Virus record (IMG/VR): IMGVR_UViG_3300005403_000166
Location: 1 to 54,817 of that record
Length of the DNA: 54,817 nucleotides
DNA from: a virus
Lineage: Duplodnaviria > Caudoviricetes
Strand: one strand, 5' to 3'
Below, one piece after another: positions 1-54,817 of the stretch. A model generated the notes under the pieces. That model had not been told where the DNA came from and searched no databases. It saw only the letters and a list, made by a program, of their open reading frames with translations. Each line of letters begins with the position of its first letter. Within the stretch, counting starts at the first letter, position 1. The position numbers and the translations under genes were made by a program.

Positions 1-1203
1 ATGGAAAATATCACTGATACCAAATTCCACCGGGGGAAGGAAGGGTATCAAAAGGCCTATGCCGATCTGATGATCACAGCTGTCGATCGGGAGCGGATTA
101 CCCAGAAAGACAGAGATTATATCAAGGCGTTCATCTCTGAAATCAGGGCGTATGGGAAACTATCTGACCAGAGATCCTATAAACTTGCGTATCAGTTAGT
201 TGTTCTCCGGGAATACCTCCCTGAATATACAACAGTTGATAATATCTCTGTAATATCTGGGATTGAGAAGATTAAGACAGAGTCAGGGTATACTGCTATC
301 ACTCAGGCAGATTATATTAAACTGGCTAAACGGTTCCTCCTTTGGATGGCCGAATCAGGATATGCTTCTCCATCACTCAATACCGAAAAACTCCGTAAAA
401 TAAAAGCATCAATTGAGATGGTCACAAAAACCCCTGATGATATACTCGCCCCTAATGAAGTTGAGGCGTTATTTAAGGCGGTGACAAATACCAGAGACCG
501 GGCATTTCTTGAGATATTGTATGAATCAGCGGCAAGAGCTGGGGAGATAGCAACGATCACATGGGGTCAGGTGACATTTTATCAAAACTATGCATCTATA
601 ACAGTGAGTGGGAAGACTGGGAAGATCCGGGTCTGTCCTCTATATTCATCTCATGTTATCCTAAGGCGATGGAAGGACCAGTTCTCGGATCCTAAACCCA
701 ATGATCTAATTTTCCGGCCTAATCCTGATGTGAATGAACCATTCACCTACAATGGCATGTTGTACTTGGTTCAGAAAGCATCAGACAGAGCTAATATTTC
801 TAAGAATGTAACTCTCCATATTTTCAGACACTCAAGGATTACACATCTATTACAGGCTGGATTGAATGAGTCAACAATTAAGCTCCTTGCCTGGGGGGAT
901 ATCAGTACTGATATGCTCAAGGTTTATGCTCATCTGGTTCCCGGAGATGTTGAGAATGCATTCAGTCAGTTGTATGGCATCAAACCCATCGAGCAATTCA
1001 AAGGCATCGATCCAGCCATAACCCCCGTTCAATGTCCTGATTGTGGTATGCTTAATCCAAATACTAATAATTTCTGTTCGAATTGTGGAGTGGCCCTGTC
1101 AGCGTATGCAACAGAAGAAAAGAAAATAGCCAAAGCAGTTTACTCCGAAGATGATATCAAACAGATGATTAATGAGGCCATTGAATCAAAACTAAATATA
1201 TAA
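1..1203 (+). CDS. int: Tyrosine recombinase/integrase with C-terminal zinc ribbon
   Basis: Catalytic motifs SAARAGE, GKTG, HIFRH, VYAH; CPDC...CSNC at C-terminus. Confidence 0.93.
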   Translation: MENITDTKFHRGKEGYQKAYADLMITAVDRERITQKDRDYIKAFISEIRAYGKLSDQRSYKLAYQLVVLREYLPEYTTVDNISVISGIEKIKTESGYTAITQADYIKLAKRFLLWMAESGYASPSLNTEKLRKIKASIEMVTKTPDDILAPNEVEALFKAVTNTRDRAFLEILYESAARAGEIATITWGQVTFYQNYASITVSGKTGKIRVCPLYSSHVILRRWKDQFSDPKPNDLIFRPNPDVNEPFTYNGMLYLVQKASDRANISKNVTLHIFRHSRITHLLQAGLNESTIKLLAWGDISTDMLKVYAHLVPGDVENAFSQLYGIKPIEQFKGIDPAITPVQCPDCGMLNPNTNNFCSNCGVALSAYATEEKKIAKAVYSEDDIKQMINEAIESKLNI

Positions 1204-1286
1204 ACTAGATACTGATATAGGTAAGAATCTCTTCAAATAATTGACAGAAACGTGTTTCAAGAATAGGATTTGTTTTGATATAAATC

Positions 1287-1568
1287 CTATGAAACATCCA
1301 TCCTGATGAGTATATCTTCGTTGACGAAGATCTCATGGAGTCGTCTCACCTGGTTTGTGGGCTTGAGTTTGATTTTGACTCCATCACTAAATGTCAAGGC
1401 TTGAGAAAAGTATATTTCAGCCCCTGATTTTGTAAGTCCTTCAAAAATGGGCTTATCCCATTTACCACAATCAATAACTACTGACCATCCGCATGGCAAA
1501 TCTTTATTATTTGAATAGTCATTTATTTGCTTTGCCGGGGGTTGTGCCGTAACCTCTGGTAATTCCAT
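1287..1568 (-). CDS. Hypothetical protein, copy 1 of a four-copy unknown domain
   Basis: WSVVIDCGKWD...E...NQVRRL aligns by eye with 3574-3843, 42423-42839 and 43956-44207; ends in TAG. Confidence 0.6.
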   Translation of the reverse strand: MELPEVTAQPPAKQINDYSNNKDLPCGWSVVIDCGKWDKPIFEGLTKSGAEIYFSQALTFSDGVKIKLKPTNQVRRLHEIFVNEDILIRMDVS

Positions 1569-1761
1569 TTTTGTTACCTAAACCTGCACGGGATTAACCA
1601 TGCAATTGATAATCAATTGTAATTTGAGATAAATATATGCCGGGCGATATAATTTAAAAAGAGTTAGATTAATAGTTTCTACTCCAAACGCTTGCCTTTC
1701 CATATTTTTTTATCGCTGTCCACAAGGTTATTACGTATCTTTGTAATACTTATGTCATCCC

Positions 1762-2037
1762 ATGGTCATACGCAGTCTGATTGCATTGCGGTGCAAAAAA
1801 CTGAATCAGTATATTGTGTCAAAATTAGGAGTTACTATAAAATTCAGCCAGCGCGTGTTAAATCAAATCGATAAATTGATTGAATCAGAAGAATACTCGA
1901 CTAGGTCTGAATTTATCCTTGAAGCTGTGACTCTTCATCTTGATAAGTCCAAGAGAATTGATGAGTTGAAAGAGTTTCTTAAATCTCCTGATGGTATTGC
2001 ACTAATCCATGAAATTCAAAAAAAGGGAGAAAAGTGA
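1762..2037 (+). CDS. Ribbon-helix-helix (CopG/Arc-like) regulator; true start may be downstream
   Basis: GVTIKFSQRVLNQIDKLIESEEYSTRSEFILEAV RHH pattern. Confidence 0.75.
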   Translation: MVIRSLIALRCKKLNQYIVSKLGVTIKFSQRVLNQIDKLIESEEYSTRSEFILEAVTLHLDKSKRIDELKEFLKSPDGIALIHEIQKKGEK

Positions 2038-2640
2038 CTACTGGCCTGAAGGAATTTGTCCTGTAATGAGTAAATATTGCTGACATTGTTTCACAGTTGA
2101 CCAACTCATTCTCAAATCCTTACGTGCTGCCTCCGGAGTCCCTCCGGGGTTTGTAGCGAACCACGATTTAACTTTTAAGACTTTTTCAAATGGGATATCC
2201 CGGATCATTTCTTCAGGGTCTTTCGTATCCTCCGAGTCCCTCCGAGTGGTTAAATCCCGTTTTAGCCGGACCATTAGCAAATGTAGAGACCAGCACAATG
2301 CGACCGGTGGGACTCCGTGAGCTGCCCGACTCAAGGGATCTTCCGGACTGTGTGCTATGTTGAAGGCTATACTGATGATGGTGAATATTCCTACTACAGC
2401 CCATCCCTCCAGGGTTGACTGTCTCTGAATTGAGGCTTGAAGGATGAAAAGAGAGCCCATCACGATAAATGTATCAATTCCCAGAGGCCACAACCACACC
2501 CAATCTGATGAAATTCCAGCGGCTTTTGCAGCATCAGTGAGGTTCATGAAACTGAGCGCAAAGGAGGAAATACAGATAATTGCGAACAGAAGGGAGAAAA
2601 TGATTGTGAATATGTATTGGATTATTGTTCTTGCATTCAT
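2038..2640 (-). CDS. DUF2637-like four-TM membrane protein with C-terminal HTH
   Basis: ALSF..L...A, WLWPLGID, SIAFNIAH, VPPVAL motifs; ends in TAG. Confidence 0.65.
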   Translation of the reverse strand: MNARTIIQYIFTIIFSLLFAIICISSFALSFMNLTDAAKAAGISSDWVWLWPLGIDTFIVMGSLFILQASIQRQSTLEGWAVVGIFTIISIAFNIAHSPEDPLSRAAHGVPPVALCWSLHLLMVRLKRDLTTRRDSEDTKDPEEMIRDIPFEKVLKVKSWFATNPGGTPEAARKDLRMSWSTVKQCQQYLLITGQIPSGQ

Positions 2641-3503
2641 ATCCTAAAACCAGATCTATAATCGAAGGCTTTCTGGAAAGTCTTTATCCCTCCGAGGGCC
2701 TCCGAGGTGTCTTTCCAGGTGTTAGTATGAGATGGTGAATTTTCAGTACCCCAATACCAAGTGTCAATACCATACTGTGGATCTACATAATGATACTGTT
2801 TAGGATATTGTCCCATACCTCTTCCTTCCACGATACTTCCTGAATAAAGGGTTTTTACACCGCCTTCTGCAAACCCACTACCTGAATTAGTATCCGGAGA
2901 TACAGCTATCTGATAGTTGAGTTCTGCTGGAATGTAATCGTGTGAAGCCACGGATCGGATCTGCCCCTTTGTAGATACTTGAGCAATATTAATATTGATG
3001 AGTCTGCTCTTTGCTGTGACAATATCACAGAATGGCGGTAAGGTTTCATCATGTGATGAGAATACGCACCGGATGTTATCGGTTGCGTTGTTCCAGTTTC
3101 CTGCATTGTCTTCCAGGAATTCTTCTTCTCCTACCAGATGTGATCCTTCCATACTCCCATAGGTAAGGACTTTTGTTGTCTCGATATTGTATATTCCATC
3201 TGCCTGATCTTTAGATGAAAAATCCCAATTCTTGTTCACTGATAGTTTTCCCCCATTTGTAAGTAGAGTATCCTGATATCGAGTCAACGAAATCGCCTGG
3301 TATTGTTCGATCCAACCATCCCATAGCGCAGATGGAGACCCAATAGTCCAATCCATATCAGCGGATGATTCAGCTTGCCCAGTTGCATCAATCACCGTAT
3401 CAACAGAGAATACCTGATTTTCAGGGGTCTGGTTTGGTAGTCTGTCTGCAAGACCTGAACTTATTATACACGCAATCAAGAAAGAGATTAAGAGAATTCG
3501 CAT
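2637..3503 (-). CDS. Secreted beta-rich cell-surface-like protein
   Basis: N-terminal signal peptide; S/T/G/D-rich alternating strands; Cys pair. Confidence 0.65.
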   Translation of the reverse strand: MRILLISFLIACIISSGLADRLPNQTPENQVFSVDTVIDATGQAESSADMDWTIGSPSALWDGWIEQYQAISLTRYQDTLLTNGGKLSVNKNWDFSSKDQADGIYNIETTKVLTYGSMEGSHLVGEEEFLEDNAGNWNNATDNIRCVFSSHDETLPPFCDIVTAKSRLININIAQVSTKGQIRSVASHDYIPAELNYQIAVSPDTNSGSGFAEGGVKTLYSGSIVEGRGMGQYPKQYHYVDPQYGIDTWYWGTENSPSHTNTWKDTSEALGGIKTFQKAFDYRSGFRI

Positions 3504-3573
3504 TATTCTTGTGGATTTGTGGTATCTATCGAAAAAGGTTACGAAATTATCCAGGGGTTGATTAATTCACTGA

Positions 3574-3843
3574 CTAAAAAGTCACATCCCACCCCACAAT
3601 AAATTCCCTCTCTATTGTGAGGAGATTACGTACTTCGGATTGAAGTCTGATTTTGGGTATTTTGTCTACGGCTGAACACAAAACCTTTTGAGCTTCCTGA
3701 GCTTGTTCAATTGTCAGGTTTTCAGCCATCGGGAAATCAATAGACCCCGCATCATACACAACAGCATACGGGATGAATTTTTGAGAAGAGTCTTTATCGA
3801 TTGTCATCTGGTTTTCACCGACGTTGCTTCGGTGCAACGACAA
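3574..3843 (-). CDS. Hypothetical protein, copy 2 of the four-copy domain
   Basis: YAVVYDAGSID...E...SEVRNL; ends in TAG. Confidence 0.6.
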   Translation of the reverse strand: MSLHRSNVGENQMTIDKDSSQKFIPYAVVYDAGSIDFPMAENLTIEQAQEAQKVLCSAVDKIPKIRLQSEVRNLLTIEREFIVGWDVTF

Positions 3844-4050
3844 TCATAATATTATTAGGTCTAATGATACTTTACTTTTTCTTTTACCTGGAGTATTGAT
3901 GTTTAATGGTGGAAAAAGTGGAAAATATTAGCTCCGATTCTAAAAATCATTAGGTACCAATCCAAATACTCATTAAAGTGGACGTTTATGTTCTTCCGAT
4001 TATAATTTTTTTACTGGTAGGGCAAGTAAAAAAAGAAAAATAAATACTTT

Positions 4051-5580
4051 TCAAACCTTAATTTTCACCTGTTTAGTCATATGATCCATGGTCCTCATTG
4101 CTTCTTCCTTCCGCTGTGCCGCGTAAAGATTTACTTCATCTTGAGTTTTCTTCGTCACCATCATCAGTACATTCCCGGTGTCGAATCTTCCGGTTCTCCC
4201 TCTCCTCTGGATGGTTCTGACTTCAGAGGGGATCGGTTCATAGAAGATCACAAGGTCACAGGACGGGATATCTAATCCTTCTTCACCAACCGATGTCGAG
4301 ACCAGTACTCTGATCTCTCCGGACCTGAACCGGTCAAGAGTTTCAGTCTGTTTCTTCTGACTCATCCCCTTCTCACCGTCCTTGGTTGCCTGACCGGTAA
4401 AGGGGCTTGCTTTGATACCCTGGCTTTTGAGGAGTGTGACGATCAGTGAAACAGTATCCCGGAACTCGGCAAAGATCAGAATCTTCATCTCCGGGTTTCG
4501 TTTCAGGTTGGTTTGAACAATTCCAGGAAGTCTCACAGCTTTCGGGTGAATCTCATCATTTCCTGCTTCACTCACCTCGTCAAAGATCGCCTTCAGAGTT
4601 GACTCCTGAACAAGTCGTTTCGTTGCTCCCTTTGCATCGGACTTCATCCCTTCAGTGAATATCTTGTTCAGGAACTTCCGGAGAGGGATCAGACCTTGCG
4701 TCTCTGCCACCTTTGCAGCGTGACGCATCTTCATGATCTCACCGTAAAGCCTGGCAAGTTCAAACCCGGTGCCGTCCTTCTGTGCAATCAAGCCGGTGAA
4801 GTAAATTCTCAAAGCGTTGAGTTGGGCTTGTTTGGGTGGGATTGAGATCTTGAACCCGATCTTTTGAACGTCTTTGCACCTGGCAGTGACGATATCTTTA
4901 CCGGTCATCGAAGCCCGGAGGAGAAGATCAGGCAGTTCTAACCATAGTTTCAGGATCTCCTTCTCGTGCATGTACGGCTTGACATCCTCATCCTCTTCAG
5001 TCTTGATGATGACTTTCTCGACGAACAAGGCATCCTTGATCTGATCGACCTTCTTCTCATCACCCCCGGGTGAGGCGGTCATAGCAAGGATGAGCGGGTT
5101 CATGGCTGTCGAGTTGTATTCCCCTGCAATGAATGTGTACGCATAGCCACCCACGGCCCGGTGTGCTTCATCGATCACCAGGAGAGAGACTTTCTCAAGT
5201 GAATAGGTGTGAGACTTGAGATCGTTTTCGACAGTCTGCGGAGTAGCGATGATTACCTGTGCATCATTCCATTCCTTGAGTCGTTCTGCTGCCTGGAGTT
5301 CTCCGGTTAAGAGTCTGACCGCGGTATATGGTAAGAATTTCTCAAAACTCTTGTGGTGCTGTTCGCAGAGGGGTTTCGTCGGTGCAACCAGGAGTACTTT
5401 CTGATCCCCGGTCAACCGTTCGGCCATGACCATAAGGGCAGTGGGCGTCTTTCCTAATCCGGTCGGGAGGATCACCAGAGTGTTCTGGTGCAATGCCTCT
5501 TTTGAGATGGCCAATTGATATTCTCGGGCCTGAACCGTATTCGGATTGACTAGCGGGTGAGAAAAATATTCAGGAGTCAT
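4051..5580 (-). CDS. hef: Hef/FANCM/Mph1-type SF2 DEAH helicase, helicase portion only (no ERCC4 nuclease)
   Basis: AREYQ, LPTGLGKT, DEAHRA, MTASPG, GEEGLDIP, IQRRGRTGR motifs. Confidence 0.9.
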   Translation of the reverse strand: MTPEYFSHPLVNPNTVQAREYQLAISKEALHQNTLVILPTGLGKTPTALMVMAERLTGDQKVLLVAPTKPLCEQHHKSFEKFLPYTAVRLLTGELQAAERLKEWNDAQVIIATPQTVENDLKSHTYSLEKVSLLVIDEAHRAVGGYAYTFIAGEYNSTAMNPLILAMTASPGGDEKKVDQIKDALFVEKVIIKTEEDEDVKPYMHEKEILKLWLELPDLLLRASMTGKDIVTARCKDVQKIGFKISIPPKQAQLNALRIYFTGLIAQKDGTGFELARLYGEIMKMRHAAKVAETQGLIPLRKFLNKIFTEGMKSDAKGATKRLVQESTLKAIFDEVSEAGNDEIHPKAVRLPGIVQTNLKRNPEMKILIFAEFRDTVSLIVTLLKSQGIKASPFTGQATKDGEKGMSQKKQTETLDRFRSGEIRVLVSTSVGEEGLDIPSCDLVIFYEPIPSEVRTIQRRGRTGRFDTGNVLMMVTKKTQDEVNLYAAQRKEEAMRTMDHMTKQVKIKV

Positions 5581-5881
5581 TTTTCTCCAGCTGGTTGTCT
5601 TTATCCATCAAGGTTGTTATTTCATCGACTCTATAGTGAAATGGCCATCTCAATTTAGGCCCTATTTTTAATTTAAGTTTCAAATGTGAACTAAATTGTA
5701 ATTTAGGGCTCAAATTGTCAGGTGGAAAATGAGAAATCGTGGCCATCATGGCATCACCCCCCATTATCGTACCCATCACAGTTTTTCTTTGCCAAATTCC
5801 AATCATGTAAATAATCACAGACCAATCCAGAATAATAGCATATCCCTGCTTTTCCGCACTCTATACATGGCTTTGTTTTAC

Positions 5882-6151
5882 TCATCTCTCATCCCCCTTT
5901 ACGACGGCTTTCTGCTCTATATCGATCTGCTCTGTCTTCTTTTTCCTCTCACAATCCTGACAGAGAGGATTTTCAGTCTCAATTTTGTAGAGAAGAGAGG
6001 TTCCGCAAGCGGAACATTTTCCAATTATGCAAAGTATCCCTTCGGGTTCCTCCTCTTCAGGGCATTCAGGCTCTGAACCGTAAATGGGACAATCTGAACC
6101 ACATAGCCCTGAAATTCCACAATCAAAGCAAGAGGGATCATAATCATCCAT
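5882..6151 (-). CDS. Cys-rich putative zinc-binding protein
   Basis: Several CxxC pairs; overlaps the upstream gene in operon fashion. Confidence 0.55.
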   Translation of the reverse strand: MDDYDPSCFDCGISGLCGSDCPIYGSEPECPEEEEPEGILCIIGKCSACGTSLLYKIETENPLCQDCERKKKTEQIDIEQKAVVKGDER

Positions 6152-6569
6152 GATTACACACCTCTGATGCAGGGCATAGATCGGGGATACATGAATTACA
6201 TCCCCGGTTGAAATCAGGGCAAATGTCGCTTACATAGGCGAAGAAATGAACATACAATATTTGTGAATCCCGATGAAGGCTACGTTTAGGATACAACCGA
6301 TCCCAGAATTGCTGAAACTCCTCAGGGCTTGAGAACCCTTCTGCGTTATAATAGGCGTCCCGAACTGAGTACAAAGCACAGGAATGAATATGAACTATCC
6401 GGTATAGTCGGTCTTTGACCAGGAACAGATCCCCGATATCACCTTTTCTTTCATGCCGTGATGTGCAGCACTTCTTTCCCTGGATGATCAGTTCCTCCAT
6501 CTCCGGAGCGAAGGCAAGAGGGATTACCGGCATGGTGACTCCGGGATTACATTCCCAACAATATGACAT
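6144..6569 (-). CDS. ASCH/PUA-like domain protein (start probably internal, MPVIPLAF)
   Basis: IIQGKKxxTSR...GD and AEGFSSPEEF motifs. Confidence 0.7.
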   Translation of the reverse strand: MSYCWECNPGVTMPVIPLAFAPEMEELIIQGKKCCTSRHERKGDIGDLFLVKDRLYRIVHIHSCALYSVRDAYYNAEGFSSPEEFQQFWDRLYPKRSLHRDSQILYVHFFAYVSDICPDFNRGCNSCIPDLCPASEVCNHG

Positions 6570-6928
6570 TTGAACTTATCAGAGAGTTCTGTTGCGTACT
6601 CAATAGCGTGTTTTCTCTCACGCCCCCCAAATTTCTTACTGAATCCACCAGAGTAGATTTTATGACTCTGACCGTCTGGGATATCCGGGTAATGATAGAG
6701 GCTTACGTTGTAAAATACCGGGGAACTGGAATATTTATACCGATACAGTTCAACCACGGGAATGAATGTAAGCGATTTCAGGTAGTCGCGTCTCTCATGA
6801 GCTGCTGTGATGTAGTTTTCAAGATTTGTAATATTTTCACGAGCATACCCGATATGATTGCCAATGATTTCAGCGTCAAACATTGTTGCAAGGTCACGGG
6901 AAGAGAAGTTGATATGGTTCATTCCCAA
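6524..6928 (-). CDS. Hypothetical protein
   Basis: 134-aa ORF in the tightly packed leftward operon. Confidence 0.6.
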   Translation of the reverse strand: MGMNHINFSSRDLATMFDAEIIGNHIGYARENITNLENYITAAHERRDYLKSLTFIPVVELYRYKYSSSPVFYNVSLYHYPDIPDGQSHKIYSGGFSKKFGGRERKHAIEYATELSDKFKCHIVGNVIPESPCR

Positions 6929-7446
6929 TTCCCCCTCACTACCAGGATCGTGGCCGGGCCTTTTTCATCCAACAAGGCATATGATTGTTCTATTGGGTGT
7001 GCCAACTTTCCGCCGAATGTCCATTCATCATCCGGAAGACTCAATTTCGCTACTTCATCCTTCCTCATGACCAACCCCCGGACGAGGTCGGCGGTTGGAA
7101 TAAGGGCCAGAACTTCGGCCGGAATTTTCACCGGTTCGAGAGTATAATCACAAATTTCATCATATTCTGAAGTTCCCTCTCCTGAATCTTGTCTTCCCCA
7201 CCAGTTCCCATCTTTATCATATCCATCTCCATCAAGTTCTGAATCTGGGGGTCTTTTGGCAGTATATGTTTTTTTGGCTCGTTTGAGAACAACCCCCATA
7301 CAAACGCCTTCGACCTCTTCTGACCAGCAATCATCCAAATATTGCCGTATGGCTTCATTGGATTGTTTTTCTGCTACTTCAAGTGAAGACTCTCTTTGAA
7401 ATCCATCCCCTTCAGGGTCATAATAGAAAAATGGGTATTTACTCAT
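6919..7446 (-). CDS. Hypothetical acidic phage protein
   Basis: 175-aa ORF with ATGA overlap to neighbour. Confidence 0.65.
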   Translation of the reverse strand: MSKYPFFYYDPEGDGFQRESSLEVAEKQSNEAIRQYLDDCWSEEVEGVCMGVVLKRAKKTYTAKRPPDSELDGDGYDKDGNWWGRQDSGEGTSEYDEICDYTLEPVKIPAEVLALIPTADLVRGLVMRKDEVAKLSLPDDEWTFGGKLAHPIEQSYALLDEKGPATILVVRGNWE

Positions 7447-7664
7447 ACCGCCACCGCCCGGGGCTGCAGGTAATCCTTTCCCTGCTTGGTGATCTCAAGC
7501 TTGCAATCGTAGTGATACACAGCATGTCCGGCAAGCACAACAGACTCAATTGCCTTGTTTACCTGGATCGGTGAATGGCCTGACAACCGGTACCGGACCT
7601 GGTCCCGAGTGGTGCCATCATTCCGGCAGATGTCGATAAGGACAAGGCGTTCAAGGGGGGTCAT
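7443..7664 (-). CDS. Small winged-helix protein
   Basis: wHTH pattern ending LEITKQGKDYL. Confidence 0.6.
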   Translation of the reverse strand: MTPLERLVLIDICRNDGTTRDQVRYRLSGHSPIQVNKAIESVVLAGHAVYHYDCKLEITKQGKDYLQPRAVAV

Positions 7665-8959
7665 GCTAACACCTGCTGTCCGGGCTCTTTCGATTGAACC
7701 TCGACCGGAGCTTGAACCATTCCATCAGAAATGGTGAATCCTATCTTCCCGGATTCATCAACGGCCTCAATAAATACCTGCATCCCGTGTTCTGCAGCCA
7801 TGTCAGCGATCAGTCCCTTGCTCCTGGAGTCAAGCAACGAACCATCCCTGATTATCAAAAACTTGAGAGAGGGGTTCATGGCGATCCCAATTGCCAGACT
7901 TACCCGGATCTGTTCGGCTGAACTGGCCTGCTTGAGTGGAACGCCCTGGAAGAGAACCCCTGACTCATCGAACGACAACCCGGATATCGGGAACTTTGCT
8001 GACTGTAAAGCGTCCTTCTTGTCCTGATCGATGTCCTTGATTGCTTCGGAGATTTCACTGACCTTAGTCTCTGCCTGCTGCAGTCGTTCACTGACACTGA
8101 TAGCCTGTTGTTTCTGCCTGACAAGCCGGTTGGTTTCCTCGATGTTTCTCAGTTGTTCCTGTAGAGGGGCAATCTCTTTCAATGGTTCGTTCTTTAACTC
8201 ATTCCACTGATGGTTGCTCTCCTTTGACCACAAAATAGCAAGTTGTTTTTCCAATGCATCCAGTTGAGCACGTAGTTTATCAGCCTCATCACGGGTCTTC
8301 AGGCATAATTGGTGCAGCGTGTTATATTCTAATTCAACTGACCTGATGTCAGAATTGAATTTCTGTGCCTCTTGGATCTGATTGAGTAAATCCCCGGCAG
8401 AGATCTCCTGATCAGGCACTTCCCCGGTGATCGGTGGAATCTCTTTCAGTTGTGACTGCAGTCCGGTGACTGATGCCGATGCCTGACTTTTCTGCAGTAG
8501 TAACTCAGCACGTTCCCGGTCAAACTCCGAGAAGTCGATACCGAGCAGGTCCATGAGGGTCTGTCTCTGATCTTTCGGCTGCATCCGGATGAACTCAAGA
8601 GGGTCAAACCCGATCCGAGAGAAGAACTGATCGAGCATTGCCTGAGGGCTTGAGTATTTTGCCCCGGCGATTGTTTCCACTTTGAGCTGAGTACCTGATG
8701 GGGTCCAGGTCCGGGTGACAGTCATGTCCCCGAGGTCAATGATTACAACGGCCTTCTTCTCACCTTCGTGGATTGGTTTCGGGATATTATTGGATGCATC
8801 TCTCCAGTTCAAGGCCGCACAAATGGCATTGAGTACTGACGACTTCCCCTCACCATTTGCTCCGGTGATGTAGATCACGTCACCATCCGGGGAGATGTCC
8901 ACTGCCTTGAGTCTCATGAAGTTTTCGGCAGTGATCCGGGTGATTCTCCGAGAGGTCAT
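7661..8959 (-). CDS. SMC/Rad50/SbcC-like ATPase with coiled coil
   Basis: ENF motif, Walker A GANGEGKS, central coiled coil, signature-like SSAEQ, degenerate Walker B IIRDGS. Confidence 0.8.
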   Translation of the reverse strand: MTSRRITRITAENFMRLKAVDISPDGDVIYITGANGEGKSSVLNAICAALNWRDASNNIPKPIHEGEKKAVVIIDLGDMTVTRTWTPSGTQLKVETIAGAKYSSPQAMLDQFFSRIGFDPLEFIRMQPKDQRQTLMDLLGIDFSEFDRERAELLLQKSQASASVTGLQSQLKEIPPITGEVPDQEISAGDLLNQIQEAQKFNSDIRSVELEYNTLHQLCLKTRDEADKLRAQLDALEKQLAILWSKESNHQWNELKNEPLKEIAPLQEQLRNIEETNRLVRQKQQAISVSERLQQAETKVSEISEAIKDIDQDKKDALQSAKFPISGLSFDESGVLFQGVPLKQASSAEQIRVSLAIGIAMNPSLKFLIIRDGSLLDSRSKGLIADMAAEHGMQVFIEAVDESGKIGFTISDGMVQAPVEVQSKEPGQQVLA

Positions 8960-9390
8960 AAGGCCCCCACGATCTTATCAAATGCAACACATTCAGATCC
9001 TTCAGAGGGAAGGCCTTCACCATTCAACTTTTCTCTATCATATTCAATTGAATTTGTCAATTCTACCCATTCACTTCTTTTTAGTGAGATGGAGACTATA
9101 TCATCGTCGGATGATTCAATCGGCTCACCCTTCCAGATCTTATCAAAGTTGAGATAGGCTTCTTCCGGAGTTTTCCCTATTGCGACGACCCCATATTCAT
9201 CAGGGTATTGTGCCACGTACTCGATAGAACCATCAGCGAGATCACATTTTTTGATAATTGCATGGAGCATCAAGCAGGGCCGTAGCATTTCTGAAGATCT
9301 CTTGCAAGCGTCAATCGCAGCATCCTGAATAATGCCGAGTGTTTGTGAGATCATTGGTTCCAGGTAAGGGGGGCAGATTATCCCCTCCAT
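8956..9390 (-). CDS. Hypothetical protein
   Basis: 144-aa ORF, translationally coupled. Confidence 0.55.
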   Translation of the reverse strand: MEGIICPPYLEPMISQTLGIIQDAAIDACKRSSEMLRPCLMLHAIIKKCDLADGSIEYVAQYPDEYGVVAIGKTPEEAYLNFDKIWKGEPIESSDDDIVSISLKRSEWVELTNSIEYDREKLNGEGLPSEGSECVAFDKIVGAL

Positions 9391-9596
9391 TATATCTCAC
9401 CCCCGAACGTGAATACCCCGGTTTCCTGGGTGAGGTTCTGCTCGTTGAGTAAATCATCAATGCTGGTGATCCCGTCGCTGGTCTTGTGGATGGTTGTGCA
9501 GCCTCCGGTCATGTCGATGGATACCGATCCGGAAGATGCCGGGATGATGATGGCTGCAAGGATGAGGAGAAGGGAGAGAGCAGCGAGGAGGTTCAT
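9390..9596 (-). CDS. Small secreted/membrane protein
   Basis: Hydrophobic N-terminus; coupled to neighbours. Confidence 0.5.
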   Translation of the reverse strand: MNLLAALSLLLILAAIIIPASSGSVSIDMTGGCTTIHKTSDGITSIDDLLNEQNLTQETGVFTFGGEI

Positions 9597-9775
9597 GCTG
9601 TCACCTTCTGAAGGAAATCACATCCAAAACCCCCGGACCATCCTTCTAGTATGACGACTTCAACACCGCATCCTAGTTTCCAGGGTTCACTCTTCACAAT
9701 CCAAATTTTATCGGAATATTCTTCAGCTTCACAGCAGTTGACCATTTTTACATGGTCGCCGATCTTGAAGGTCAT
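9593..9775 (-). CDS. Small SH3-like beta-barrel protein
   Basis: FKIGDHV start typical of small phage SH3-like proteins; ATGA overlaps. Confidence 0.55.
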   Translation of the reverse strand: MTFKIGDHVKMVNCCEAEEYSDKIWIVKSEPWKLGCGVEVVILEGWSGGFGCDFLQKVTA

Positions 9776-10200
9776 GCAGTCTCACCGACCGGAGTGACCT
9801 CGGCATCGATGATCATGTCAGAATCTTCGGGAGGGAGTTCATTTACTCCCTCAATCTCGATCTCCACTTCCCCCGGTGGAAGGGCTAGTTGGTCATTACC
9901 TTCTATGAGATCCTGTCCTTCGATCAGCAGCGAGTCGGCCGGTTCGAATGAGGCCAGTGGTTTTTCAGGCCTGGGGTCCAGAGGTGAAACGGTGACGGCT
10001 GCAGTGGCCTTTATCTTGGAACATACAACCTCGATCTTTTTCTTTGAATCAAATGCATCTGCAAAGAATTCTTTTAATTTCAACTGCATCTCTTCCAGAG
10101 CACTCATCATACTCGCTCCGGATGCTACTAGGCCAATATCTTTAGCCTCTGCATCCCACTGAATCCCGTCTTCTGATGAGAGGGTGACTTTCACCTTCAT
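9772..10200 (-). CDS. Hypothetical acidic protein
   Basis: GGAGGTG RBS, coupled. Confidence 0.6.
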   Translation of the reverse strand: MKVKVTLSSEDGIQWDAEAKDIGLVASGASMMSALEEMQLKLKEFFADAFDSKKKIEVVCSKIKATAAVTVSPLDPRPEKPLASFEPADSLLIEGQDLIEGNDQLALPPGEVEIEIEGVNELPPEDSDMIIDAEVTPVGETA

Positions 10201-10202
10201 GA

Positions 10203-11174
10203 TCAGGCACCTCCGGCTGCAGCAGCCAATTGTTGTTGACCGGAATCAAGACCATACAGCCGAGACCGAATGATGGGTAATACAGATTCTCTCCAGTACC
10301 ATCGGTATTCAGCATGGATACTGCCGTTCTTATGACCCTTGGTTATCGGTTTCCATTCTCCGTATAACTCTCCTTCCGGAGTAGGAGACCATACAATGTG
10401 CTTCCCACTTGACCCTTCATTATATCCTTTTGTCTGCAAACCCATCTTTTCCAGGATAGGGTTCACTAGTCTCTTTGATATGGAGAAATGAAGGCCAATT
10501 GCAGTGGCGTTCAGGGTGGCCGGGTCCTCAGTCAATCCTCTCGGAATCATCCCTTTAAGGTATGATAGGTCCACTTCACCCCCGAGTTTCTGGATCTTCT
10601 GTTCAGCCTGGCTCAGTGATACTGAGATCACCATTCCGGGATCGACTTGTTTCAGGTGCGGGGTGGCATATTTGTTGAAGGAATCAGCGATAGACATGTA
10701 TTCACTGACAATCTCTGCAGCTTTGACTTCTTTTGGAAGTTCGGCCTTTGCTTCATCTGATGCAATAGACAAGACCTCACCCTTCTGGTATCGGGTGAAG
10801 ATATTAGCCATCTGGTCCCTTTTCTTCTCAATGGCTTCAGCAATGGCTTTGTTATCCATCTCCCCCGTTCTGATTTCTAACAAGGCTCGGTTATATCCCT
10901 CAGCAGTCAGGAAAATAACCCTCGATGCACGGTAATCAATAACAGTGTATGCCGTGTACACAGTCGGGTACTTCTCCCTAAACTCTTCCCTGGAGAACGA
11001 GATGAAGTGAGTTGCTTCTTCCAACCTCTCGATAATTCTCCGGGCATGGTTGGCGGTTAATCCAAATGCCTGATAGACTCGGAGCCAATAGAGATACGGG
11101 ACCCCATCGATGATGATTCCGGTGAGATTATCTTCAGTCTGTGCGTTAATTACTTCAATTTGGGCGTCTGACAT
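10203..11174 (-). CDS. Phage antirepressor-like protein (C-terminal ANT/KilA-C-like domain)
   Basis: LNATAIG...ISKRLVNPILEKMG...WSPTPEG; AAGGAG RBS. Confidence 0.65.
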   Translation of the reverse strand: MSDAQIEVINAQTEDNLTGIIIDGVPYLYWLRVYQAFGLTANHARRIIERLEEATHFISFSREEFREKYPTVYTAYTVIDYRASRVIFLTAEGYNRALLEIRTGEMDNKAIAEAIEKKRDQMANIFTRYQKGEVLSIASDEAKAELPKEVKAAEIVSEYMSIADSFNKYATPHLKQVDPGMVISVSLSQAEQKIQKLGGEVDLSYLKGMIPRGLTEDPATLNATAIGLHFSISKRLVNPILEKMGLQTKGYNEGSSGKHIVWSPTPEGELYGEWKPITKGHKNGSIHAEYRWYWRESVLPIIRSRLYGLDSGQQQLAAAAGGA

Positions 11175-11275
11175 TTACATGCTCCTTGATTGAGCGTTAC
11201 CGGTTCTTGAGGTCTTGGCAGACGAGGACCGGTGTTCGTTTTTCGATACGATAGAATCAGAGGAAATTTTATCGA

Positions 11276-11458
11276 TCATTCCTCATCACCGCTATTGATA
11301 ATATCAGAATCAAACCGCCTTGGGTTTGATAAAAAAAGTTTGACGATGCGTTCAAGAGTTCTATTCAGTTTAAGGCCGTGAGAATCACAATATGCCTTAA
11401 AATCTTCTTTTACTCCTTCCGGAAGGGAAGTTGTTAAGTTGACCCTATTCGCAGCCAT
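11276..11458 (-). CDS. RHH regulator, first gene of the leftward early operon
   Basis: VNLTTSLPEGVKEDFKAYCDSHGLKLNRTLERIV. Confidence 0.7.
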   Translation of the reverse strand: MAANRVNLTTSLPEGVKEDFKAYCDSHGLKLNRTLERIVKLFLSNPRRFDSDIINSGDEE

Positions 11459-11461
11459 CTA

Positions 11462-11509
11462 CTTACATTGTATGACGTTAAGACATATAAAACTTGTATA
11501 CAATGTAAG
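11462..11509. promoter_or_regulatory. Leftward promoter flanked by an inverted pair of operators
   Basis: CTTACATTGTAT (11462-11473) and its exact reverse complement ATACAATGTAAG (11498-11509) bracket a minus-strand TTTTATAT box. Confidence 0.7.
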
Positions 11510-11520
11510 ATAAAATAAAA

Positions 11521-11859
11521 TTATTTTTTCTCTATCTCTTGCGCGAGTTGATATAATAATGCTGGATTTCGTCTTACGAGGTTTTTAGCATCTTCAAATT
11601 CCTTCAATCCTTCAGGATTTAAAGGCAATCCACAGTTTTTACAATATTTAGCGTCTGGTTGATTATATGTTTTACAGGATGAACAAAGCTGTGCATTTTT
11701 CCGTTCTATATATTCGTCAATTGCTTCAGTGATTATATCGGTTACAGTCAGTTTTCTTTCCGAGGCTATTGATTCTATTTTTTCGACTTGTTCAAGATTT
11801 AACCGGGTGGTCACCATCTTTTTGTATATTTTTTTTCCCTCTATTGTATTGGGGTCCAT
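11521..11859 (-). CDS. Probable prophage repressor: RHH plus zinc ribbon
   Basis: MVTTRLNLEQVEKIESIASERKLTVTDIITEAI; CSSC...CKNC; sits between two operator clusters. Confidence 0.7.
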   Translation of the reverse strand: MDPNTIEGKKIYKKMVTTRLNLEQVEKIESIASERKLTVTDIITEAIDEYIERKNAQLCSSCKTYNQPDAKYCKNCGLPLNPEGLKEFEDAKNLVRRNPALLYQLAQEIEKK

Positions 11860-11915
11860 GCATACTCATTGGATTTATAGCATAAATCTTTTTTTTCAAA
11901 GTATACTCAGAAATA

Positions 11916-11960
11916 ATACAGTGTAAAACAATTTATATACATGTAAATCATACATTGTAA
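11916..11960 (+). promoter_or_regulatory. Rightward promoter with ATACANTGTAA operators
   Basis: ATACAGTGTAA 11916-11926, TTTATATA 11932-11939, ATACATGTAA 11937-11946, ATACATTGTAA 11950-11960. Confidence 0.7.
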
Positions 11961-11981
11961 TACACGAGGTGAAAACCCTGA

Positions 11982-12143
11982 ATGGTAACACTGAATGCAA
12001 GAATCACAAACCCGGAACTACAAGCACAGGTTGCAGAACTGGAGACAAAGGGCTTTACGAAGACCGAGATTGTCAGACTTGGTGTAATGAGGCTCTACGA
12101 ATCGGAGAAGAACAAAACCTTCCAATCACCCGCGACGGCCTAA
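11982..12143 (+). CDS. Cro-analogue RHH protein, 53 aa (absent from the ORF track)
   Basis: GAGGTGA RBS at 11966; MVTLNARITNPELQAQVAELETKGFTKTEIVRLGVMRLYE. Confidence 0.7.
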   Translation: MVTLNARITNPELQAQVAELETKGFTKTEIVRLGVMRLYESEKNKTFQSPATA

Positions 12144-12174
12144 TCTGCTTTAGAAAACTTATTGGAGTTGACTG

Positions 12175-12519
12175 ATGTCAAAAGAGTATAATCCCCGGCA
12201 TATTACAGGCGCCAACCACGTAAACGACCGGGTTAACAAGATAGTTTCGACCTCTGACTGCATAACCCTTCCGCCCCGGGTGGCGACAATGAGCCGGGGG
12301 AATCAGAACGGAACCTACGGTACCTCAGCATTTATGCAGAGAGTCCAGGTAGACACCCCGGAGAACGAGGCAAACATCAGGGGAACTCGGGACCTTGAGG
12401 GAGTCGAAGTTTCCGTTGAAGCCAGCCTTGCCTATTTTGCCGACCTCGGGCTGAAAATCATCACCGAAGATCAGGTACGGCGACACCTGGAATCCCGTGG
12501 TGCCACGGTGGTGGACTGA
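12175..12519 (+). CDS. Hypothetical protein
   Basis: GGAG RBS, early rightward operon. Confidence 0.55.
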   Translation: MSKEYNPRHITGANHVNDRVNKIVSTSDCITLPPRVATMSRGNQNGTYGTSAFMQRVQVDTPENEANIRGTRDLEGVEVSVEASLAYFADLGLKIITEDQVRRHLESRGATVVD

Positions 12520-12677
12520 ATGAAGCGCCTCGGACCCTACTTAAACGAGAGAGAAACCGAGAGCGTTGCTAAGGTCTTCCAGGACCTCGGAGAATTGGTT
12601 CAGATCGAGCACACATACAACAGACCAAAACCAGGACGCGAGAAATACGAGGGATTTGTAATCCGGGGTGCATCAGC

Positions 12678-12977
12678 ATGACCGACGTTATGGTTTCAAC
12701 GGAACTATTCCCGATTCCTGAAATTTTCCTGGAGCGGAGATTGAAGGACTATTTTAAGGCACAATCAGAAAAGGCAGCCATCCGGGGGAAGATCTCAAGT
12801 CTCATATCATCCCTGCAACAGCCCCTTGAAACGTATGAGGGGGTTGTAGAACTTGAGGAAAAACTGCTGGAAATGACCCTGCAGATCACTGAACTCCGAG
12901 CCCGGTATGATATCCTTGAGGACGATTTCCCAACTCCGGGCGGAGAAGCCCCGTATCACGATGGGGTGGCAATATGA
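12678..12977 (+). CDS. Coiled-coil hypothetical protein
   Basis: ATGA-coupled ORF. Confidence 0.55.
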   Translation: MTDVMVSTELFPIPEIFLERRLKDYFKAQSEKAAIRGKISSLISSLQQPLETYEGVVELEEKLLEMTLQITELRARYDILEDDFPTPGGEAPYHDGVAI

Positions 12978-13195
12978 GATCTCCTGAATCACTCCTGACG
13001 GAGATCAAAGCAGAGATTGCAGCCTGCACTCTGGATGATTCTGACGAACAGAAGGAGATGGTGAACCTCCTGAACCGGTATGCATCCGAGGTTGGTGCCC
13101 TGGACCTGCCGAAACCCAGAGAGAGAATTACCCGGGATGTTGCACAGGCTCGGGCGGAATACAATGCCTGCCGGGCTCTTGCGGGGGCGGTCTGA
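12974..13195 (+). CDS. Hypothetical protein
   Basis: ATGA-coupled ORF. Confidence 0.5.
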   Translation: MRSPESLLTEIKAEIAACTLDDSDEQKEMVNLLNRYASEVGALDLPKPRERITRDVAQARAEYNACRALAGAV

Positions 13196-13798
13196 ATGAT
13201 GCAGGCATCCATTCTTTCAGAGTTCCGATCTGCATACGAGATTGGGAAGTCAAAGAATGCCGAACTCTTCAAAGGAAACCCTCTTGTTGAAGTAGTTGAG
13301 GCTTTTGAGACCGACAAAAGGGTCCTCGCATTGGATGAAGATATCCCTATTGCTATCTCCGGGATGTTGAAAGGGACTCTCATAGATTATCAGAAACTCA
13401 ACGAAGGTGCTGATAAATTAGAGGAACTGGCTTCACATATCCTTAATCATGCCAAGAAATGCAGAGAGAAAGCTACCAAGTGCTTAGAAGAGCGACAGGC
13501 TGCTGGAGTAACTGAAGAAGATTTTCTTAAGATTGTCCCGATTGAGAAGAAGAGCAATCGCAAGGCAAATCTTGAGCTCCTGAAGTCAGATGCATACAAA
13601 AAGAAGTACGATCTTCTTCTCGAAAACGCAAAAGACGAGTTAGAGGAGTCATTCACACCAACAATCAAGGCAATTGAGGTTATGTTCGGGAAGAAGGCTG
13701 ATGAGGTTCTTATTCCTGGATCAGTCCAGATTGTAGGATACAAAGTTGAGCCCATCTCTCCGATGCCGGAAAAGGCCTCTGTAGGAGTTGAACCATGA
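13196..13798 (+). CDS. Helical hypothetical protein
   Basis: 200-aa ORF, coupled. Confidence 0.6.
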   Translation: MMQASILSEFRSAYEIGKSKNAELFKGNPLVEVVEAFETDKRVLALDEDIPIAISGMLKGTLIDYQKLNEGADKLEELASHILNHAKKCREKATKCLEERQAAGVTEEDFLKIVPIEKKSNRKANLELLKSDAYKKKYDLLLENAKDELEESFTPTIKAIEVMFGKKADEVLIPGSVQIVGYKVEPISPMPEKASVGVEP

Positions 13799-14055
13799 TC
13801 ACCGCCCACCTTTCCGGGGAATCGCTGGTTATTGATGATCTCCGGGTTACAGGACCGGGACTCATCGACATGGTACTCCTCGGGCGAAAGGTCCCGGTTC
13901 TCTCATCCGGTCAGGACGTAGGGACTGCCTGGATCTCTGACAAGCTCTTACATGTCCGGTCTGTTTCTCAGCATCTCATCATGCCCCGGAAATATCTCAT
14001 GGGCATACTTGACGGGGGTATCATTTCCGCCCGGGTCCAGGAGGTGCCGGTATGA
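13795..14055 (+). CDS. Hypothetical protein
   Basis: ATGA-coupled with RBS. Confidence 0.55.
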   Translation: MITAHLSGESLVIDDLRVTGPGLIDMVLLGRKVPVLSSGQDVGTAWISDKLLHVRSVSQHLIMPRKYLMGILDGGIISARVQEVPV

Positions 14056-14246
14056 GTCCATCTCACATAGGCCGGATGGAGAAAGGGGACATTACCTCTC
14101 TCATAATCACCCTTGATGATGGCCGTTTGTTAAGGCTCCGGAGAGAAGATGTCAAGAACATCTTATTCGGTAATCAGAAGGCCGCACAAGTTTGGGAGAT
14201 ACCACAAACTGCCAAGGATCAGGCTAGGTTGGCGGTGTCAGTATGA
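14052..14246 (+). CDS. Hypothetical protein
   Basis: GGAGGTG RBS, ATGA-coupled. Confidence 0.55.
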   Translation: MSPSHIGRMEKGDITSLIITLDDGRLLRLRREDVKNILFGNQKAAQVWEIPQTAKDQARLAVSV

Positions 14247-14491
14247 CAAAGCATGACTTAAGCTCTGGTATCCTTCAAGTAGATCTACATGTGTTTCAAG
14301 AGACTGTATCTTTAGAGTTCTTTGATACAAGCAATGGAATTGTTTCAGAAGGCGGGATCACAATGTTCTTTGATGAACTTGAATCCTTGAGGGACCTTCT
14401 CACTTCCACTCTCGACTCCTTGAAAAAGCCCGAACCTCAGCGGATCATATCTAAAGATCAACAGATCCTTTCTGTTGAAGGTGCAGCATGA
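14243..14491 (+). CDS. Hypothetical protein
   Basis: ATGA-coupled. Confidence 0.5.
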   Translation: MTKHDLSSGILQVDLHVFQETVSLEFFDTSNGIVSEGGITMFFDELESLRDLLTSTLDSLKKPEPQRIISKDQQILSVEGAA

Positions 14492-15489
14492 TCGAGGCAG
14501 TCCAGGCCCCGGCCACTGCACCGGCTCCGGTATGGGTCCGTTATCGGATCGGCTCTATCCGGGCAACCAAAGAATGTAAGTTCATCAGGTTGATCAACGA
14601 CCTTGAAAAGACAAACGAAGAGTACAAGGACACTGAAGTTGATATCTCCGAGTTTCAGACCGGTGATATTATTGAGTGTTGGATCCATGGGGGACGCTTA
14701 AAAGGAGCCCGGTTCCCTGACGGAATGGAACCGATCAAAGAAGTTACGAAGCACACCGGGAAACCTGCAGCACATTCAACCCCTACGAAACTATCAGAAC
14801 AATCACAACCTTCATCCCCTCAAACACCAGTGGCACAACCCGCGAAAGCTGATGAGTTTCAGGAGATCACCGGGGATGTCTCGATGCTCACTGAAAAGGG
14901 CATCAAGATCGGTTCTCATGAGATGGTGTTCATCAATGGTATCTCTCTTGGAGATATCAAGGAGGGTACTTCGGTCAAAGCCAAAATCTCCGGGAATAAA
15001 CTCATCGAGATTGAGAAATATACTGCACCAACAACGGCCCCTGCTATACAGGGCTTGAAAGAAGATCAAACCGCCCTGAAGTGTATCCTCCTGGATGAAA
15101 CTCAACCTCATGTGATTCTGGTAAACCTGAAAGGTGAATTCAGGAAGACAGTGGAGAAAGAAGCATTCGATCAGGTCCGGGAAGTTCAGCCAGGCAAACT
15201 GATCCGGTATTCAACTGATAAAACCAAAGCCGGGAACCCTATCAAATCATTCTGGGAGGTTGATGAGACCGGGAAATCCATCAAGCCAAGAGGAGGGGGT
15301 AAAGGAGGAAGACCCTACGACCCGGTTGCTGACGCAAAGAGACAACGGCTGATTGTCCGACAGTCCTCCCTAGAAAGGTCTATTCAGGTGTGGGTGAATG
15401 GGAACCCAGGAAAGGAGCCCACCCCTGAAGATGATGATAGGATCCTCTCAAGAATGGAGAAGTATGCAGAGAGAGTGATGAAGGAATGA
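14488..15489 (+). CDS. Multi-domain beta-barrel (OB-fold-like) protein, possible ssDNA-binding/recombination role
   Basis: Three short beta-rich units joined by P/A/T linkers; replication-module context (inference). Confidence 0.5.
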   Translation: MIEAVQAPATAPAPVWVRYRIGSIRATKECKFIRLINDLEKTNEEYKDTEVDISEFQTGDIIECWIHGGRLKGARFPDGMEPIKEVTKHTGKPAAHSTPTKLSEQSQPSSPQTPVAQPAKADEFQEITGDVSMLTEKGIKIGSHEMVFINGISLGDIKEGTSVKAKISGNKLIEIEKYTAPTTAPAIQGLKEDQTALKCILLDETQPHVILVNLKGEFRKTVEKEAFDQVREVQPGKLIRYSTDKTKAGNPIKSFWEVDETGKSIKPRGGGKGGRPYDPVADAKRQRLIVRQSSLERSIQVWVNGNPGKEPTPEDDDRILSRMEKYAERVMKE

Positions 15490-16190
15490 TCCAATCTACC
15501 CCTCATAATTACTGCAAAAATTATGGAATTCAGTACCTTGATATATTTATCAAGGCTGTTATCAACAAACCAGAGTATTCCGCAAAAGATATTGAGGTAC
15601 TTGATACTGCATATTTGAGCAATAATCCAATTTTCATCAACTGTTCTGGATACATATACAGGCAATTCAATGAAATTGGGGAGAAAATATATCGCCATAT
15701 CATAAGAGAGAATCCTGAAGATACTTGGTTCTGTTTTCACCTTTATGAAAAACACATCCAACAATGCCTATTTGGCATTGATTCAATTGTTCAATCAGAT
15801 TTTAATTTATACGGACTGGTTTCTAAATTAACTTCCGTAGAACATCAAATTCTTGACCGGTTTGCAGTAAACTATGTCCGGACAAGGGGATTACTTCGAA
15901 GAACTGATTTTTCAAACATCCGAATCACACCCCCATATTATGCCTGGATGCAACAGGTTAAAATTAGAGACGGGGAACGCTGTGTTCGATGTGGATCTTC
16001 AAAGAATCTTGTGGCACACCACATCACACCTGTATCTGTATCTCCAGAGATTGCCACGGATGTAAACAATGGGATAACATTCTGTGAGAAATGTCATAAT
16101 GACTATCATTCATATTACAGAATCAGTCAATGCCATCATAAAACACTCCATTCGTTTATTTCTGGATATAAAGGAGGAGCGAGATTATGA
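15486..16190 (+). CDS. HNH endonuclease
   Basis: RDGERCVRCG...AHHI...NGITFCEKCHNDYH. Confidence 0.85.
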   Translation: MIQSTPHNYCKNYGIQYLDIFIKAVINKPEYSAKDIEVLDTAYLSNNPIFINCSGYIYRQFNEIGEKIYRHIIRENPEDTWFCFHLYEKHIQQCLFGIDSIVQSDFNLYGLVSKLTSVEHQILDRFAVNYVRTRGLLRRTDFSNIRITPPYYAWMQQVKIRDGERCVRCGSSKNLVAHHITPVSVSPEIATDVNNGITFCEKCHNDYHSYYRISQCHHKTLHSFISGYKGGARL

Positions 16191-16226
16191 TCTTCTCATC
16201 TTCTTTCTTCTTAGTTCTAAGATCTA

Positions 16227-16277
16227 AGTACAATACAGTACAGTACAGTACTCTTTACACAACACAACACAACACAA
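16227..16277 (+). repeat. Pentamer tandem repeats (AGTAC-type x5, AACAC x3-4) upstream of the replication genes
   Basis: agtac aatac agtac agtac agtac tcttt acac aacac aacac aacac aa. Confidence 0.8.
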
Positions 16278-16305
16278 AGGATCTGATTCGGGAGAGTGGC
16301 ATCTG

Positions 16306-16764
16306 ATGGCTCGGGATGTCACATCAGTAACAGGTGTTGAAGAATTAGTTCTCCTGGCTAAAGTAAAATTCGGTAAGGATTTCAAACTCTCCAAATTCGT
16401 TAGAGATTGTCTAGAATCAGTTCTTTTTGAAGGAGAGGAGATCACTGACCCTAGACTTGAAGCAGCAAAGAGAGCTGCAAATACTGTTATCCGGGAACGT
16501 CTGGCTCAAAAGAAACTCGTTGAAGATACGAGATCATATGAAACCATAGCAAAAGAGATGATGAAGAGAGACGATGAAAAGTTTCTCTCGTTTATCAAAT
16601 TAGTATTCAAAGATGATTTATCGGTTTATTTCAAAGAACTTCCGGAATGTAAACAAACCGACAATCATCTGTTCTGGGATTCAAAGGCTAACGCCCTAAC
16701 TGAACTCTGCTGTTTCAATGTATCTCCTGAAAAGGTGCAGCAATACATCCGGGAGAATGCATGA
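16306..16764 (+). CDS. Hypothetical protein coupled to MCM (possible initiator/loader)
   Basis: ATGA overlap with MCM; N-terminus RHH-like (FKLSKFVRDCLE). Confidence 0.6.
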   Translation: MARDVTSVTGVEELVLLAKVKFGKDFKLSKFVRDCLESVLFEGEEITDPRLEAAKRAANTVIRERLAQKKLVEDTRSYETIAKEMMKRDDEKFLSFIKLVFKDDLSVYFKELPECKQTDNHLFWDSKANALTELCCFNVSPEKVQQYIRENA

Positions 16765-18833
16765 TGGAAGCCGTCGATTGTTATCCATCAGCATCTGTAC
16801 CCGTCACGATCATGGATGCAGATGGATTCTGGAAGGATTTCATCGAAGTTGTATTGACAAAGAAGGTCCGGGAGATCGTCAGGAAATGGCCTCATGTCAA
16901 ATCTCTTGAGATTGAATACTCCGATATCATTTCCTTCGGTGTAAACGGGCTCTACTATGCCGAACAACTCGTTCAAAACCCAGATAAAGTCCTCGAAGAT
17001 ATCAAGGATTCAATCAATGGGCACAAACTGATCCAGAAGAAAGGCGAAGTCCTCCCTGTATCAATCCAGATCACCAAACTCGAAAAGAAAACAATCGTCC
17101 GGGATCTCCGAGGATCAGATCATGTGGGTTCTCTGGTATCAGTTGAAGGGTTGGTAAGAAAGATTGCATCCCGGAAGGAACGCCTGGCAGTTGGTGTATT
17201 CAGATGCCCGGCAGGACACCGGACGGTAAAACCTCAACCGTATGCAATGAAGGAAACCCCTTCATACTGTTCTACTGAAGGTTGCAGACTTCGGCATTTT
17301 GATCTGATAGACAAATTCTCAACCTTCAAAGATTCACAGAAGGCTCTTCTCCAGGAACAAATTGAGCAGATCAATCCAGGAGAACAACCTGAAACAATTG
17401 AACTGGAACTATCAGAAGACCTCATCAACAGTGTCCCTGCCGGAAGCCGAGTTATCATCAATGGAATCCTCAGGCGGTATCAGACCTCATCGTCCCGGAC
17501 ATCCACAACGTACAAGAATTACATAGAGGTAATTTCCCGGGAAGTCACCGAAACCGAGTATTCAGAGATTAAAATCACTGAAGAGGATGAGAAAAAGATC
17601 CTGGAACTTGCAGCAGATCCGCTGATTTATGACAGGCTCACAAGTTCAATGGTTCCCACGGTTTACGGATGGGAAAACGTAAAAAGAGCGTTTGTGTATG
17701 CCTTCTTTGGTGGTTCAGCAGTTGAATCCTCAAATGGCGTACTAACCCGAGGAAACATCAACATCCTCCTGATCGGTGAACCGGGTATTGCCAAAACCGA
17801 TATGCTCCGTAAGTTGGTGAAATACTCACCCCGAGGAGTATACACATCAGGGAAAGGATCTTCCGGGGTCGGGCTGGTTGCTGCAGTCATCAAGGATGAT
17901 TTCGGGGATGGATCCTACTCCTGCGAAGTAGGGGCAATGGGTCAGGCTGATGGGGGTGTATGTGTTTTTGATGAGTTCGGCCAACTCGATGAAACCACGC
18001 TCTCGATGCTGTATGAAGGCATCGAATCTCAACAGGTGACAATCCACAAGGCCAATATTCACACGACGATACCGACCCGCTGCAGTGTAATAGCAGCAGC
18101 CAACCCCAAAGCTGGATGGATTGACAATTACATTCCTCTGAAGGATCAGATCAACATCCCGGGCCCTCTGATTCAGCGGTTTGATCTGGTGTTCATTCTC
18201 CGAGATCTCATTGACCTAGTAAAGGATGAGATGGTTATCAGAAGGATAATCGAGGTTCGGTCCGGGGGATCATCATCTGAAAAGTTGACCCCAGATATAG
18301 ATCAGGACTTTTTGAGAAAATACATTGCATTTGCAAAAAGGCAGGGCGTCTTGAGATGGACGAAAGCCGCTGAAAATGCAGTAGTCAAATATTACCTCAA
18401 CATCAGAGGGACAAGGAAGAACACCGAAAAGGCAGTTCCGATCACCCCGAGACAGGGGAACTCTCTTGCACGTCTGGCAGAGGCATCAGCCCGTATCAGA
18501 CTCTCCCAAAAAGTCGAACCTGATGATGTAGAGCGGGCGTTAGTAATCCTGGATGAATGTCTCCGTGAGGTGGCATACGATCCGAATACTCAGTCCTTTG
18601 ATGCCGGGAACTTAGCGACCGGTCAGACTAAAATTCAGATGGATTTGAGCAAGGCTATCATCGCAGCAATAAGGGAGTTTTCGGATGATAACGGGAGAGC
18701 AAAGAGTGATTCCGTTATCCTGAAATTGGCACCAGATTATGGCGGTGTTGAGGCTGTAGAAAAGGGAATTGAGACCCTTTACAAGAAGGAAGAGATCCGC
18801 AAACCGAATAATTACACTCTGAAGGTGAACTAA
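16761..18833 (+). CDS. mcm: MCM replicative helicase
   Basis: Zn finger, Walker A GEPGIAKT, GKGSSGVGL, Walker B FDEF, IAAANP, QRFD arginine finger, ITPRQ. Confidence 0.95.
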   Translation: MMEAVDCYPSASVPVTIMDADGFWKDFIEVVLTKKVREIVRKWPHVKSLEIEYSDIISFGVNGLYYAEQLVQNPDKVLEDIKDSINGHKLIQKKGEVLPVSIQITKLEKKTIVRDLRGSDHVGSLVSVEGLVRKIASRKERLAVGVFRCPAGHRTVKPQPYAMKETPSYCSTEGCRLRHFDLIDKFSTFKDSQKALLQEQIEQINPGEQPETIELELSEDLINSVPAGSRVIINGILRRYQTSSSRTSTTYKNYIEVISREVTETEYSEIKITEEDEKKILELAADPLIYDRLTSSMVPTVYGWENVKRAFVYAFFGGSAVESSNGVLTRGNINILLIGEPGIAKTDMLRKLVKYSPRGVYTSGKGSSGVGLVAAVIKDDFGDGSYSCEVGAMGQADGGVCVFDEFGQLDETTLSMLYEGIESQQVTIHKANIHTTIPTRCSVIAAANPKAGWIDNYIPLKDQINIPGPLIQRFDLVFILRDLIDLVKDEMVIRRIIEVRSGGSSSEKLTPDIDQDFLRKYIAFAKRQGVLRWTKAAENAVVKYYLNIRGTRKNTEKAVPITPRQGNSLARLAEASARIRLSQKVEPDDVERALVILDECLREVAYDPNTQSFDAGNLATGQTKIQMDLSKAIIAAIREFSDDNGRAKSDSVILKLAPDYGGVEAVEKGIETLYKKEEIRKPNNYTLKVN

Positions 18834-19169
18834 ATGTCATCCCTTTTCACCCCGACCGGAATGGCCCGGCAGATACCATCTGCAGAAGCCATTATCATCA
18901 ACCTCGAAAACATCCCCTTCGTCACAACCCTGGATGATGCCGAGCTCGTAGCATCCGGGGATGGTGCATACCTCTGGACCAAGTATCAGGGCAAGATGGT
19001 TGCATGTGGCCGGATCTTCATGGGCAGAACCGGGAAGACGGTATACACCTCTATCCAGGGCAGACGTTACAGGCTGGCATCCTGGCAATTCAGGAAGGTC
19101 ATCAAGTACCCCGGATTCCTTGCACCTGCTCTTTACTGTCCCCCGACGTTTCCAGGGAGGAGAGCATGA
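18834..19169 (+). CDS. Hypothetical protein
   Basis: Starts immediately after the MCM stop. Confidence 0.55.
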   Translation: MSSLFTPTGMARQIPSAEAIIINLENIPFVTTLDDAELVASGDGAYLWTKYQGKMVACGRIFMGRTGKTVYTSIQGRRYRLASWQFRKVIKYPGFLAPALYCPPTFPGRRA

Positions 19170-19420
19170 GCCCGGCAGTCGTGATCCCGACACAGATCCG
19201 GGAAGAAGCAGGGGAATTACTCTCCTCCGTTCCTTCGGACATCATCTCCCATGATCGCATCATCGAAACAATTGCCACAAATTCCAGGATCATGCAGTTC
19301 GTCAACCACTACCCAAAAATCCGGAACGGAGTCCTGACTACCCTGATTAAGAAAACCGAGGTATTTCAGCCCTATTCTATCACCCGACAGGGAAGGGTAA
19401 GCACTTGGAGGAGAGCATGA
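19166..19420 (+). CDS. Hypothetical (winged-helix-like) protein; start revised to ATG 19166
   Basis: GGAGGAG RBS and ATGA overlap. Confidence 0.55.
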   Translation: MSPAVVIPTQIREEAGELLSSVPSDIISHDRIIETIATNSRIMQFVNHYPKIRNGVLTTLIKKTEVFQPYSITRQGRVSTWRRA

Positions 19421-20019
19421 GAACTCCGGCCCGCAGACAGTTACCATATCATTACCGGGAGATGCTGGCTGTAATCTGGAAGAAGTGCGGAGATGCAGAG
19501 TTTATCTACAACTATATCTCCAAGGATTTCCCCGGAGGCCCTGGAAACATCACCAGGATGAGCAACCAAGGATACATCCTGGATTGTGGCAGGGTGATGA
19601 AGACCGGTTCAACATCAACCAAGAAATGGAAACTCGCGGCAGATATCGCATTTATCTGTAAACGAGATTTAGGGCCATGCCCGAAAACAGCAGCAACGGA
19701 ATCAGCCCAGGCAATCCGGGATTATGAGGCTCATATCCTAGACATCACAATCTATAGCCGACGTGTTCCTGAAACCATCCAGCATATGAATGACCGGTTG
19801 GCTATCGCCCGAATAGCATCAGTTTTTGGTACAAGGCCTTGGATCACTCATGAAATAAAAGAGGCATTGTCGATCAAAATTTACTACAACCGGGTCAAGG
19901 GATGGCAAGATGCGGGGTATATCATTCACAGAGGTGTCGTAAAAAGTGGAGATCACCACAATGCTAACCTCTGGTCGATATCCCCGGCTTACCTCACTCA
20001 ACTGGAGGCTACTGCATGA
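19417..20019 (+). CDS. Tandem winged-helix-like protein
   Basis: Two similar units (..GYI...G......W); GGAGGAG RBS. Confidence 0.55.
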   Translation: MRTPARRQLPYHYREMLAVIWKKCGDAEFIYNYISKDFPGGPGNITRMSNQGYILDCGRVMKTGSTSTKKWKLAADIAFICKRDLGPCPKTAATESAQAIRDYEAHILDITIYSRRVPETIQHMNDRLAIARIASVFGTRPWITHEIKEALSIKIYYNRVKGWQDAGYIIHRGVVKSGDHHNANLWSISPAYLTQLEATA

Positions 20020-20285
20020 GCAGGATGAACCAAAACTCCCGGGAACTCATCGCGTATCTTGCAAAGTATCATCCAGAAGGTCCTTTTTCAAGCAAAGATG
20101 TCCCTGAACACTTAAAGAGGTGCTTCGGTGGCCTAATCAATCACGGTTTTATCGAAAGGATCGGGAGGGGAGACAAAGTGAAAGTGTTCTCAGTCACCTC
20201 TCAAGGATTTGCATACGCTCACCGCTATGCATCAACCGAGATGGATTCAGCGATTAAGGTCTGTGTTGGGATGGTGGCGGCATGA
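20016..20285 (+). CDS. Small winged-helix protein
   Basis: LINHGFIERIG...FSVTSQG. Confidence 0.55.
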   Translation: MSRMNQNSRELIAYLAKYHPEGPFSSKDVPEHLKRCFGGLINHGFIERIGRGDKVKVFSVTSQGFAYAHRYASTEMDSAIKVCVGMVAA

Positions 20286-20593
20286 TCGACGATTCAGGCA
20301 TAGAATTGGATGATGAAGGTTTAGCAGTATCTCATAGAGTCCATAAGAATTGGAAATCTTGTGATTGTTCTGGTTATCCTGTCTCGGCTGCATGTAACAT
20401 CAAGATCGAATTGGGGTATTCTAGTATTGTTTGTTCTCCTAACTGCCCTTTGGAGGAATCATGAGTAAGATCGAAAGAGCTCAACAATTGTTCTTAAGAT
20501 CACTTAAGGAAAAATTTGAGGGAATATCACCCCGGAAAAAGGATTTTGTAAATTCTCCGAACCCCCCACTCATAAAATCATGGAGGCGGTGAG

Positions 20594-20788
20594 ATGTCAC
20601 TCTTTGAGTCCTTTGACATCTCCGGGGCTGAACCGATCCCTCTTCACCGGGAACAATTCACGAACGAAAAACAACGGAACAAACTCCTGGACCGGGCTCG
20701 AACTGACAAGGCCGCCTCTCCGTTCATGCAGATTCAGATCCATGAGATAGGCAAAGATGGCCGGGTTTACATGCTGGAGGATGCATGA
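20594..20788 (+). CDS. Hypothetical protein
   Basis: GGAGGCGGTGAG RBS; coupled to the methyltransferase. Confidence 0.5.
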   Translation: MSLFESFDISGAEPIPLHREQFTNEKQRNKLLDRARTDKAASPFMQIQIHEIGKDGRVYMLEDA

Positions 20789-22170
20789 GCGAAGTGGAAA
20801 CCAGACCCGTAGTCGTGGATATGTTCTGTGGCAGCGGTGGAGAGAGTCAAGGGATAAAGTGGGCTGTCGAAAAAGCTGGTCTTGATATTGAGATGTATGC
20901 AATCAACCATTGGGAAAGGGCAATCGAGACCCACAAGGCCAACTTTCCGAATGCGGAACACATATGTCGGAATGTACAAGATATCAATCCCTCTGATGTC
21001 ATACCTGGAAAAAAGATCTCTCTATTATGGGCCTCTCCAGCCTGTACACATTTCAGTGTTGCTAGGGGTGGGAAACCATGCGACCATCAGAGCCGGGTCA
21101 CGCCTTTCACGGTCCTTGACTGGCTCGATAAACTGATTGTGGATAGGGTAATAATTGAGAATGTACCAGAGTTCCAGTCATGGGGTCCGTTGGATGAGAC
21201 CACACACCGCCCGATACCGGAAGGAAAAGGTGAGACATTCACTGCTTACATCTCTATGCTTCAGGGTCTTGGTTATTCAATAGACTGGAAAGTTCTCAAC
21301 GCTGCAGATTATGGGGCACCAACGACCCGTCGTCGATTATTCATACAGGCAGTTCGAAAAAGATCCGAGAAATCCCTTCTTTGGCCAGAAGCAACACACA
21401 TCCAACCTGGTCCTAATCATCTACTGACTGGCCCAATGCCCTCATGGGTTCCAGCCAAGGATATCATAGACTGGTCTCTTCCGACTCAAATAATCGACGA
21501 CAGAACCCGTCCTCTCGCTAAAAACACGATGAGAAGGATCCTCAGGGGTATTGAGAAGTATTGGGGAGATTATGCCCGACCATTCCTGGTTCGATATAAT
21601 GGCGGAGATAATAGGGTTCACTCAGTTGACGAACCCCTGCCCGTATTAGATACCTCAAACCGATATGGTCTCGTTCAACCCCTGATAACTTGCATTGGGC
21701 ACACCTCAAGCAAAGGCCGGACGAGGAGTATCAACGAACCTCTTCAGACCGTCGTCACGAAAGAAGAGGCTTGCCTGATAGAGCCTTTATTTGTTCCTCA
21801 ACATTCAGGAGGAGAAGTCAGACCGACGACCAGTCCCCTCTCAACTGTGGCAACTAAGGGAGCTATCAGTCTCGTAGAGCCATTGATTATGGAGTATTAT
21901 GGGAACGGTGCCTGCCAGCCTGTTTCTAAACCAATACCCCCAGTCACCACAAAAGATCGGTTCGCATTGATCACCCCTGAAAACGTCCGTCTTGGGTTCA
22001 GGATGCTTAAACCTCATGAACTTGCAGCAGCACAGAGTTTTCCACGGGATTACATTTTTACAGGGAACCGGGGGGAGATTGTCAAACAAATAGGGAACTC
22101 AGTTTGCCCAAAAATAGCAGAGGCTCTCACAACAAGTTGCATGAGAGAACTCGCCGGAGGTTTAGCATGA
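20785..22170 (+). CDS. dcm: DNA (cytosine-5) methyltransferase, orphan
   Basis: DMFCGSGG, ASPACTHFS, ENV, RRRLF, QIGNSV motifs; TRD built of repeated S(V/I)xxPLxTV units. Confidence 0.93.
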   Translation: MSEVETRPVVVDMFCGSGGESQGIKWAVEKAGLDIEMYAINHWERAIETHKANFPNAEHICRNVQDINPSDVIPGKKISLLWASPACTHFSVARGGKPCDHQSRVTPFTVLDWLDKLIVDRVIIENVPEFQSWGPLDETTHRPIPEGKGETFTAYISMLQGLGYSIDWKVLNAADYGAPTTRRRLFIQAVRKRSEKSLLWPEATHIQPGPNHLLTGPMPSWVPAKDIIDWSLPTQIIDDRTRPLAKNTMRRILRGIEKYWGDYARPFLVRYNGGDNRVHSVDEPLPVLDTSNRYGLVQPLITCIGHTSSKGRTRSINEPLQTVVTKEEACLIEPLFVPQHSGGEVRPTTSPLSTVATKGAISLVEPLIMEYYGNGACQPVSKPIPPVTTKDRFALITPENVRLGFRMLKPHELAAAQSFPRDYIFTGNRGEIVKQIGNSVCPKIAEALTTSCMRELAGGLA

Positions 22171-22376
22171 GATCCCATAAGCCAGTGAAACCCGGCCTCA
22201 TCGATCCGGATCTATCCTGCCCCAGGTGTGGACTTGGAAAGATACAGCATATCGATGGAGGTTCCTGGAAACTCAACAAGCCGAAACCTCATTATCTCTG
22301 CTTTGCCTGCCTGTATGAATTCCACATCCCATTACCGAGAGTCCCGGCGATGTTCAGACTCTGGGGGTCCGCATGA
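22167..22376 (+). CDS. Zinc-ribbon protein
   Basis: CPRC...CFAC; ATGA overlap. Confidence 0.6.
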   Translation: MRSHKPVKPGLIDPDLSCPRCGLGKIQHIDGGSWKLNKPKPHYLCFACLYEFHIPLPRVPAMFRLWGSA

Positions 22377-22804
22377 ACCATCATACAATCCCCGCTGAAT
22401 CAACCCGGCAGTGTATGGAAGAGATCAAGAAACTTGGGGTTGTCCGATTCAATAAGTATGATCTCCCCCGGAAAGTTCACAAATACGGACTTCAGGGATG
22501 TGTGCGGAGAGATTGGGTAAAAAAATTTGATAATTACGAATATGCACTTACCAAGACAGGAATCGGATACATAAAACGGGGCTGTGCAGATACCTCGTTT
22601 GATCTTCCGGTCCGGCTCATGATCAACTCAGTTGTCCCACCGGTGAACCCGGAGGGAATGATAGGAGACTTTCGAAAGGATCTCTACGTCGGGCTACGGA
22701 TGCCGGGAACTCTCACCGTAGATGAAAAGACACAGAAGGCAATCGCAGCAGCATTAGAGGCCGGTTATAGCATCGAACTTTGGGCGGAGGCGATCACAGA
22801 ATGA
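22373..22804 (+). CDS. Hypothetical (winged-helix-like N-terminus)
   Basis: YALTKTG motif; coupled. Confidence 0.55.
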   Translation: MNHHTIPAESTRQCMEEIKKLGVVRFNKYDLPRKVHKYGLQGCVRRDWVKKFDNYEYALTKTGIGYIKRGCADTSFDLPVRLMINSVVPPVNPEGMIGDFRKDLYVGLRMPGTLTVDEKTQKAIAAALEAGYSIELWAEAITE

Positions 22805-22919
22805 ATCTGATTTTCGTGAACATCAAGAGAATATCCTATTGGGTAGGTTTCGGTAAAATCTGGACCGGCTGGATGAACGTGTACAAAGTAGGTTTTTGGA
22901 TTGTATGGAGGGGATCACC

Positions 22920-23288
22920 ATGGTAGCCAATTCACCACAAACAAGAAAAGCAAAAGGTCGGGAATTCCAGCAAAAGATAGCCGCAAAAATTAGGGAAGTC
23001 TTCAACCTCCCGGATCCGGATGCTGTAAGCACCTCTATGGGTCAGGCAGGAATTGATATTCAACTCAGCAGTGAAGCCCGGAAGATGTTTCCTTATGCTG
23101 TAGAATGCAAGAAAGCCGAAACCATGAAAATATGGGAATGGTTGTCTCAAGCAGAAGAGAACGGAAAGAAGACCGGTTTAACACCTCTTCTTGTTTTCAG
23201 CCGGTCCCGGTCAAAGACCTATGCAGTGGTTGATATTGATCACCTGATGAACCTGGCAAAGATAGCCAGTGACCGGAGGGAGGAATGA
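22920..23288 (+). CDS. Holliday junction resolvase-like PD-(D/E)xK nuclease
   Basis: KAKGREFQ...GIDI...AVECKK...W..QA motif set. Confidence 0.75.
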   Translation: MVANSPQTRKAKGREFQQKIAAKIREVFNLPDPDAVSTSMGQAGIDIQLSSEARKMFPYAVECKKAETMKIWEWLSQAEENGKKTGLTPLLVFSRSRSKTYAVVDIDHLMNLAKIASDRREE

Positions 23289-23429
23289 TCCGCCGATGCC
23301 TGAGTAAATTCCTCCGAAAAGGGGAATTCATTTGTTTTTACCTGACGAACGGCCATCCTTGCCCCTACTCGGGAGAGCCATGTAACTGCAGAAAGATCAC
23401 CGCCTGACACAAGAGAGGGAGAAGCACAC

Positions 23430-23936
23430 ATGATGCAACTAAACGGGAAAACCTACTATCGAATCGCTGAAGCCGTAAAGGAACTCGGATACACAAAAGG
23501 AACTCTGTCAAATTACATCAGTTCCGGAGTTTGTGAAGCCGAAAGAATGGAGGATGGAGAGTGGCTGATAACGGAATCCGGTATGGTTGCATTAAGGCGT
23601 AGAAAGAAGTTGCTTCCAAATCTCTCAAAGGATGAAGAACTCCAGGACTCGAAGGAAGAAATGCAGGATACATCGATCAACTCACAACCAAAGAAACAGG
23701 AAAAAAGGAGTCATCATCCAGAAAACTTCAAGGAAGGGTGCCTCTATCTTCGAAACGATGATGATCATCAAAAGTACACATTACTGAAACAGGCTGCTGA
23801 AATTACCGGCCTAACTGTCGGTGATATGAGCATGGTCGCCGTAAGGCACTATGTTAACACCGTCCTCACTGGGAAAATCGAGGAACTCAAAAAGATCGAG
23901 ACACAGAAAAAACAGATCCTTGCAGGAATCATATGA
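23430..23936 (+). CDS. HTH (excisionase/MerR-like) DNA-binding protein; candidate late activator
   Basis: YYRIAEAVKELGYTKGTLSNYISSG...WLI; lies just before the late region. Confidence 0.65.
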   Translation: MMQLNGKTYYRIAEAVKELGYTKGTLSNYISSGVCEAERMEDGEWLITESGMVALRRRKKLLPNLSKDEELQDSKEEMQDTSINSQPKKQEKRSHHPENFKEGCLYLRNDDDHQKYTLLKQAAEITGLTVGDMSMVAVRHYVNTVLTGKIEELKKIETQKKQILAGII

Positions 23937-24060
23937 AAAATCGAGACTTCCAGGTAACATCAGTGATCAGGTTGGAGGGAAAGATCTCTGCAAAGGATAG
24001 GGAAACCGCAGAGGCTGAAGCAGAATCACAAATCCGACATCAACTCAAGACGTTACCGCC

Positions 24061-24324
24061 ATGGATGCATCAAGTCGACTTAGGAATCACAGCCACAACG
24101 AGGATCTTATGAGTTCACCAGGCGTATGGGGAAAGAGCAGCAGATCAAAGACAGTACATTTCTATCCCGGAGGAGGTCAATCATCGCTATGCGGACTCTC
24201 AAATCATCTAGATATGTTAGCCCCAGAAGACTGGGACGAAAACAACCCACTATCATGCGAAAACTGTAAAAGACAACTGGCATGGTTTAGGCAGGGGTTC
24301 AAACCTGCAAAAGCTACTTCTTAA
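24061..24324 (+). CDS. Small zinc-finger protein
   Basis: H...SLCG...CENC. Confidence 0.5.
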   Translation: MDASSRLRNHSHNEDLMSSPGVWGKSSRSKTVHFYPGGGQSSLCGLSNHLDMLAPEDWDENNPLSCENCKRQLAWFRQGFKPAKATS

Positions 24325-24385
24325 CACTCTTTACACTCTCTGCAATCGTAACAATCCTTGCAAACCCCGCAAAACTCCAAGGGGC

Positions 24386-24408
24386 TTTTTTAATAAACAC
24401 CGTATATA
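24386..24408 (+). promoter_or_regulatory. Late-promoter-like motif (degenerate copy)
   Basis: TAATAAACACCGTATATA, ATG at 24416; resembles the copies at 34226 and 46210. Confidence 0.5.
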
Positions 24409-24415
24409 GCGGGTA

Positions 24416-24556
24416 ATGTCATCAGATGATGATTTATCCGGCCCACGGGATGTTTTCGCTGAAGAATCAGAGGCGAAAAAACTCAAAATCAGCAAACGTG
24501 TTTCAAATACGTGGGCCCGATACAAGTCTTCAAAGTGGTGTCCATTCGGGAAATGA
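24416..24556 (+). CDS. 46-aa hypothetical protein (absent from the ORF track)
   Basis: MSSDDDLSG...WCPFGK; its stop overlaps ATG 24553. Confidence 0.45.
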   Translation: MSSDDDLSGPRDVFAEESEAKKLKISKRVSNTWARYKSSKWCPFGK

Positions 24557-25392
24557 TCATGATCCGAAAGGATACGACACTAAAGATACTCGGCATAACA
24601 CTCATTCTGATCGTTTTCTGTATCCATATCTCAACCGCCGATTTTAACGCTAAAGAATATCTCTGGAGCACAGGCCCCCTTCACGCCCATTCTGCAACCA
24701 CATCTGAAAGTGGGGACGATCTCCAGGTAAGACCTTTCGGTGGAACCCCAGGAATTTACAACGGCATGGCTTCTGGTCAGATGGTTACAACCGGGGTGAA
24801 CGGGACTGCTATGTATTCCGGGGATTCATCGTTAAACTCTCAATACTCGGCATCAACCACCGTTCAATACACAGATGGGGGCGTAGTTTCTGATTCTCTT
24901 GCAACACTGAACATTCAGCCAAATGAGTCCGAACTTGCCTGTACTGCTTCAGAAGTGGCTATGAGTGGATCAGTTTCAAAGTCAGGAGCAACACCCGATC
25001 AACAGTGGGCTGTAGGTGAAATGACTGCTATGGGTCGTTCTGGAAAATACCAATCAGACAAACTCAGTGATGAGAAAACCTATGCCCTCTCGGCAGACTT
25101 CCAGGGAAGAGGAACATTTAACGGCCATCTTGACTTCGCAGCAGAATCAGGATTGAGTAAGAACTGTTCAGATATCAACTATATCGCAGGAGGACACCGC
25201 GACTTCGCAGGAACCAGTAACCTGTCAGGCGGACTGGTTGGCTCAATTGACTGGAAGTTCGACGACTTTTCGAATGTCTTAGGGGCCAACACCTCCCCAC
25301 AGACCCTTTCTGAACAGATCAACGAAACCCCATCAACAAACACCAGTGAAGAAGGTAACATGAAATTTTCCTCCGAGGAGGACTCATCATGA
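24553..25392 (+). CDS. Secreted S/T/G-rich beta protein
   Basis: Signal peptide (KILGITLILIVFCIHISTA); ATGA-coupled start. Confidence 0.65.
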   Translation: MIMIRKDTTLKILGITLILIVFCIHISTADFNAKEYLWSTGPLHAHSATTSESGDDLQVRPFGGTPGIYNGMASGQMVTTGVNGTAMYSGDSSLNSQYSASTTVQYTDGGVVSDSLATLNIQPNESELACTASEVAMSGSVSKSGATPDQQWAVGEMTAMGRSGKYQSDKLSDEKTYALSADFQGRGTFNGHLDFAAESGLSKNCSDINYIAGGHRDFAGTSNLSGGLVGSIDWKFDDFSNVLGANTSPQTLSEQINETPSTNTSEEGNMKFSSEEDSS

Positions 25393-25850
25393 TTGATTCA
25401 AACATTATTTTACAAAACCCGGTAATTGTCGGGTTGTTCATAGCATCGCTGCTTGGAAACTGCTATTTTGCAGGAGTCTTTTATCGTCTTCGGAATGTCC
25501 TGAAAACGTATGCAAAGATGACGGTTGAACGTGCCAGAATCACCGAAGATGGGCAGATCACTATTGACGATCCGGACATCATCCCATTCGTAAAAGACAC
25601 ATTCTCGCTTATGGCTGATATTGAGGCTCTTCTGCACTGGATCACAGGTTATATTCTCAATCATCCGTCTACCGGTTGGATCAAGGGATATGTACCATAT
25701 ACTACGTTGGTTGTAAATTCCGCTATGGATGGACTTGAGAAACCGCAGGAGATTCAAAATGATGTAAGAACTTTTGACCCCGCAACACAGCCAGCAGCAC
25801 AGACAATTGACCAGCCAGCTCAGCCAGTGAGCACCCCCTCAGGAGCATAA
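25389..25850 (+). CDS. Membrane protein, holin-like candidate
   Basis: Single N-terminal TM; late-operon position. Confidence 0.5.
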   Translation: MIDSNIILQNPVIVGLFIASLLGNCYFAGVFYRLRNVLKTYAKMTVERARITEDGQITIDDPDIIPFVKDTFSLMADIEALLHWITGYILNHPSTGWIKGYVPYTTLVVNSAMDGLEKPQEIQNDVRTFDPATQPAAQTIDQPAQPVSTPSGA

Positions 25851-25853
25851 ATC

Positions 25854-26084
25854 ATGTATCACGCATCTTATCACCCACTTGCAGGAGCAGAACTGGATTA
25901 CGTTCTGAAAGACCTCACCGAAGAACAGAAAGCAATTGCAAAACCCCAGATAGAGGCCGCAACCGCAGCCCAGACCCGGAGATATCGCATCACGATTGTT
26001 CCTCCGGAGAGCCCACAGAAACCAGACAGCGGTATCTATTTTGATATCGACAACGGGCTTGTTTCAGGTTCTAGTAACCAGTAA
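25854..26084 (+). CDS. Hypothetical protein
   Basis: AGGAG RBS. Confidence 0.55.
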   Translation: MYHASYHPLAGAELDYVLKDLTEEQKAIAKPQIEAATAAQTRRYRITIVPPESPQKPDSGIYFDIDNGLVSGSSNQ

Positions 26085-26109
26085 TCAACCTCATTTTTGT
26101 AATTTACCC

Positions 26110-26223
26110 GGTTCAGGTCCGGGGTGAGGTTTGCCGACCTTAGGTATTGGAGATATTGAGATGGGGGAGATCCGGACTCCTGATCCTATTGTCTCATTGG
26201 TGACAGTCGGGAAAGACCGGCAA
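26110..26223 (+). ncRNA. Candidate structured RNA with pseudoknot directly 5' of the suppressor tRNA
   Basis: GGTTCAGG-TCCGG pairs with CCGGA-CCTGATCC; hairpin loop TTGCCG (26131-26136) complementary to CGGCAA (26218-26223). Confidence 0.4.
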
Positions 26224-26231
26224 CAAAACAC

Positions 26232-26303
26232 ACTCCCGTGTTGTAGTGGCAATCAAAGCAGGCTCTAACCTTGCTAACGGTGGTTCGAATCCGCCCGGGA
26301 GTA
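26232..26303 (+). tRNA. Amber suppressor tRNA (anticodon CTA), archaeal tRNA-Gln-type body
   Basis: Acceptor ACTCCCG/CGGGAGT with A73; D arm TTG/CAA with GG; anticodon stem GCAGG/CTTGC, loop CT-CTA-AC (CTA 26265-26267); T arm GGTGG-TTCGAAT-CCGCC; A1:U72 pair. Confidence 0.93.
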
Positions 26304-26311
26304 TCTAAGAA

Positions 26312-26635
26312 ATGGCGGATGATGTAGAATCGGCTGATCGGTTGGCCCGGATTGAAACCAAACTCGATACAGTCCTGACTATTATCCCGGATCATGAGAC
26401 CCGGTTACGAATTGTCGAACAGAAGAAAGAAGAATGCCAGCAAAGGGATCAAATCTCTGATTTGAGAGATACGGTAGGTGATCATGAAACCCGACTTAAT
26501 GCTCTTGAGTCATGCCATGATCAGGATACAGGAGCTAAACAGGCATTAATGTCATATCGAGAGTTAGCAGCCTGGGGATTGACTGGATTACTCGGATTCA
26601 TAACAATCTATCAATTTGTGAAGGGTGGATTATGA
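26312..26635 (+). CDS. Coiled-coil protein with C-terminal TM (XhlA/holin-like)
   Basis: RLARIETKLD, two DHETRL units, C-terminal TM helix. Confidence 0.6.
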   Translation: MADDVESADRLARIETKLDTVLTIIPDHETRLRIVEQKKEECQQRDQISDLRDTVGDHETRLNALESCHDQDTGAKQALMSYRELAAWGLTGLLGFITIYQFVKGGL

Positions 26636-26913
26636 GTGATATATTCGAAAAGGGAAAATGGGTTGGTAATACTGATGATCCTATCCCTGAACCTCTCAAT
26701 GTTGAGCTGAAGATTGCTCTTGACCGTACTGAAATAGATCGACTGATGAAAGATATCCGGTGGTGTGAAGAGCATCAGCCAGAACTCCTCAGGAGAGTCA
26801 AGCAGTTCAAAACTCTGTATATCAGTGCCAAAAATAAACTATGGCATTATCAGAACATGGATTTCATCTCACGCCTGCTTTTCCTCTTCTTCCCGGGGAG
26901 TATGCGAAAATGA
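26632..26913 (+). CDS. Hypothetical protein
   Basis: ATGA-coupled. Confidence 0.5.
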   Translation: MSDIFEKGKWVGNTDDPIPEPLNVELKIALDRTEIDRLMKDIRWCEEHQPELLRRVKQFKTLYISAKNKLWHYQNMDFISRLLFLFFPGSMRK

Positions 26914-27098
26914 AAGCAACTCTCCGGCTTCCGAAGACCAGTTCTCTTCATGATGAATTCAATGGCAAGACCGGAGAGGTTACGTATCAGGGACAATTCA
27001 GAGCAAAGGTCCGGATAAAACTCGATGGACATACTGAGAGAAATCCCAGTGTTGCCATCCTGCTGGTTCCATGGGAACATGTTGAGGTTGTAGGGTAA
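26910..27098 (+). CDS. Small SH3-like protein (start revised to 26910)
   Basis: FNGKTGEV...KVRI pattern; ATGA overlap. Confidence 0.5.
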   Translation: MKATLRLPKTSSLHDEFNGKTGEVTYQGQFRAKVRIKLDGHTERNPSVAILLVPWEHVEVVG

Positions 27099-27301
27099 TG
27101 GCAATAGGCGATCAGTTTTATGGGTTTATTGAGACTGGTTCAACCCGGACTTACGTCAGTGGTCATTCGTTATCCTGTACATTTTTAGATCTTGAATTCT
27201 CTGATTCACCCACAAAAGAACAGAAAGAAGGAAATAAGGCGATCAGGTCCTTACAGCGACAGATGAAAGTCAGAACTCCTGTACTAAACATCAAGAGATA
27301 A
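27098..27301 (+). CDS. Hypothetical protein
   Basis: TAATG coupling. Confidence 0.45.
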   Translation: MAIGDQFYGFIETGSTRTYVSGHSLSCTFLDLEFSDSPTKEQKEGNKAIRSLQRQMKVRTPVLNIKR

Positions 27302-27309
27302 CTCATGCC

Positions 27310-28176
27310 ATGCCTGCCAAATCATACGAGAGACAAGACCGTGAAACAAATAGAGCCTGGCAGGCTTTTCAGATCTATTTATCGTTAGGACCTTCCCGCA
27401 CACCAGGGAAAACTGCTAAGGAGCTAGGAGTATCCCGGCCAACCGTCAACCGGTGGCTATACAATTTCGACTGGAAATCGAGAGCAGAAGCCTATGATCA
27501 GGATCAATCCCCCGGATCCCTTTTTTTATCGCTCCCTGAAGCTTCACCAGTAAAGTGTGAAGCTACACCAATAGCACCTGAAGCTTCACCCGTAAGCCCT
27601 ACCCATAAGGGCCGGAGCTTGGAAGATAAGAGGGGAAGCTTGGTAGGTAACCCCTGGGACCGTCAACCCGGAGAGGGTGATGAGGCATGGGTAGCCTTTG
27701 TGATCTACCGGGACCTTGGTGCTGATCGAACACTGAAAAGAGTTCGGGAGGAGTTAGGCAAATCAGACACCATGGTCGAGCGGTGGTCCTCAACTCATCA
27801 GTGGGTTTACCGGTCAGCAGAATGGGATAAACACCTAGACCAGGAACTTCAGAAAGCGACCATCAAGGAGAAGACCGATTACGTCAAACTCCGGGAACAA
27901 AACCTCATCAAACAGGAACAACTCCGGGCCGAACTCCTGGAGGTTCACCTGAAGCGACTTAAGGACTTCAAGGCTAATCCAAAAGAGAACCCCTACCGGT
28001 TACCGTCAATCCTGACAATATCAGAATCAGGAAAAATCGATCAGGAGTCTAGGTCTGCAATATCAACAGACGATGGTGACAACTGGGCAGAGATAGGAGC
28101 CTTCCGGGCAATGATCCGGGATGAACTAAAGGAGAGGAATAATGAGGCTACTCCCCCCGAAGAAACTATCGAATAA
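27310..28176 (+). CDS. terS: Terminase small subunit with duplicated HTH domain
   Basis: Directly upstream of TerL; two RQxxExxxAWxAFxIYxxLGxxRT...W units. Confidence 0.7.
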   Translation: MPAKSYERQDRETNRAWQAFQIYLSLGPSRTPGKTAKELGVSRPTVNRWLYNFDWKSRAEAYDQDQSPGSLFLSLPEASPVKCEATPIAPEASPVSPTHKGRSLEDKRGSLVGNPWDRQPGEGDEAWVAFVIYRDLGADRTLKRVREELGKSDTMVERWSSTHQWVYRSAEWDKHLDQELQKATIKEKTDYVKLREQNLIKQEQLRAELLEVHLKRLKDFKANPKENPYRLPSILTISESGKIDQESRSAISTDDGDNWAEIGAFRAMIRDELKERNNEATPPEETIE

Positions 28177-29446
28177 GGCCCTATAGTTCTTGGCTGCCGA
28201 CCATCCCCGACTGACTCTCCTAGAGGGAGCGGTAAGGTCAGGAAAAACTATTCTCTCGATATTAGCTTGGATATTCTTCATCATAGCTTACCCGGGACCA
28301 GGACCTTTCCTCATGGTCGGGAAGACCGAAAGGACACTGAAGAGGAACGTCCTCGACCCGATGATTGAGATCCTGGGGAAGAAATCAGCGGTGATCAACC
28401 GGTACGACGGGGTTCTGTATGTCCAAATAATGGGCGGGAAGACCGTTTACCTCGTTGGTGCAGCGGATGAAAGATCGGAAGGAAAGATCAGGGGAATCAC
28501 AGCAGCCGGGGCATATTGTGATGAAGCAACCCTCTACCCGGAATCATTCTTCGTAATGCTCCTCTCCCGACTCTCTATGCCCGGGGCGAAACTCTTTGCC
28601 ACGATGAACCCGGACAGTCCGTATCACTGGATGAAGGTCAAATACCTGGACCGGGCCAAAGAGATCAGTGCCAAAGTCTGGCATTTCCTTCTGGAAGATA
28701 ACTGGGCATTAGACCCTCAATACATCGAGGACCTGAAGAAAGAGTATACCGGGCTCTGGTTTCAGCGGTATATCCTGGGGTTATGGGTCCTGGCTGAAGG
28801 CGTCGTGTATCCGATGTGGGATGAGGCTAAGCATCTCAAACCCACACCTGCAGGTGATCTAACCCCGGTAATCGTGGCAGTCGATTACGGCACAACTAAC
28901 CCCTCAGTGTTCCTAAAAATGGCCCGACACACTCCGACCGGAAAGATCCAGGTATGCAAGGAGATGTATCATGATTCAACCGTGTCCGGTCAACTGACAG
29001 ATGGCCAGCTCGCTGATAAGATGGAAGAATTCCTTCCAAGAGATTACCTGTATGTGGTTGTTGACCCATCAGCTACCTCATTCATTACTGAACTTAAAAG
29101 CCGGGGTATTCGGGTGAAGGAGGCTGATAATTCTGTGCTTGAAGGTATTCAGGCTGTATGCGGGTTACTACAAAATGAGATGGTGGCGGTAGATCCGTCC
29201 TGTCATCACCTGATTAGAGAAATGGGGGCGTATGTCTGGGATTCCAAGGCACAAAACCGGGGCGAAGATAAACCGCTGAAGGCTCATGATCATTGTCAGG
29301 ATAGTTTCCGGTATGGTACGATGGAACTCCTGCAACTCAACCGTCCACAGGTATCCCGCCCGGCAGGAGGAAGGAAGGTCCCACCGATCCCCGGTCCAAC
29401 CCGGGTAAGCGGCAGGTCATCCGGTGGAAGGTTCGCGGGGTGGTGA
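28142..29446 (+). CDS. terL: Terminase large subunit (PBSX-like), 434 aa, in-frame TAG at codon 15 (28184-28186)
   Basis: GGAGAGG RBS then ATG 28142; Walker A GAVRSGKT, YCDEAT, TMNP, VDYG, DHCQDSFRY. Confidence 0.92.
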
Positions 29447-29465
29447 AAAACAGACTATTAGAAAA

Positions 29466-29933
29466 CTATTTCATTATTCGTATGCTTTTTGATACATATT
29501 TGCGTCCCAATTTGTCAATACATTCAGCTTTAATCTCTTTTAGATAAGTTAATTGGTTTTCTACAAGAGTATTATTTAGTTCATCCATGGAATAATCAAC
29601 AGTAAAACTATCTTGAGAGTGCAACTCATAAGGTAAACGTCCCTCCACCATTGGCTGTCTCAAAGTAACTACAAGACCTTTATCTAAAATAACCCTAATA
29701 CTTGAGAGGATTATTGTAATTTTCCCCTTATTCATCACTGTGATTAAATAAGATTTGGTTGCAAATGGGCCTTGTGAAGTAACCCCATATGAAATTTCAA
29801 CCTCAATATTTGGGGTTTGCTCTTTTCTACTTGTATATAGATTGTAAGTTGATAATGCAGCAGCATAAACAGCAACTAATAAAGTACCAATTTGCCAAAG
29901 CGTGATTTCTGTTACTGGAGGAGTAGGATCCAT
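29466..29933 (-). CDS. Accessory (moron) membrane-anchored protein, low GC
   Basis: N-terminal TM; antisense to the late operon; ends in TAG. Confidence 0.65.
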   Translation of the reverse strand: MDPTPPVTEITLWQIGTLLVAVYAAALSTYNLYTSRKEQTPNIEVEISYGVTSQGPFATKSYLITVMNKGKITIILSSIRVILDKGLVVTLRQPMVEGRLPYELHSQDSFTVDYSMDELNNTLVENQLTYLKEIKAECIDKLGRKYVSKSIRIMK

Positions 29934-29990
29934 AATTTCACTTGAGTAGTATCTTGATTTATCATTATGTGTACGTAATGAAAACTATCC

Positions 29991-30023
29991 AAAAATCTAA
30001 CTATTTTAAACGCCTTATATACT
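29991..30023 (+). promoter_or_regulatory. Late promoter motif upstream of portal
   Basis: AAAAA...TTTTAAACGCCTTATATACT, ATG at 30028. Confidence 0.6.
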
Positions 30024-30027
30024 CAAC

Positions 30028-31422
30028 ATGCCGGTATCGTTCCCGTCCCGGGCAGGGGTCAAATATGTTTCAAACCTTCCCCGGTTCGCAAAGAAACCAC
30101 TAACCACAGACGACCTGAGGAAATTCAGCAAAACCCTGTATGGGGAAGGCTTATTTCTAAAAATGTATGCTCTGGTCTTCAATAATCTTCCGGACCTCTA
30201 CGTATTCGACCCACAGGGTAACCCGGATGAGAATACTCAGTTAACCATACGGAACCTCTTCAAGTCAGAGAAATTCTCTGCAGACGCAGCCGGGAAAATG
30301 AGGCTGTTCGATAAGTTTTTTTATGGTCCTTCGATCTTCAATCCGCTCTGGATGAGATAGGGCACCGGGGTTATCCCCCAAGAATTGAGACATCTGGCTA
30401 CATACACCTTCAACCGGCTTCCAACCGGACGGGACCGATACTCTGATCTTCTCCCTGGACTCACCGTCAACCCGGACACGGAAGAGATCGAATGCTGGCA
30501 GACCCAGAAAAACAAAATGCCGGAACTGTTACCGGCTGAAGACATCGTTTTTGTTCAATCTGTTGTCCTGGACGGGGTTATTGAGTCTCCGATGATTGAG
30601 CCTATTGCTCCATTCATCGATATGCTCCTGTATGGGTGGGAGACCCAGATGCAGGCGTTAGGGATGGTGGCGATCCCTCCTCTTTTTATCAAGATCACTC
30701 AACCGGTTCCTGCCTGTGAGGCTAACGGATGGATGTCTGATGAAGAATATGGGAATGAGTTCCTTGCATCATGGGGTAACCAGACGAAGATGATACTCCG
30801 GCCAAACATGGAACTGGTCGAATACAAGTTCGAATCTACCCTAAACCTTGAAATTTTGGATGCTTTGTATTATACCATCGTTGATTACCTGAATCCGGCC
30901 TCGTTCATTAACCGGGAAGGAAACCTGATCGGCGGATCCACAACCGGACAACTTGAACTCATGGCGTCGTTCATCTCCGGTATCCAGACTGAAATATGTT
31001 CAGTTATCGATCAGTTGATTCAGCCTTATTTTGTCTATAACTCCTATCCAGAAGGTTACCGGGTTGTTTCTAAGTTAAAACCTCTGAATACCACCAACCG
31101 GGAAGCAGACCGGGCTGATGCCAAACTCATGATTGAGAACCGGTTCGGTGATCCGAACGTGGCTCTGCAGAAACTTGAGGGATGTGAAGGGGTTGATGAC
31201 AAGACCTGGAAGGAGTTTTCAGACCGGTGGTCTCTCATCCCGGTTGTTCAGAATACTTCTACCCAGGAAAAGGCAGTATCGGCCAACCTGGCTAAAGAGG
31301 ACCTGCCTGATGAGGTCGTTAAGATCAAGACCCCGGATGAGTTAGGGGATGGGATGGAGGCGAAGTTATCCCAGCTGATTGACCAGGCCGAGAAGGATAT
31401 CATCAAGGCGGTGAGGGGATAA
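30028..31422 (+). CDS. Portal protein, 464 aa, in-frame TAG at codon 111 (30358-30360)
   Basis: ORFs 30028-30360 and 30385-31422 are in the same frame with only the TAG between them; size and position after TerL fit a portal. Confidence 0.78.
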
Positions 31423-31580
31423 TGGAATATGATAGGCCCCTTTTTTGTAAGGCGAATTGCAAAAATCGAACGAATCTTAACTCATCCCTGAATTATTCTC
31501 CGTGTAAATTATCAGTGGTAACGATTGGTGAGATGGGCTGTTGTCAGGATATAGATCCAATTGTGGTAGGGTTGCAATGA
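31422..31580 (+). CDS. 52-aa Cys-rich protein (absent from the ORF track)
   Basis: TAATG coupling to portal and ATGA coupling to the next gene. Confidence 0.5.
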   Translation: MEYDRPLFCKANCKNRTNLNSSLNYSPCKLSVVTIGEMGCCQDIDPIVVGLQ

Positions 31581-32293
31581 CCCCACCGGCAGATCTTGAG
31601 AATCAGATCTCATCTATCCTTACAACCCTGCAAACCGGGATGATGTCGGTCATCTCCGAGTACGGTGGATTATCTTACTTCTACGGCGACCTGTTCGGAC
31701 AGCAGCAGTTAGGGGAAAGTCTGAACATCTACGCAGCCAAAACCCCGGCCATAGGGTTCTGTGATGATTACCTGAACGAGCTCCGAAGGGGGGGCACAAC
31801 GATCAATGGTGAGTGGGTTGACTGGTTCGAGAAGTATGGCCCGGATGCCAACGCCCGGCCTCTGTATGATCTGATCATGAAGAACCTGCAGGAAGGTAAG
31901 AGCCTCGGCAGATGGGAGAACCGGAACGGTGAAGGATACCGAAAGGGGACGATATCATATGAGATCCAGGAATCCATGGGTCAGCAGTACCGCTCCGGTG
32001 CATCCAGGATAGCCAGGTCAGAAACAGCCCGGCTGCAGAATGTCGCATCATTGGACCGGTATGAAAAGACCAGGGTGGAAGAGGTAACAGTGCATGATGG
32101 TGATGGATGCCCGGTTTGTGCAGGTATCAACGGGGAAACATGGTCAATAGATGAAGCCCGTCGTCGGACCACTGAACATCCAAACTGCAAGCGGTATTTC
32201 ATTCCGGTGGTGAAAGGATATATTACCCCGGTAATTAAACCGTCGCCGATGCCGGAGGATGATCCGGGGAGTCGGGAGTATAAAGGGGAGTGA
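31577..32293 (+). CDS. Head morphogenesis protein (SPP1 gp7/Mu F-like)
   Basis: RIARSETAR...CPVC..ING...HPNCKR. Confidence 0.85.
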   Translation: MTPPADLENQISSILTTLQTGMMSVISEYGGLSYFYGDLFGQQQLGESLNIYAAKTPAIGFCDDYLNELRRGGTTINGEWVDWFEKYGPDANARPLYDLIMKNLQEGKSLGRWENRNGEGYRKGTISYEIQESMGQQYRSGASRIARSETARLQNVASLDRYEKTRVEEVTVHDGDGCPVCAGINGETWSIDEARRRTTEHPNCKRYFIPVVKGYITPVIKPSPMPEDDPGSREYKGE

Positions 32294-32301
32294 AAATGAG
32301 A

Positions 32302-32664
32302 CTATTGAATCCCTAATTCTTTTCGGATATCAGATCTAATCAATTCGAGTAATATATCGAATGATGCTGATCCAACTGTTTCTTTGATCTTCTTATTCGC
32401 TTTATCCCATCTCTCTGTATCCCTAATCAATGCTGCAATTTCTTGACCATTAGGTGTAAGACGATATATCTTTTCAACAAATGCAGTACCATTAGGTTTG
32501 GCTCCGCTCTCAATATATCCCCCATCACTGAGAAGGATTGCATGCTCTTTAATGTCAGATTCAGAAACATTTTTATCGCGTAAAACCTTCTCTAGCCCTT
32601 TACCTGAAGAATTCTGTTCTATATATAGGATAATCGTTCGTAAAGCTTCAAAATCTAATCTCAT
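32302..32664 (-). CDS. DUF2513-like accessory protein
   Basis: MRLDFEALRTIILYIE...RLTPNGQE...WDK; ends in TAG. Confidence 0.7.
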   Translation of the reverse strand: MRLDFEALRTIILYIEQNSSGKGLEKVLRDKNVSESDIKEHAILLSDGGYIESGAKPNGTAFVEKIYRLTPNGQEIAALIRDTERWDKANKKIKETVGSASFDILLELIRSDIRKELGIQ

Positions 32665-32742
32665 GAAAATAATAATTAATCTTCTATGATTTAAATCTCC
32701 CTACATTCAATTTACCTAAAAAAGAGAGCATGTCAGAATAGA

Positions 32743-33123
32743 CTAAATCAGTCGATAATATGCCTGCTGAAGTTTCATATCCCAACCATTATTCTTTTTT
32801 ATTTTCTTCACTAATCCGGTTTCTTCAGCAGCTTTGATGATTGATTCTGTTTGTTGATTCACAGTTTGGGCTAAACATTGAAAAGCAGATTCTAGATTGG
32901 GTAGGGTCTTCTCAATAGATATACCCATATTGCGCAGACTCATGATTATTGCAACATGAGATCTTAATTCTCCTGGTCGGGGTAATCCATTCCAGGACAA
33001 TGCAAATGCACTTCCTTCAGCTAATTGTATGATATCACTGGCCTCATCATCTGATAAGCCGAACCCATGATTCAACCATTTCCTGCAGGAATCGTATTCT
33101 TCAGGCGGGAAATATCCGGTCAT
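32743..33123 (-). CDS. Accessory hypothetical protein
   Basis: AAGGTG RBS; ends in TAG. Confidence 0.55.
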   Translation of the reverse strand: MTGYFPPEEYDSCRKWLNHGFGLSDDEASDIIQLAEGSAFALSWNGLPRPGELRSHVAIIMSLRNMGISIEKTLPNLESAFQCLAQTVNQQTESIIKAAEETGLVKKIKKNNGWDMKLQQAYYRLI

Positions 33124-33134
33124 TTGTCACCTTC

Positions 33135-33470
33135 TCATATCCGGAACCCCGGTATGGATTTCATCGCCTTCAAGATCTTCTCTGCAACTTCAGCAGACAC
33201 ATGAGCCGTTTCTAGGTCCCCAGCCTTCATGGCCCGGACCTCGTCCTTGAGATACCTGAACTCACATATCCAGGCATAATTGTCCTTATACCCACTTACC
33301 ACAAACAAGTCTGTTCGTTTGACTGATGGGTCAACAGATTCAGGCCGGTTTTTATCATCTAGACCGAGGAGACACCAGGTATTGCCAATTTCGTTCTTCC
33401 GGGCCCAACACGTATCACAGCCCATCCGGTGGCGGAAGTCTACCGGGTCATCGGTTATCATTATACTCAA
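33135..33470 (-). CDS. Accessory Cys-containing hypothetical protein
   Basis: 111-aa ORF, CDTC motif. Confidence 0.55.
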   Translation of the reverse strand: MSIMITDDPVDFRHRMGCDTCWARKNEIGNTWCLLGLDDKNRPESVDPSVKRTDLFVVSGYKDNYAWICEFRYLKDEVRAMKAGDLETAHVSAEVAEKILKAMKSIPGFRI

Positions 33471-33522
33471 CTGTAAAGGATTATTTTATAATTAACTCAA
33501 CATTAGTCTTCTTCATAGGAGG

Positions 33523-34218
33523 TTGTCCAGTGACATGATCCAGACTGGACAACCTCAGTTACAAGCAAAAAATTTTGGAATGATAATTTCTCCTCATAAC
33601 TATATATACAATTATTTGGTAAAAATTCACTATATGACAAAAAAGGAGAAGATTAATGATTTATTTAAATGGGATTCGGATTGTCACAATAATGCTTGCA
33701 TTAATCAATATCATCAGCCTTGGAATGACTATGTAAGAGGGTACAGAGCAGCTACTGAGATACTAATTGAAAAGATATTATCAGATAATACTTCGATTGA
33801 TATTTTGGTATACCCTGTTATTTTTCTATATCGTCATTGTTTAGAGTTACAAATGAAAGAGATCATTTTTGTAGGAAGACATCTGATTGGAAAAGATTTT
33901 GAACCCTTAAATGACCACAACTTGACTGCTCTTTGGAAAAAGTTAAAACCTCTTATTATAGAGATTGAGCCTACATATCCAAAAAACGAGTTAGACAAAA
34001 TCGATTCTGTTATAACAAATTTCGAATTAGTGGATAAGAAATCTGATGAATTTCGATATTCCCTTACTAAAAAAAGTGAACGAACCCTGAAACCAGAACT
34101 TAAATACATCAATATTCGACATTTTGCCGAGGAAATGGAACCTGTATTATCAACATTAGAATGTATAAGTGGATGGTTTTCAACACTTCAGGAAAATCAA
34201 ACTGTATTAAATTTTTAA
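33523..34218 (+). CDS. HEPN-like accessory protein, possible defence RNase (start likely ATG 33634)
   Basis: YPVIFLYRHCLELQMK...HNLxxLW...DEFRY; low GC. Confidence 0.6.
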   Translation: MSSDMIQTGQPQLQAKNFGMIISPHNYIYNYLVKIHYMTKKEKINDLFKWDSDCHNNACINQYHQPWNDYVRGYRAATEILIEKILSDNTSIDILVYPVIFLYRHCLELQMKEIIFVGRHLIGKDFEPLNDHNLTALWKKLKPLIIEIEPTYPKNELDKIDSVITNFELVDKKSDEFRYSLTKKSERTLKPELKYINIRHFAEEMEPVLSTLECISGWFSTLQENQTVLNF

Positions 34219-34225
34219 ACCCCGG

Positions 34226-34254
34226 AAAAAACAAATAATATAAGCGCCTATATA
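34226..34254 (+). promoter_or_regulatory. Late promoter, 29 bp identical to 46210-46238
   Basis: AAAAAACAAATAATATAAGCGCCTATATA; ATG at 34263. Confidence 0.8.
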
Positions 34255-34262
34255 TGTCTCAT

Positions 34263-35459
34263 ATGGCTGAATAGGAAGAGGCTTACACTACTCTTGCTAA
34301 CTGCACTCTTCTGTTCTTGAACCGGTGGGTTGACTGTTCGACCGGCAGTTTTTATCATCCGGCTGATGTTTACGCTCAAAACGTCGATGCCTGGAACGGC
34401 ACCCGGATAGTTCTTAATCCAAACGATTTTGCATGGGAATTACACCCGGATGCAAAGTTATACGCTGCTGACCCGGAAACTGCTCTTCAGGATGTCGGAG
34501 CTATCGATATCGGATATATCGACAACGCTCAAATTATCTGGGAAGGTCACCCCCGGCTTGTTGCTGCGATGAACATCGATAACAACAATGCATACGGGAA
34601 GATGGCCCTGGATCTCTATTCTGCAGGCACTTTCGGGATTTCCATTGCTGATATCTTCAATGCATCAGAAGGCGTTGTGACCGGAGGCATCGAACCCAAT
34701 CATGTCCTCGTTTTTGAAGAAAATGGTTGGAACATGCCGGCAGACAAAGGAGCCGTAGCAGCAGCATCCAGCAGCCGGGTATCATGTTTCACTATCCCGG
34801 ATGGGCCAAAGAACCGGACTCATACCAGGAGAGCCCCGGTCAACCCGGCTCCTGTAGCAGCAAACTCAGCCAATGACGTAGAATCCATCGTTTCTAAAGT
34901 ATTTGAGAAGATCAAAGGATTTCTCTCAACCGGTTCTATCGAGGTTCAGAGTAGTGCATCGAACAGCGAACAACCATCAACGAAAATGGCAGAAACACCA
35001 GAAAACCCGGAGCCCAAACTCGCTGCTCTGAACCAGCAGATCGGAGCTCTGGAGAAAGATAAGACAGATCTCAACACGAAACTTGAGACCGTCACTGCAC
35101 AGCTCACTGACCTCAAGGCAACGTCTGAAAAGCAGGCTGAAGAACTTGAGGGACTGAAGAAAGAGAAGGCCGAAGCAGCCCTAAAGGCAGAGAACGAAAA
35201 GAAAGACGCTGAGTTTACGGCGTATCTTGAAGGCGAAGTCCCTGATGGTGAGAAAATCACTACGGAACAGGTAGCCGCTCTTCGGACTATGTTCTTCGAG
35301 AGACCACTAGAGGCTGTAAAGAAAGCCAGAGAATGGGCTGTTGCAGCTAACTCTATTCCGGGAAGGGCCGGATCCAAACAGGCAGCCGCACACGCCGGAG
35401 GAGAACACAAATCAGCAGATTGGGCAGGTCTGTTTCACAAAGGAGGTAACAGATCATGA
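34263..35459 (+). CDS. Prohead protease/scaffold, 398 aa, in-frame TAG at codon 4 (34272-34274)
   Basis: ATG GCT GAA TAG GAA continues in frame into ORF 34317; beta-rich N-terminal domain plus C-terminal coiled coil; precedes the capsid genes. Confidence 0.75.
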
Positions 35460-35965
35460 CGGCGGATATTGTCGTTGTTCAGGCAGGTAAGGTTCCATAT
35501 GTGGAGTTCGGCAATGTCGAGAACGCCACAAACATGATCTCCGGAAAGGTGGTCAAGAAAGGAACATCAGACACCGATATCGTAGTTGGGACGGCTGGAT
35601 GCAAGCCTTCCGGATTCCTGGGATACGAACAGGCACCTGTCCATTTCAAACCGCTGGATCGCGATACGGGATATGCGGTCAAAGCATCCGCCCCTGTCCT
35701 GAAGGGCGGGGATTACGAGATCGATGCCTGGCTTGCGGCAGGACAGACCATCACGAAGGATGACTTCCTCGTCCCAGATGATGATGGGAATCTGAAAATT
35801 GCGTCCGCTCTGGCAATTGCAACTGGAGCCACTCAGGTCACCTCTTCAGGAGCGAATGGAGCGGTGATTAATGGAAGTGTTGGAAAGGAGTTCATCATTG
35901 CACAGGCTTCTGTCTCAAAAACGACCACGACCGCAGCAGCACGTATCAAAGTGAGGGCTATCTAA
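35456..35965 (+). CDS. Capsid decoration/cement protein
   Basis: Small G/A/T-rich beta protein between scaffold and MCP; GGAGGT RBS. Confidence 0.65.
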   Translation: MTADIVVVQAGKVPYVEFGNVENATNMISGKVVKKGTSDTDIVVGTAGCKPSGFLGYEQAPVHFKPLDRDTGYAVKASAPVLKGGDYEIDAWLAAGQTITKDDFLVPDDDGNLKIASALAIATGATQVTSSGANGAVINGSVGKEFIIAQASVSKTTTTAAARIKVRAI

Positions 35966-36870
35966 TGGCAGATACAGGATTCACCTAGGGAGACTTACAG
36001 CGGGCGATCGAGTTCCTGGAACCAGAGCTCATTCGTCCGCTTGAAGGGGCATACATCGCCCGAAAGATCATGGCAGTCAATACCCAGGAAACCGGAGATG
36101 ACAAGTTCAGGGCCCGGGTAAGAAAGATCAGTAAGATGGGAGGCGGAACCGTCGCCTATAAGATCCGCAGTGACGGAGAACGCGATCAGGTTCAGATCAA
36201 GGCTCGTGAAGTGGACGTCCCGGTGCTCTATAAGGAGTTCGAGATCGACCGTCAGGACTTTGAGGCGTATGTCACGAAAGGAATCAACCTCACAACCGAA
36301 GCCACTCTTCTCGCCATGGAGGTTGTTGCATCTGATGAAGAGTCGATGCTCATCAAGGGATGCACCCCGAAGGGAACCACCGATCAGGTGGATGGTCTCT
36401 ATGATTCTGCTGAATCGACGATCGATACCACTCTTCATCTCAGTACTACCGGAACGGCTGTCAAAGCGGTCGCAAAAGGCATCCGTCAGATGCGGACTAA
36501 GAAAGTCAAGGAACTTTCCTTCCATTGGCTTTTGAACCCCGACGAGGTTGAAACCATCAGTTCAAACCAGATCTCCGGAACAACTGTCTATGAGATCGAT
36601 CAGGTCATCAAGGCTCTGAACTGTGGTAACGCGAATGGACCCGGTGGTGTTTGGGGATCAGAAGAAATCCCTGCAGGTGCAGGACTGATGGTTCCGTATG
36701 ACCCAAGCAGAAAGTATTACGAAATTCTCAATCCGGTCACTCCGTCAATTGAACTCGTCACTGATCCCTATCACCCGGACCTTGGAAACGTTCTGGGTAC
36801 TGTGTATGAGACTTCTCTTCCGCACATCAAGCGGCCTGAATGTCTCTACAAATTCACAGATCTGGCTTGA
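35965..36870 (+). CDS. Major capsid protein (HK97 fold, encapsulin-like), 301 aa, in-frame TAG at codon 8 (35986-35988)
   Basis: TAATG-coupled ATG; MADTGFT*GDLQRAIEF...IARKIM in frame with ORF 36070; VPVLYKEFEIDRQD and EESMLIKG resemble HK97-fold capsids. Confidence 0.82.
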
Positions 36871-36878
36871 GGTAGTCC

Positions 36879-37160
36879 ATGCAGGTCAAGATTGAATATG
36901 GGACCATTCGACAGGGAGATGTGATCTATGGACCTGGGGATGAGATTGATATCCCCGAATCAAAACTTCCCCGTTTTGGTTCTCAGGTCTCACGTGTGGT
37001 TGAAGACTCAACTCCACAAAAAACAGAGAACCCCCCTGTTGACCCCCCGAAGGAACCGGAACAACCCCCCACTGATCCTCCTGCTGAGGAATCCGGGAAG
37101 AAGAAAGGCAAGAACTCATCCGAGTATTCTGATTCTACATCCCCCGAAGAGAAAGCATAA
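36879..37160 (+). CDS. Small virion-associated protein with Pro-rich tail
   Basis: YGPGDEIDI motif common after MCP genes; GAGGT RBS. Confidence 0.6.
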   Translation: MQVKIEYGTIRQGDVIYGPGDEIDIPESKLPRFGSQVSRVVEDSTPQKTENPPVDPPKEPEQPPTDPPAEESGKKKGKNSSEYSDSTSPEEKA

Positions 37161-37162
37161 TC

Positions 37163-37606
37163 ATGACCGTCACTGCAGATACAATCCGGTTGATCTCCCT
37201 TGGTGAGTATACCGTAGGCGAATCCGGGACTATTACAGAATCGGACTTTGCCTCGTATCTGCAGTATGCACAGGATCAGTTCTCAACAGACTCACCGGGA
37301 AACCATACCTCATCACAGGCTGATCAGGCTATAGCCCTGCTTATTTGCCACTACATTGACCGGGCTAACAATGATCAGTCCATAAAATCTGAAGATGCTG
37401 GAGATGGTTCAACCTCCTTTGATGGGTCCGGGTCGAACTGGATGAAATCATACAAAGAGATCGTCAACTCTCTTCTGACTAAGTACAAGCGAGACCTTGA
37501 GAATCCATCAGGCTCATACAGGCAGCCCACAAAGGCAGCTCACCGGAGAGACGGAGGATTCAGTGGGGTTGGTGCTCCGGCATCATCATGGGGCAGATGG
37601 CGATGA
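37163..37606 (+). CDS. Head-tail adaptor
   Basis: AIALLICH...IKSEDAGDGSTSF; position. Confidence 0.65.
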   Translation: MTVTADTIRLISLGEYTVGESGTITESDFASYLQYAQDQFSTDSPGNHTSSQADQAIALLICHYIDRANNDQSIKSEDAGDGSTSFDGSGSNWMKSYKEIVNSLLTKYKRDLENPSGSYRQPTKAAHRRDGGFSGVGAPASSWGRWR

Positions 37607-37962
37607 GCAGAAGGGCATCACTCTGTCATCTCTGCGATATCATCACACCAGGAGAGATCACCGGTTATGTGAACGGTCGTCCTCAGTATTCTGATGATCC
37701 TATTACTACCCCTAATGTTTCCTGCCGATTTTACAACCTCAAAGGAGATCTAACCAACACCGATTCCGGGACTCATGTCATCGAGATCACGAAAGTAAGG
37801 TTGGCTCTTGCCACTCATCTCCCAGATGGAGTAACGATCACCGGAAAGTCAGCAGGATTTGAGCGAACCTATTCTTTGAATGGGCTCCCGGAAGTCGTGT
37901 ATAGTCAGAAAAAGGCTGTATGTCTCGAATGTTCCCTGAAATCTGTGGATGGTGAGGCATGA
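37603..37962 (+). CDS. Head closure protein
   Basis: Position and beta-rich pattern (NVSCRF). Confidence 0.6.
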   Translation: MSRRASLCHLCDIITPGEITGYVNGRPQYSDDPITTPNVSCRFYNLKGDLTNTDSGTHVIEITKVRLALATHLPDGVTITGKSAGFERTYSLNGLPEVVYSQKKAVCLECSLKSVDGEA

Positions 37963-38408
37963 GCAACACCCAGGGGCTTGATCGGATCCTTGCTAAGATC
38001 ACCCGACTTGAGCAGATCCCGGAACGGATGGTTCAGGTTGTGGATGATGGTCTGTTAGCGATCGAGGCTTCTGCCCGGGCTAATGCATCGGGTCCCCGAC
38101 CGGAACACATCGATGAGGTGACCGGTGATCTTGTGAGAAAGATCGAGTCCACCGGTGCAAAAGTCAACGGGTCTGATATCTCAGGTGAGGTCATCTCAAA
38201 GTCAGATCATGGGAGGATCCATGAGTACGGGGGAGTTATCGAAGCCAAGAATGCACCTCTGCTTGTCTGGGAGGATTCATCCGGAAAAATCCATTCATCT
38301 AAAAAAGTAGTAATTCCGGCACGACCCTACTTTGGCCCTGCTGTTCAGGAAGTCAGGGGACAGTTCCTCAAGGATGCACAGGATGTCGTTCAGGAGGCTA
38401 TGAGATGA
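37959..38408 (+). CDS. Neck/tail completion protein (HK97 gp10-like)
   Basis: TGDL..I, IHEYGG, IPARPYFGPA. Confidence 0.75.
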   Translation: MSNTQGLDRILAKITRLEQIPERMVQVVDDGLLAIEASARANASGPRPEHIDEVTGDLVRKIESTGAKVNGSDISGEVISKSDHGRIHEYGGVIEAKNAPLLVWEDSSGKIHSSKKVVIPARPYFGPAVQEVRGQFLKDAQDVVQEAMR

Positions 38409-38809
38409 GTTTTGTCGATGATCTTCGACCTATTCTTATCGCAGATCCAACTGTATTCAGTCTGATAGGTTTCACGGACAAGACTCTGAAGATCAATGAA
38501 ATCAAGTCATTCCGGGGCACTTTCCCTACGAAGACGAAACTACCCTGTATCACTTACACTGATATCTCTGGAGTCCCCGGAGAATTGGTGACGAATGATC
38601 TGTCTTTTCAAATCACAGCCTGGGGGTCTAATGATGTAGAATGCCAAACGGTAGCCGATGCAGTTGCCAAAGCGTTAGGATCTTGGTCAGGTTCTCTGAA
38701 TGGGAGGGTTGTAGAAAAGATTGAGAAAAAATTTTGGCAGGATTCTCTAATTGAGGCTGAAACAAACCTCTGGTATAGTATTCGAAAATTCGAAGTTTTG
38801 CATTGGTAA
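38405..38809 (+). CDS. Tail terminator (DUF3168-like)
   Basis: LPCITY...FQITAW...VADAVAKAL. Confidence 0.7.
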   Translation: MSFVDDLRPILIADPTVFSLIGFTDKTLKINEIKSFRGTFPTKTKLPCITYTDISGVPGELVTNDLSFQITAWGSNDVECQTVADAVAKALGSWSGSLNGRVVEKIEKKFWQDSLIEAETNLWYSIRKFEVLHW

Positions 38810-38817
38810 AAACACAC

Positions 38818-39747
38818 ATGGCGATTATTCACAACGAGAAATAGGGAACCGATATGGTATTCATCGGGAACTGTCTTGCATTCGCAGGGCGGTACTCTGG
38901 AATATCAGCAACCGATTTCTCATCTTCAAACCTGTTCAACCTCGGCCCGAAGAAATCTGTCGGGTATGAGCCGGGGATGGAAACTGTCGAGCCTGAACTT
39001 GATGACTGTGAGTTTGATCCGGTTATCAAGAAAGAATCAGCGACCCTCTCTATGGAACTCGGTGAGTTCTATGTCGAGAAGCTGGCACTGATCTCTGGAG
39101 GAACCTCAAAGGCTACCTACACTCTAGGAACTCCGGTAACGAGTGCAACTGAGAACATCACTCTCAACGGGACTCGTCCGGTCCGTCTCTCAAACAAGAG
39201 TTACTCTACTTCTGCAGCTGTTCTGGCATCTACTGTTGTCGTCACCAGCATCGAAGAAACTCCAAAAACCTATGTGAAAGACACTGACTACACCATCACT
39301 CAGGATGTTCTTGGTTTCACGCAGATCACACGTATTGGTGCTGGAACCATCACTGACAAATCAACTGTCAAGGTGACGTACGGGTATACTCCTGCGATCA
39401 TGCGGACTCTCTCCCGTGGTGGTTCAAGTGAGGTTACTCCGATCGTTCTTCGTGTCATCCACGTCAAGAGGATCGAAGGGACCAAGATCTACGGGTTTAT
39501 GATTGACATCTTCAAAGCCTACTACACCAAGCTCTCAAAGATGTCTTTTGGTTCAGATTCAGAGATGAAGGACGTTCTGACTCTGCCGTACGAGTTCACC
39601 GGGAAGTATGACAAGAACCGGAGTCTTGGTTTCCAGGTGGATGCAATCAACACACTTCACGGTGTAACACTCGAGGATCTGAACATGAACAACATGGCAG
39701 ACCTTGACCTCGCCGTACTCAAGGATGCAGCTGTGATTTCAACATGA
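38818..39747 (+). CDS. Major tail tube protein, 309 aa, in-frame TAG at codon 9 (38842-38844)
   Basis: ATG 8 nt after the previous stop; MAIIHNEK*GTDMVFIG in frame with ORF 38854; tube-like beta pattern with Ig-like insert (YVKDTDYTI). Confidence 0.75.
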
Positions 39748-40286
39748 GCGACCCGGTAAAAAACTACGGTGTTGTCCGGGGAAATCCCCGCCCTTTTTGT
39801 ATCGGTGACGAAACGATCACTGTTTCCCGTCTTCCGGGTCAGGTCCACATGGAGTTCACTACCTGGAAGATTGAACTCTCAAGACCAGTCAAACCGACTG
39901 ATCCGGAAGAGGTTGATTCTGGAGTGAATTACCGATCAGACTTCCGGACTGAAGATGAGATGCTGATGGACCTAGCTGTTATGACCCTTAATGGAAACTT
40001 GACAGCAGACCAGAAGCAAAGATTCCACATCGATAAATCCTGGATACTGGAATATGTCTCCGGGGATATGCTCGAAGAACTCATACTGGATGTGATGGAC
40101 CCTTTTTTGCTCCACCTGCGAGAGATGCAAATAAAGCAGGAAAAGATCAGAGCCGAGACGATGAGGGACGCCATCACTCCGATGATCAAGGAACTGATTC
40201 AGGAGGAAATCCAGACCCAGAGGAAACACTTGAAACCCTCCTCAAAGTCTTCCGGGAATGCTGCTATTACTACGGATGGAGCATAG
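39744..40286 (+). CDS. Tail assembly chaperone (G-type); ends in TAG
   Basis: Directly after the tail tube; overlaps a -1 frame ORF. Confidence 0.65.
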   Translation: MSDPVKNYGVVRGNPRPFCIGDETITVSRLPGQVHMEFTTWKIELSRPVKPTDPEEVDSGVNYRSDFRTEDEMLMDLAVMTLNGNLTADQKQRFHIDKSWILEYVSGDMLEELILDVMDPFLLHLREMQIKQEKIRAETMRDAITPMIKELIQEEIQTQRKHLKPSSKSSGNAAITTDGA

Positions 40287-40492
40287 AATACGGACTCTCC
40301 CGAAGTATTGACGAATTAACGTGGTTCTGGGAAACAGCAACACACGAATCGTTGAAACTTGCACTCATTCCGATCGGGATTGATCTCGATAAAGAAAAGA
40401 ATGAGGCAAAGAAGAAATCCCTGAAAGGCCGGGGGCCGATGCCTGATACGGCCGGACTTGCGAAACTCGGGGTCGATTATGACTCGATCTGA
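40037..40492 (+). CDS. -1 frame extension of the tail chaperone (GT-type), no own start codon
   Basis: Open -1 frame ...ETLLKVFRECCYYYGWSIEYGLSRSIDELTWFWE...YDSI*. Confidence 0.55.
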   Translation: MLDTGICLRGYARRTHTGCDGPFFAPPARDANKAGKDQSRDDEGRHHSDDQGTDSGGNPDPEETLETLLKVFRECCYYYGWSIEYGLSRSIDELTWFWETATHESLKLALIPIGIDLDKEKNEAKKKSLKGRGPMPDTAGLAKLGVDYDSI

Positions 40493-40504
40493 AGGGTTGG
40501 AGAA

Positions 40505-40717
40505 TTACAATTCAACCCGGTTCAACCCTTTTCTTATATCTGCTATTCTCTCTTCGGTTTCTTTCTGTCCTTCCTCGTCTTTCTCGATAGACACTAGGAC
40601 AACATCCTTCTCCTTCAATCTTGGAAAAAGGGAAACAGGAACCTGAAAGACCGGGCCTGACTCAGGGACCAGAATAATCCAATCTCCTTCTATCCGGTCA
40701 ACTGTTGCCCGGGTCAT
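40505..40717 (-). CDS. DUF3006-like protein
   Basis: ATVDRIEGDW...LKEKDVV; coupled to the ComEC-like gene. Confidence 0.75.
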   Translation of the reverse strand: MTRATVDRIEGDWIILVPESGPVFQVPVSLFPRLKEKDVVLVSIEKDEEGQKETEERIADIRKGLNRVEL

Positions 40718-41742
40718 GACTCACAAGCCAGCCCGTCTTTGTCACGATCAAGTTGGTGAACGTCTCCTTTGCCCTGTGCCTTACAGAAATCATAGCACTT
40801 TTGTCCGGTTACACCGTTAGCAAGGGGGAAATCCTTACAGTTGTATGAGTTCTTGGAACAGTCACAAATGGGGGTTGATGATGAAACTGCCACGGTGGGA
40901 AGGGGTGCTGCTACTGTCTGAATAGAAGTGGGTTTTGATGTTGATGTCTCACTTCCCTTATCAGATGTCACGGTATAGGATGACCCTATGGAGGTGACCA
41001 CAATATTTCCATTCTTATCAGTCCGGTATACCTGTGCTCCGGCTATATCCAGATTCTTTAACGTATTTGTTGTTGGATGGCCGTATGTGTTCCCGGCACC
41101 GACCTCAATAATTGCGACTTTAGGATTAACCTGATCTAGAAATGCCTGAGAACTCCCGGAGTTTGATCCATGATGTGTGACCTTGAGTATCTGCGCTGAG
41201 GGGTCACCATTGTAGGTCGAAGAATCGCCCATAAAGAGGAACTTTTCTGATCCATCTGTAACCTTGAGAACAACTGAATCTTCATTCAAGTCATTTTTAT
41301 CAGATGTAGGATTGAGCACATCGACTGTGATCCCCTCAACAAATGGGATCACCTTTCCGGTCTTGACCTCTGCATAAGGAACTTGTTTCTGTTTTAGTGT
41401 GCTCATGACATTTTCATAGGTCTTGGTGTTGGTTGTTTCCCCATTATCAACGTAGAGTCCAACAGGGAAAGCGTTCAACACATCGACCATCCCGCCAATA
41501 TGATCCTCATGGGGATGCGTGGCAACGACAACGTCTAATTTATCCACACCATGACTTTTCAGGTAATTTACGACTGTGGGTCCGGCGTCAGTTGGACCGG
41601 CATCTATCAGCATACTGTGACCCCCGGACTGGAGGAGTTCAGCGTCCCCCTGGCCGACATCGAGGTATGAGACAGTCATTTCTCCGGCTGCTAGTCCGGG
41701 GATGATCAAGAGGATGAGTAATAGAATACCAGTACGAAGCAT
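40714..41742 (-). CDS. Secreted ComEC/Rec2-type metallo-beta-lactamase nuclease with C-terminal Excalibur Ca-binding domain
   Basis: LDVGQGD, THPHEDHIGG, FMGD, HHGS, YGHP, YRTD; DRDKDGLACE. Confidence 0.88.
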   Translation of the reverse strand: MLRTGILLLILLIIPGLAAGEMTVSYLDVGQGDAELLQSGGHSMLIDAGPTDAGPTVVNYLKSHGVDKLDVVVATHPHEDHIGGMVDVLNAFPVGLYVDNGETTNTKTYENVMSTLKQKQVPYAEVKTGKVIPFVEGITVDVLNPTSDKNDLNEDSVVLKVTDGSEKFLFMGDSSTYNGDPSAQILKVTHHGSNSGSSQAFLDQVNPKVAIIEVGAGNTYGHPTTNTLKNLDIAGAQVYRTDKNGNIVVTSIGSSYTVTSDKGSETSTSKPTSIQTVAAPLPTVAVSSSTPICDCSKNSYNCKDFPLANGVTGQKCYDFCKAQGKGDVHQLDRDKDGLACES

Positions 41743-42084
41743 AAGATCCAGATATCTGTTGATTGGGCTTATGTGTATCGGGACACTTCAATCAGTAATG
41801 ATAAATGACGGGGTTAAGAAAAGAGGAAGGTTTTTGAGAATGGAAAAAAATATGGCCGAGGAAGTGAAAGACTATCATGCGGAATATCCACATGAGGATA
41901 GTCTTCGCCAACCTAATCGACACATTCTTTACCAACTCCTTACGGTCCGGGGAAACCTTCAGGAAATCCCGGATTCGTGTTGCAAATTTTGGTTCCATTT
42001 TTTTTACCTGTGTTTCATAGGGCTCCTACACCCTCCACACAAAATTATATTTAGATGTAAAGGTATAACTAAAGCTGCACATTA

Positions 42085-42422
42085 CCTTCACTTACGGCAG
42101 AGACTGTAAGTTGTTTTACGGAGAGTGAGTGTAACTAAGACGGGATTAACGGCTTAATCAGAATAGAGGTATGTCTACTCTGGTGATGTCTAGATTCAAT
42201 TTTGGTTTCATTTATTTACCTACTGATCCCCACTCCTACAACGGGGATCAGTTCTTATTAAACGATTTACATTTATCCGATTTTAGGGCATATTTCTTCG
42301 GAAAGATGGTATGTCTCTCCGATGAGCTGGGGGGATATCAGTTTTTAATTAGCCGGAATTCCGGGTATTTAGATCTGGATAGGTACCATAACCTCCCAGG
42401 GATTCAGTCAACCGGGCCGGGG
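42085..42422 (+). ncRNA. Candidate ~330-nt multi-hairpin non-coding RNA
   Basis: Series of hairpins including ACTGATCCCC/GGGGATCAGT (42222-42252) and a C(TTCG)G tetraloop stem (~42285-42318); upstream TATA-like TTATATTT. Confidence 0.45.
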
Positions 42423-42839
42423 TTATTCATCCTTTGAATCTTTGGGTCTTTCGGGTAGTTTAACGGAGGCATTGGTATATAATTCGACCTTATCCCATTC
42501 CTCAACCAATTCTCGCAACTCGTTTCTTTTTAAAATGAGTAATTTATCCTTGTATAAACGCTGACAAACTTTTACGTATGATTCTACTTTCTCATAATAG
42601 GGGGATTCAAGAATTATGAGATCAAAAGAACCCATATCTAAAGCAACAACCCACCAATCTGATTTGTCTACAGGATCTACGATAGATACCAATTCTTCGC
42701 ACAAGAATTTGTTGAAAATATTAACAATATATTCCTTAAATGAAACATTATCTCTTTTAGCCCTATCTTGTAACGCATTATATAGAGCGGCCGGGATTCT
42801 CACCCCCAATTGTTTTTCAGGTTCTTTCATGTGTAACAA
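42423..42839 (-). CDS. RHH regulator fused to copy 3 of the four-copy domain
   Basis: QLGVRIPAALYNALQDRAKRDNVSFKEYI plus WWVVALDMGSFD...NELREL. Confidence 0.7.
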   Translation of the reverse strand: MLHMKEPEKQLGVRIPAALYNALQDRAKRDNVSFKEYIVNIFNKFLCEELVSIVDPVDKSDWWVVALDMGSFDLIILESPYYEKVESYVKVCQRLYKDKLLILKRNELRELVEEWDKVELYTNASVKLPERPKDSKDE

Positions 42840-42865
42840 TTAGGAGGCGAAAATAATAGAGTTAG

Positions 42866-42919
42866 TGCTATCACATTTGGTTAGCAAAATTATATATATT
42901 TTGTAACATAATGCTATCA
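42866..42919. promoter_or_regulatory. Divergent promoter with TGCTATCA operator-like repeats
   Basis: TGCTATCA at 42866 and 42912, inverted TGGTTAGCA at 42878, TTATATATA at 42890. Confidence 0.5.
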
Positions 42920-42940
42920 TGCACAGTTGAAGTGTAATCT

Positions 42941-43126
42941 GTGCTGGTAAAAATGCAAACATTGGTGAAGACGAAGAAAAGTGAAACAGTCGGGGTTCGG
43001 TTCACAATGCATGAAATCGGTGACATTCAGAAGATGATAGACTCCGGGGAATATGCAAATCCCACTGAAGTAATCAGAGATGCATTCAGAGCATTCAGGA
43101 GAGAACGAGGCTTGATAAAGGTATGA
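42941..43126 (+). CDS. RHH (CopG/Arc-like) regulator
   Basis: TVGVRFT...IDSGEYANPTEVIRDAFR. Confidence 0.75.
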   Translation: MLVKMQTLVKTKKSETVGVRFTMHEIGDIQKMIDSGEYANPTEVIRDAFRAFRRERGLIKV

Positions 43127-43959
43127 GCAAAAGAAGTGAAAAGGCCAGCCCATCCGCACCTGGCAGTAACGACGGGCTGAACAATGCAATTACTATTTCT
43201 AACGTGAAGAGTGATGAAGGTTTCCAACTCATTACTTTGTTCGGGTTCGAAATCCGGGCTGAGATAGTAGATGGAGAACCGTGGTTTGTGGTTCAAGATC
43301 TTTCAAAGATGTTTGGAATTCATGAAAAGACTATTCCAACCAGAATCAAGAACAATCCTGATGACTTTGAGGGATGGATCCGCCTAGGAGATGTAACATA
43401 TCCTAGGGGAAATTCACCCGGATTAGAAAATCTGAACCAATCTATCCTTCTTGCAAATGAACAGGCTGTTTATTTGATTATGGGGGGATTGACTACCAAG
43501 AGGATCAAGAATCCAGAAGCCCGGGAGATGGTAAAGAAGTTTAAGCGGGCGTTCCCGGAACTCCTGAAGATGATCCGGACCGGTGAAGTCAAGATTGTCA
43601 AGACTGAGGAATGGGATTACAAGAGATGGCTCGCAACACAGGGAGCCAAATTCCTTGGAGACTCCATTCACTCTTCAATTGAGAAACTCGCCCGGAACCT
43701 AAAGCATGAGCCTTTTGTCCATATGAATAATCACAAGATGATCAATATCATCATCTTTGGTAGGCATGAGAAAGGTATCCGGGATTCTGCAACCAAAGAG
43801 CAATTGGAAGCCATCCATACTCTTGAGATCATAGATGGGACTCTAATTAAGTCCGGGATGATAGAGCATAAAGATCGGAAGGCTAGGCTCGAAGCAGAGT
43901 ATCAATCCATTCAGATCAGAAACAAGGGGCCATCAACGCAGCAGGCGGTTCTTGCATGA
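43123..43959 (+). CDS. Bro-N domain antirepressor-like protein
   Basis: FEIRAEIVDGEPWFVVQDL...NEQAVY...PEAREMVKKF. Confidence 0.75.
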   Translation: MSKRSEKASPSAPGSNDGLNNAITISNVKSDEGFQLITLFGFEIRAEIVDGEPWFVVQDLSKMFGIHEKTIPTRIKNNPDDFEGWIRLGDVTYPRGNSPGLENLNQSILLANEQAVYLIMGGLTTKRIKNPEAREMVKKFKRAFPELLKMIRTGEVKIVKTEEWDYKRWLATQGAKFLGDSIHSSIEKLARNLKHEPFVHMNNHKMINIIIFGRHEKGIRDSATKEQLEAIHTLEIIDGTLIKSGMIEHKDRKARLEAEYQSIQIRNKGPSTQQAVLA

Positions 43960-44207
43960 CCCCAGAAGATGATTCCTGGTGTGTTGCCGTCGATATGGGA
44001 TCCTTCGATCTTATCGTGGTTGAGAGTAATCATTACCATACCTGTCAATCATATCAGCAGGTCAACCAACACCTGTACCGAGAAGAGTTACAGATCAAAC
44101 TTCGGTCACAACTCCGGGAACTACTCGAAAACTGGACTTCCATGGAGATCTGTGTATCTTCAAGAGTCCGGGAGCCGGGAAAAGCAAACCAACAGGAGGG
44201 GATTTGA
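43956..44207 (+). CDS. Stand-alone copy 4 of the four-copy domain
   Basis: SWCVAVDMGSFDLIVVES...SQLRELLENW. Confidence 0.65.
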   Translation: MTPEDDSWCVAVDMGSFDLIVVESNHYHTCQSYQQVNQHLYREELQIKLRSQLRELLENWTSMEICVSSRVREPGKANQQEGI

Positions 44208-44698
44208 TGGATTCGATTCAGATTGTAGGGGTAACCCCCTCAACCATCAAACTCCCGGTATGGAAAAACCTGGTTGAAGTAGGGAAAATATGGGGGTATG
44301 GATCCCTCCATCCCCATGATGAAATCTCAACGATCCTCTCTCTGAATTATGGTACTACTGAATATTACTCAAATGTAGGTAGGGCAAATACAGAGTTACT
44401 TCTTATTGGTAAACTCCTCAAAAGTGTTCATGGTTCTGGATATGAAGTCGTTAATCCAGATGATTACCCGGCTGTAGTCCTTGACTTAACGAAAAAAGTC
44501 TGTCGGAGGATGAAGAAGATTGTTCGGGTAACCGAATATGCCCCAGAAAACGATATGAGTCCTGAAGCCCGGTATAAACTACGAGAGATGAGAGATCGAG
44601 CCATCCGGTCACTCGCTATGACAAATACAGATAAGAAAGATTTTACTCGCTTATTAAAATCGCCCGGCAAAATACATCTAAACCAATCGAGGGTCTAA
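44204..44698 (+). CDS. Hypothetical protein co-transcribed with the RAMP-like gene
   Basis: Coupled; wHTH-like LKSVHGSGYEVV then a basic helical C-terminus. Confidence 0.65.
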   Translation: MMDSIQIVGVTPSTIKLPVWKNLVEVGKIWGYGSLHPHDEISTILSLNYGTTEYYSNVGRANTELLLIGKLLKSVHGSGYEVVNPDDYPAVVLDLTKKVCRRMKKIVRVTEYAPENDMSPEARYKLREMRDRAIRSLAMTNTDKKDFTRLLKSPGKIHLNQSRV

Positions 44699-44700
44699 AA

Positions 44701-45276
44701 ATGATGCAAACCATCAATGTAACTCTGAATAGTGTACATACTATGTTGATGAACTCGAATTTGGGAGTTAATCCGACAATACCTCTCGTAAAAGAGTTAA
44801 AAGAGATTACAGGGAAGAGAAAGAAGACTGATGAAGACAATCTCAAGATATTAGAGATTAAATGGAAATTAGCCCTTTACTATGATGAAAATATAGGGGT
44901 CTACATTCCTGCAGCAAATATTGAAGCATCTATCAGAGAAGCAGCCAAACGCTCTCGAAGAGGAAAAGATGTAGTTACAGGCATACATGTTCCTGATGAT
45001 TATATCCCTCTGAAATATGATGGGCCTAAAACCATAGATGAACTTTGGAATGATGGGCGTTTCCGAGACATAAGAGTGGGAAGGATTCAAAAAGCAAGTG
45101 TGATGATTTGTAGACCCCGATTTGCTCATTGGAGTGTGAACTTTGATATGGTGTTCGATGACGAAATTTTTTCAGAGGATGAAATCAAAGAGTTACTGAT
45201 AACTGCGGGTAAATACACTGGGCTTTGTGATTATCGCCCAAGGTATGGAACTTTTGAACCCGTGATTCATACGTAA
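44701..45276 (+). CDS. Solo Cas7/RAMP-like protein
   Basis: First strand INVTLNSVHTMLMN, YIPAANIEASIREAA (RAMP xIPxxxxKGxxR-like), RPRF..W, C-terminal Gly loop AGKYTGLCDYRPRYGTF. Confidence 0.7.
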   Translation: MMQTINVTLNSVHTMLMNSNLGVNPTIPLVKELKEITGKRKKTDEDNLKILEIKWKLALYYDENIGVYIPAANIEASIREAAKRSRRGKDVVTGIHVPDDYIPLKYDGPKTIDELWNDGRFRDIRVGRIQKASVMICRPRFAHWSVNFDMVFDDEIFSEDEIKELLITAGKYTGLCDYRPRYGTFEPVIHT

Positions 45277-45281
45277 AACTC

Positions 45282-45470
45282 GGATTTCGTGGTAATGCAG
45301 AGTTCGGTTTGGTTCTGCGGGGCATGGTGAGGTACTGCAAGGATTTCGTGGTAAGGCGGAGTGTTGCAATGCGAGGCAGGGTGCGGCAAGGTAAGGCTTG
45401 GATTTCGTGGTGCTGTACGGTGCGGTATGGTTTGGTATGGTAGGGTGTAGCGGTGTAAGGTTCGGATTTT
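45282..45470 (+). repeat. Array of three units: GGATTTCGT anchor plus 10/10/11 pentamers DGY-NN; candidate guide RNAs
   Basis: Anchors at 45282, 45341, 45400 and a partial one at 45464; all 31 pentamers fit (G/T/A)G(T/C)NN. Confidence 0.88.
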
Positions 45471-45488
45471 ACGGGATCTAATAACAAC

Positions 45489-45499
45489 CTTTTTCTTTA
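45489..45499 (+). terminator. Oligo-T archaeal terminator candidate after the array
   Basis: CTTTTTCTTT tract. Confidence 0.4.
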
Positions 45500-45521
45500 T
45501 TCAAATAAGAGGTGAATTGAT

Positions 45522-46184
45522 ATGAAATACCTCAAATTATCAATCATCCTCATTTTTATTATACTATTATCAGGGTGTACAACAACCCCCCAGAAACAAG
45601 AACCTACAATCATTCCTGCCCCTCAAGAAACTGAAACTACGATTATCACTCCTAATATTACTGTTGCCCCAAACATGACTACAGCATCAACATTGGTCAC
45701 AAAAAAGGTCACGGGGATGGGTACAATATTAAAATCGGAGATGCTCAAATTAGTACCTCTATTCACAGCATACAATGATGATCTGATCGCAAATGATTAT
45801 AAGAAACTAGGGACTGATAATCTTGCATTAAGGAAAGAAGTTGAATCACAATCAGATTATTTTGGAGATACTTTAAGCAGTTCAGAGATAGAAGGAGCGA
45901 AGGACTTCACTGCATCAGATAAGATCCTGTATCAGAAGTACTCTGGATATCTGAAGACCTTTAAGAACATGGTCGTATCTACTGAATTAGCCCTGACATT
46001 CATCAACGATGATAACAGTGAACTGAATGCAGCCGACAAATTGAACCTGATAGGCACTGCATTAGATGACCGGAATAAACTCTATGATCAGGTTGACACC
46101 ATCTTCGATTCCTGCAAGGAATACGAGGTTGATTGTGGTCAGAATGATGCATCTGTGAAGTTACTCAAAAAGAAATTATTCTAA
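45522..46184 (+). CDS. Lipoprotein-like accessory protein
   Basis: MKYLK-hydrophobic-LSGC lipobox, T/P linker; GAGGTGA RBS. Confidence 0.7.
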   Translation: MKYLKLSIILIFIILLSGCTTTPQKQEPTIIPAPQETETTIITPNITVAPNMTTASTLVTKKVTGMGTILKSEMLKLVPLFTAYNDDLIANDYKKLGTDNLALRKEVESQSDYFGDTLSSSEIEGAKDFTASDKILYQKYSGYLKTFKNMVVSTELALTFINDDNSELNAADKLNLIGTALDDRNKLYDQVDTIFDSCKEYEVDCGQNDASVKLLKKKLF

Positions 46185-46209
46185 TTTTTTGTATCACAAA
46201 ACGCCTCCA

Positions 46210-46238
46210 AAAAAACAAATAATATAAGCGCCTATATA
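46210..46238 (+). promoter_or_regulatory. Late promoter, 29 bp identical to 34226-34254
   Basis: AAAAAACAAATAATATAAGCGCCTATATA; ATG at 46246. Confidence 0.8.
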
Positions 46239-46245
46239 CTACCCA

Positions 46246-49200
46246 ATGGCTGATGAGCGGCTGTCAATTCTACTGAGCGTTCAAATCGGATAGGGCCTTG
46301 CCGACCTGGCAAAAATAAGGGGCTCCTTAACCGGGATAGACTCAGCAGCGGGCACCACTCAACAAAACCTAAAGTCTATTGTTTCTGCATTATCCGGATT
46401 CGGATCAAATATCAGCGGCGAAACAGGGAAAGCTGAATCTTCATTAAAATCATTTTCCGACGTCATCATCTCAACAAATAAAGAGATCGGTCAGTTAGGT
46501 TCTACCATCAATTTTGGCGACAAAATCTCTACTGAATCAAAAACTGCTCTTGCATCTCTTGAAAAACTGGAAAAGCAATTCCAGCAATTGGAAAAATACA
46601 GCAGCCTCCAAAAATCCTTCAACACTGCTGCATCTATCACCGGATCAGCATCAACCGGGGCTCTGGTAGCAGGGGCGGGACTAACTGCAGCTGCATTCCC
46701 GGTAGAGTCCTACATCAACAATGCGATCTCCGCCTATTCTGATTACGAATCCCAGGTCCAGTATGTCTCTTCTCTCCTGGGTAATCAAGTCGGATTATAC
46801 GAACAGATCGACGCATTATCAAAAAGCCTAGGTCAATCTACTCCGTTTTCACCATCCCAAGTTGCCTCTGCATTACAGCCATTGGCACAGGCCGGATATA
46901 CTCTCGATCAGATTAAATCGGCCTCTCCGACCTTGGTTAACATGAGTGTGGCCACCCGGGAACCCATCAATGAGATGGCTTCGACTCTCACCCAAACCCT
47001 GTCACAGTTCCAGATGTTACCGGATCAGGCGGAGACAGTAGGGAACAAGATCGCCACCGCTGCAAACATCAGCAATACTGACGTCCGGGACATTTCAGAA
47101 TCTCTCAAATATGCCGGAACCACTGCAGAAGCATTCAACAAACCGTTAAATGATACCCTTGCTATCCTTTCGACTCTCGGGGATTATGGTGTCAAAGGAT
47201 CACAGGCCGGAACCGGAATCAATGAGTTTTTAGCCCGGTTAGAAACACCCCCGAAGGCTGCCAAAAAAGCCCTGGCTGATTATGGGATCTCCATTGAAGA
47301 GATTAAGCCCTCGATGCATTCTTTTGAGGAGATCCTTGAAAGGCTATCCTCGTCAGGAATGGACATCGGTTCGTTCATCAAACTCCTCGGACTTGATGCA
47401 GGACCGAAGTTTGCAGCCCTGTTCTCAACTGAAGGTCTTGACAAGTATCGTGAGAAACTGAAGGCACTGCAGGCTGACAACTCCGGGGCTCTTCAGAAAC
47501 TCACCGATGAACAGATGGGGACTCTTGCTAACATCAAGGAGACCATCAACGGAGCACTGGAAAACATCTCTCTAAAAGTCGGAGAGAAATTTAAGCCCCT
47601 TTTCAAGGATATCGGCACTTGGTTCTCAAACAGCGAGAACACCGATATGATCTCTCAATTCATGGAGAATCTCGCAGATGGGATTATTCCAGTGATTGAA
47701 AAGATAATTAGTGCAATCACCCGGTTGATGACCTGGTTCAACAATCTCCCGGAGGGTATCCAGAGTAAACTTGCCGGAATGACCGGGGTCGGTGCTGCTC
47801 TCGCAGGGATTGCCGGACCTCTCCTGATGCTGTCTGCCGGTCCAATATACACTCTCTCATCATTGTTCTCAATCCTGGAGAAGATAGCCGGGCTTAAACT
47901 CGATAAGAAGGCCTCTGAAATCTCCAATATTGTTGATTCATTAACGAATGTAGCCACCATCACCTCAACGACCGGAGGATCCAAACAGGCCACACTTCCG
48001 GATACAATCCTCGGAGTTACTGATGATGCTGCTTATATGGCTGCCGGGATTGGTGACGCAGGGAACTCATTGATCCTTGCCGCTGACAAGTATGATGATG
48101 ATGTCAAGAAGGCAGAACAGAAGATAACAAAAACAGCAAAAGCATCCGCAAAGTCAGGCGCCCTTAAGGATATTGCTCCTTCACTTTTCACTGCCGGGAG
48201 CCTCTATGGTGCAGATGCTCTTATCGATTATGAAAAATCTAAAAAGGATGAAGACTGGTCTGATTGGGCAGAGAATTTTAATCAGCCCTATTCTGATTTA
48301 GTCCCGTCCAGATATCAAGGTGCTTCTAATCTGGATTCATCAATCACCAAAATTGAGGAGTCAGAAAAGAAATTACAAGCATTATCGGCCGGGATATACG
48401 GTACATCCATCCTTTCAGAACTTGACACTCCGGACTACCTTAAGTCAAATGTAGTTACTCAATACGATGATGCAATCTCAAAATTTGAGGCATCTGAACA
48501 GCGATTAAAGAGCATAGTAAAAGATGCTGACATCGAGGCCCCGAAGTTCTCCAGTATTGGAGATGTTTCGAACCTTGCCTTAACAGCCACCAGCATTGAC
48601 CGGATCGGTGACTCATCCAAGAAGACCGGAAAATCCATCAAGTCTGAACTCATCGAAAACATGGATGAGTGGACTGCAAGGGATGTCTCGGCATTATTTG
48701 CAGAAGAAGCAGACGGGATTGAGAACATCGGGAAGAAGACTGAGGGTTTATCATCCAAGTTATCAGGGGTAAAATCCAGCATTGCATCTGTCCCGACAGC
48801 CCTGAACGGGATGCTGGTTGCTTCCACTGCAGAGTTATCCTCGCTTGAGGGAACGTTCGCTGCAGTAGGCGGGCCTATCGGTATTGCTTTTGCGGCCGCG
48901 ATCGCTGCCAGTGCAGCAGCATATCTAACAAACTATGGCGGTTTTGCAGACAACATCAATAATGTCATATCCGAAGCAGGTTCGGCAGTATCCAACATTT
49001 CCACGGGCAACTATAAGGAAGCCGGGAACCAGGCCGCTCACGCATTTGCTGATGGATTAGGAGCAGTTAGCGATTTAGCTGTTACTGTCATCAAGAACAT
49101 CCCACAAACCGGCGTTGATGTAACCAAATTCCTTGGCGGGTTTAATGAAGGGATGCAACAGGCAGCTGAAGGTGCTGTATCTGCATTAGTCGCCGAGTTT

Positions 49201-51864
49201 CTGGGTGATCTCAACTCTGCCGGAATAAGTGCCAACACATTTTGCGGAAATGTCTCCGACGCAATTAAGGGATTTTCATGGGCAGACGTAGGAACCGCCG
49301 TTAACTCTCTCATTACTTCTGGATTGAATACTGCGGTTGATGTTTCCGGGTTCATATCATCGATAAAATCAGAACTTTTATCCGGGGATTGGGAATCAAT
49401 AGGATCGGGTATCAAGGACTTACTCACAAATGGAGTTTTATCACATGGATGGGCTGGTTCATTTATCCGGGCTGGAGAGAATGGAGTCCAGGAGTATATA
49501 GATGATACCAAAGAACAATACAAATCTCTTGCAACAAAGAATAGCCCCCTATTAGCATCAAATTCGAACAACAGGGATACATCTTCCTGGTCATGGGTTT
49601 CAGGTCCATCAGCATCAGAGATAAAAGCAGCAGTTCAGTCCGGAGCCCAATCCGGAACATCAGCGGGAGTTCAGGAAGCAGCCAAATCAACAACAGCAGC
49701 AGCCGGGAAGTATTCCGGTGCTGATATTGACGCTATTGCTAAAGCAAAAGATTGGGATGTATCTACGGTCCAAGCCCTCGCAGCAAAGGGATCCAACTTT
49801 GATGCTGTCCTGGCATCTGCAAAGAAATCTGTAGATGAGAATTCCGAAGCAACCGATGATGATACTGCAGCCACAAAGGAACTATCGAACTCGAAAAAGA
49901 CTGCTGCCAAGAAGTATTCTTCCCTATCAGAAGCTGAGGCTGCTGCAGCCAAGGCCGGGAAGAAATCCCTAACCTATGATGATCAGTCCTATTCTGCAAT
50001 ATGGAACGATGACACTGGATCTTATGAATGGGTCCTGAATGACCTACAGTCACAAGCCGAGAGGCAGAAGGCTAAAATTGCCGATAAAGCCTCTTCTACC
50101 TTAAACAAGGTAAATGATACAGTTACCTCCAAATATGCTGATTACCTAGACTCATATAATGATGCAGTAACCAAGGCTACTACGGTAAGAGACCAGCAGA
50201 TCAGTTACCTCAATCCTACGAGTAAAAATTATCAGACCCAACTCAACCGGATTACCGATTCCTACAATAATAAAGTCTCATCTGCTATCGATAGTTTCCA
50301 GGATAGCGTCAACAAACTGAATGGAAAATATGGCACTTCTCTTTCAACTGATGTTAACTCTGCCAGTAAATCTCTTGCCGATTATTCGAGTTCAACTAAG
50401 TCCTCAGCATCAGCAACCGAGTCTGCAACAAAGGCACAAAAGACTCAAGTTGGTATAGTAGATACATCATCTTCAGCGATAGATACCCAGACCGCAGCCA
50501 TAAAATCTTCAACAGATGCAGTTACCGGGTTTACGGATAAGTTAGGATCTACAGATATCTCCTCAGCAATCAGTAAGTTATTTTCTCCAGAAGAAGGGCC
50601 AGGAGCGGTCGCTAGAGACAAAGGAGATTCACAGATATACGGAATGGCCACCGGTTATGATGCATCATTCTACCAAAAAGCAATTGATTCAGCAGTTAAA
50701 AGCGCTGTCGATGCAAGTATCAAAGCATCAATAAACTCTGGATATTCCAACGGGCAGATGTCCTACGATATGGAGCAGATGATATACACCATCCTCCGTA
50801 ACTATCCAGGAGCATCGTGGCAGAGTAATTCAGAGGTTCGGGGCCTAACTAATAGTTATCTCTCGTACTACTCGTCTGATGAGTATATCGACTCAATCCG
50901 GAATGGAACAACCAATACACAATCATACGCAGACGCCGTCGATAAGTCCGGATCATCAACCGAGACCGCATCAAAAGGCATCCTTACATTCTCCGATGCA
51001 GTAGACGCTGCCGGGAACAAAGCCACAAATGCCGCCTCTAAAATAACAACCGGATCCAGTATCTCACCGTCCGGGTCTGAATATACTGCCCGATCATGGG
51101 TAGGTAAGTACTCGCCAGATACCTCTGTACCAGTATCAAAACTCTCCAACTCTGCATATAACAACCAGAATGTAGCCGGATCAGCTAAGGCTGTTGATCT
51201 GAACTCTGACAATATTCACTGCGTATTCAGCGATTCAACGGTCAAACTCCCGGACACTGCAGTCAGTAAGATAGGCACGGACCTCAGCTCTGCCAACAAG
51301 TCCTGCATAGAACAGGTCAACCAATCCAGGGGCTTGAATTCTCTGACCAGCGTCGATACCGGGCAGATTATAGAGAAAACGTCTCAACTTTCTGATTATT
51401 CTTCTGCCCTGCAGAACACCGGATCAATCCTCAGCTCAACAATCCCGACCGTTAGTCAGAACCTTGATTCAGTCGGTCAGTCCCTTGAAAATCTGGCATC
51501 AGCAGCCGGTGTTGCTGTGTCACAGATTAACGATGCCATCTCCAGGGCCAACTCAATCCTCTCCTCTGCTATAAGTTCAGTAAACAACCTCCAGTCAGGA
51601 GAATTCTCCGGGCCACAAACCACAACCCAGAAGTTCGCCACCGGGGGTCCTGTGACCGAGACCGGGAAGGCCGATGTCGAGGCAGGTGAGTGGATCCTTC
51701 GCCGGGACCAGGTCAGAAACCTCCAGACTGGTGGAGGAAACACAATTCAACTGATTACAAACATGCAAGGCAGTAAATTCGGAGATCCAGAATTGTCAAA
51801 AGACTTACCCCAAAAGATTGCACGACAGAACATTTTGCGCCTTAAAAGGGCAGGATTTGCTTAA
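46246..51864 (+). CDS. Tail tape measure protein, 1872 aa, in-frame TAG at codon 16 (46291-46293)
   Basis: MADERLSILLSVQIG*GLADL... open to ORF 46588; TP901-type core (STPFSPSQVA, SLKYAG, GVKGSQAGT); FATGG near the C-terminus. Confidence 0.9.
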
Positions 51865-51866
51865 CC

Positions 51867-52022
51867 ATGACAGATGATCTAATTCAAGCTGAAAACACTC
51901 CAAAAACTATGGTGAGTTTTGACGTATGTCAGGCTGCCGGGCAACCCACCATCAGACATGAATTTGAGGTCACCCCGAAGGGCTTGAAACGCATCGGGGA
52001 ACCAAGGGAGGTAACAGAGTAA
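51867..52022 (+). CDS. 51-aa hypothetical tail-region protein (absent from the ORF track)
   Basis: Fills the gap between TMP and the next gene. Confidence 0.45.
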   Translation: MTDDLIQAENTPKTMVSFDVCQAAGQPTIRHEFEVTPKGLKRIGEPREVTE

Positions 52023-52418
52023 ATGGCAGACGTAGACTTTAGCAACGCATTCCTGAAGGATTTTGCAAAATACTTTGCAAATTACAAATACATCGCTCTC
52101 GATGCAAGCTCGACCGCTTACGACAAAGAAACGCAGTCCGGTCCACTATCTGAGATCACAACAAATGGAGCTACACGGGCAGCAGCAGACACCTCATTCG
52201 ATGCCGACACTGGTGTCCTGACTATGTCAAAGCGATTCGTCTTTACTGGACCGGCTCCTGCAAAAGGTGTGGTACCGATGAACTCCCCTACTCCAGGTCA
52301 GGGGGTCGGAATGTATCGATATCTCCCTCCTGCAGGGGTTCTCCCGGATGCGGGGTTCGACGCAGGGGGGTCTCTCCTGGTGAACATCCAGTGTAGTAAC
52401 GTTAGGGCGACAGCATGA
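52023..52418 (+). CDS. Tail-tip/fibre-associated protein
   Basis: GGAGGT RBS; YIAL...LSEI...RA...FVFTG pattern. Confidence 0.6.
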   Translation: MADVDFSNAFLKDFAKYFANYKYIALDASSTAYDKETQSGPLSEITTNGATRAAADTSFDADTGVLTMSKRFVFTGPAPAKGVVPMNSPTPGQGVGMYRYLPPAGVLPDAGFDAGGSLLVNIQCSNVRATA

Positions 52419-53941
52419 GTCAGCAGGTGATGTATCCAGGGAAGGATGGTTCCCCACAGACAACAACCCTAGCGGTTCTCTCTGAAAGTGCCACATCAGT
52501 GAGTATCACTGAGATGGCCTGTTACCCAGTTATTGGATCAGAAGGGGGCAATATCATCGTTTTCTACGATGATAACGGGAACTGGGAGCGATGTATCTAC
52601 TCGGTAAAGTCCGTTGCATCAGGGAACGGGTCTCTCACGATTGCCCGGTCTGGTAACGGGTGGGCTTCATCGTCAGGTAGCCCGATCGAATGGCCAGCCG
52701 GGACAAAATGCGGTCGTAATTATACTGGGTATGATTATGAAGCTACTCGGAAAAACATCCTTGACCATGAAACTAGGATCGAAGCAAATGAAACAGCAAT
52801 CTCTCAAAATGGCGCCGCAATAGAGTCAAACACATTGGCGATATCTGAAACCGGATCTAATATTGCGACAGTTTCTGATAGTCTCTCAGCACATACAGAA
52901 AATACATCAAATCCCCATGCCGTTACCCCTGCTCAAATAGGCGCCTCACTAAACGAGAATCTCATAATTAATGGGGGGTTTGACATCTGGCAGAGGGGAG
53001 TTCTCTTCAATTCCACATCCTGGAGACCCAACTCAGACGACTCTTATCTTGAGGATCGATGGCTATTACTGTCAGATGGAAACAACGTTGTCACAGTTGA
53101 AAGGGCTGAATCCACCTTTGGAACCTCTCGATATTGTACTAAATGTGTGGTTGTAACAGCAACCAAGAAATTTGGGCGACTCGAGATCCTTTCTACCGAA
53201 GATACCATTCCACTTAGGGGGAAATCCTTATCATTGTCATTTAAGGCGCGTACGACCCCGGGGAAGGTAATCAATAACATTAGGGCAGCGATCCTCGAAT
53301 GGACAGGTACGGCAAACCAGGTAACATCTGACGTTGTTGCCTCATGGCCAGCAGCAGGATCCAATCCAATTTTGGCAACGTCATGGGCTGGATTGTATAC
53401 ATCTTCAAATCTCGTATTATCAACCAGCAATCAGACATTCAAAATTGAAAATGTAACCGTCGGTGCCAATGCGAACAATATTGGAGTATTTGTCTGGGTG
53501 GACGACGATGACTGCGCCATTGGAGACGAACTGTATTTCGGAGAAGTTAAGCTCGAAATAGGTGCTATAGCTACGCAATTTGTTCATCAAGATGACACCT
53601 CTCGGTGTAGTAAACATTTGTGGGGTATCGGCGGGATAACTACGCAGTATACCACGGTATTATCGGGAAGGATCAACTCTTCAGGGCTTTCGGGCATATT
53701 TCACCTTTTATTCTACGACAAACCTATGTTCTGCACCCCAAGTCTACTAACCTACGGCAGTTTTGGAGTTGATGGGCCGTCATGGAGGAGTGGTTTAACA
53801 TTTACTCTTCTTACAGGAGCGAATCCGAAATCTGTTTTAATCAACGCTGCATTTTCATCAGCTGTTACTGCTCTTGCTGCATGTGTATTGTCGACTGCAA
53901 CGACCACCGAATCTGGGGTTTTCCTGGAGGCTGAGATATGA
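52415..53941 (+). CDS. Tail fibre/receptor-binding protein with carbohydrate-binding-like module
   Basis: Coiled coil, NPHAVTPAQIG, NLIINGGFDIWQRG, VKLEIGAIATQF. Confidence 0.8.
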   Translation: MSQQVMYPGKDGSPQTTTLAVLSESATSVSITEMACYPVIGSEGGNIIVFYDDNGNWERCIYSVKSVASGNGSLTIARSGNGWASSSGSPIEWPAGTKCGRNYTGYDYEATRKNILDHETRIEANETAISQNGAAIESNTLAISETGSNIATVSDSLSAHTENTSNPHAVTPAQIGASLNENLIINGGFDIWQRGVLFNSTSWRPNSDDSYLEDRWLLLSDGNNVVTVERAESTFGTSRYCTKCVVVTATKKFGRLEILSTEDTIPLRGKSLSLSFKARTTPGKVINNIRAAILEWTGTANQVTSDVVASWPAAGSNPILATSWAGLYTSSNLVLSTSNQTFKIENVTVGANANNIGVFVWVDDDDCAIGDELYFGEVKLEIGAIATQFVHQDDTSRCSKHLWGIGGITTQYTTVLSGRINSSGLSGIFHLLFYDKPMFCTPSLLTYGSFGVDGPSWRSGLTFTLLTGANPKSVLINAAFSSAVTALAACVLSTATTTESGVFLEAEI

Positions 53942-54156
53942 CGAAAATATATACCAAAAATGGGGTTATTCAGTATATTATCACAAATACAGGATGTATA
54001 CCTGGGGATATCACAAACAGAAGTTATAGAAAGATAATGGCCCAGGATGCCATTACTCCTTTTGAGCGGATGGAGATCCCTGATCCAGTGGAGGAAGCCC
54101 CTCCAAGTCTCCAGGATCAGATCAACACTTTAGCTTATCTTTTGGGGGTTTCATGA
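53938..54156 (+). CDS. Tail fibre-associated small protein
   Basis: IPGDITNRSY motif; coupled. Confidence 0.55.
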   Translation: MTKIYTKNGVIQYIITNTGCIPGDITNRSYRKIMAQDAITPFERMEIPDPVEEAPPSLQDQINTLAYLLGVS

Positions 54157-54299
54157 TGGTTGCCCCAGAATATGTGAAAGAATCCTTGAAATACTGGTTT
54201 AAAACAGGAATAAAAGACTCTGTCTACATCAACTCACTCGTAACTGCTGGAAAACTCACTCAAGAAGAAGTTAATGAAATTTTAACCTCAATTGGGTGA
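54153..54299 (+). CDS. XkdX-like small protein, 48 aa (absent from the ORF track)
   Basis: LKYWFKTG...LVTAGKLTQEEVNEI. Confidence 0.55.
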   Translation: MMVAPEYVKESLKYWFKTGIKDSVYINSLVTAGKLTQEEVNEILTSIG

Positions 54300-54817
54300 T
54301 TATCCTGCGGTTTGATGTCGGGAAAGGGTTTGATATTGGACTATATGATAGAGTCCTGGTCAATTCTCTATCCTACAAAGGTCTTCAACTCCTTAAATGC
54401 GCAAACTGGGCAGAAGGTCCAAATCACGGGGGGATTCTCTCTGAATATGCCGTGGATGTATTCTGGGATTATGTCTCTGAATACGAGAATATCAACGGAG
54501 TGACAGATTACCGGAAAGCGTTTATCAAAAATTATGGGACAGGATCAACTGGCTCATGTGTCATCAGACCAGGGTTTGTCCTCCCTAATGACCTGGGGGG
54601 TAGGTTTAACGCTCAAATCGCTCTCGGAACAAACACCGACAATCTGACCACTGTGTTAAATAACTCTTCAGGATACACGTTCCTATCAGGATTATCGATA
54701 ACCATAGGACCTGGGGAGATTGTGCCGATCTGGGTTAAGCGGGTTGTAACTGCAGGTGGTTCCCCGGCAAAGTCGTATCTTAATCTTCAATTCTTCATCA
54801 CCGTCTCGGAGTCATAA
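54296..54817 (+). CDS. Putative virion structural protein
   Basis: DYRKAFIKN...IGPGEIVPIWVKRVV; GTGA-coupled. Confidence 0.55.
   Translation: MIILRFDVGKGFDIGLYDRVLVNSLSYKGLQLLKCANWAEGPNHGGILSEYAVDVFWDYVSEYENINGVTDYRKAFIKNYGTGSTGSCVIRPGFVLPNDLGGRFNAQIALGTNTDNLTTVLNNSSGYTFLSGLSITIGPGEIVPIWVKRVVTAGGSPAKSYLNLQFFITVSES

What the first reader, a model, noticed from the sequence alone, without database searches (positions are those of the whole stretch)
44204..45499. Solo Cas7/RAMP-like gene followed by a GGY-NN pentamer array: candidate non-CRISPR RNA-guided system
Seen: 5 nt after the stop of a 191-aa RAMP-like gene come three units, GGATTTCGT+(DGY-NN)x10, x10 and x11, closed by a partial anchor and a T-tract. 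The variable dinucleotides read unit 1 AA AG TC TT TC GG AT GA AC AA; unit 2 AA GG GT AA GA AG GC AA AA TT; unit 3 GC AC GC AT TT AT AG GT GG AA TC. No cas1/2/3/5/6 and no CRISPR array is present. Established: Cas7 RAMPs polymerise along guide RNA with fixed periodicity. Inference: one subunit binds per pentamer, with DGY as the protein-bound part and NN as a gapped targeting code. From memory this matches the recently reported VIPR-type phage systems, which I cannot verify here. An archaeal-provirus example with a coupled 164-aa partner gene would be notable, plausibly acting against competing viruses.
Basis: partly seen in the sequence, partly recalled or inferred. Interest (0 to 1): 0.9.

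Follow-up and report, generated by a model that had tools for sequence, protein, structure and literature searches.

The report
VIPR guide-RNA system in archaeal-type virus
The gene and the pentamer array are a genuine VIPR system, a phage-borne RNA-guided DNA-silencing device first described in 2026 preprints, here in a compact form in a tailed virus whose replication genes look archaeal; it is a new example of a known kind, not a new kind.

Summary
Five nt after the stop of the 191-aa gene lie three tracts of 10, 10 and 11 DGYNN pentamers. Each is preceded by GGATTTCGT, and the array ends in a degenerate anchor and a T-tract.

The protein alone hits the solved SUSP1 Vipr protein (PDB 36pp) over its full length at E 1.6e-26, and its family profile does so at 1.2e-57. 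Its model (pLDDT 95) matches only Csm3/Cmr4/Cas7 RAMPs. The SUSP1 residues shown by mutagenesis to be needed (K33, R138, D177) are conserved.

In 100 of 143 related loci a same-strand pentamer array lies within 2 kb of the gene; this occurs in 0 of 143 shuffled loci. The upstream 163-aa gene is a conserved winged-helix-like accessory gene (vap).

What differs from SUSP1 is the array. It has 59-nt units joined by a 9-nt GGA-initiated spacer instead of a 40-60-nt structured tail. The virus also carries archaeal-type MCM, Hef-like and XerA-like genes.

No target and no transcript evidence were obtained. Verdict: new member of a known kind, moderate interest.

The parts
43123..43959 (+). Bro-N / anti-repressor-like gene; first large gene of the overlapping gene string that ends in vipr
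   Evidence: Pfam Bro-N E 0.0014, below cut-off. PHROG 2657 transcriptional regulator E 3.8e-15 and anti-repressor PHROGs. Its stop overlaps the start of the next ORF.
43956..44207 (+). 83-aa ORF of unknown function; its stop overlaps the vap start (TGATG)
   Evidence: ORF list and sequence. No family in Pfam or PHROGs.
44207..44698 (+). vap: VIPR accessory gene, 163 aa from the ATG (164 aa from the TTG at 44204); winged-helix-like N-terminal half followed by two long helices
   Evidence: At least 40 same-strand ORFs in related loci match it, E 1.3e-35 to 3.7e-9. Alignment A3. Model pLDDT 90.8. The best fold matches are wHTH regulators but weak, E 0.018 or worse. hhalign to the gene beside vipr in Felixounavirus VpaE1 gives 95.3%, E 2.1e-8.
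44701..45276 (+). vipr: 191-aa RAMP protein of the Vipr family
   Evidence: PDB 36pp_D 'SUSP1 Vipr protein' E 1.6e-26 alone and 1.2e-57 as a profile. pLDDT 95.1. 108 Foldseek hits at E<=1e-3, top ranks all Csm3/Cmr4/type VII Cas7. phrog_4652 E 2.4e-50.
45282..45290 (+). anchor/spacer 1, GGATTTCGT
45291..45340 (+). guide tract 1: 10 DGYNN pentamers; NN = AA AG TC TT TC GG AT GA AC AA
45341..45349 (+). anchor/spacer 2, GGATTTCGT
45350..45399 (+). guide tract 2: 10 pentamers; NN = AA GG GT AA GA AG GC AA AA TT
45400..45408 (+). anchor/spacer 3, GGATTTCGT
45409..45463 (+). guide tract 3: 11 pentamers; NN = GC AC GC AT TT AT AG GT GG AA TC
45464..45479 (+). terminal degenerate anchor GGATTTTACGGGATCT; the ACGGGATCT part also stands just before the array of the closest viral relative, L006
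   Evidence: In a variant contig of run X6, position 45470 T>C gives the clade-typical GGATTTCAC.
45488..45500 (+). T-rich tract, candidate transcription stop (inferred)
   Evidence: Sequence only. The bacterial-type terminator scan found no hairpin terminator here.

Best explanation
The locus is a VIPR (Viral Interference Programmable Repeat) system. It consists of vap (44207-44698), vipr (44701-45276) and a three-guide vrRNA array (45282-45479). It sits at the end of a string of overlapping genes that begins with regulator-like genes, inside the tail-gene region of a tailed virus or provirus.

Shown here: Vipr family membership, the RAMP fold, conservation of the RNA- and DNA-contacting residues, the array and its statistics, the linkage of vap, vipr and arrays across relatives, and the absence of cas genes and of a CRISPR array.

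Inferred by homology to SUSP1:
- The array is transcribed on the + strand with or after vipr and ends at the T-tract.
- Vipr protomers polymerise on it one per pentamer. They hold D/G1, G2 and Y3 and expose N4 and N5.
- The 10-11 NN pairs read double-stranded DNA with one skipped base per pair. The predicted targets, written on the guide-sense strand, are AAnAGnTCnTTnTCnGGnATnGAnACnAA, AAnGGnGTnAAnGAnAGnGCnAAnAAnTT and GCnACnGCnATnTTnATnAGnGTnGGnAAnTC.
- Binding silences transcription of a competing mobile element, helped by the DNA-binding Vap.

My own inference: the 9-nt spacers begin with an invariant GGA, whose purine at position 3 should not fit the pyrimidine-only Y3 pocket. They also shift the pentamer phase by one base. 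They would therefore punctuate the filament or mark processing sites, doing the job of the long pseudoknot tail of SUSP1 vrRNAs.
For: Family membership: phmmer of the protein against PDB sequences gives 36pp_D 'SUSP1 Vipr protein' at E 1.6e-26 over residues 2-187; the next hit is at 0.0075. The 36-sequence profile gives 1.2e-57 over 1-189.

Fold: AF2 pLDDT 95.1, pTM 0.88. Foldseek gives 108 PDB chains at E<=1e-3, and the listed top ranks are all Csm3/Cmr4/type VII Cas7.

Residues: SUSP1 K33, R138 and D177 (alanine mutants lose silencing), plus W178 and R179, align with K34, R138, D177, Y178 and R179 here. Across 145 aligned sequences these are K 129, R 143, D 138, aromatic 141 and R 141.

Array: 31 of 31 pentamers are DGYNN.

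Linkage: 100 of 143 non-identical related loci have a same-strand run of 7 or more pentamers within 2 kb of vipr, against 0 of 143 shuffled loci. In the near clade, 31 of 34 loci have runs, and the other 3 contigs end at the vipr gene.

Spacers in the near clade: among 33 nine-nt spacers, GGA and T5 are invariant, with consensus GGATTTCAY; L082 and L093 carry the identical GGATTTCGT.

Guide turnover: near-identical loci (L080/L081/L098; L087-L090) share some tracts and differ in others. A variant contig in run X6 differs in tract 3 at N4/N5 four times, at Y3 once (T>C), at position 1 twice and never at G2.

vap: conserved and adjacent, and homologous to the gene beside vipr in a Felixounavirus.

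Self-targeting: none at or above the preprint's 80% threshold; the best are 15 of 20 and 16 of 22 (threshold).

Viral setting.
Against: No evidence of transcription, processing or Vipr binding was obtained for this locus.

No target was found anywhere (see Tried and rejected), so the function is carried over from SUSP1, which shares about 34% identity.

The SUSP1-type invariant structured 3' tail is absent. The array as RNA folds no better than shuffles (z 0.02), so maturation and filament capping must differ or may not occur.

Position 1 is G in only 21 of 31 pentamers. The SUSP1 G1 contact H17 is N18 here, so recognition of the first base may differ.

43 of 143 related loci showed no same-strand run of 7 or more; some are truncated contigs, and 8 have only opposite-strand runs.

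The locus counts include redundant copies of the same contig drawn from two collections (for example L006/L068 and L001/L119).
Confidence: 0.85

Rival explanations
1. It is the same VIPR components, but the array is one long multi-guide RNA that is not cut. Three Vipr filaments would form on one ~190-nt transcript, with the 9-nt spacers acting only as phase breaks or hinges. Alternatively, it is the 'staggered/overlapping' vrRNA architecture that the first preprint mentions.
For: The spacers are too short (9 nt) for a hairpin or pseudoknot, and the array shows no excess structure. No ribozyme or other Rfam family lies in the window apart from one tRNA. [quoted passage not shown] S18), and it does not count them among the architectures confirmed by sRNA-seq.
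Against: Tract lengths of 10, 10 and 11 here, and mostly 8-13 in the near clade, fall in the 9-16 range of single mature vrRNAs. This suggests the units act separately. There are no data either way on cleavage.
Confidence: 0.3
2. The system is real but does not serve warfare between viruses. The guides would regulate host genes, or the virus's own lysis-lysogeny decision in trans, because the locus is co-oriented with an anti-repressor-like gene and lies beside an Arc-like repressor.
For: The gene string is Bro-N/anti-repressor-like, then the 83-aa ORF, vap and vipr, with an Arc-like repressor gene diverging upstream. No viral target was found.
Against: No self match reaches 80% NN in the whole 54.8-kb record. 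In the characterised clades the natural targets are satellites and rival prophages. The host genome could not be searched.
Confidence: 0.1
3. The locus is a decaying or silent relic. The relaxed first base (10 of 31 pentamers not G) and the H-to-N change at the G1 contact would then reflect loss of function.
For: The G1 fraction is 0.68 here, against 0.885 in the near clade and 0.94 in loci with H at the contact position.
Against: Both genes are intact, and all mutagenesis-tested residues are conserved. G2 and Y3 are perfect in 31 of 31 pentamers. 22 loci with N at that position keep arrays, with a G1 fraction of 0.85. Another preprint reports working-looking arrays with a degenerate first base, such as WGT/NN.
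Confidence: 0.05

Closest known systems
SUSP1 / Felixounavirus VIPR system (called type II in bioRxiv 10.64898/2026.04.26.720920; structures in 10.64898/2026.04.26.720927; PDB 36pp)
   Same: The Vipr protein is homologous over its full length, with conserved K33/R138/D177/aromatic 178/R179 equivalents. A homologous vap gene lies beside vipr. GGYNN pentamer tracts of 10-13 units lie on the same strand as vipr. The setting is viral, with no cas genes and no CRISPR array.
   Different: Identity is about 34%. vap lies upstream of vipr here and downstream in VpaE1. In VpaE1 each tract is followed by a 40-60-nt tail and the tracts are about 115 nt apart; the SUSP1 tail forms a pseudoknot that caps the filament. 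Here the units are 59 nt apart with only a 9-nt spacer. The first repeat base is relaxed (G/T/A), and the G1-contacting H17 is N. The host appears to be archaeal rather than enterobacterial.
'Staggered' compact vrRNA arrays mentioned for other VIPR types (fig. S18 legend of 10.64898/2026.04.26.720920)
   Same: The tracts are closely packed, so the end of one vrRNA abuts the start of the next.
   Different: I could read only the legend. Figures and supplements are not held, so I cannot tell whether the 9-nt GGATTTCRY-punctuated form, or this clade, is what is drawn there, or which of the seven types it belongs to.
Class 1 CRISPR backbone RAMPs (Csm3/Cmr4/Cas7)
   Same: The fold is the same: an RRM core with G-loop and thumb. 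Foldseek E values run from 1.5e-6 to 1e-4 against many Csm3/Cmr4 chains. The logic of periodic protein-imposed breaks in guide-target pairing is shared.
   Different: There is no CRISPR array, no other cas genes and no adaptation module. The period is 5 nt with 3 bases sequestered, against 6 nt with 1 flipped. The target is dsDNA read with a gapped code. Sequence identity is 9-16%.

Membership tests
VIPR system | Vipr protein: a homologue of the characterised Vipr RAMP | tested here: met
   36pp_D SUSP1 Vipr: E 1.6e-26 for the single sequence and 1.2e-57 for the profile, full length.
VIPR system | Minimal RAMP fold with G-loop and thumb, and conserved RNA-contact residues | tested here: met
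   pLDDT 95.1. 108 Foldseek hits at E<=1e-3, with the listed top ranks all Csm3/Cmr4/Cas7. R138, D177, Y178, R179 and K34 are conserved. The G1 contact H17 is replaced by N18.
VIPR system | vrRNA locus: tandem YNNGG/GGYNN repeats (at least 4; 9-16 per vrRNA) beside vipr, with GGY conserved and NN variable | tested here: met
   Three tracts of 10, 10 and 11 pentamers; G2 31 of 31, Y3 31 of 31, G1 21 of 31; NN entropy 1.49 and 1.99 bits. Relatives: 100 of 143 loci, against 0 of 143 shuffled.
VIPR system | Accessory vap gene in the same small operon | tested here: met
   The 163-aa gene abuts vipr. At least 40 homologues lie beside vipr in related loci. hhalign to the vipr neighbour in VpaE1 gives 95.3%, E 2.1e-8. 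The fold is wHTH-like but the match is weak, E 0.018 or worse.
VIPR system | No CRISPR array or other cas genes; mostly a viral or proviral setting | tested here: met
   The only short-range direct repeats are the array itself. Integrase, MCM, terminases, capsid and tape-measure genes are present. The tool itself calls the record a virus record.
VIPR system | vrRNAs are expressed and co-purify with Vipr | not testable with these tools
   This needs sRNA-seq and a pull-down. The public-run look-up gave nothing usable (see Tried and rejected).
VIPR system | Guides match natural DNA targets by the 1-nt-skip rule at 80% NN or more, with no self-target | tested here: inconclusive
   No self hit reaches 80%. 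No convincing external target was found.
SUSP1-type (type II) vrRNA architecture | An invariant structured 3' tail (about 40-60 nt, hairpin/pseudoknot) after each repeat tract | tested here: not met
   Only 9-nt spacers lie between tracts. The array as RNA has z 0.02 against shuffles. Compare the tails in VpaE1. Assignment to one of the seven types was not possible because the figures and supplements are not held.
CRISPR-Cas class 1 effector | A CRISPR repeat-spacer array plus Cas5/Cas6/large subunit and adaptation genes | tested here: not met
   No CRISPR array. No Cas families in the Pfam, NCBIfam or PHROGs scans.

The most novel reading that the evidence does not exclude
This clade would represent a distinct, tail-less VIPR architecture carried by viruses of archaea. 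The invariant GGA-initiated 9-nt spacer (GGATTTCRY) would be a minimal punctuation signal. A purine at the pyrimidine-only position, plus a one-base phase slip, would stop Vipr polymerisation and define the guide ends without any pseudoknot or ribozyme. The relaxed first base would go with the H-to-N change in the G1 pocket. If so, it would be the simplest known way to parse a multi-guide RNA, and the first concrete VIPR example to work with in an archaeal virus. That virus also appears to recode TAG using its own suppressor tRNA.
Probability: 0.3. Interest if true: 0.5.

Novelty: new member of a known kind. Interest (0 to 1): 0.35.

Why it matters
VIPR is a months-old discovery, argued to predate CRISPR. 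Nearly all the experimental work is on one enterobacterial phage clade.

This locus gives a fully annotated, intact example from a virus with archaeal-type replication genes. It adds three things:
- It extends the set of concrete loci that can be tested.
- It shows that the residues required in SUSP1 are conserved at about 34% identity.
- It documents a compact array form, with a 9-nt GGA-initiated spacer conserved across a metagenomic clade. This form raises a specific, testable question about how guide boundaries are set without a structured tail.

It does not change the picture of what VIPR is.

Tried and rejected
Targets.
- Exact 1-nt-skip patterns of the three full guides in IMG/VR gave 0, 0 and 0 hits.
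- I dropped the last pentamer, which is semi-constant in the clade. That gave 0, 0 and 1 hit.
- The single hit is L148 5743-5768 on the minus strand, matching 18 of 20 NN bases with the tenth pair mismatched. It lies at the start of a small ORF in an 11.4-kb AT-rich contig. By my rough estimate, about one chance hit is expected for 18 specified bases in a collection of this size, so I treat it as chance.
- I searched 227 unique guides from all fetched loci against all loci plus the window, at skips 0-3 and a threshold of 85% or more. Skip 1 gave 38 hits outside arrays, against 49 for shuffled guides and 25-29 for the other skips. There is no signal, and none of the window's own guides scored.
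- The host or related genomes could not be searched.

Expression.
- The look-up of sequencing runs listed no RNA holder.
- Two runs with an RNA-Seq library label hold short contigs over part of the array: X2, 235 nt and identical over 45352-45586; and X6, a variant. The tool marks both as probably DNA, and they are contigs. I draw nothing on transcription from them.
- X1 holds the whole stretch in a 65-kb contig and may be the source sample, so it is not independent.

Searches that found no family.
- Pfam found nothing for vipr or vap. NCBIfam found nothing for vipr.
- Single-protein search for related loci found nothing in viral or genome contigs.
- The profile scan of species-representative genomes found only 5 loci, all bacterial.
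- The word-indexed search for vap found only itself.
- The sigma-70 promoter and hairpin-terminator scan was uninformative, with 3 promoter-like sites against 6.2 expected.
- Tandem Repeats Finder missed the array.

Not done or not available.
- I did not use complex prediction, because I make no binding claim beyond homology.
- Supplementary tables and figures of the preprints are not held. Table S3, data S4 and figs. S16-S18 could show that this contig or clade, and its type, are already catalogued.

Host. TerL's best matches are bacterial phages, up to 49% identity to Bacillus phage Flasso. This sits against the archaeal signals, so I call the host 'probably archaeal', not proven.
Full report
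**Observation.** The 191-aa ORF (44701-45276, + strand) ends in TAA. After AACTC come three copies of GGATTTCGT at 45282, 45341 and 45400. Each is followed by a tract of pentamers: 45291-45340, 45350-45399 and 45409-45463, with 10, 10 and 11 units. After the last tract come GGATTTTACGGGATCT and a T-rich stretch. All 31 pentamers fit DGYNN. Position 2 is always G and position 3 is always C or T. Position 1 is G 21, T 7 and A 3 times. Positions 4 and 5 are variable. Shuffled windows give 0.65 runs of 5 or more pentamers. The only short-range direct repeats in the whole window are this array.

**What is known.** A full-text search found four 2026 preprints on VIPR systems.
- 10.64898/2026.04.26.720920: I read the Results and four Methods sections and passages found by term search.
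- 10.64898/2026.04.26.720927: I read the outline and two Results sections.
- 10.64898/2026.10.15.759431 and 10.64898/2026.10.21.760802: I saw only passages found by term search.

According to these papers, a VIPR has the following parts:
- a minimal RAMP protein, Vipr;
- usually one accessory gene, vap;
- vrRNAs of 9-16 GGYNN repeats, followed in the SUSP1 clade by an invariant structured tail.

One Vipr protomer binds per repeat and sequesters GGY. The NN pairs read dsDNA with one skipped base per pair, which silences transcription. Natural targets are satellites and rival prophages. Seven types with varied array architectures exist. The systems are said to occur mainly in bacteriophages and archaeal viruses.

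**The protein.**
- Pfam and NCBIfam have no model for it. PHROGs has one of unknown function (phrog_4652, E 2.4e-50).
- Against PDB sequences, the protein alone hits chain 36pp_D, 'SUSP1 Vipr protein', at E 1.6e-26 over residues 2-187. A profile of 36 homologues hits it at 1.2e-57 over the full length.
- The AlphaFold model is confident (pLDDT 95.1). Foldseek returns 108 PDB chains at E<=1e-3, and the listed top ranks are all Csm3, Cmr4 or type VII Cas7.
- I read the HMMER alignment against the structural paper. SUSP1 K33, R138 and D177, whose alanine mutants lose silencing, and W178 and R179 correspond to K34, R138, D177, Y178 and R179 here. In 145 aligned sequences these columns are K 129, R 143, D 138, aromatic 141 and R 141.
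- The G1-contacting H17 is N18 here. N occurs in 26 of the 145 sequences.
- Loci with N show a G1 fraction of 0.853 (22 loci). Loci with H show 0.938 (70 loci). These loci are related to each other, so this is an observation, not a test.
- The family is large: 83 clusters in the word-indexed search, all unnamed, and 2,441 representatives at E<=1e-3.
- It occurs in 130 phage records. The organism names shown are Escherichia, Salmonella, Shigella, Felixounavirus, Enterobacteria, Mycobacterium, Gordonia, Pseudomonas, Citrobacter and Listonella; three further first words were not shown.

**Arrays go with the gene.** I fetched 146 related loci. A vipr ORF was found in 144 of them, and one locus was an exact duplicate.
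- Of the remaining 143, 100 have a same-strand run of 7 or more DGYNN pentamers within 2 kb of vipr. The runs lie downstream only in 65, upstream only in 23, and on both sides in 9.
- 8 loci have only opposite-strand runs. None of 143 shuffled loci has any run.
- The 143 include the same contig fetched from two collections in several cases. Some of the 43 without a run are contigs that end at the gene.
- In the 34 nearest loci (41-62% identity), 31 have arrays, and the other three contigs stop at the vipr gene's end.

**Array architecture in this clade.** The tracts are mostly 8-13 pentamers long. They are joined by very short spacers: 33 of 9 nt, 15 of 8 nt (TTTTTCAY) and 12 of 4 nt (CTAT-like).
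- In the 9-nt class, GGA at positions 1-3 and T at position 5 are invariant (33 of 33), with consensus GGATTTCAY. Two loci (L082, L093) use the same GGATTTCGT as the window.
- The last pentamer before a spacer is biased: GGCAC 22, GGCAA 21 and GGTTT 19 of 116 tracts.
- By contrast, in Felixounavirus VpaE1, a relative of SUSP1, each ~13-repeat tract is followed by a 40-60-nt tail, and the units are about 115 nt apart.
- The window's array as RNA has no more structure than shuffles (z 0.02). Rfam finds no ribozyme.

So the compact, tail-less form is typical of this clade and differs from the characterised type. The first preprint mentions 'staggered' arrays whose vrRNAs abut. I could not see the figure to tell whether this is the same thing.

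**Guide variability.**
- Near-identical loci share vipr-proximal tracts and differ in distal ones (L080/L081/L098; L087-L090).
- A variant contig in run X6 differs from tract 3 at seven places: four at N4/N5, one T>C at Y3, two at position 1 and none at G2. Its terminal anchor reads like the clade consensus.

**The partner gene.** The 163-aa product has no Pfam family, and the word-indexed search found only itself.
- phmmer against ORFs of the fetched loci finds at least 40 same-strand homologues beside vipr, upstream or downstream (E 1.3e-35 to 3.7e-9).
- The 28-sequence alignment has an invariant G-Y in a GxGYxV motif.
- The model (pLDDT 90.8) is a helix/strand N-terminal half followed by two long helices.
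- Foldseek gives no hit below E 1e-3. Most of the best-ranked chains are winged-helix transcription regulators (MarR, GntR and OmpR types), from E 0.018. The profile shows a faint match to OmpR-type DNA-binding domains (E 0.043).
- hhalign links the family to the gene next to vipr in VpaE1 (95.3%, E 2.1e-8, 109 columns).

It is therefore a vap of the DNA-binding kind. The fold assignment is weak, but the homology to the Felixounavirus neighbour is fair.

**Setting.** The window is the whole record held, and the tool treats it as a virus record. It encodes:
- a tyrosine integrase, a Hef-like helicase, MCM and a C5 methylase;
- small and large terminases, a Mu-F-like protein, a scaffold protein, an HK97/linocin-like capsid protein and a 1,758-aa tape measure.

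The VIPR genes close a string of overlapping genes (43123-45276). That string follows a divergent regulatory region with an Arc-like repressor, and it lies between tail genes and the tape-measure gene.

Archaeal signals:
- Hef nuclease model, E 2.5e-181, 604.6 bits, over the helicase half.
- The best integrase model is archaeal XerA.
- MCM scores 544.7 bits.
- MCM tblastn: by first word of the organism name, 19 of 20 records are archaeal viruses.
- The Atlas neighbours of MCM are archaeal or viral clusters (leads only).

Signals against: the large terminase is up to 49% identical to bacterial phage terminases, and the representative-genome scan found the family only in five bacterial genomes. 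I conclude the host is probably archaeal, unproven.

**Mechanism and its limits.** Membership is shown. Everything dynamic is inferred: transcription, one protomer per pentamer, the 1-nt-skip reading, silencing of a competitor and help from Vap. The punctuation role of the GGA spacer is my own inference. It rests on the report that the Y3 pocket excludes purines and on the invariance of GGA.
- No self-target reaches 80%, as the preprint found for its systems.
- I found no external target, no cross-targeting signal and no usable transcript evidence (see Tried and rejected).

**Verdict.** The finding is a new member of a recently described kind. It has a compact array architecture and a probable archaeal host, which make it a useful but not surprising example.

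Noticed in passing
window 26232-26303; also 30028-31422, 35965-36870, 46246-51864, 28142-29446, 34254-35459, 38803-39747: The virus encodes a tRNA with a CUA anticodon just upstream of the terminase genes. ARAGORN labels it tRNA-Pyl, and Rfam scores it as an ordinary tRNA at 53.3 bits. Reading TAG as sense joins or extends six late-gene ORFs through one in-frame TAG each. Two ORFs of 110 and 345 aa become one portal-sized 464-aa ORF. The capsid gene gains an ATG start that abuts the previous gene, and the tape-measure gene gains an ATG start 62 nt after it. TAG ends only 2 of 42 called genes. This suggests suppressor-tRNA-dependent TAG recoding of late genes. The Pfam domains lie downstream of the TAGs, so they do not prove it.
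   Followed up: partly
window 42423-43126 and 43956-44207: An Arc-like repressor gene on the minus strand (PHROG 582, E 2.3e-6) diverges from a small + strand ORF (42941-43126) that looks ribbon-helix-helix-like by eye. An A/T-rich TTATATATA motif lies between them at about 42890. By eye, the C-terminal half of the 138-aa repressor resembles the 83-aa ORF just upstream of vap (shared ...DMGSFDLI..ES... stretch). This looks like a possible switch module driving the VIPR operon.
   Followed up: no
window 45291-45463 and clade arrays (L006, L067-L099): C is avoided at the first variable base (N4): 0 of 31 pentamers in the window and 124 of 1,177 in the near clade. N5 is even. This bias in the 'programmable' positions is unexplained.
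   Followed up: no
L080, L081, L098; L087-L090: Loci with the same vipr and identical proximal tracts differ by whole tracts at the distal end of the array. Some tracts look like internal duplications or recombinants of neighbouring ones. This suggests unit-wise array turnover.
   Followed up: no
L007-L009, L101-L104 and others (8 loci): In a mainly marine sub-clade (about 42% identity), runs of 7 or more pentamers are found only on the strand opposite to vipr. Either the array is inverted there or a different repeat consensus is used on the vipr strand.
   Followed up: no
window 4051-5580 (-), 16761-18833 (+): The virus carries a helicase that scores 604.6 bits against the archaeal Hef nuclease model (cut-off 610) but covers only the helicase half. 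It also carries a full MCM with OB, P-loop and lid domains.
   Followed up: partly
window 40714-41742 (-): A secreted-looking metallo-beta-lactamase-fold protein with a C-terminal Excalibur calcium-binding domain is encoded on the opposite strand inside the tail-gene region.
   Followed up: no
window 15486-16190: A 234-aa protein has an HNH endonuclease domain (PHROGs, E 2.7e-12) and a weak, far sub-threshold match to the IscB model (E 5.2e-5, 22.5 bits against a cut-off of 175). It is most likely an ordinary HNH nuclease.
   Followed up: no
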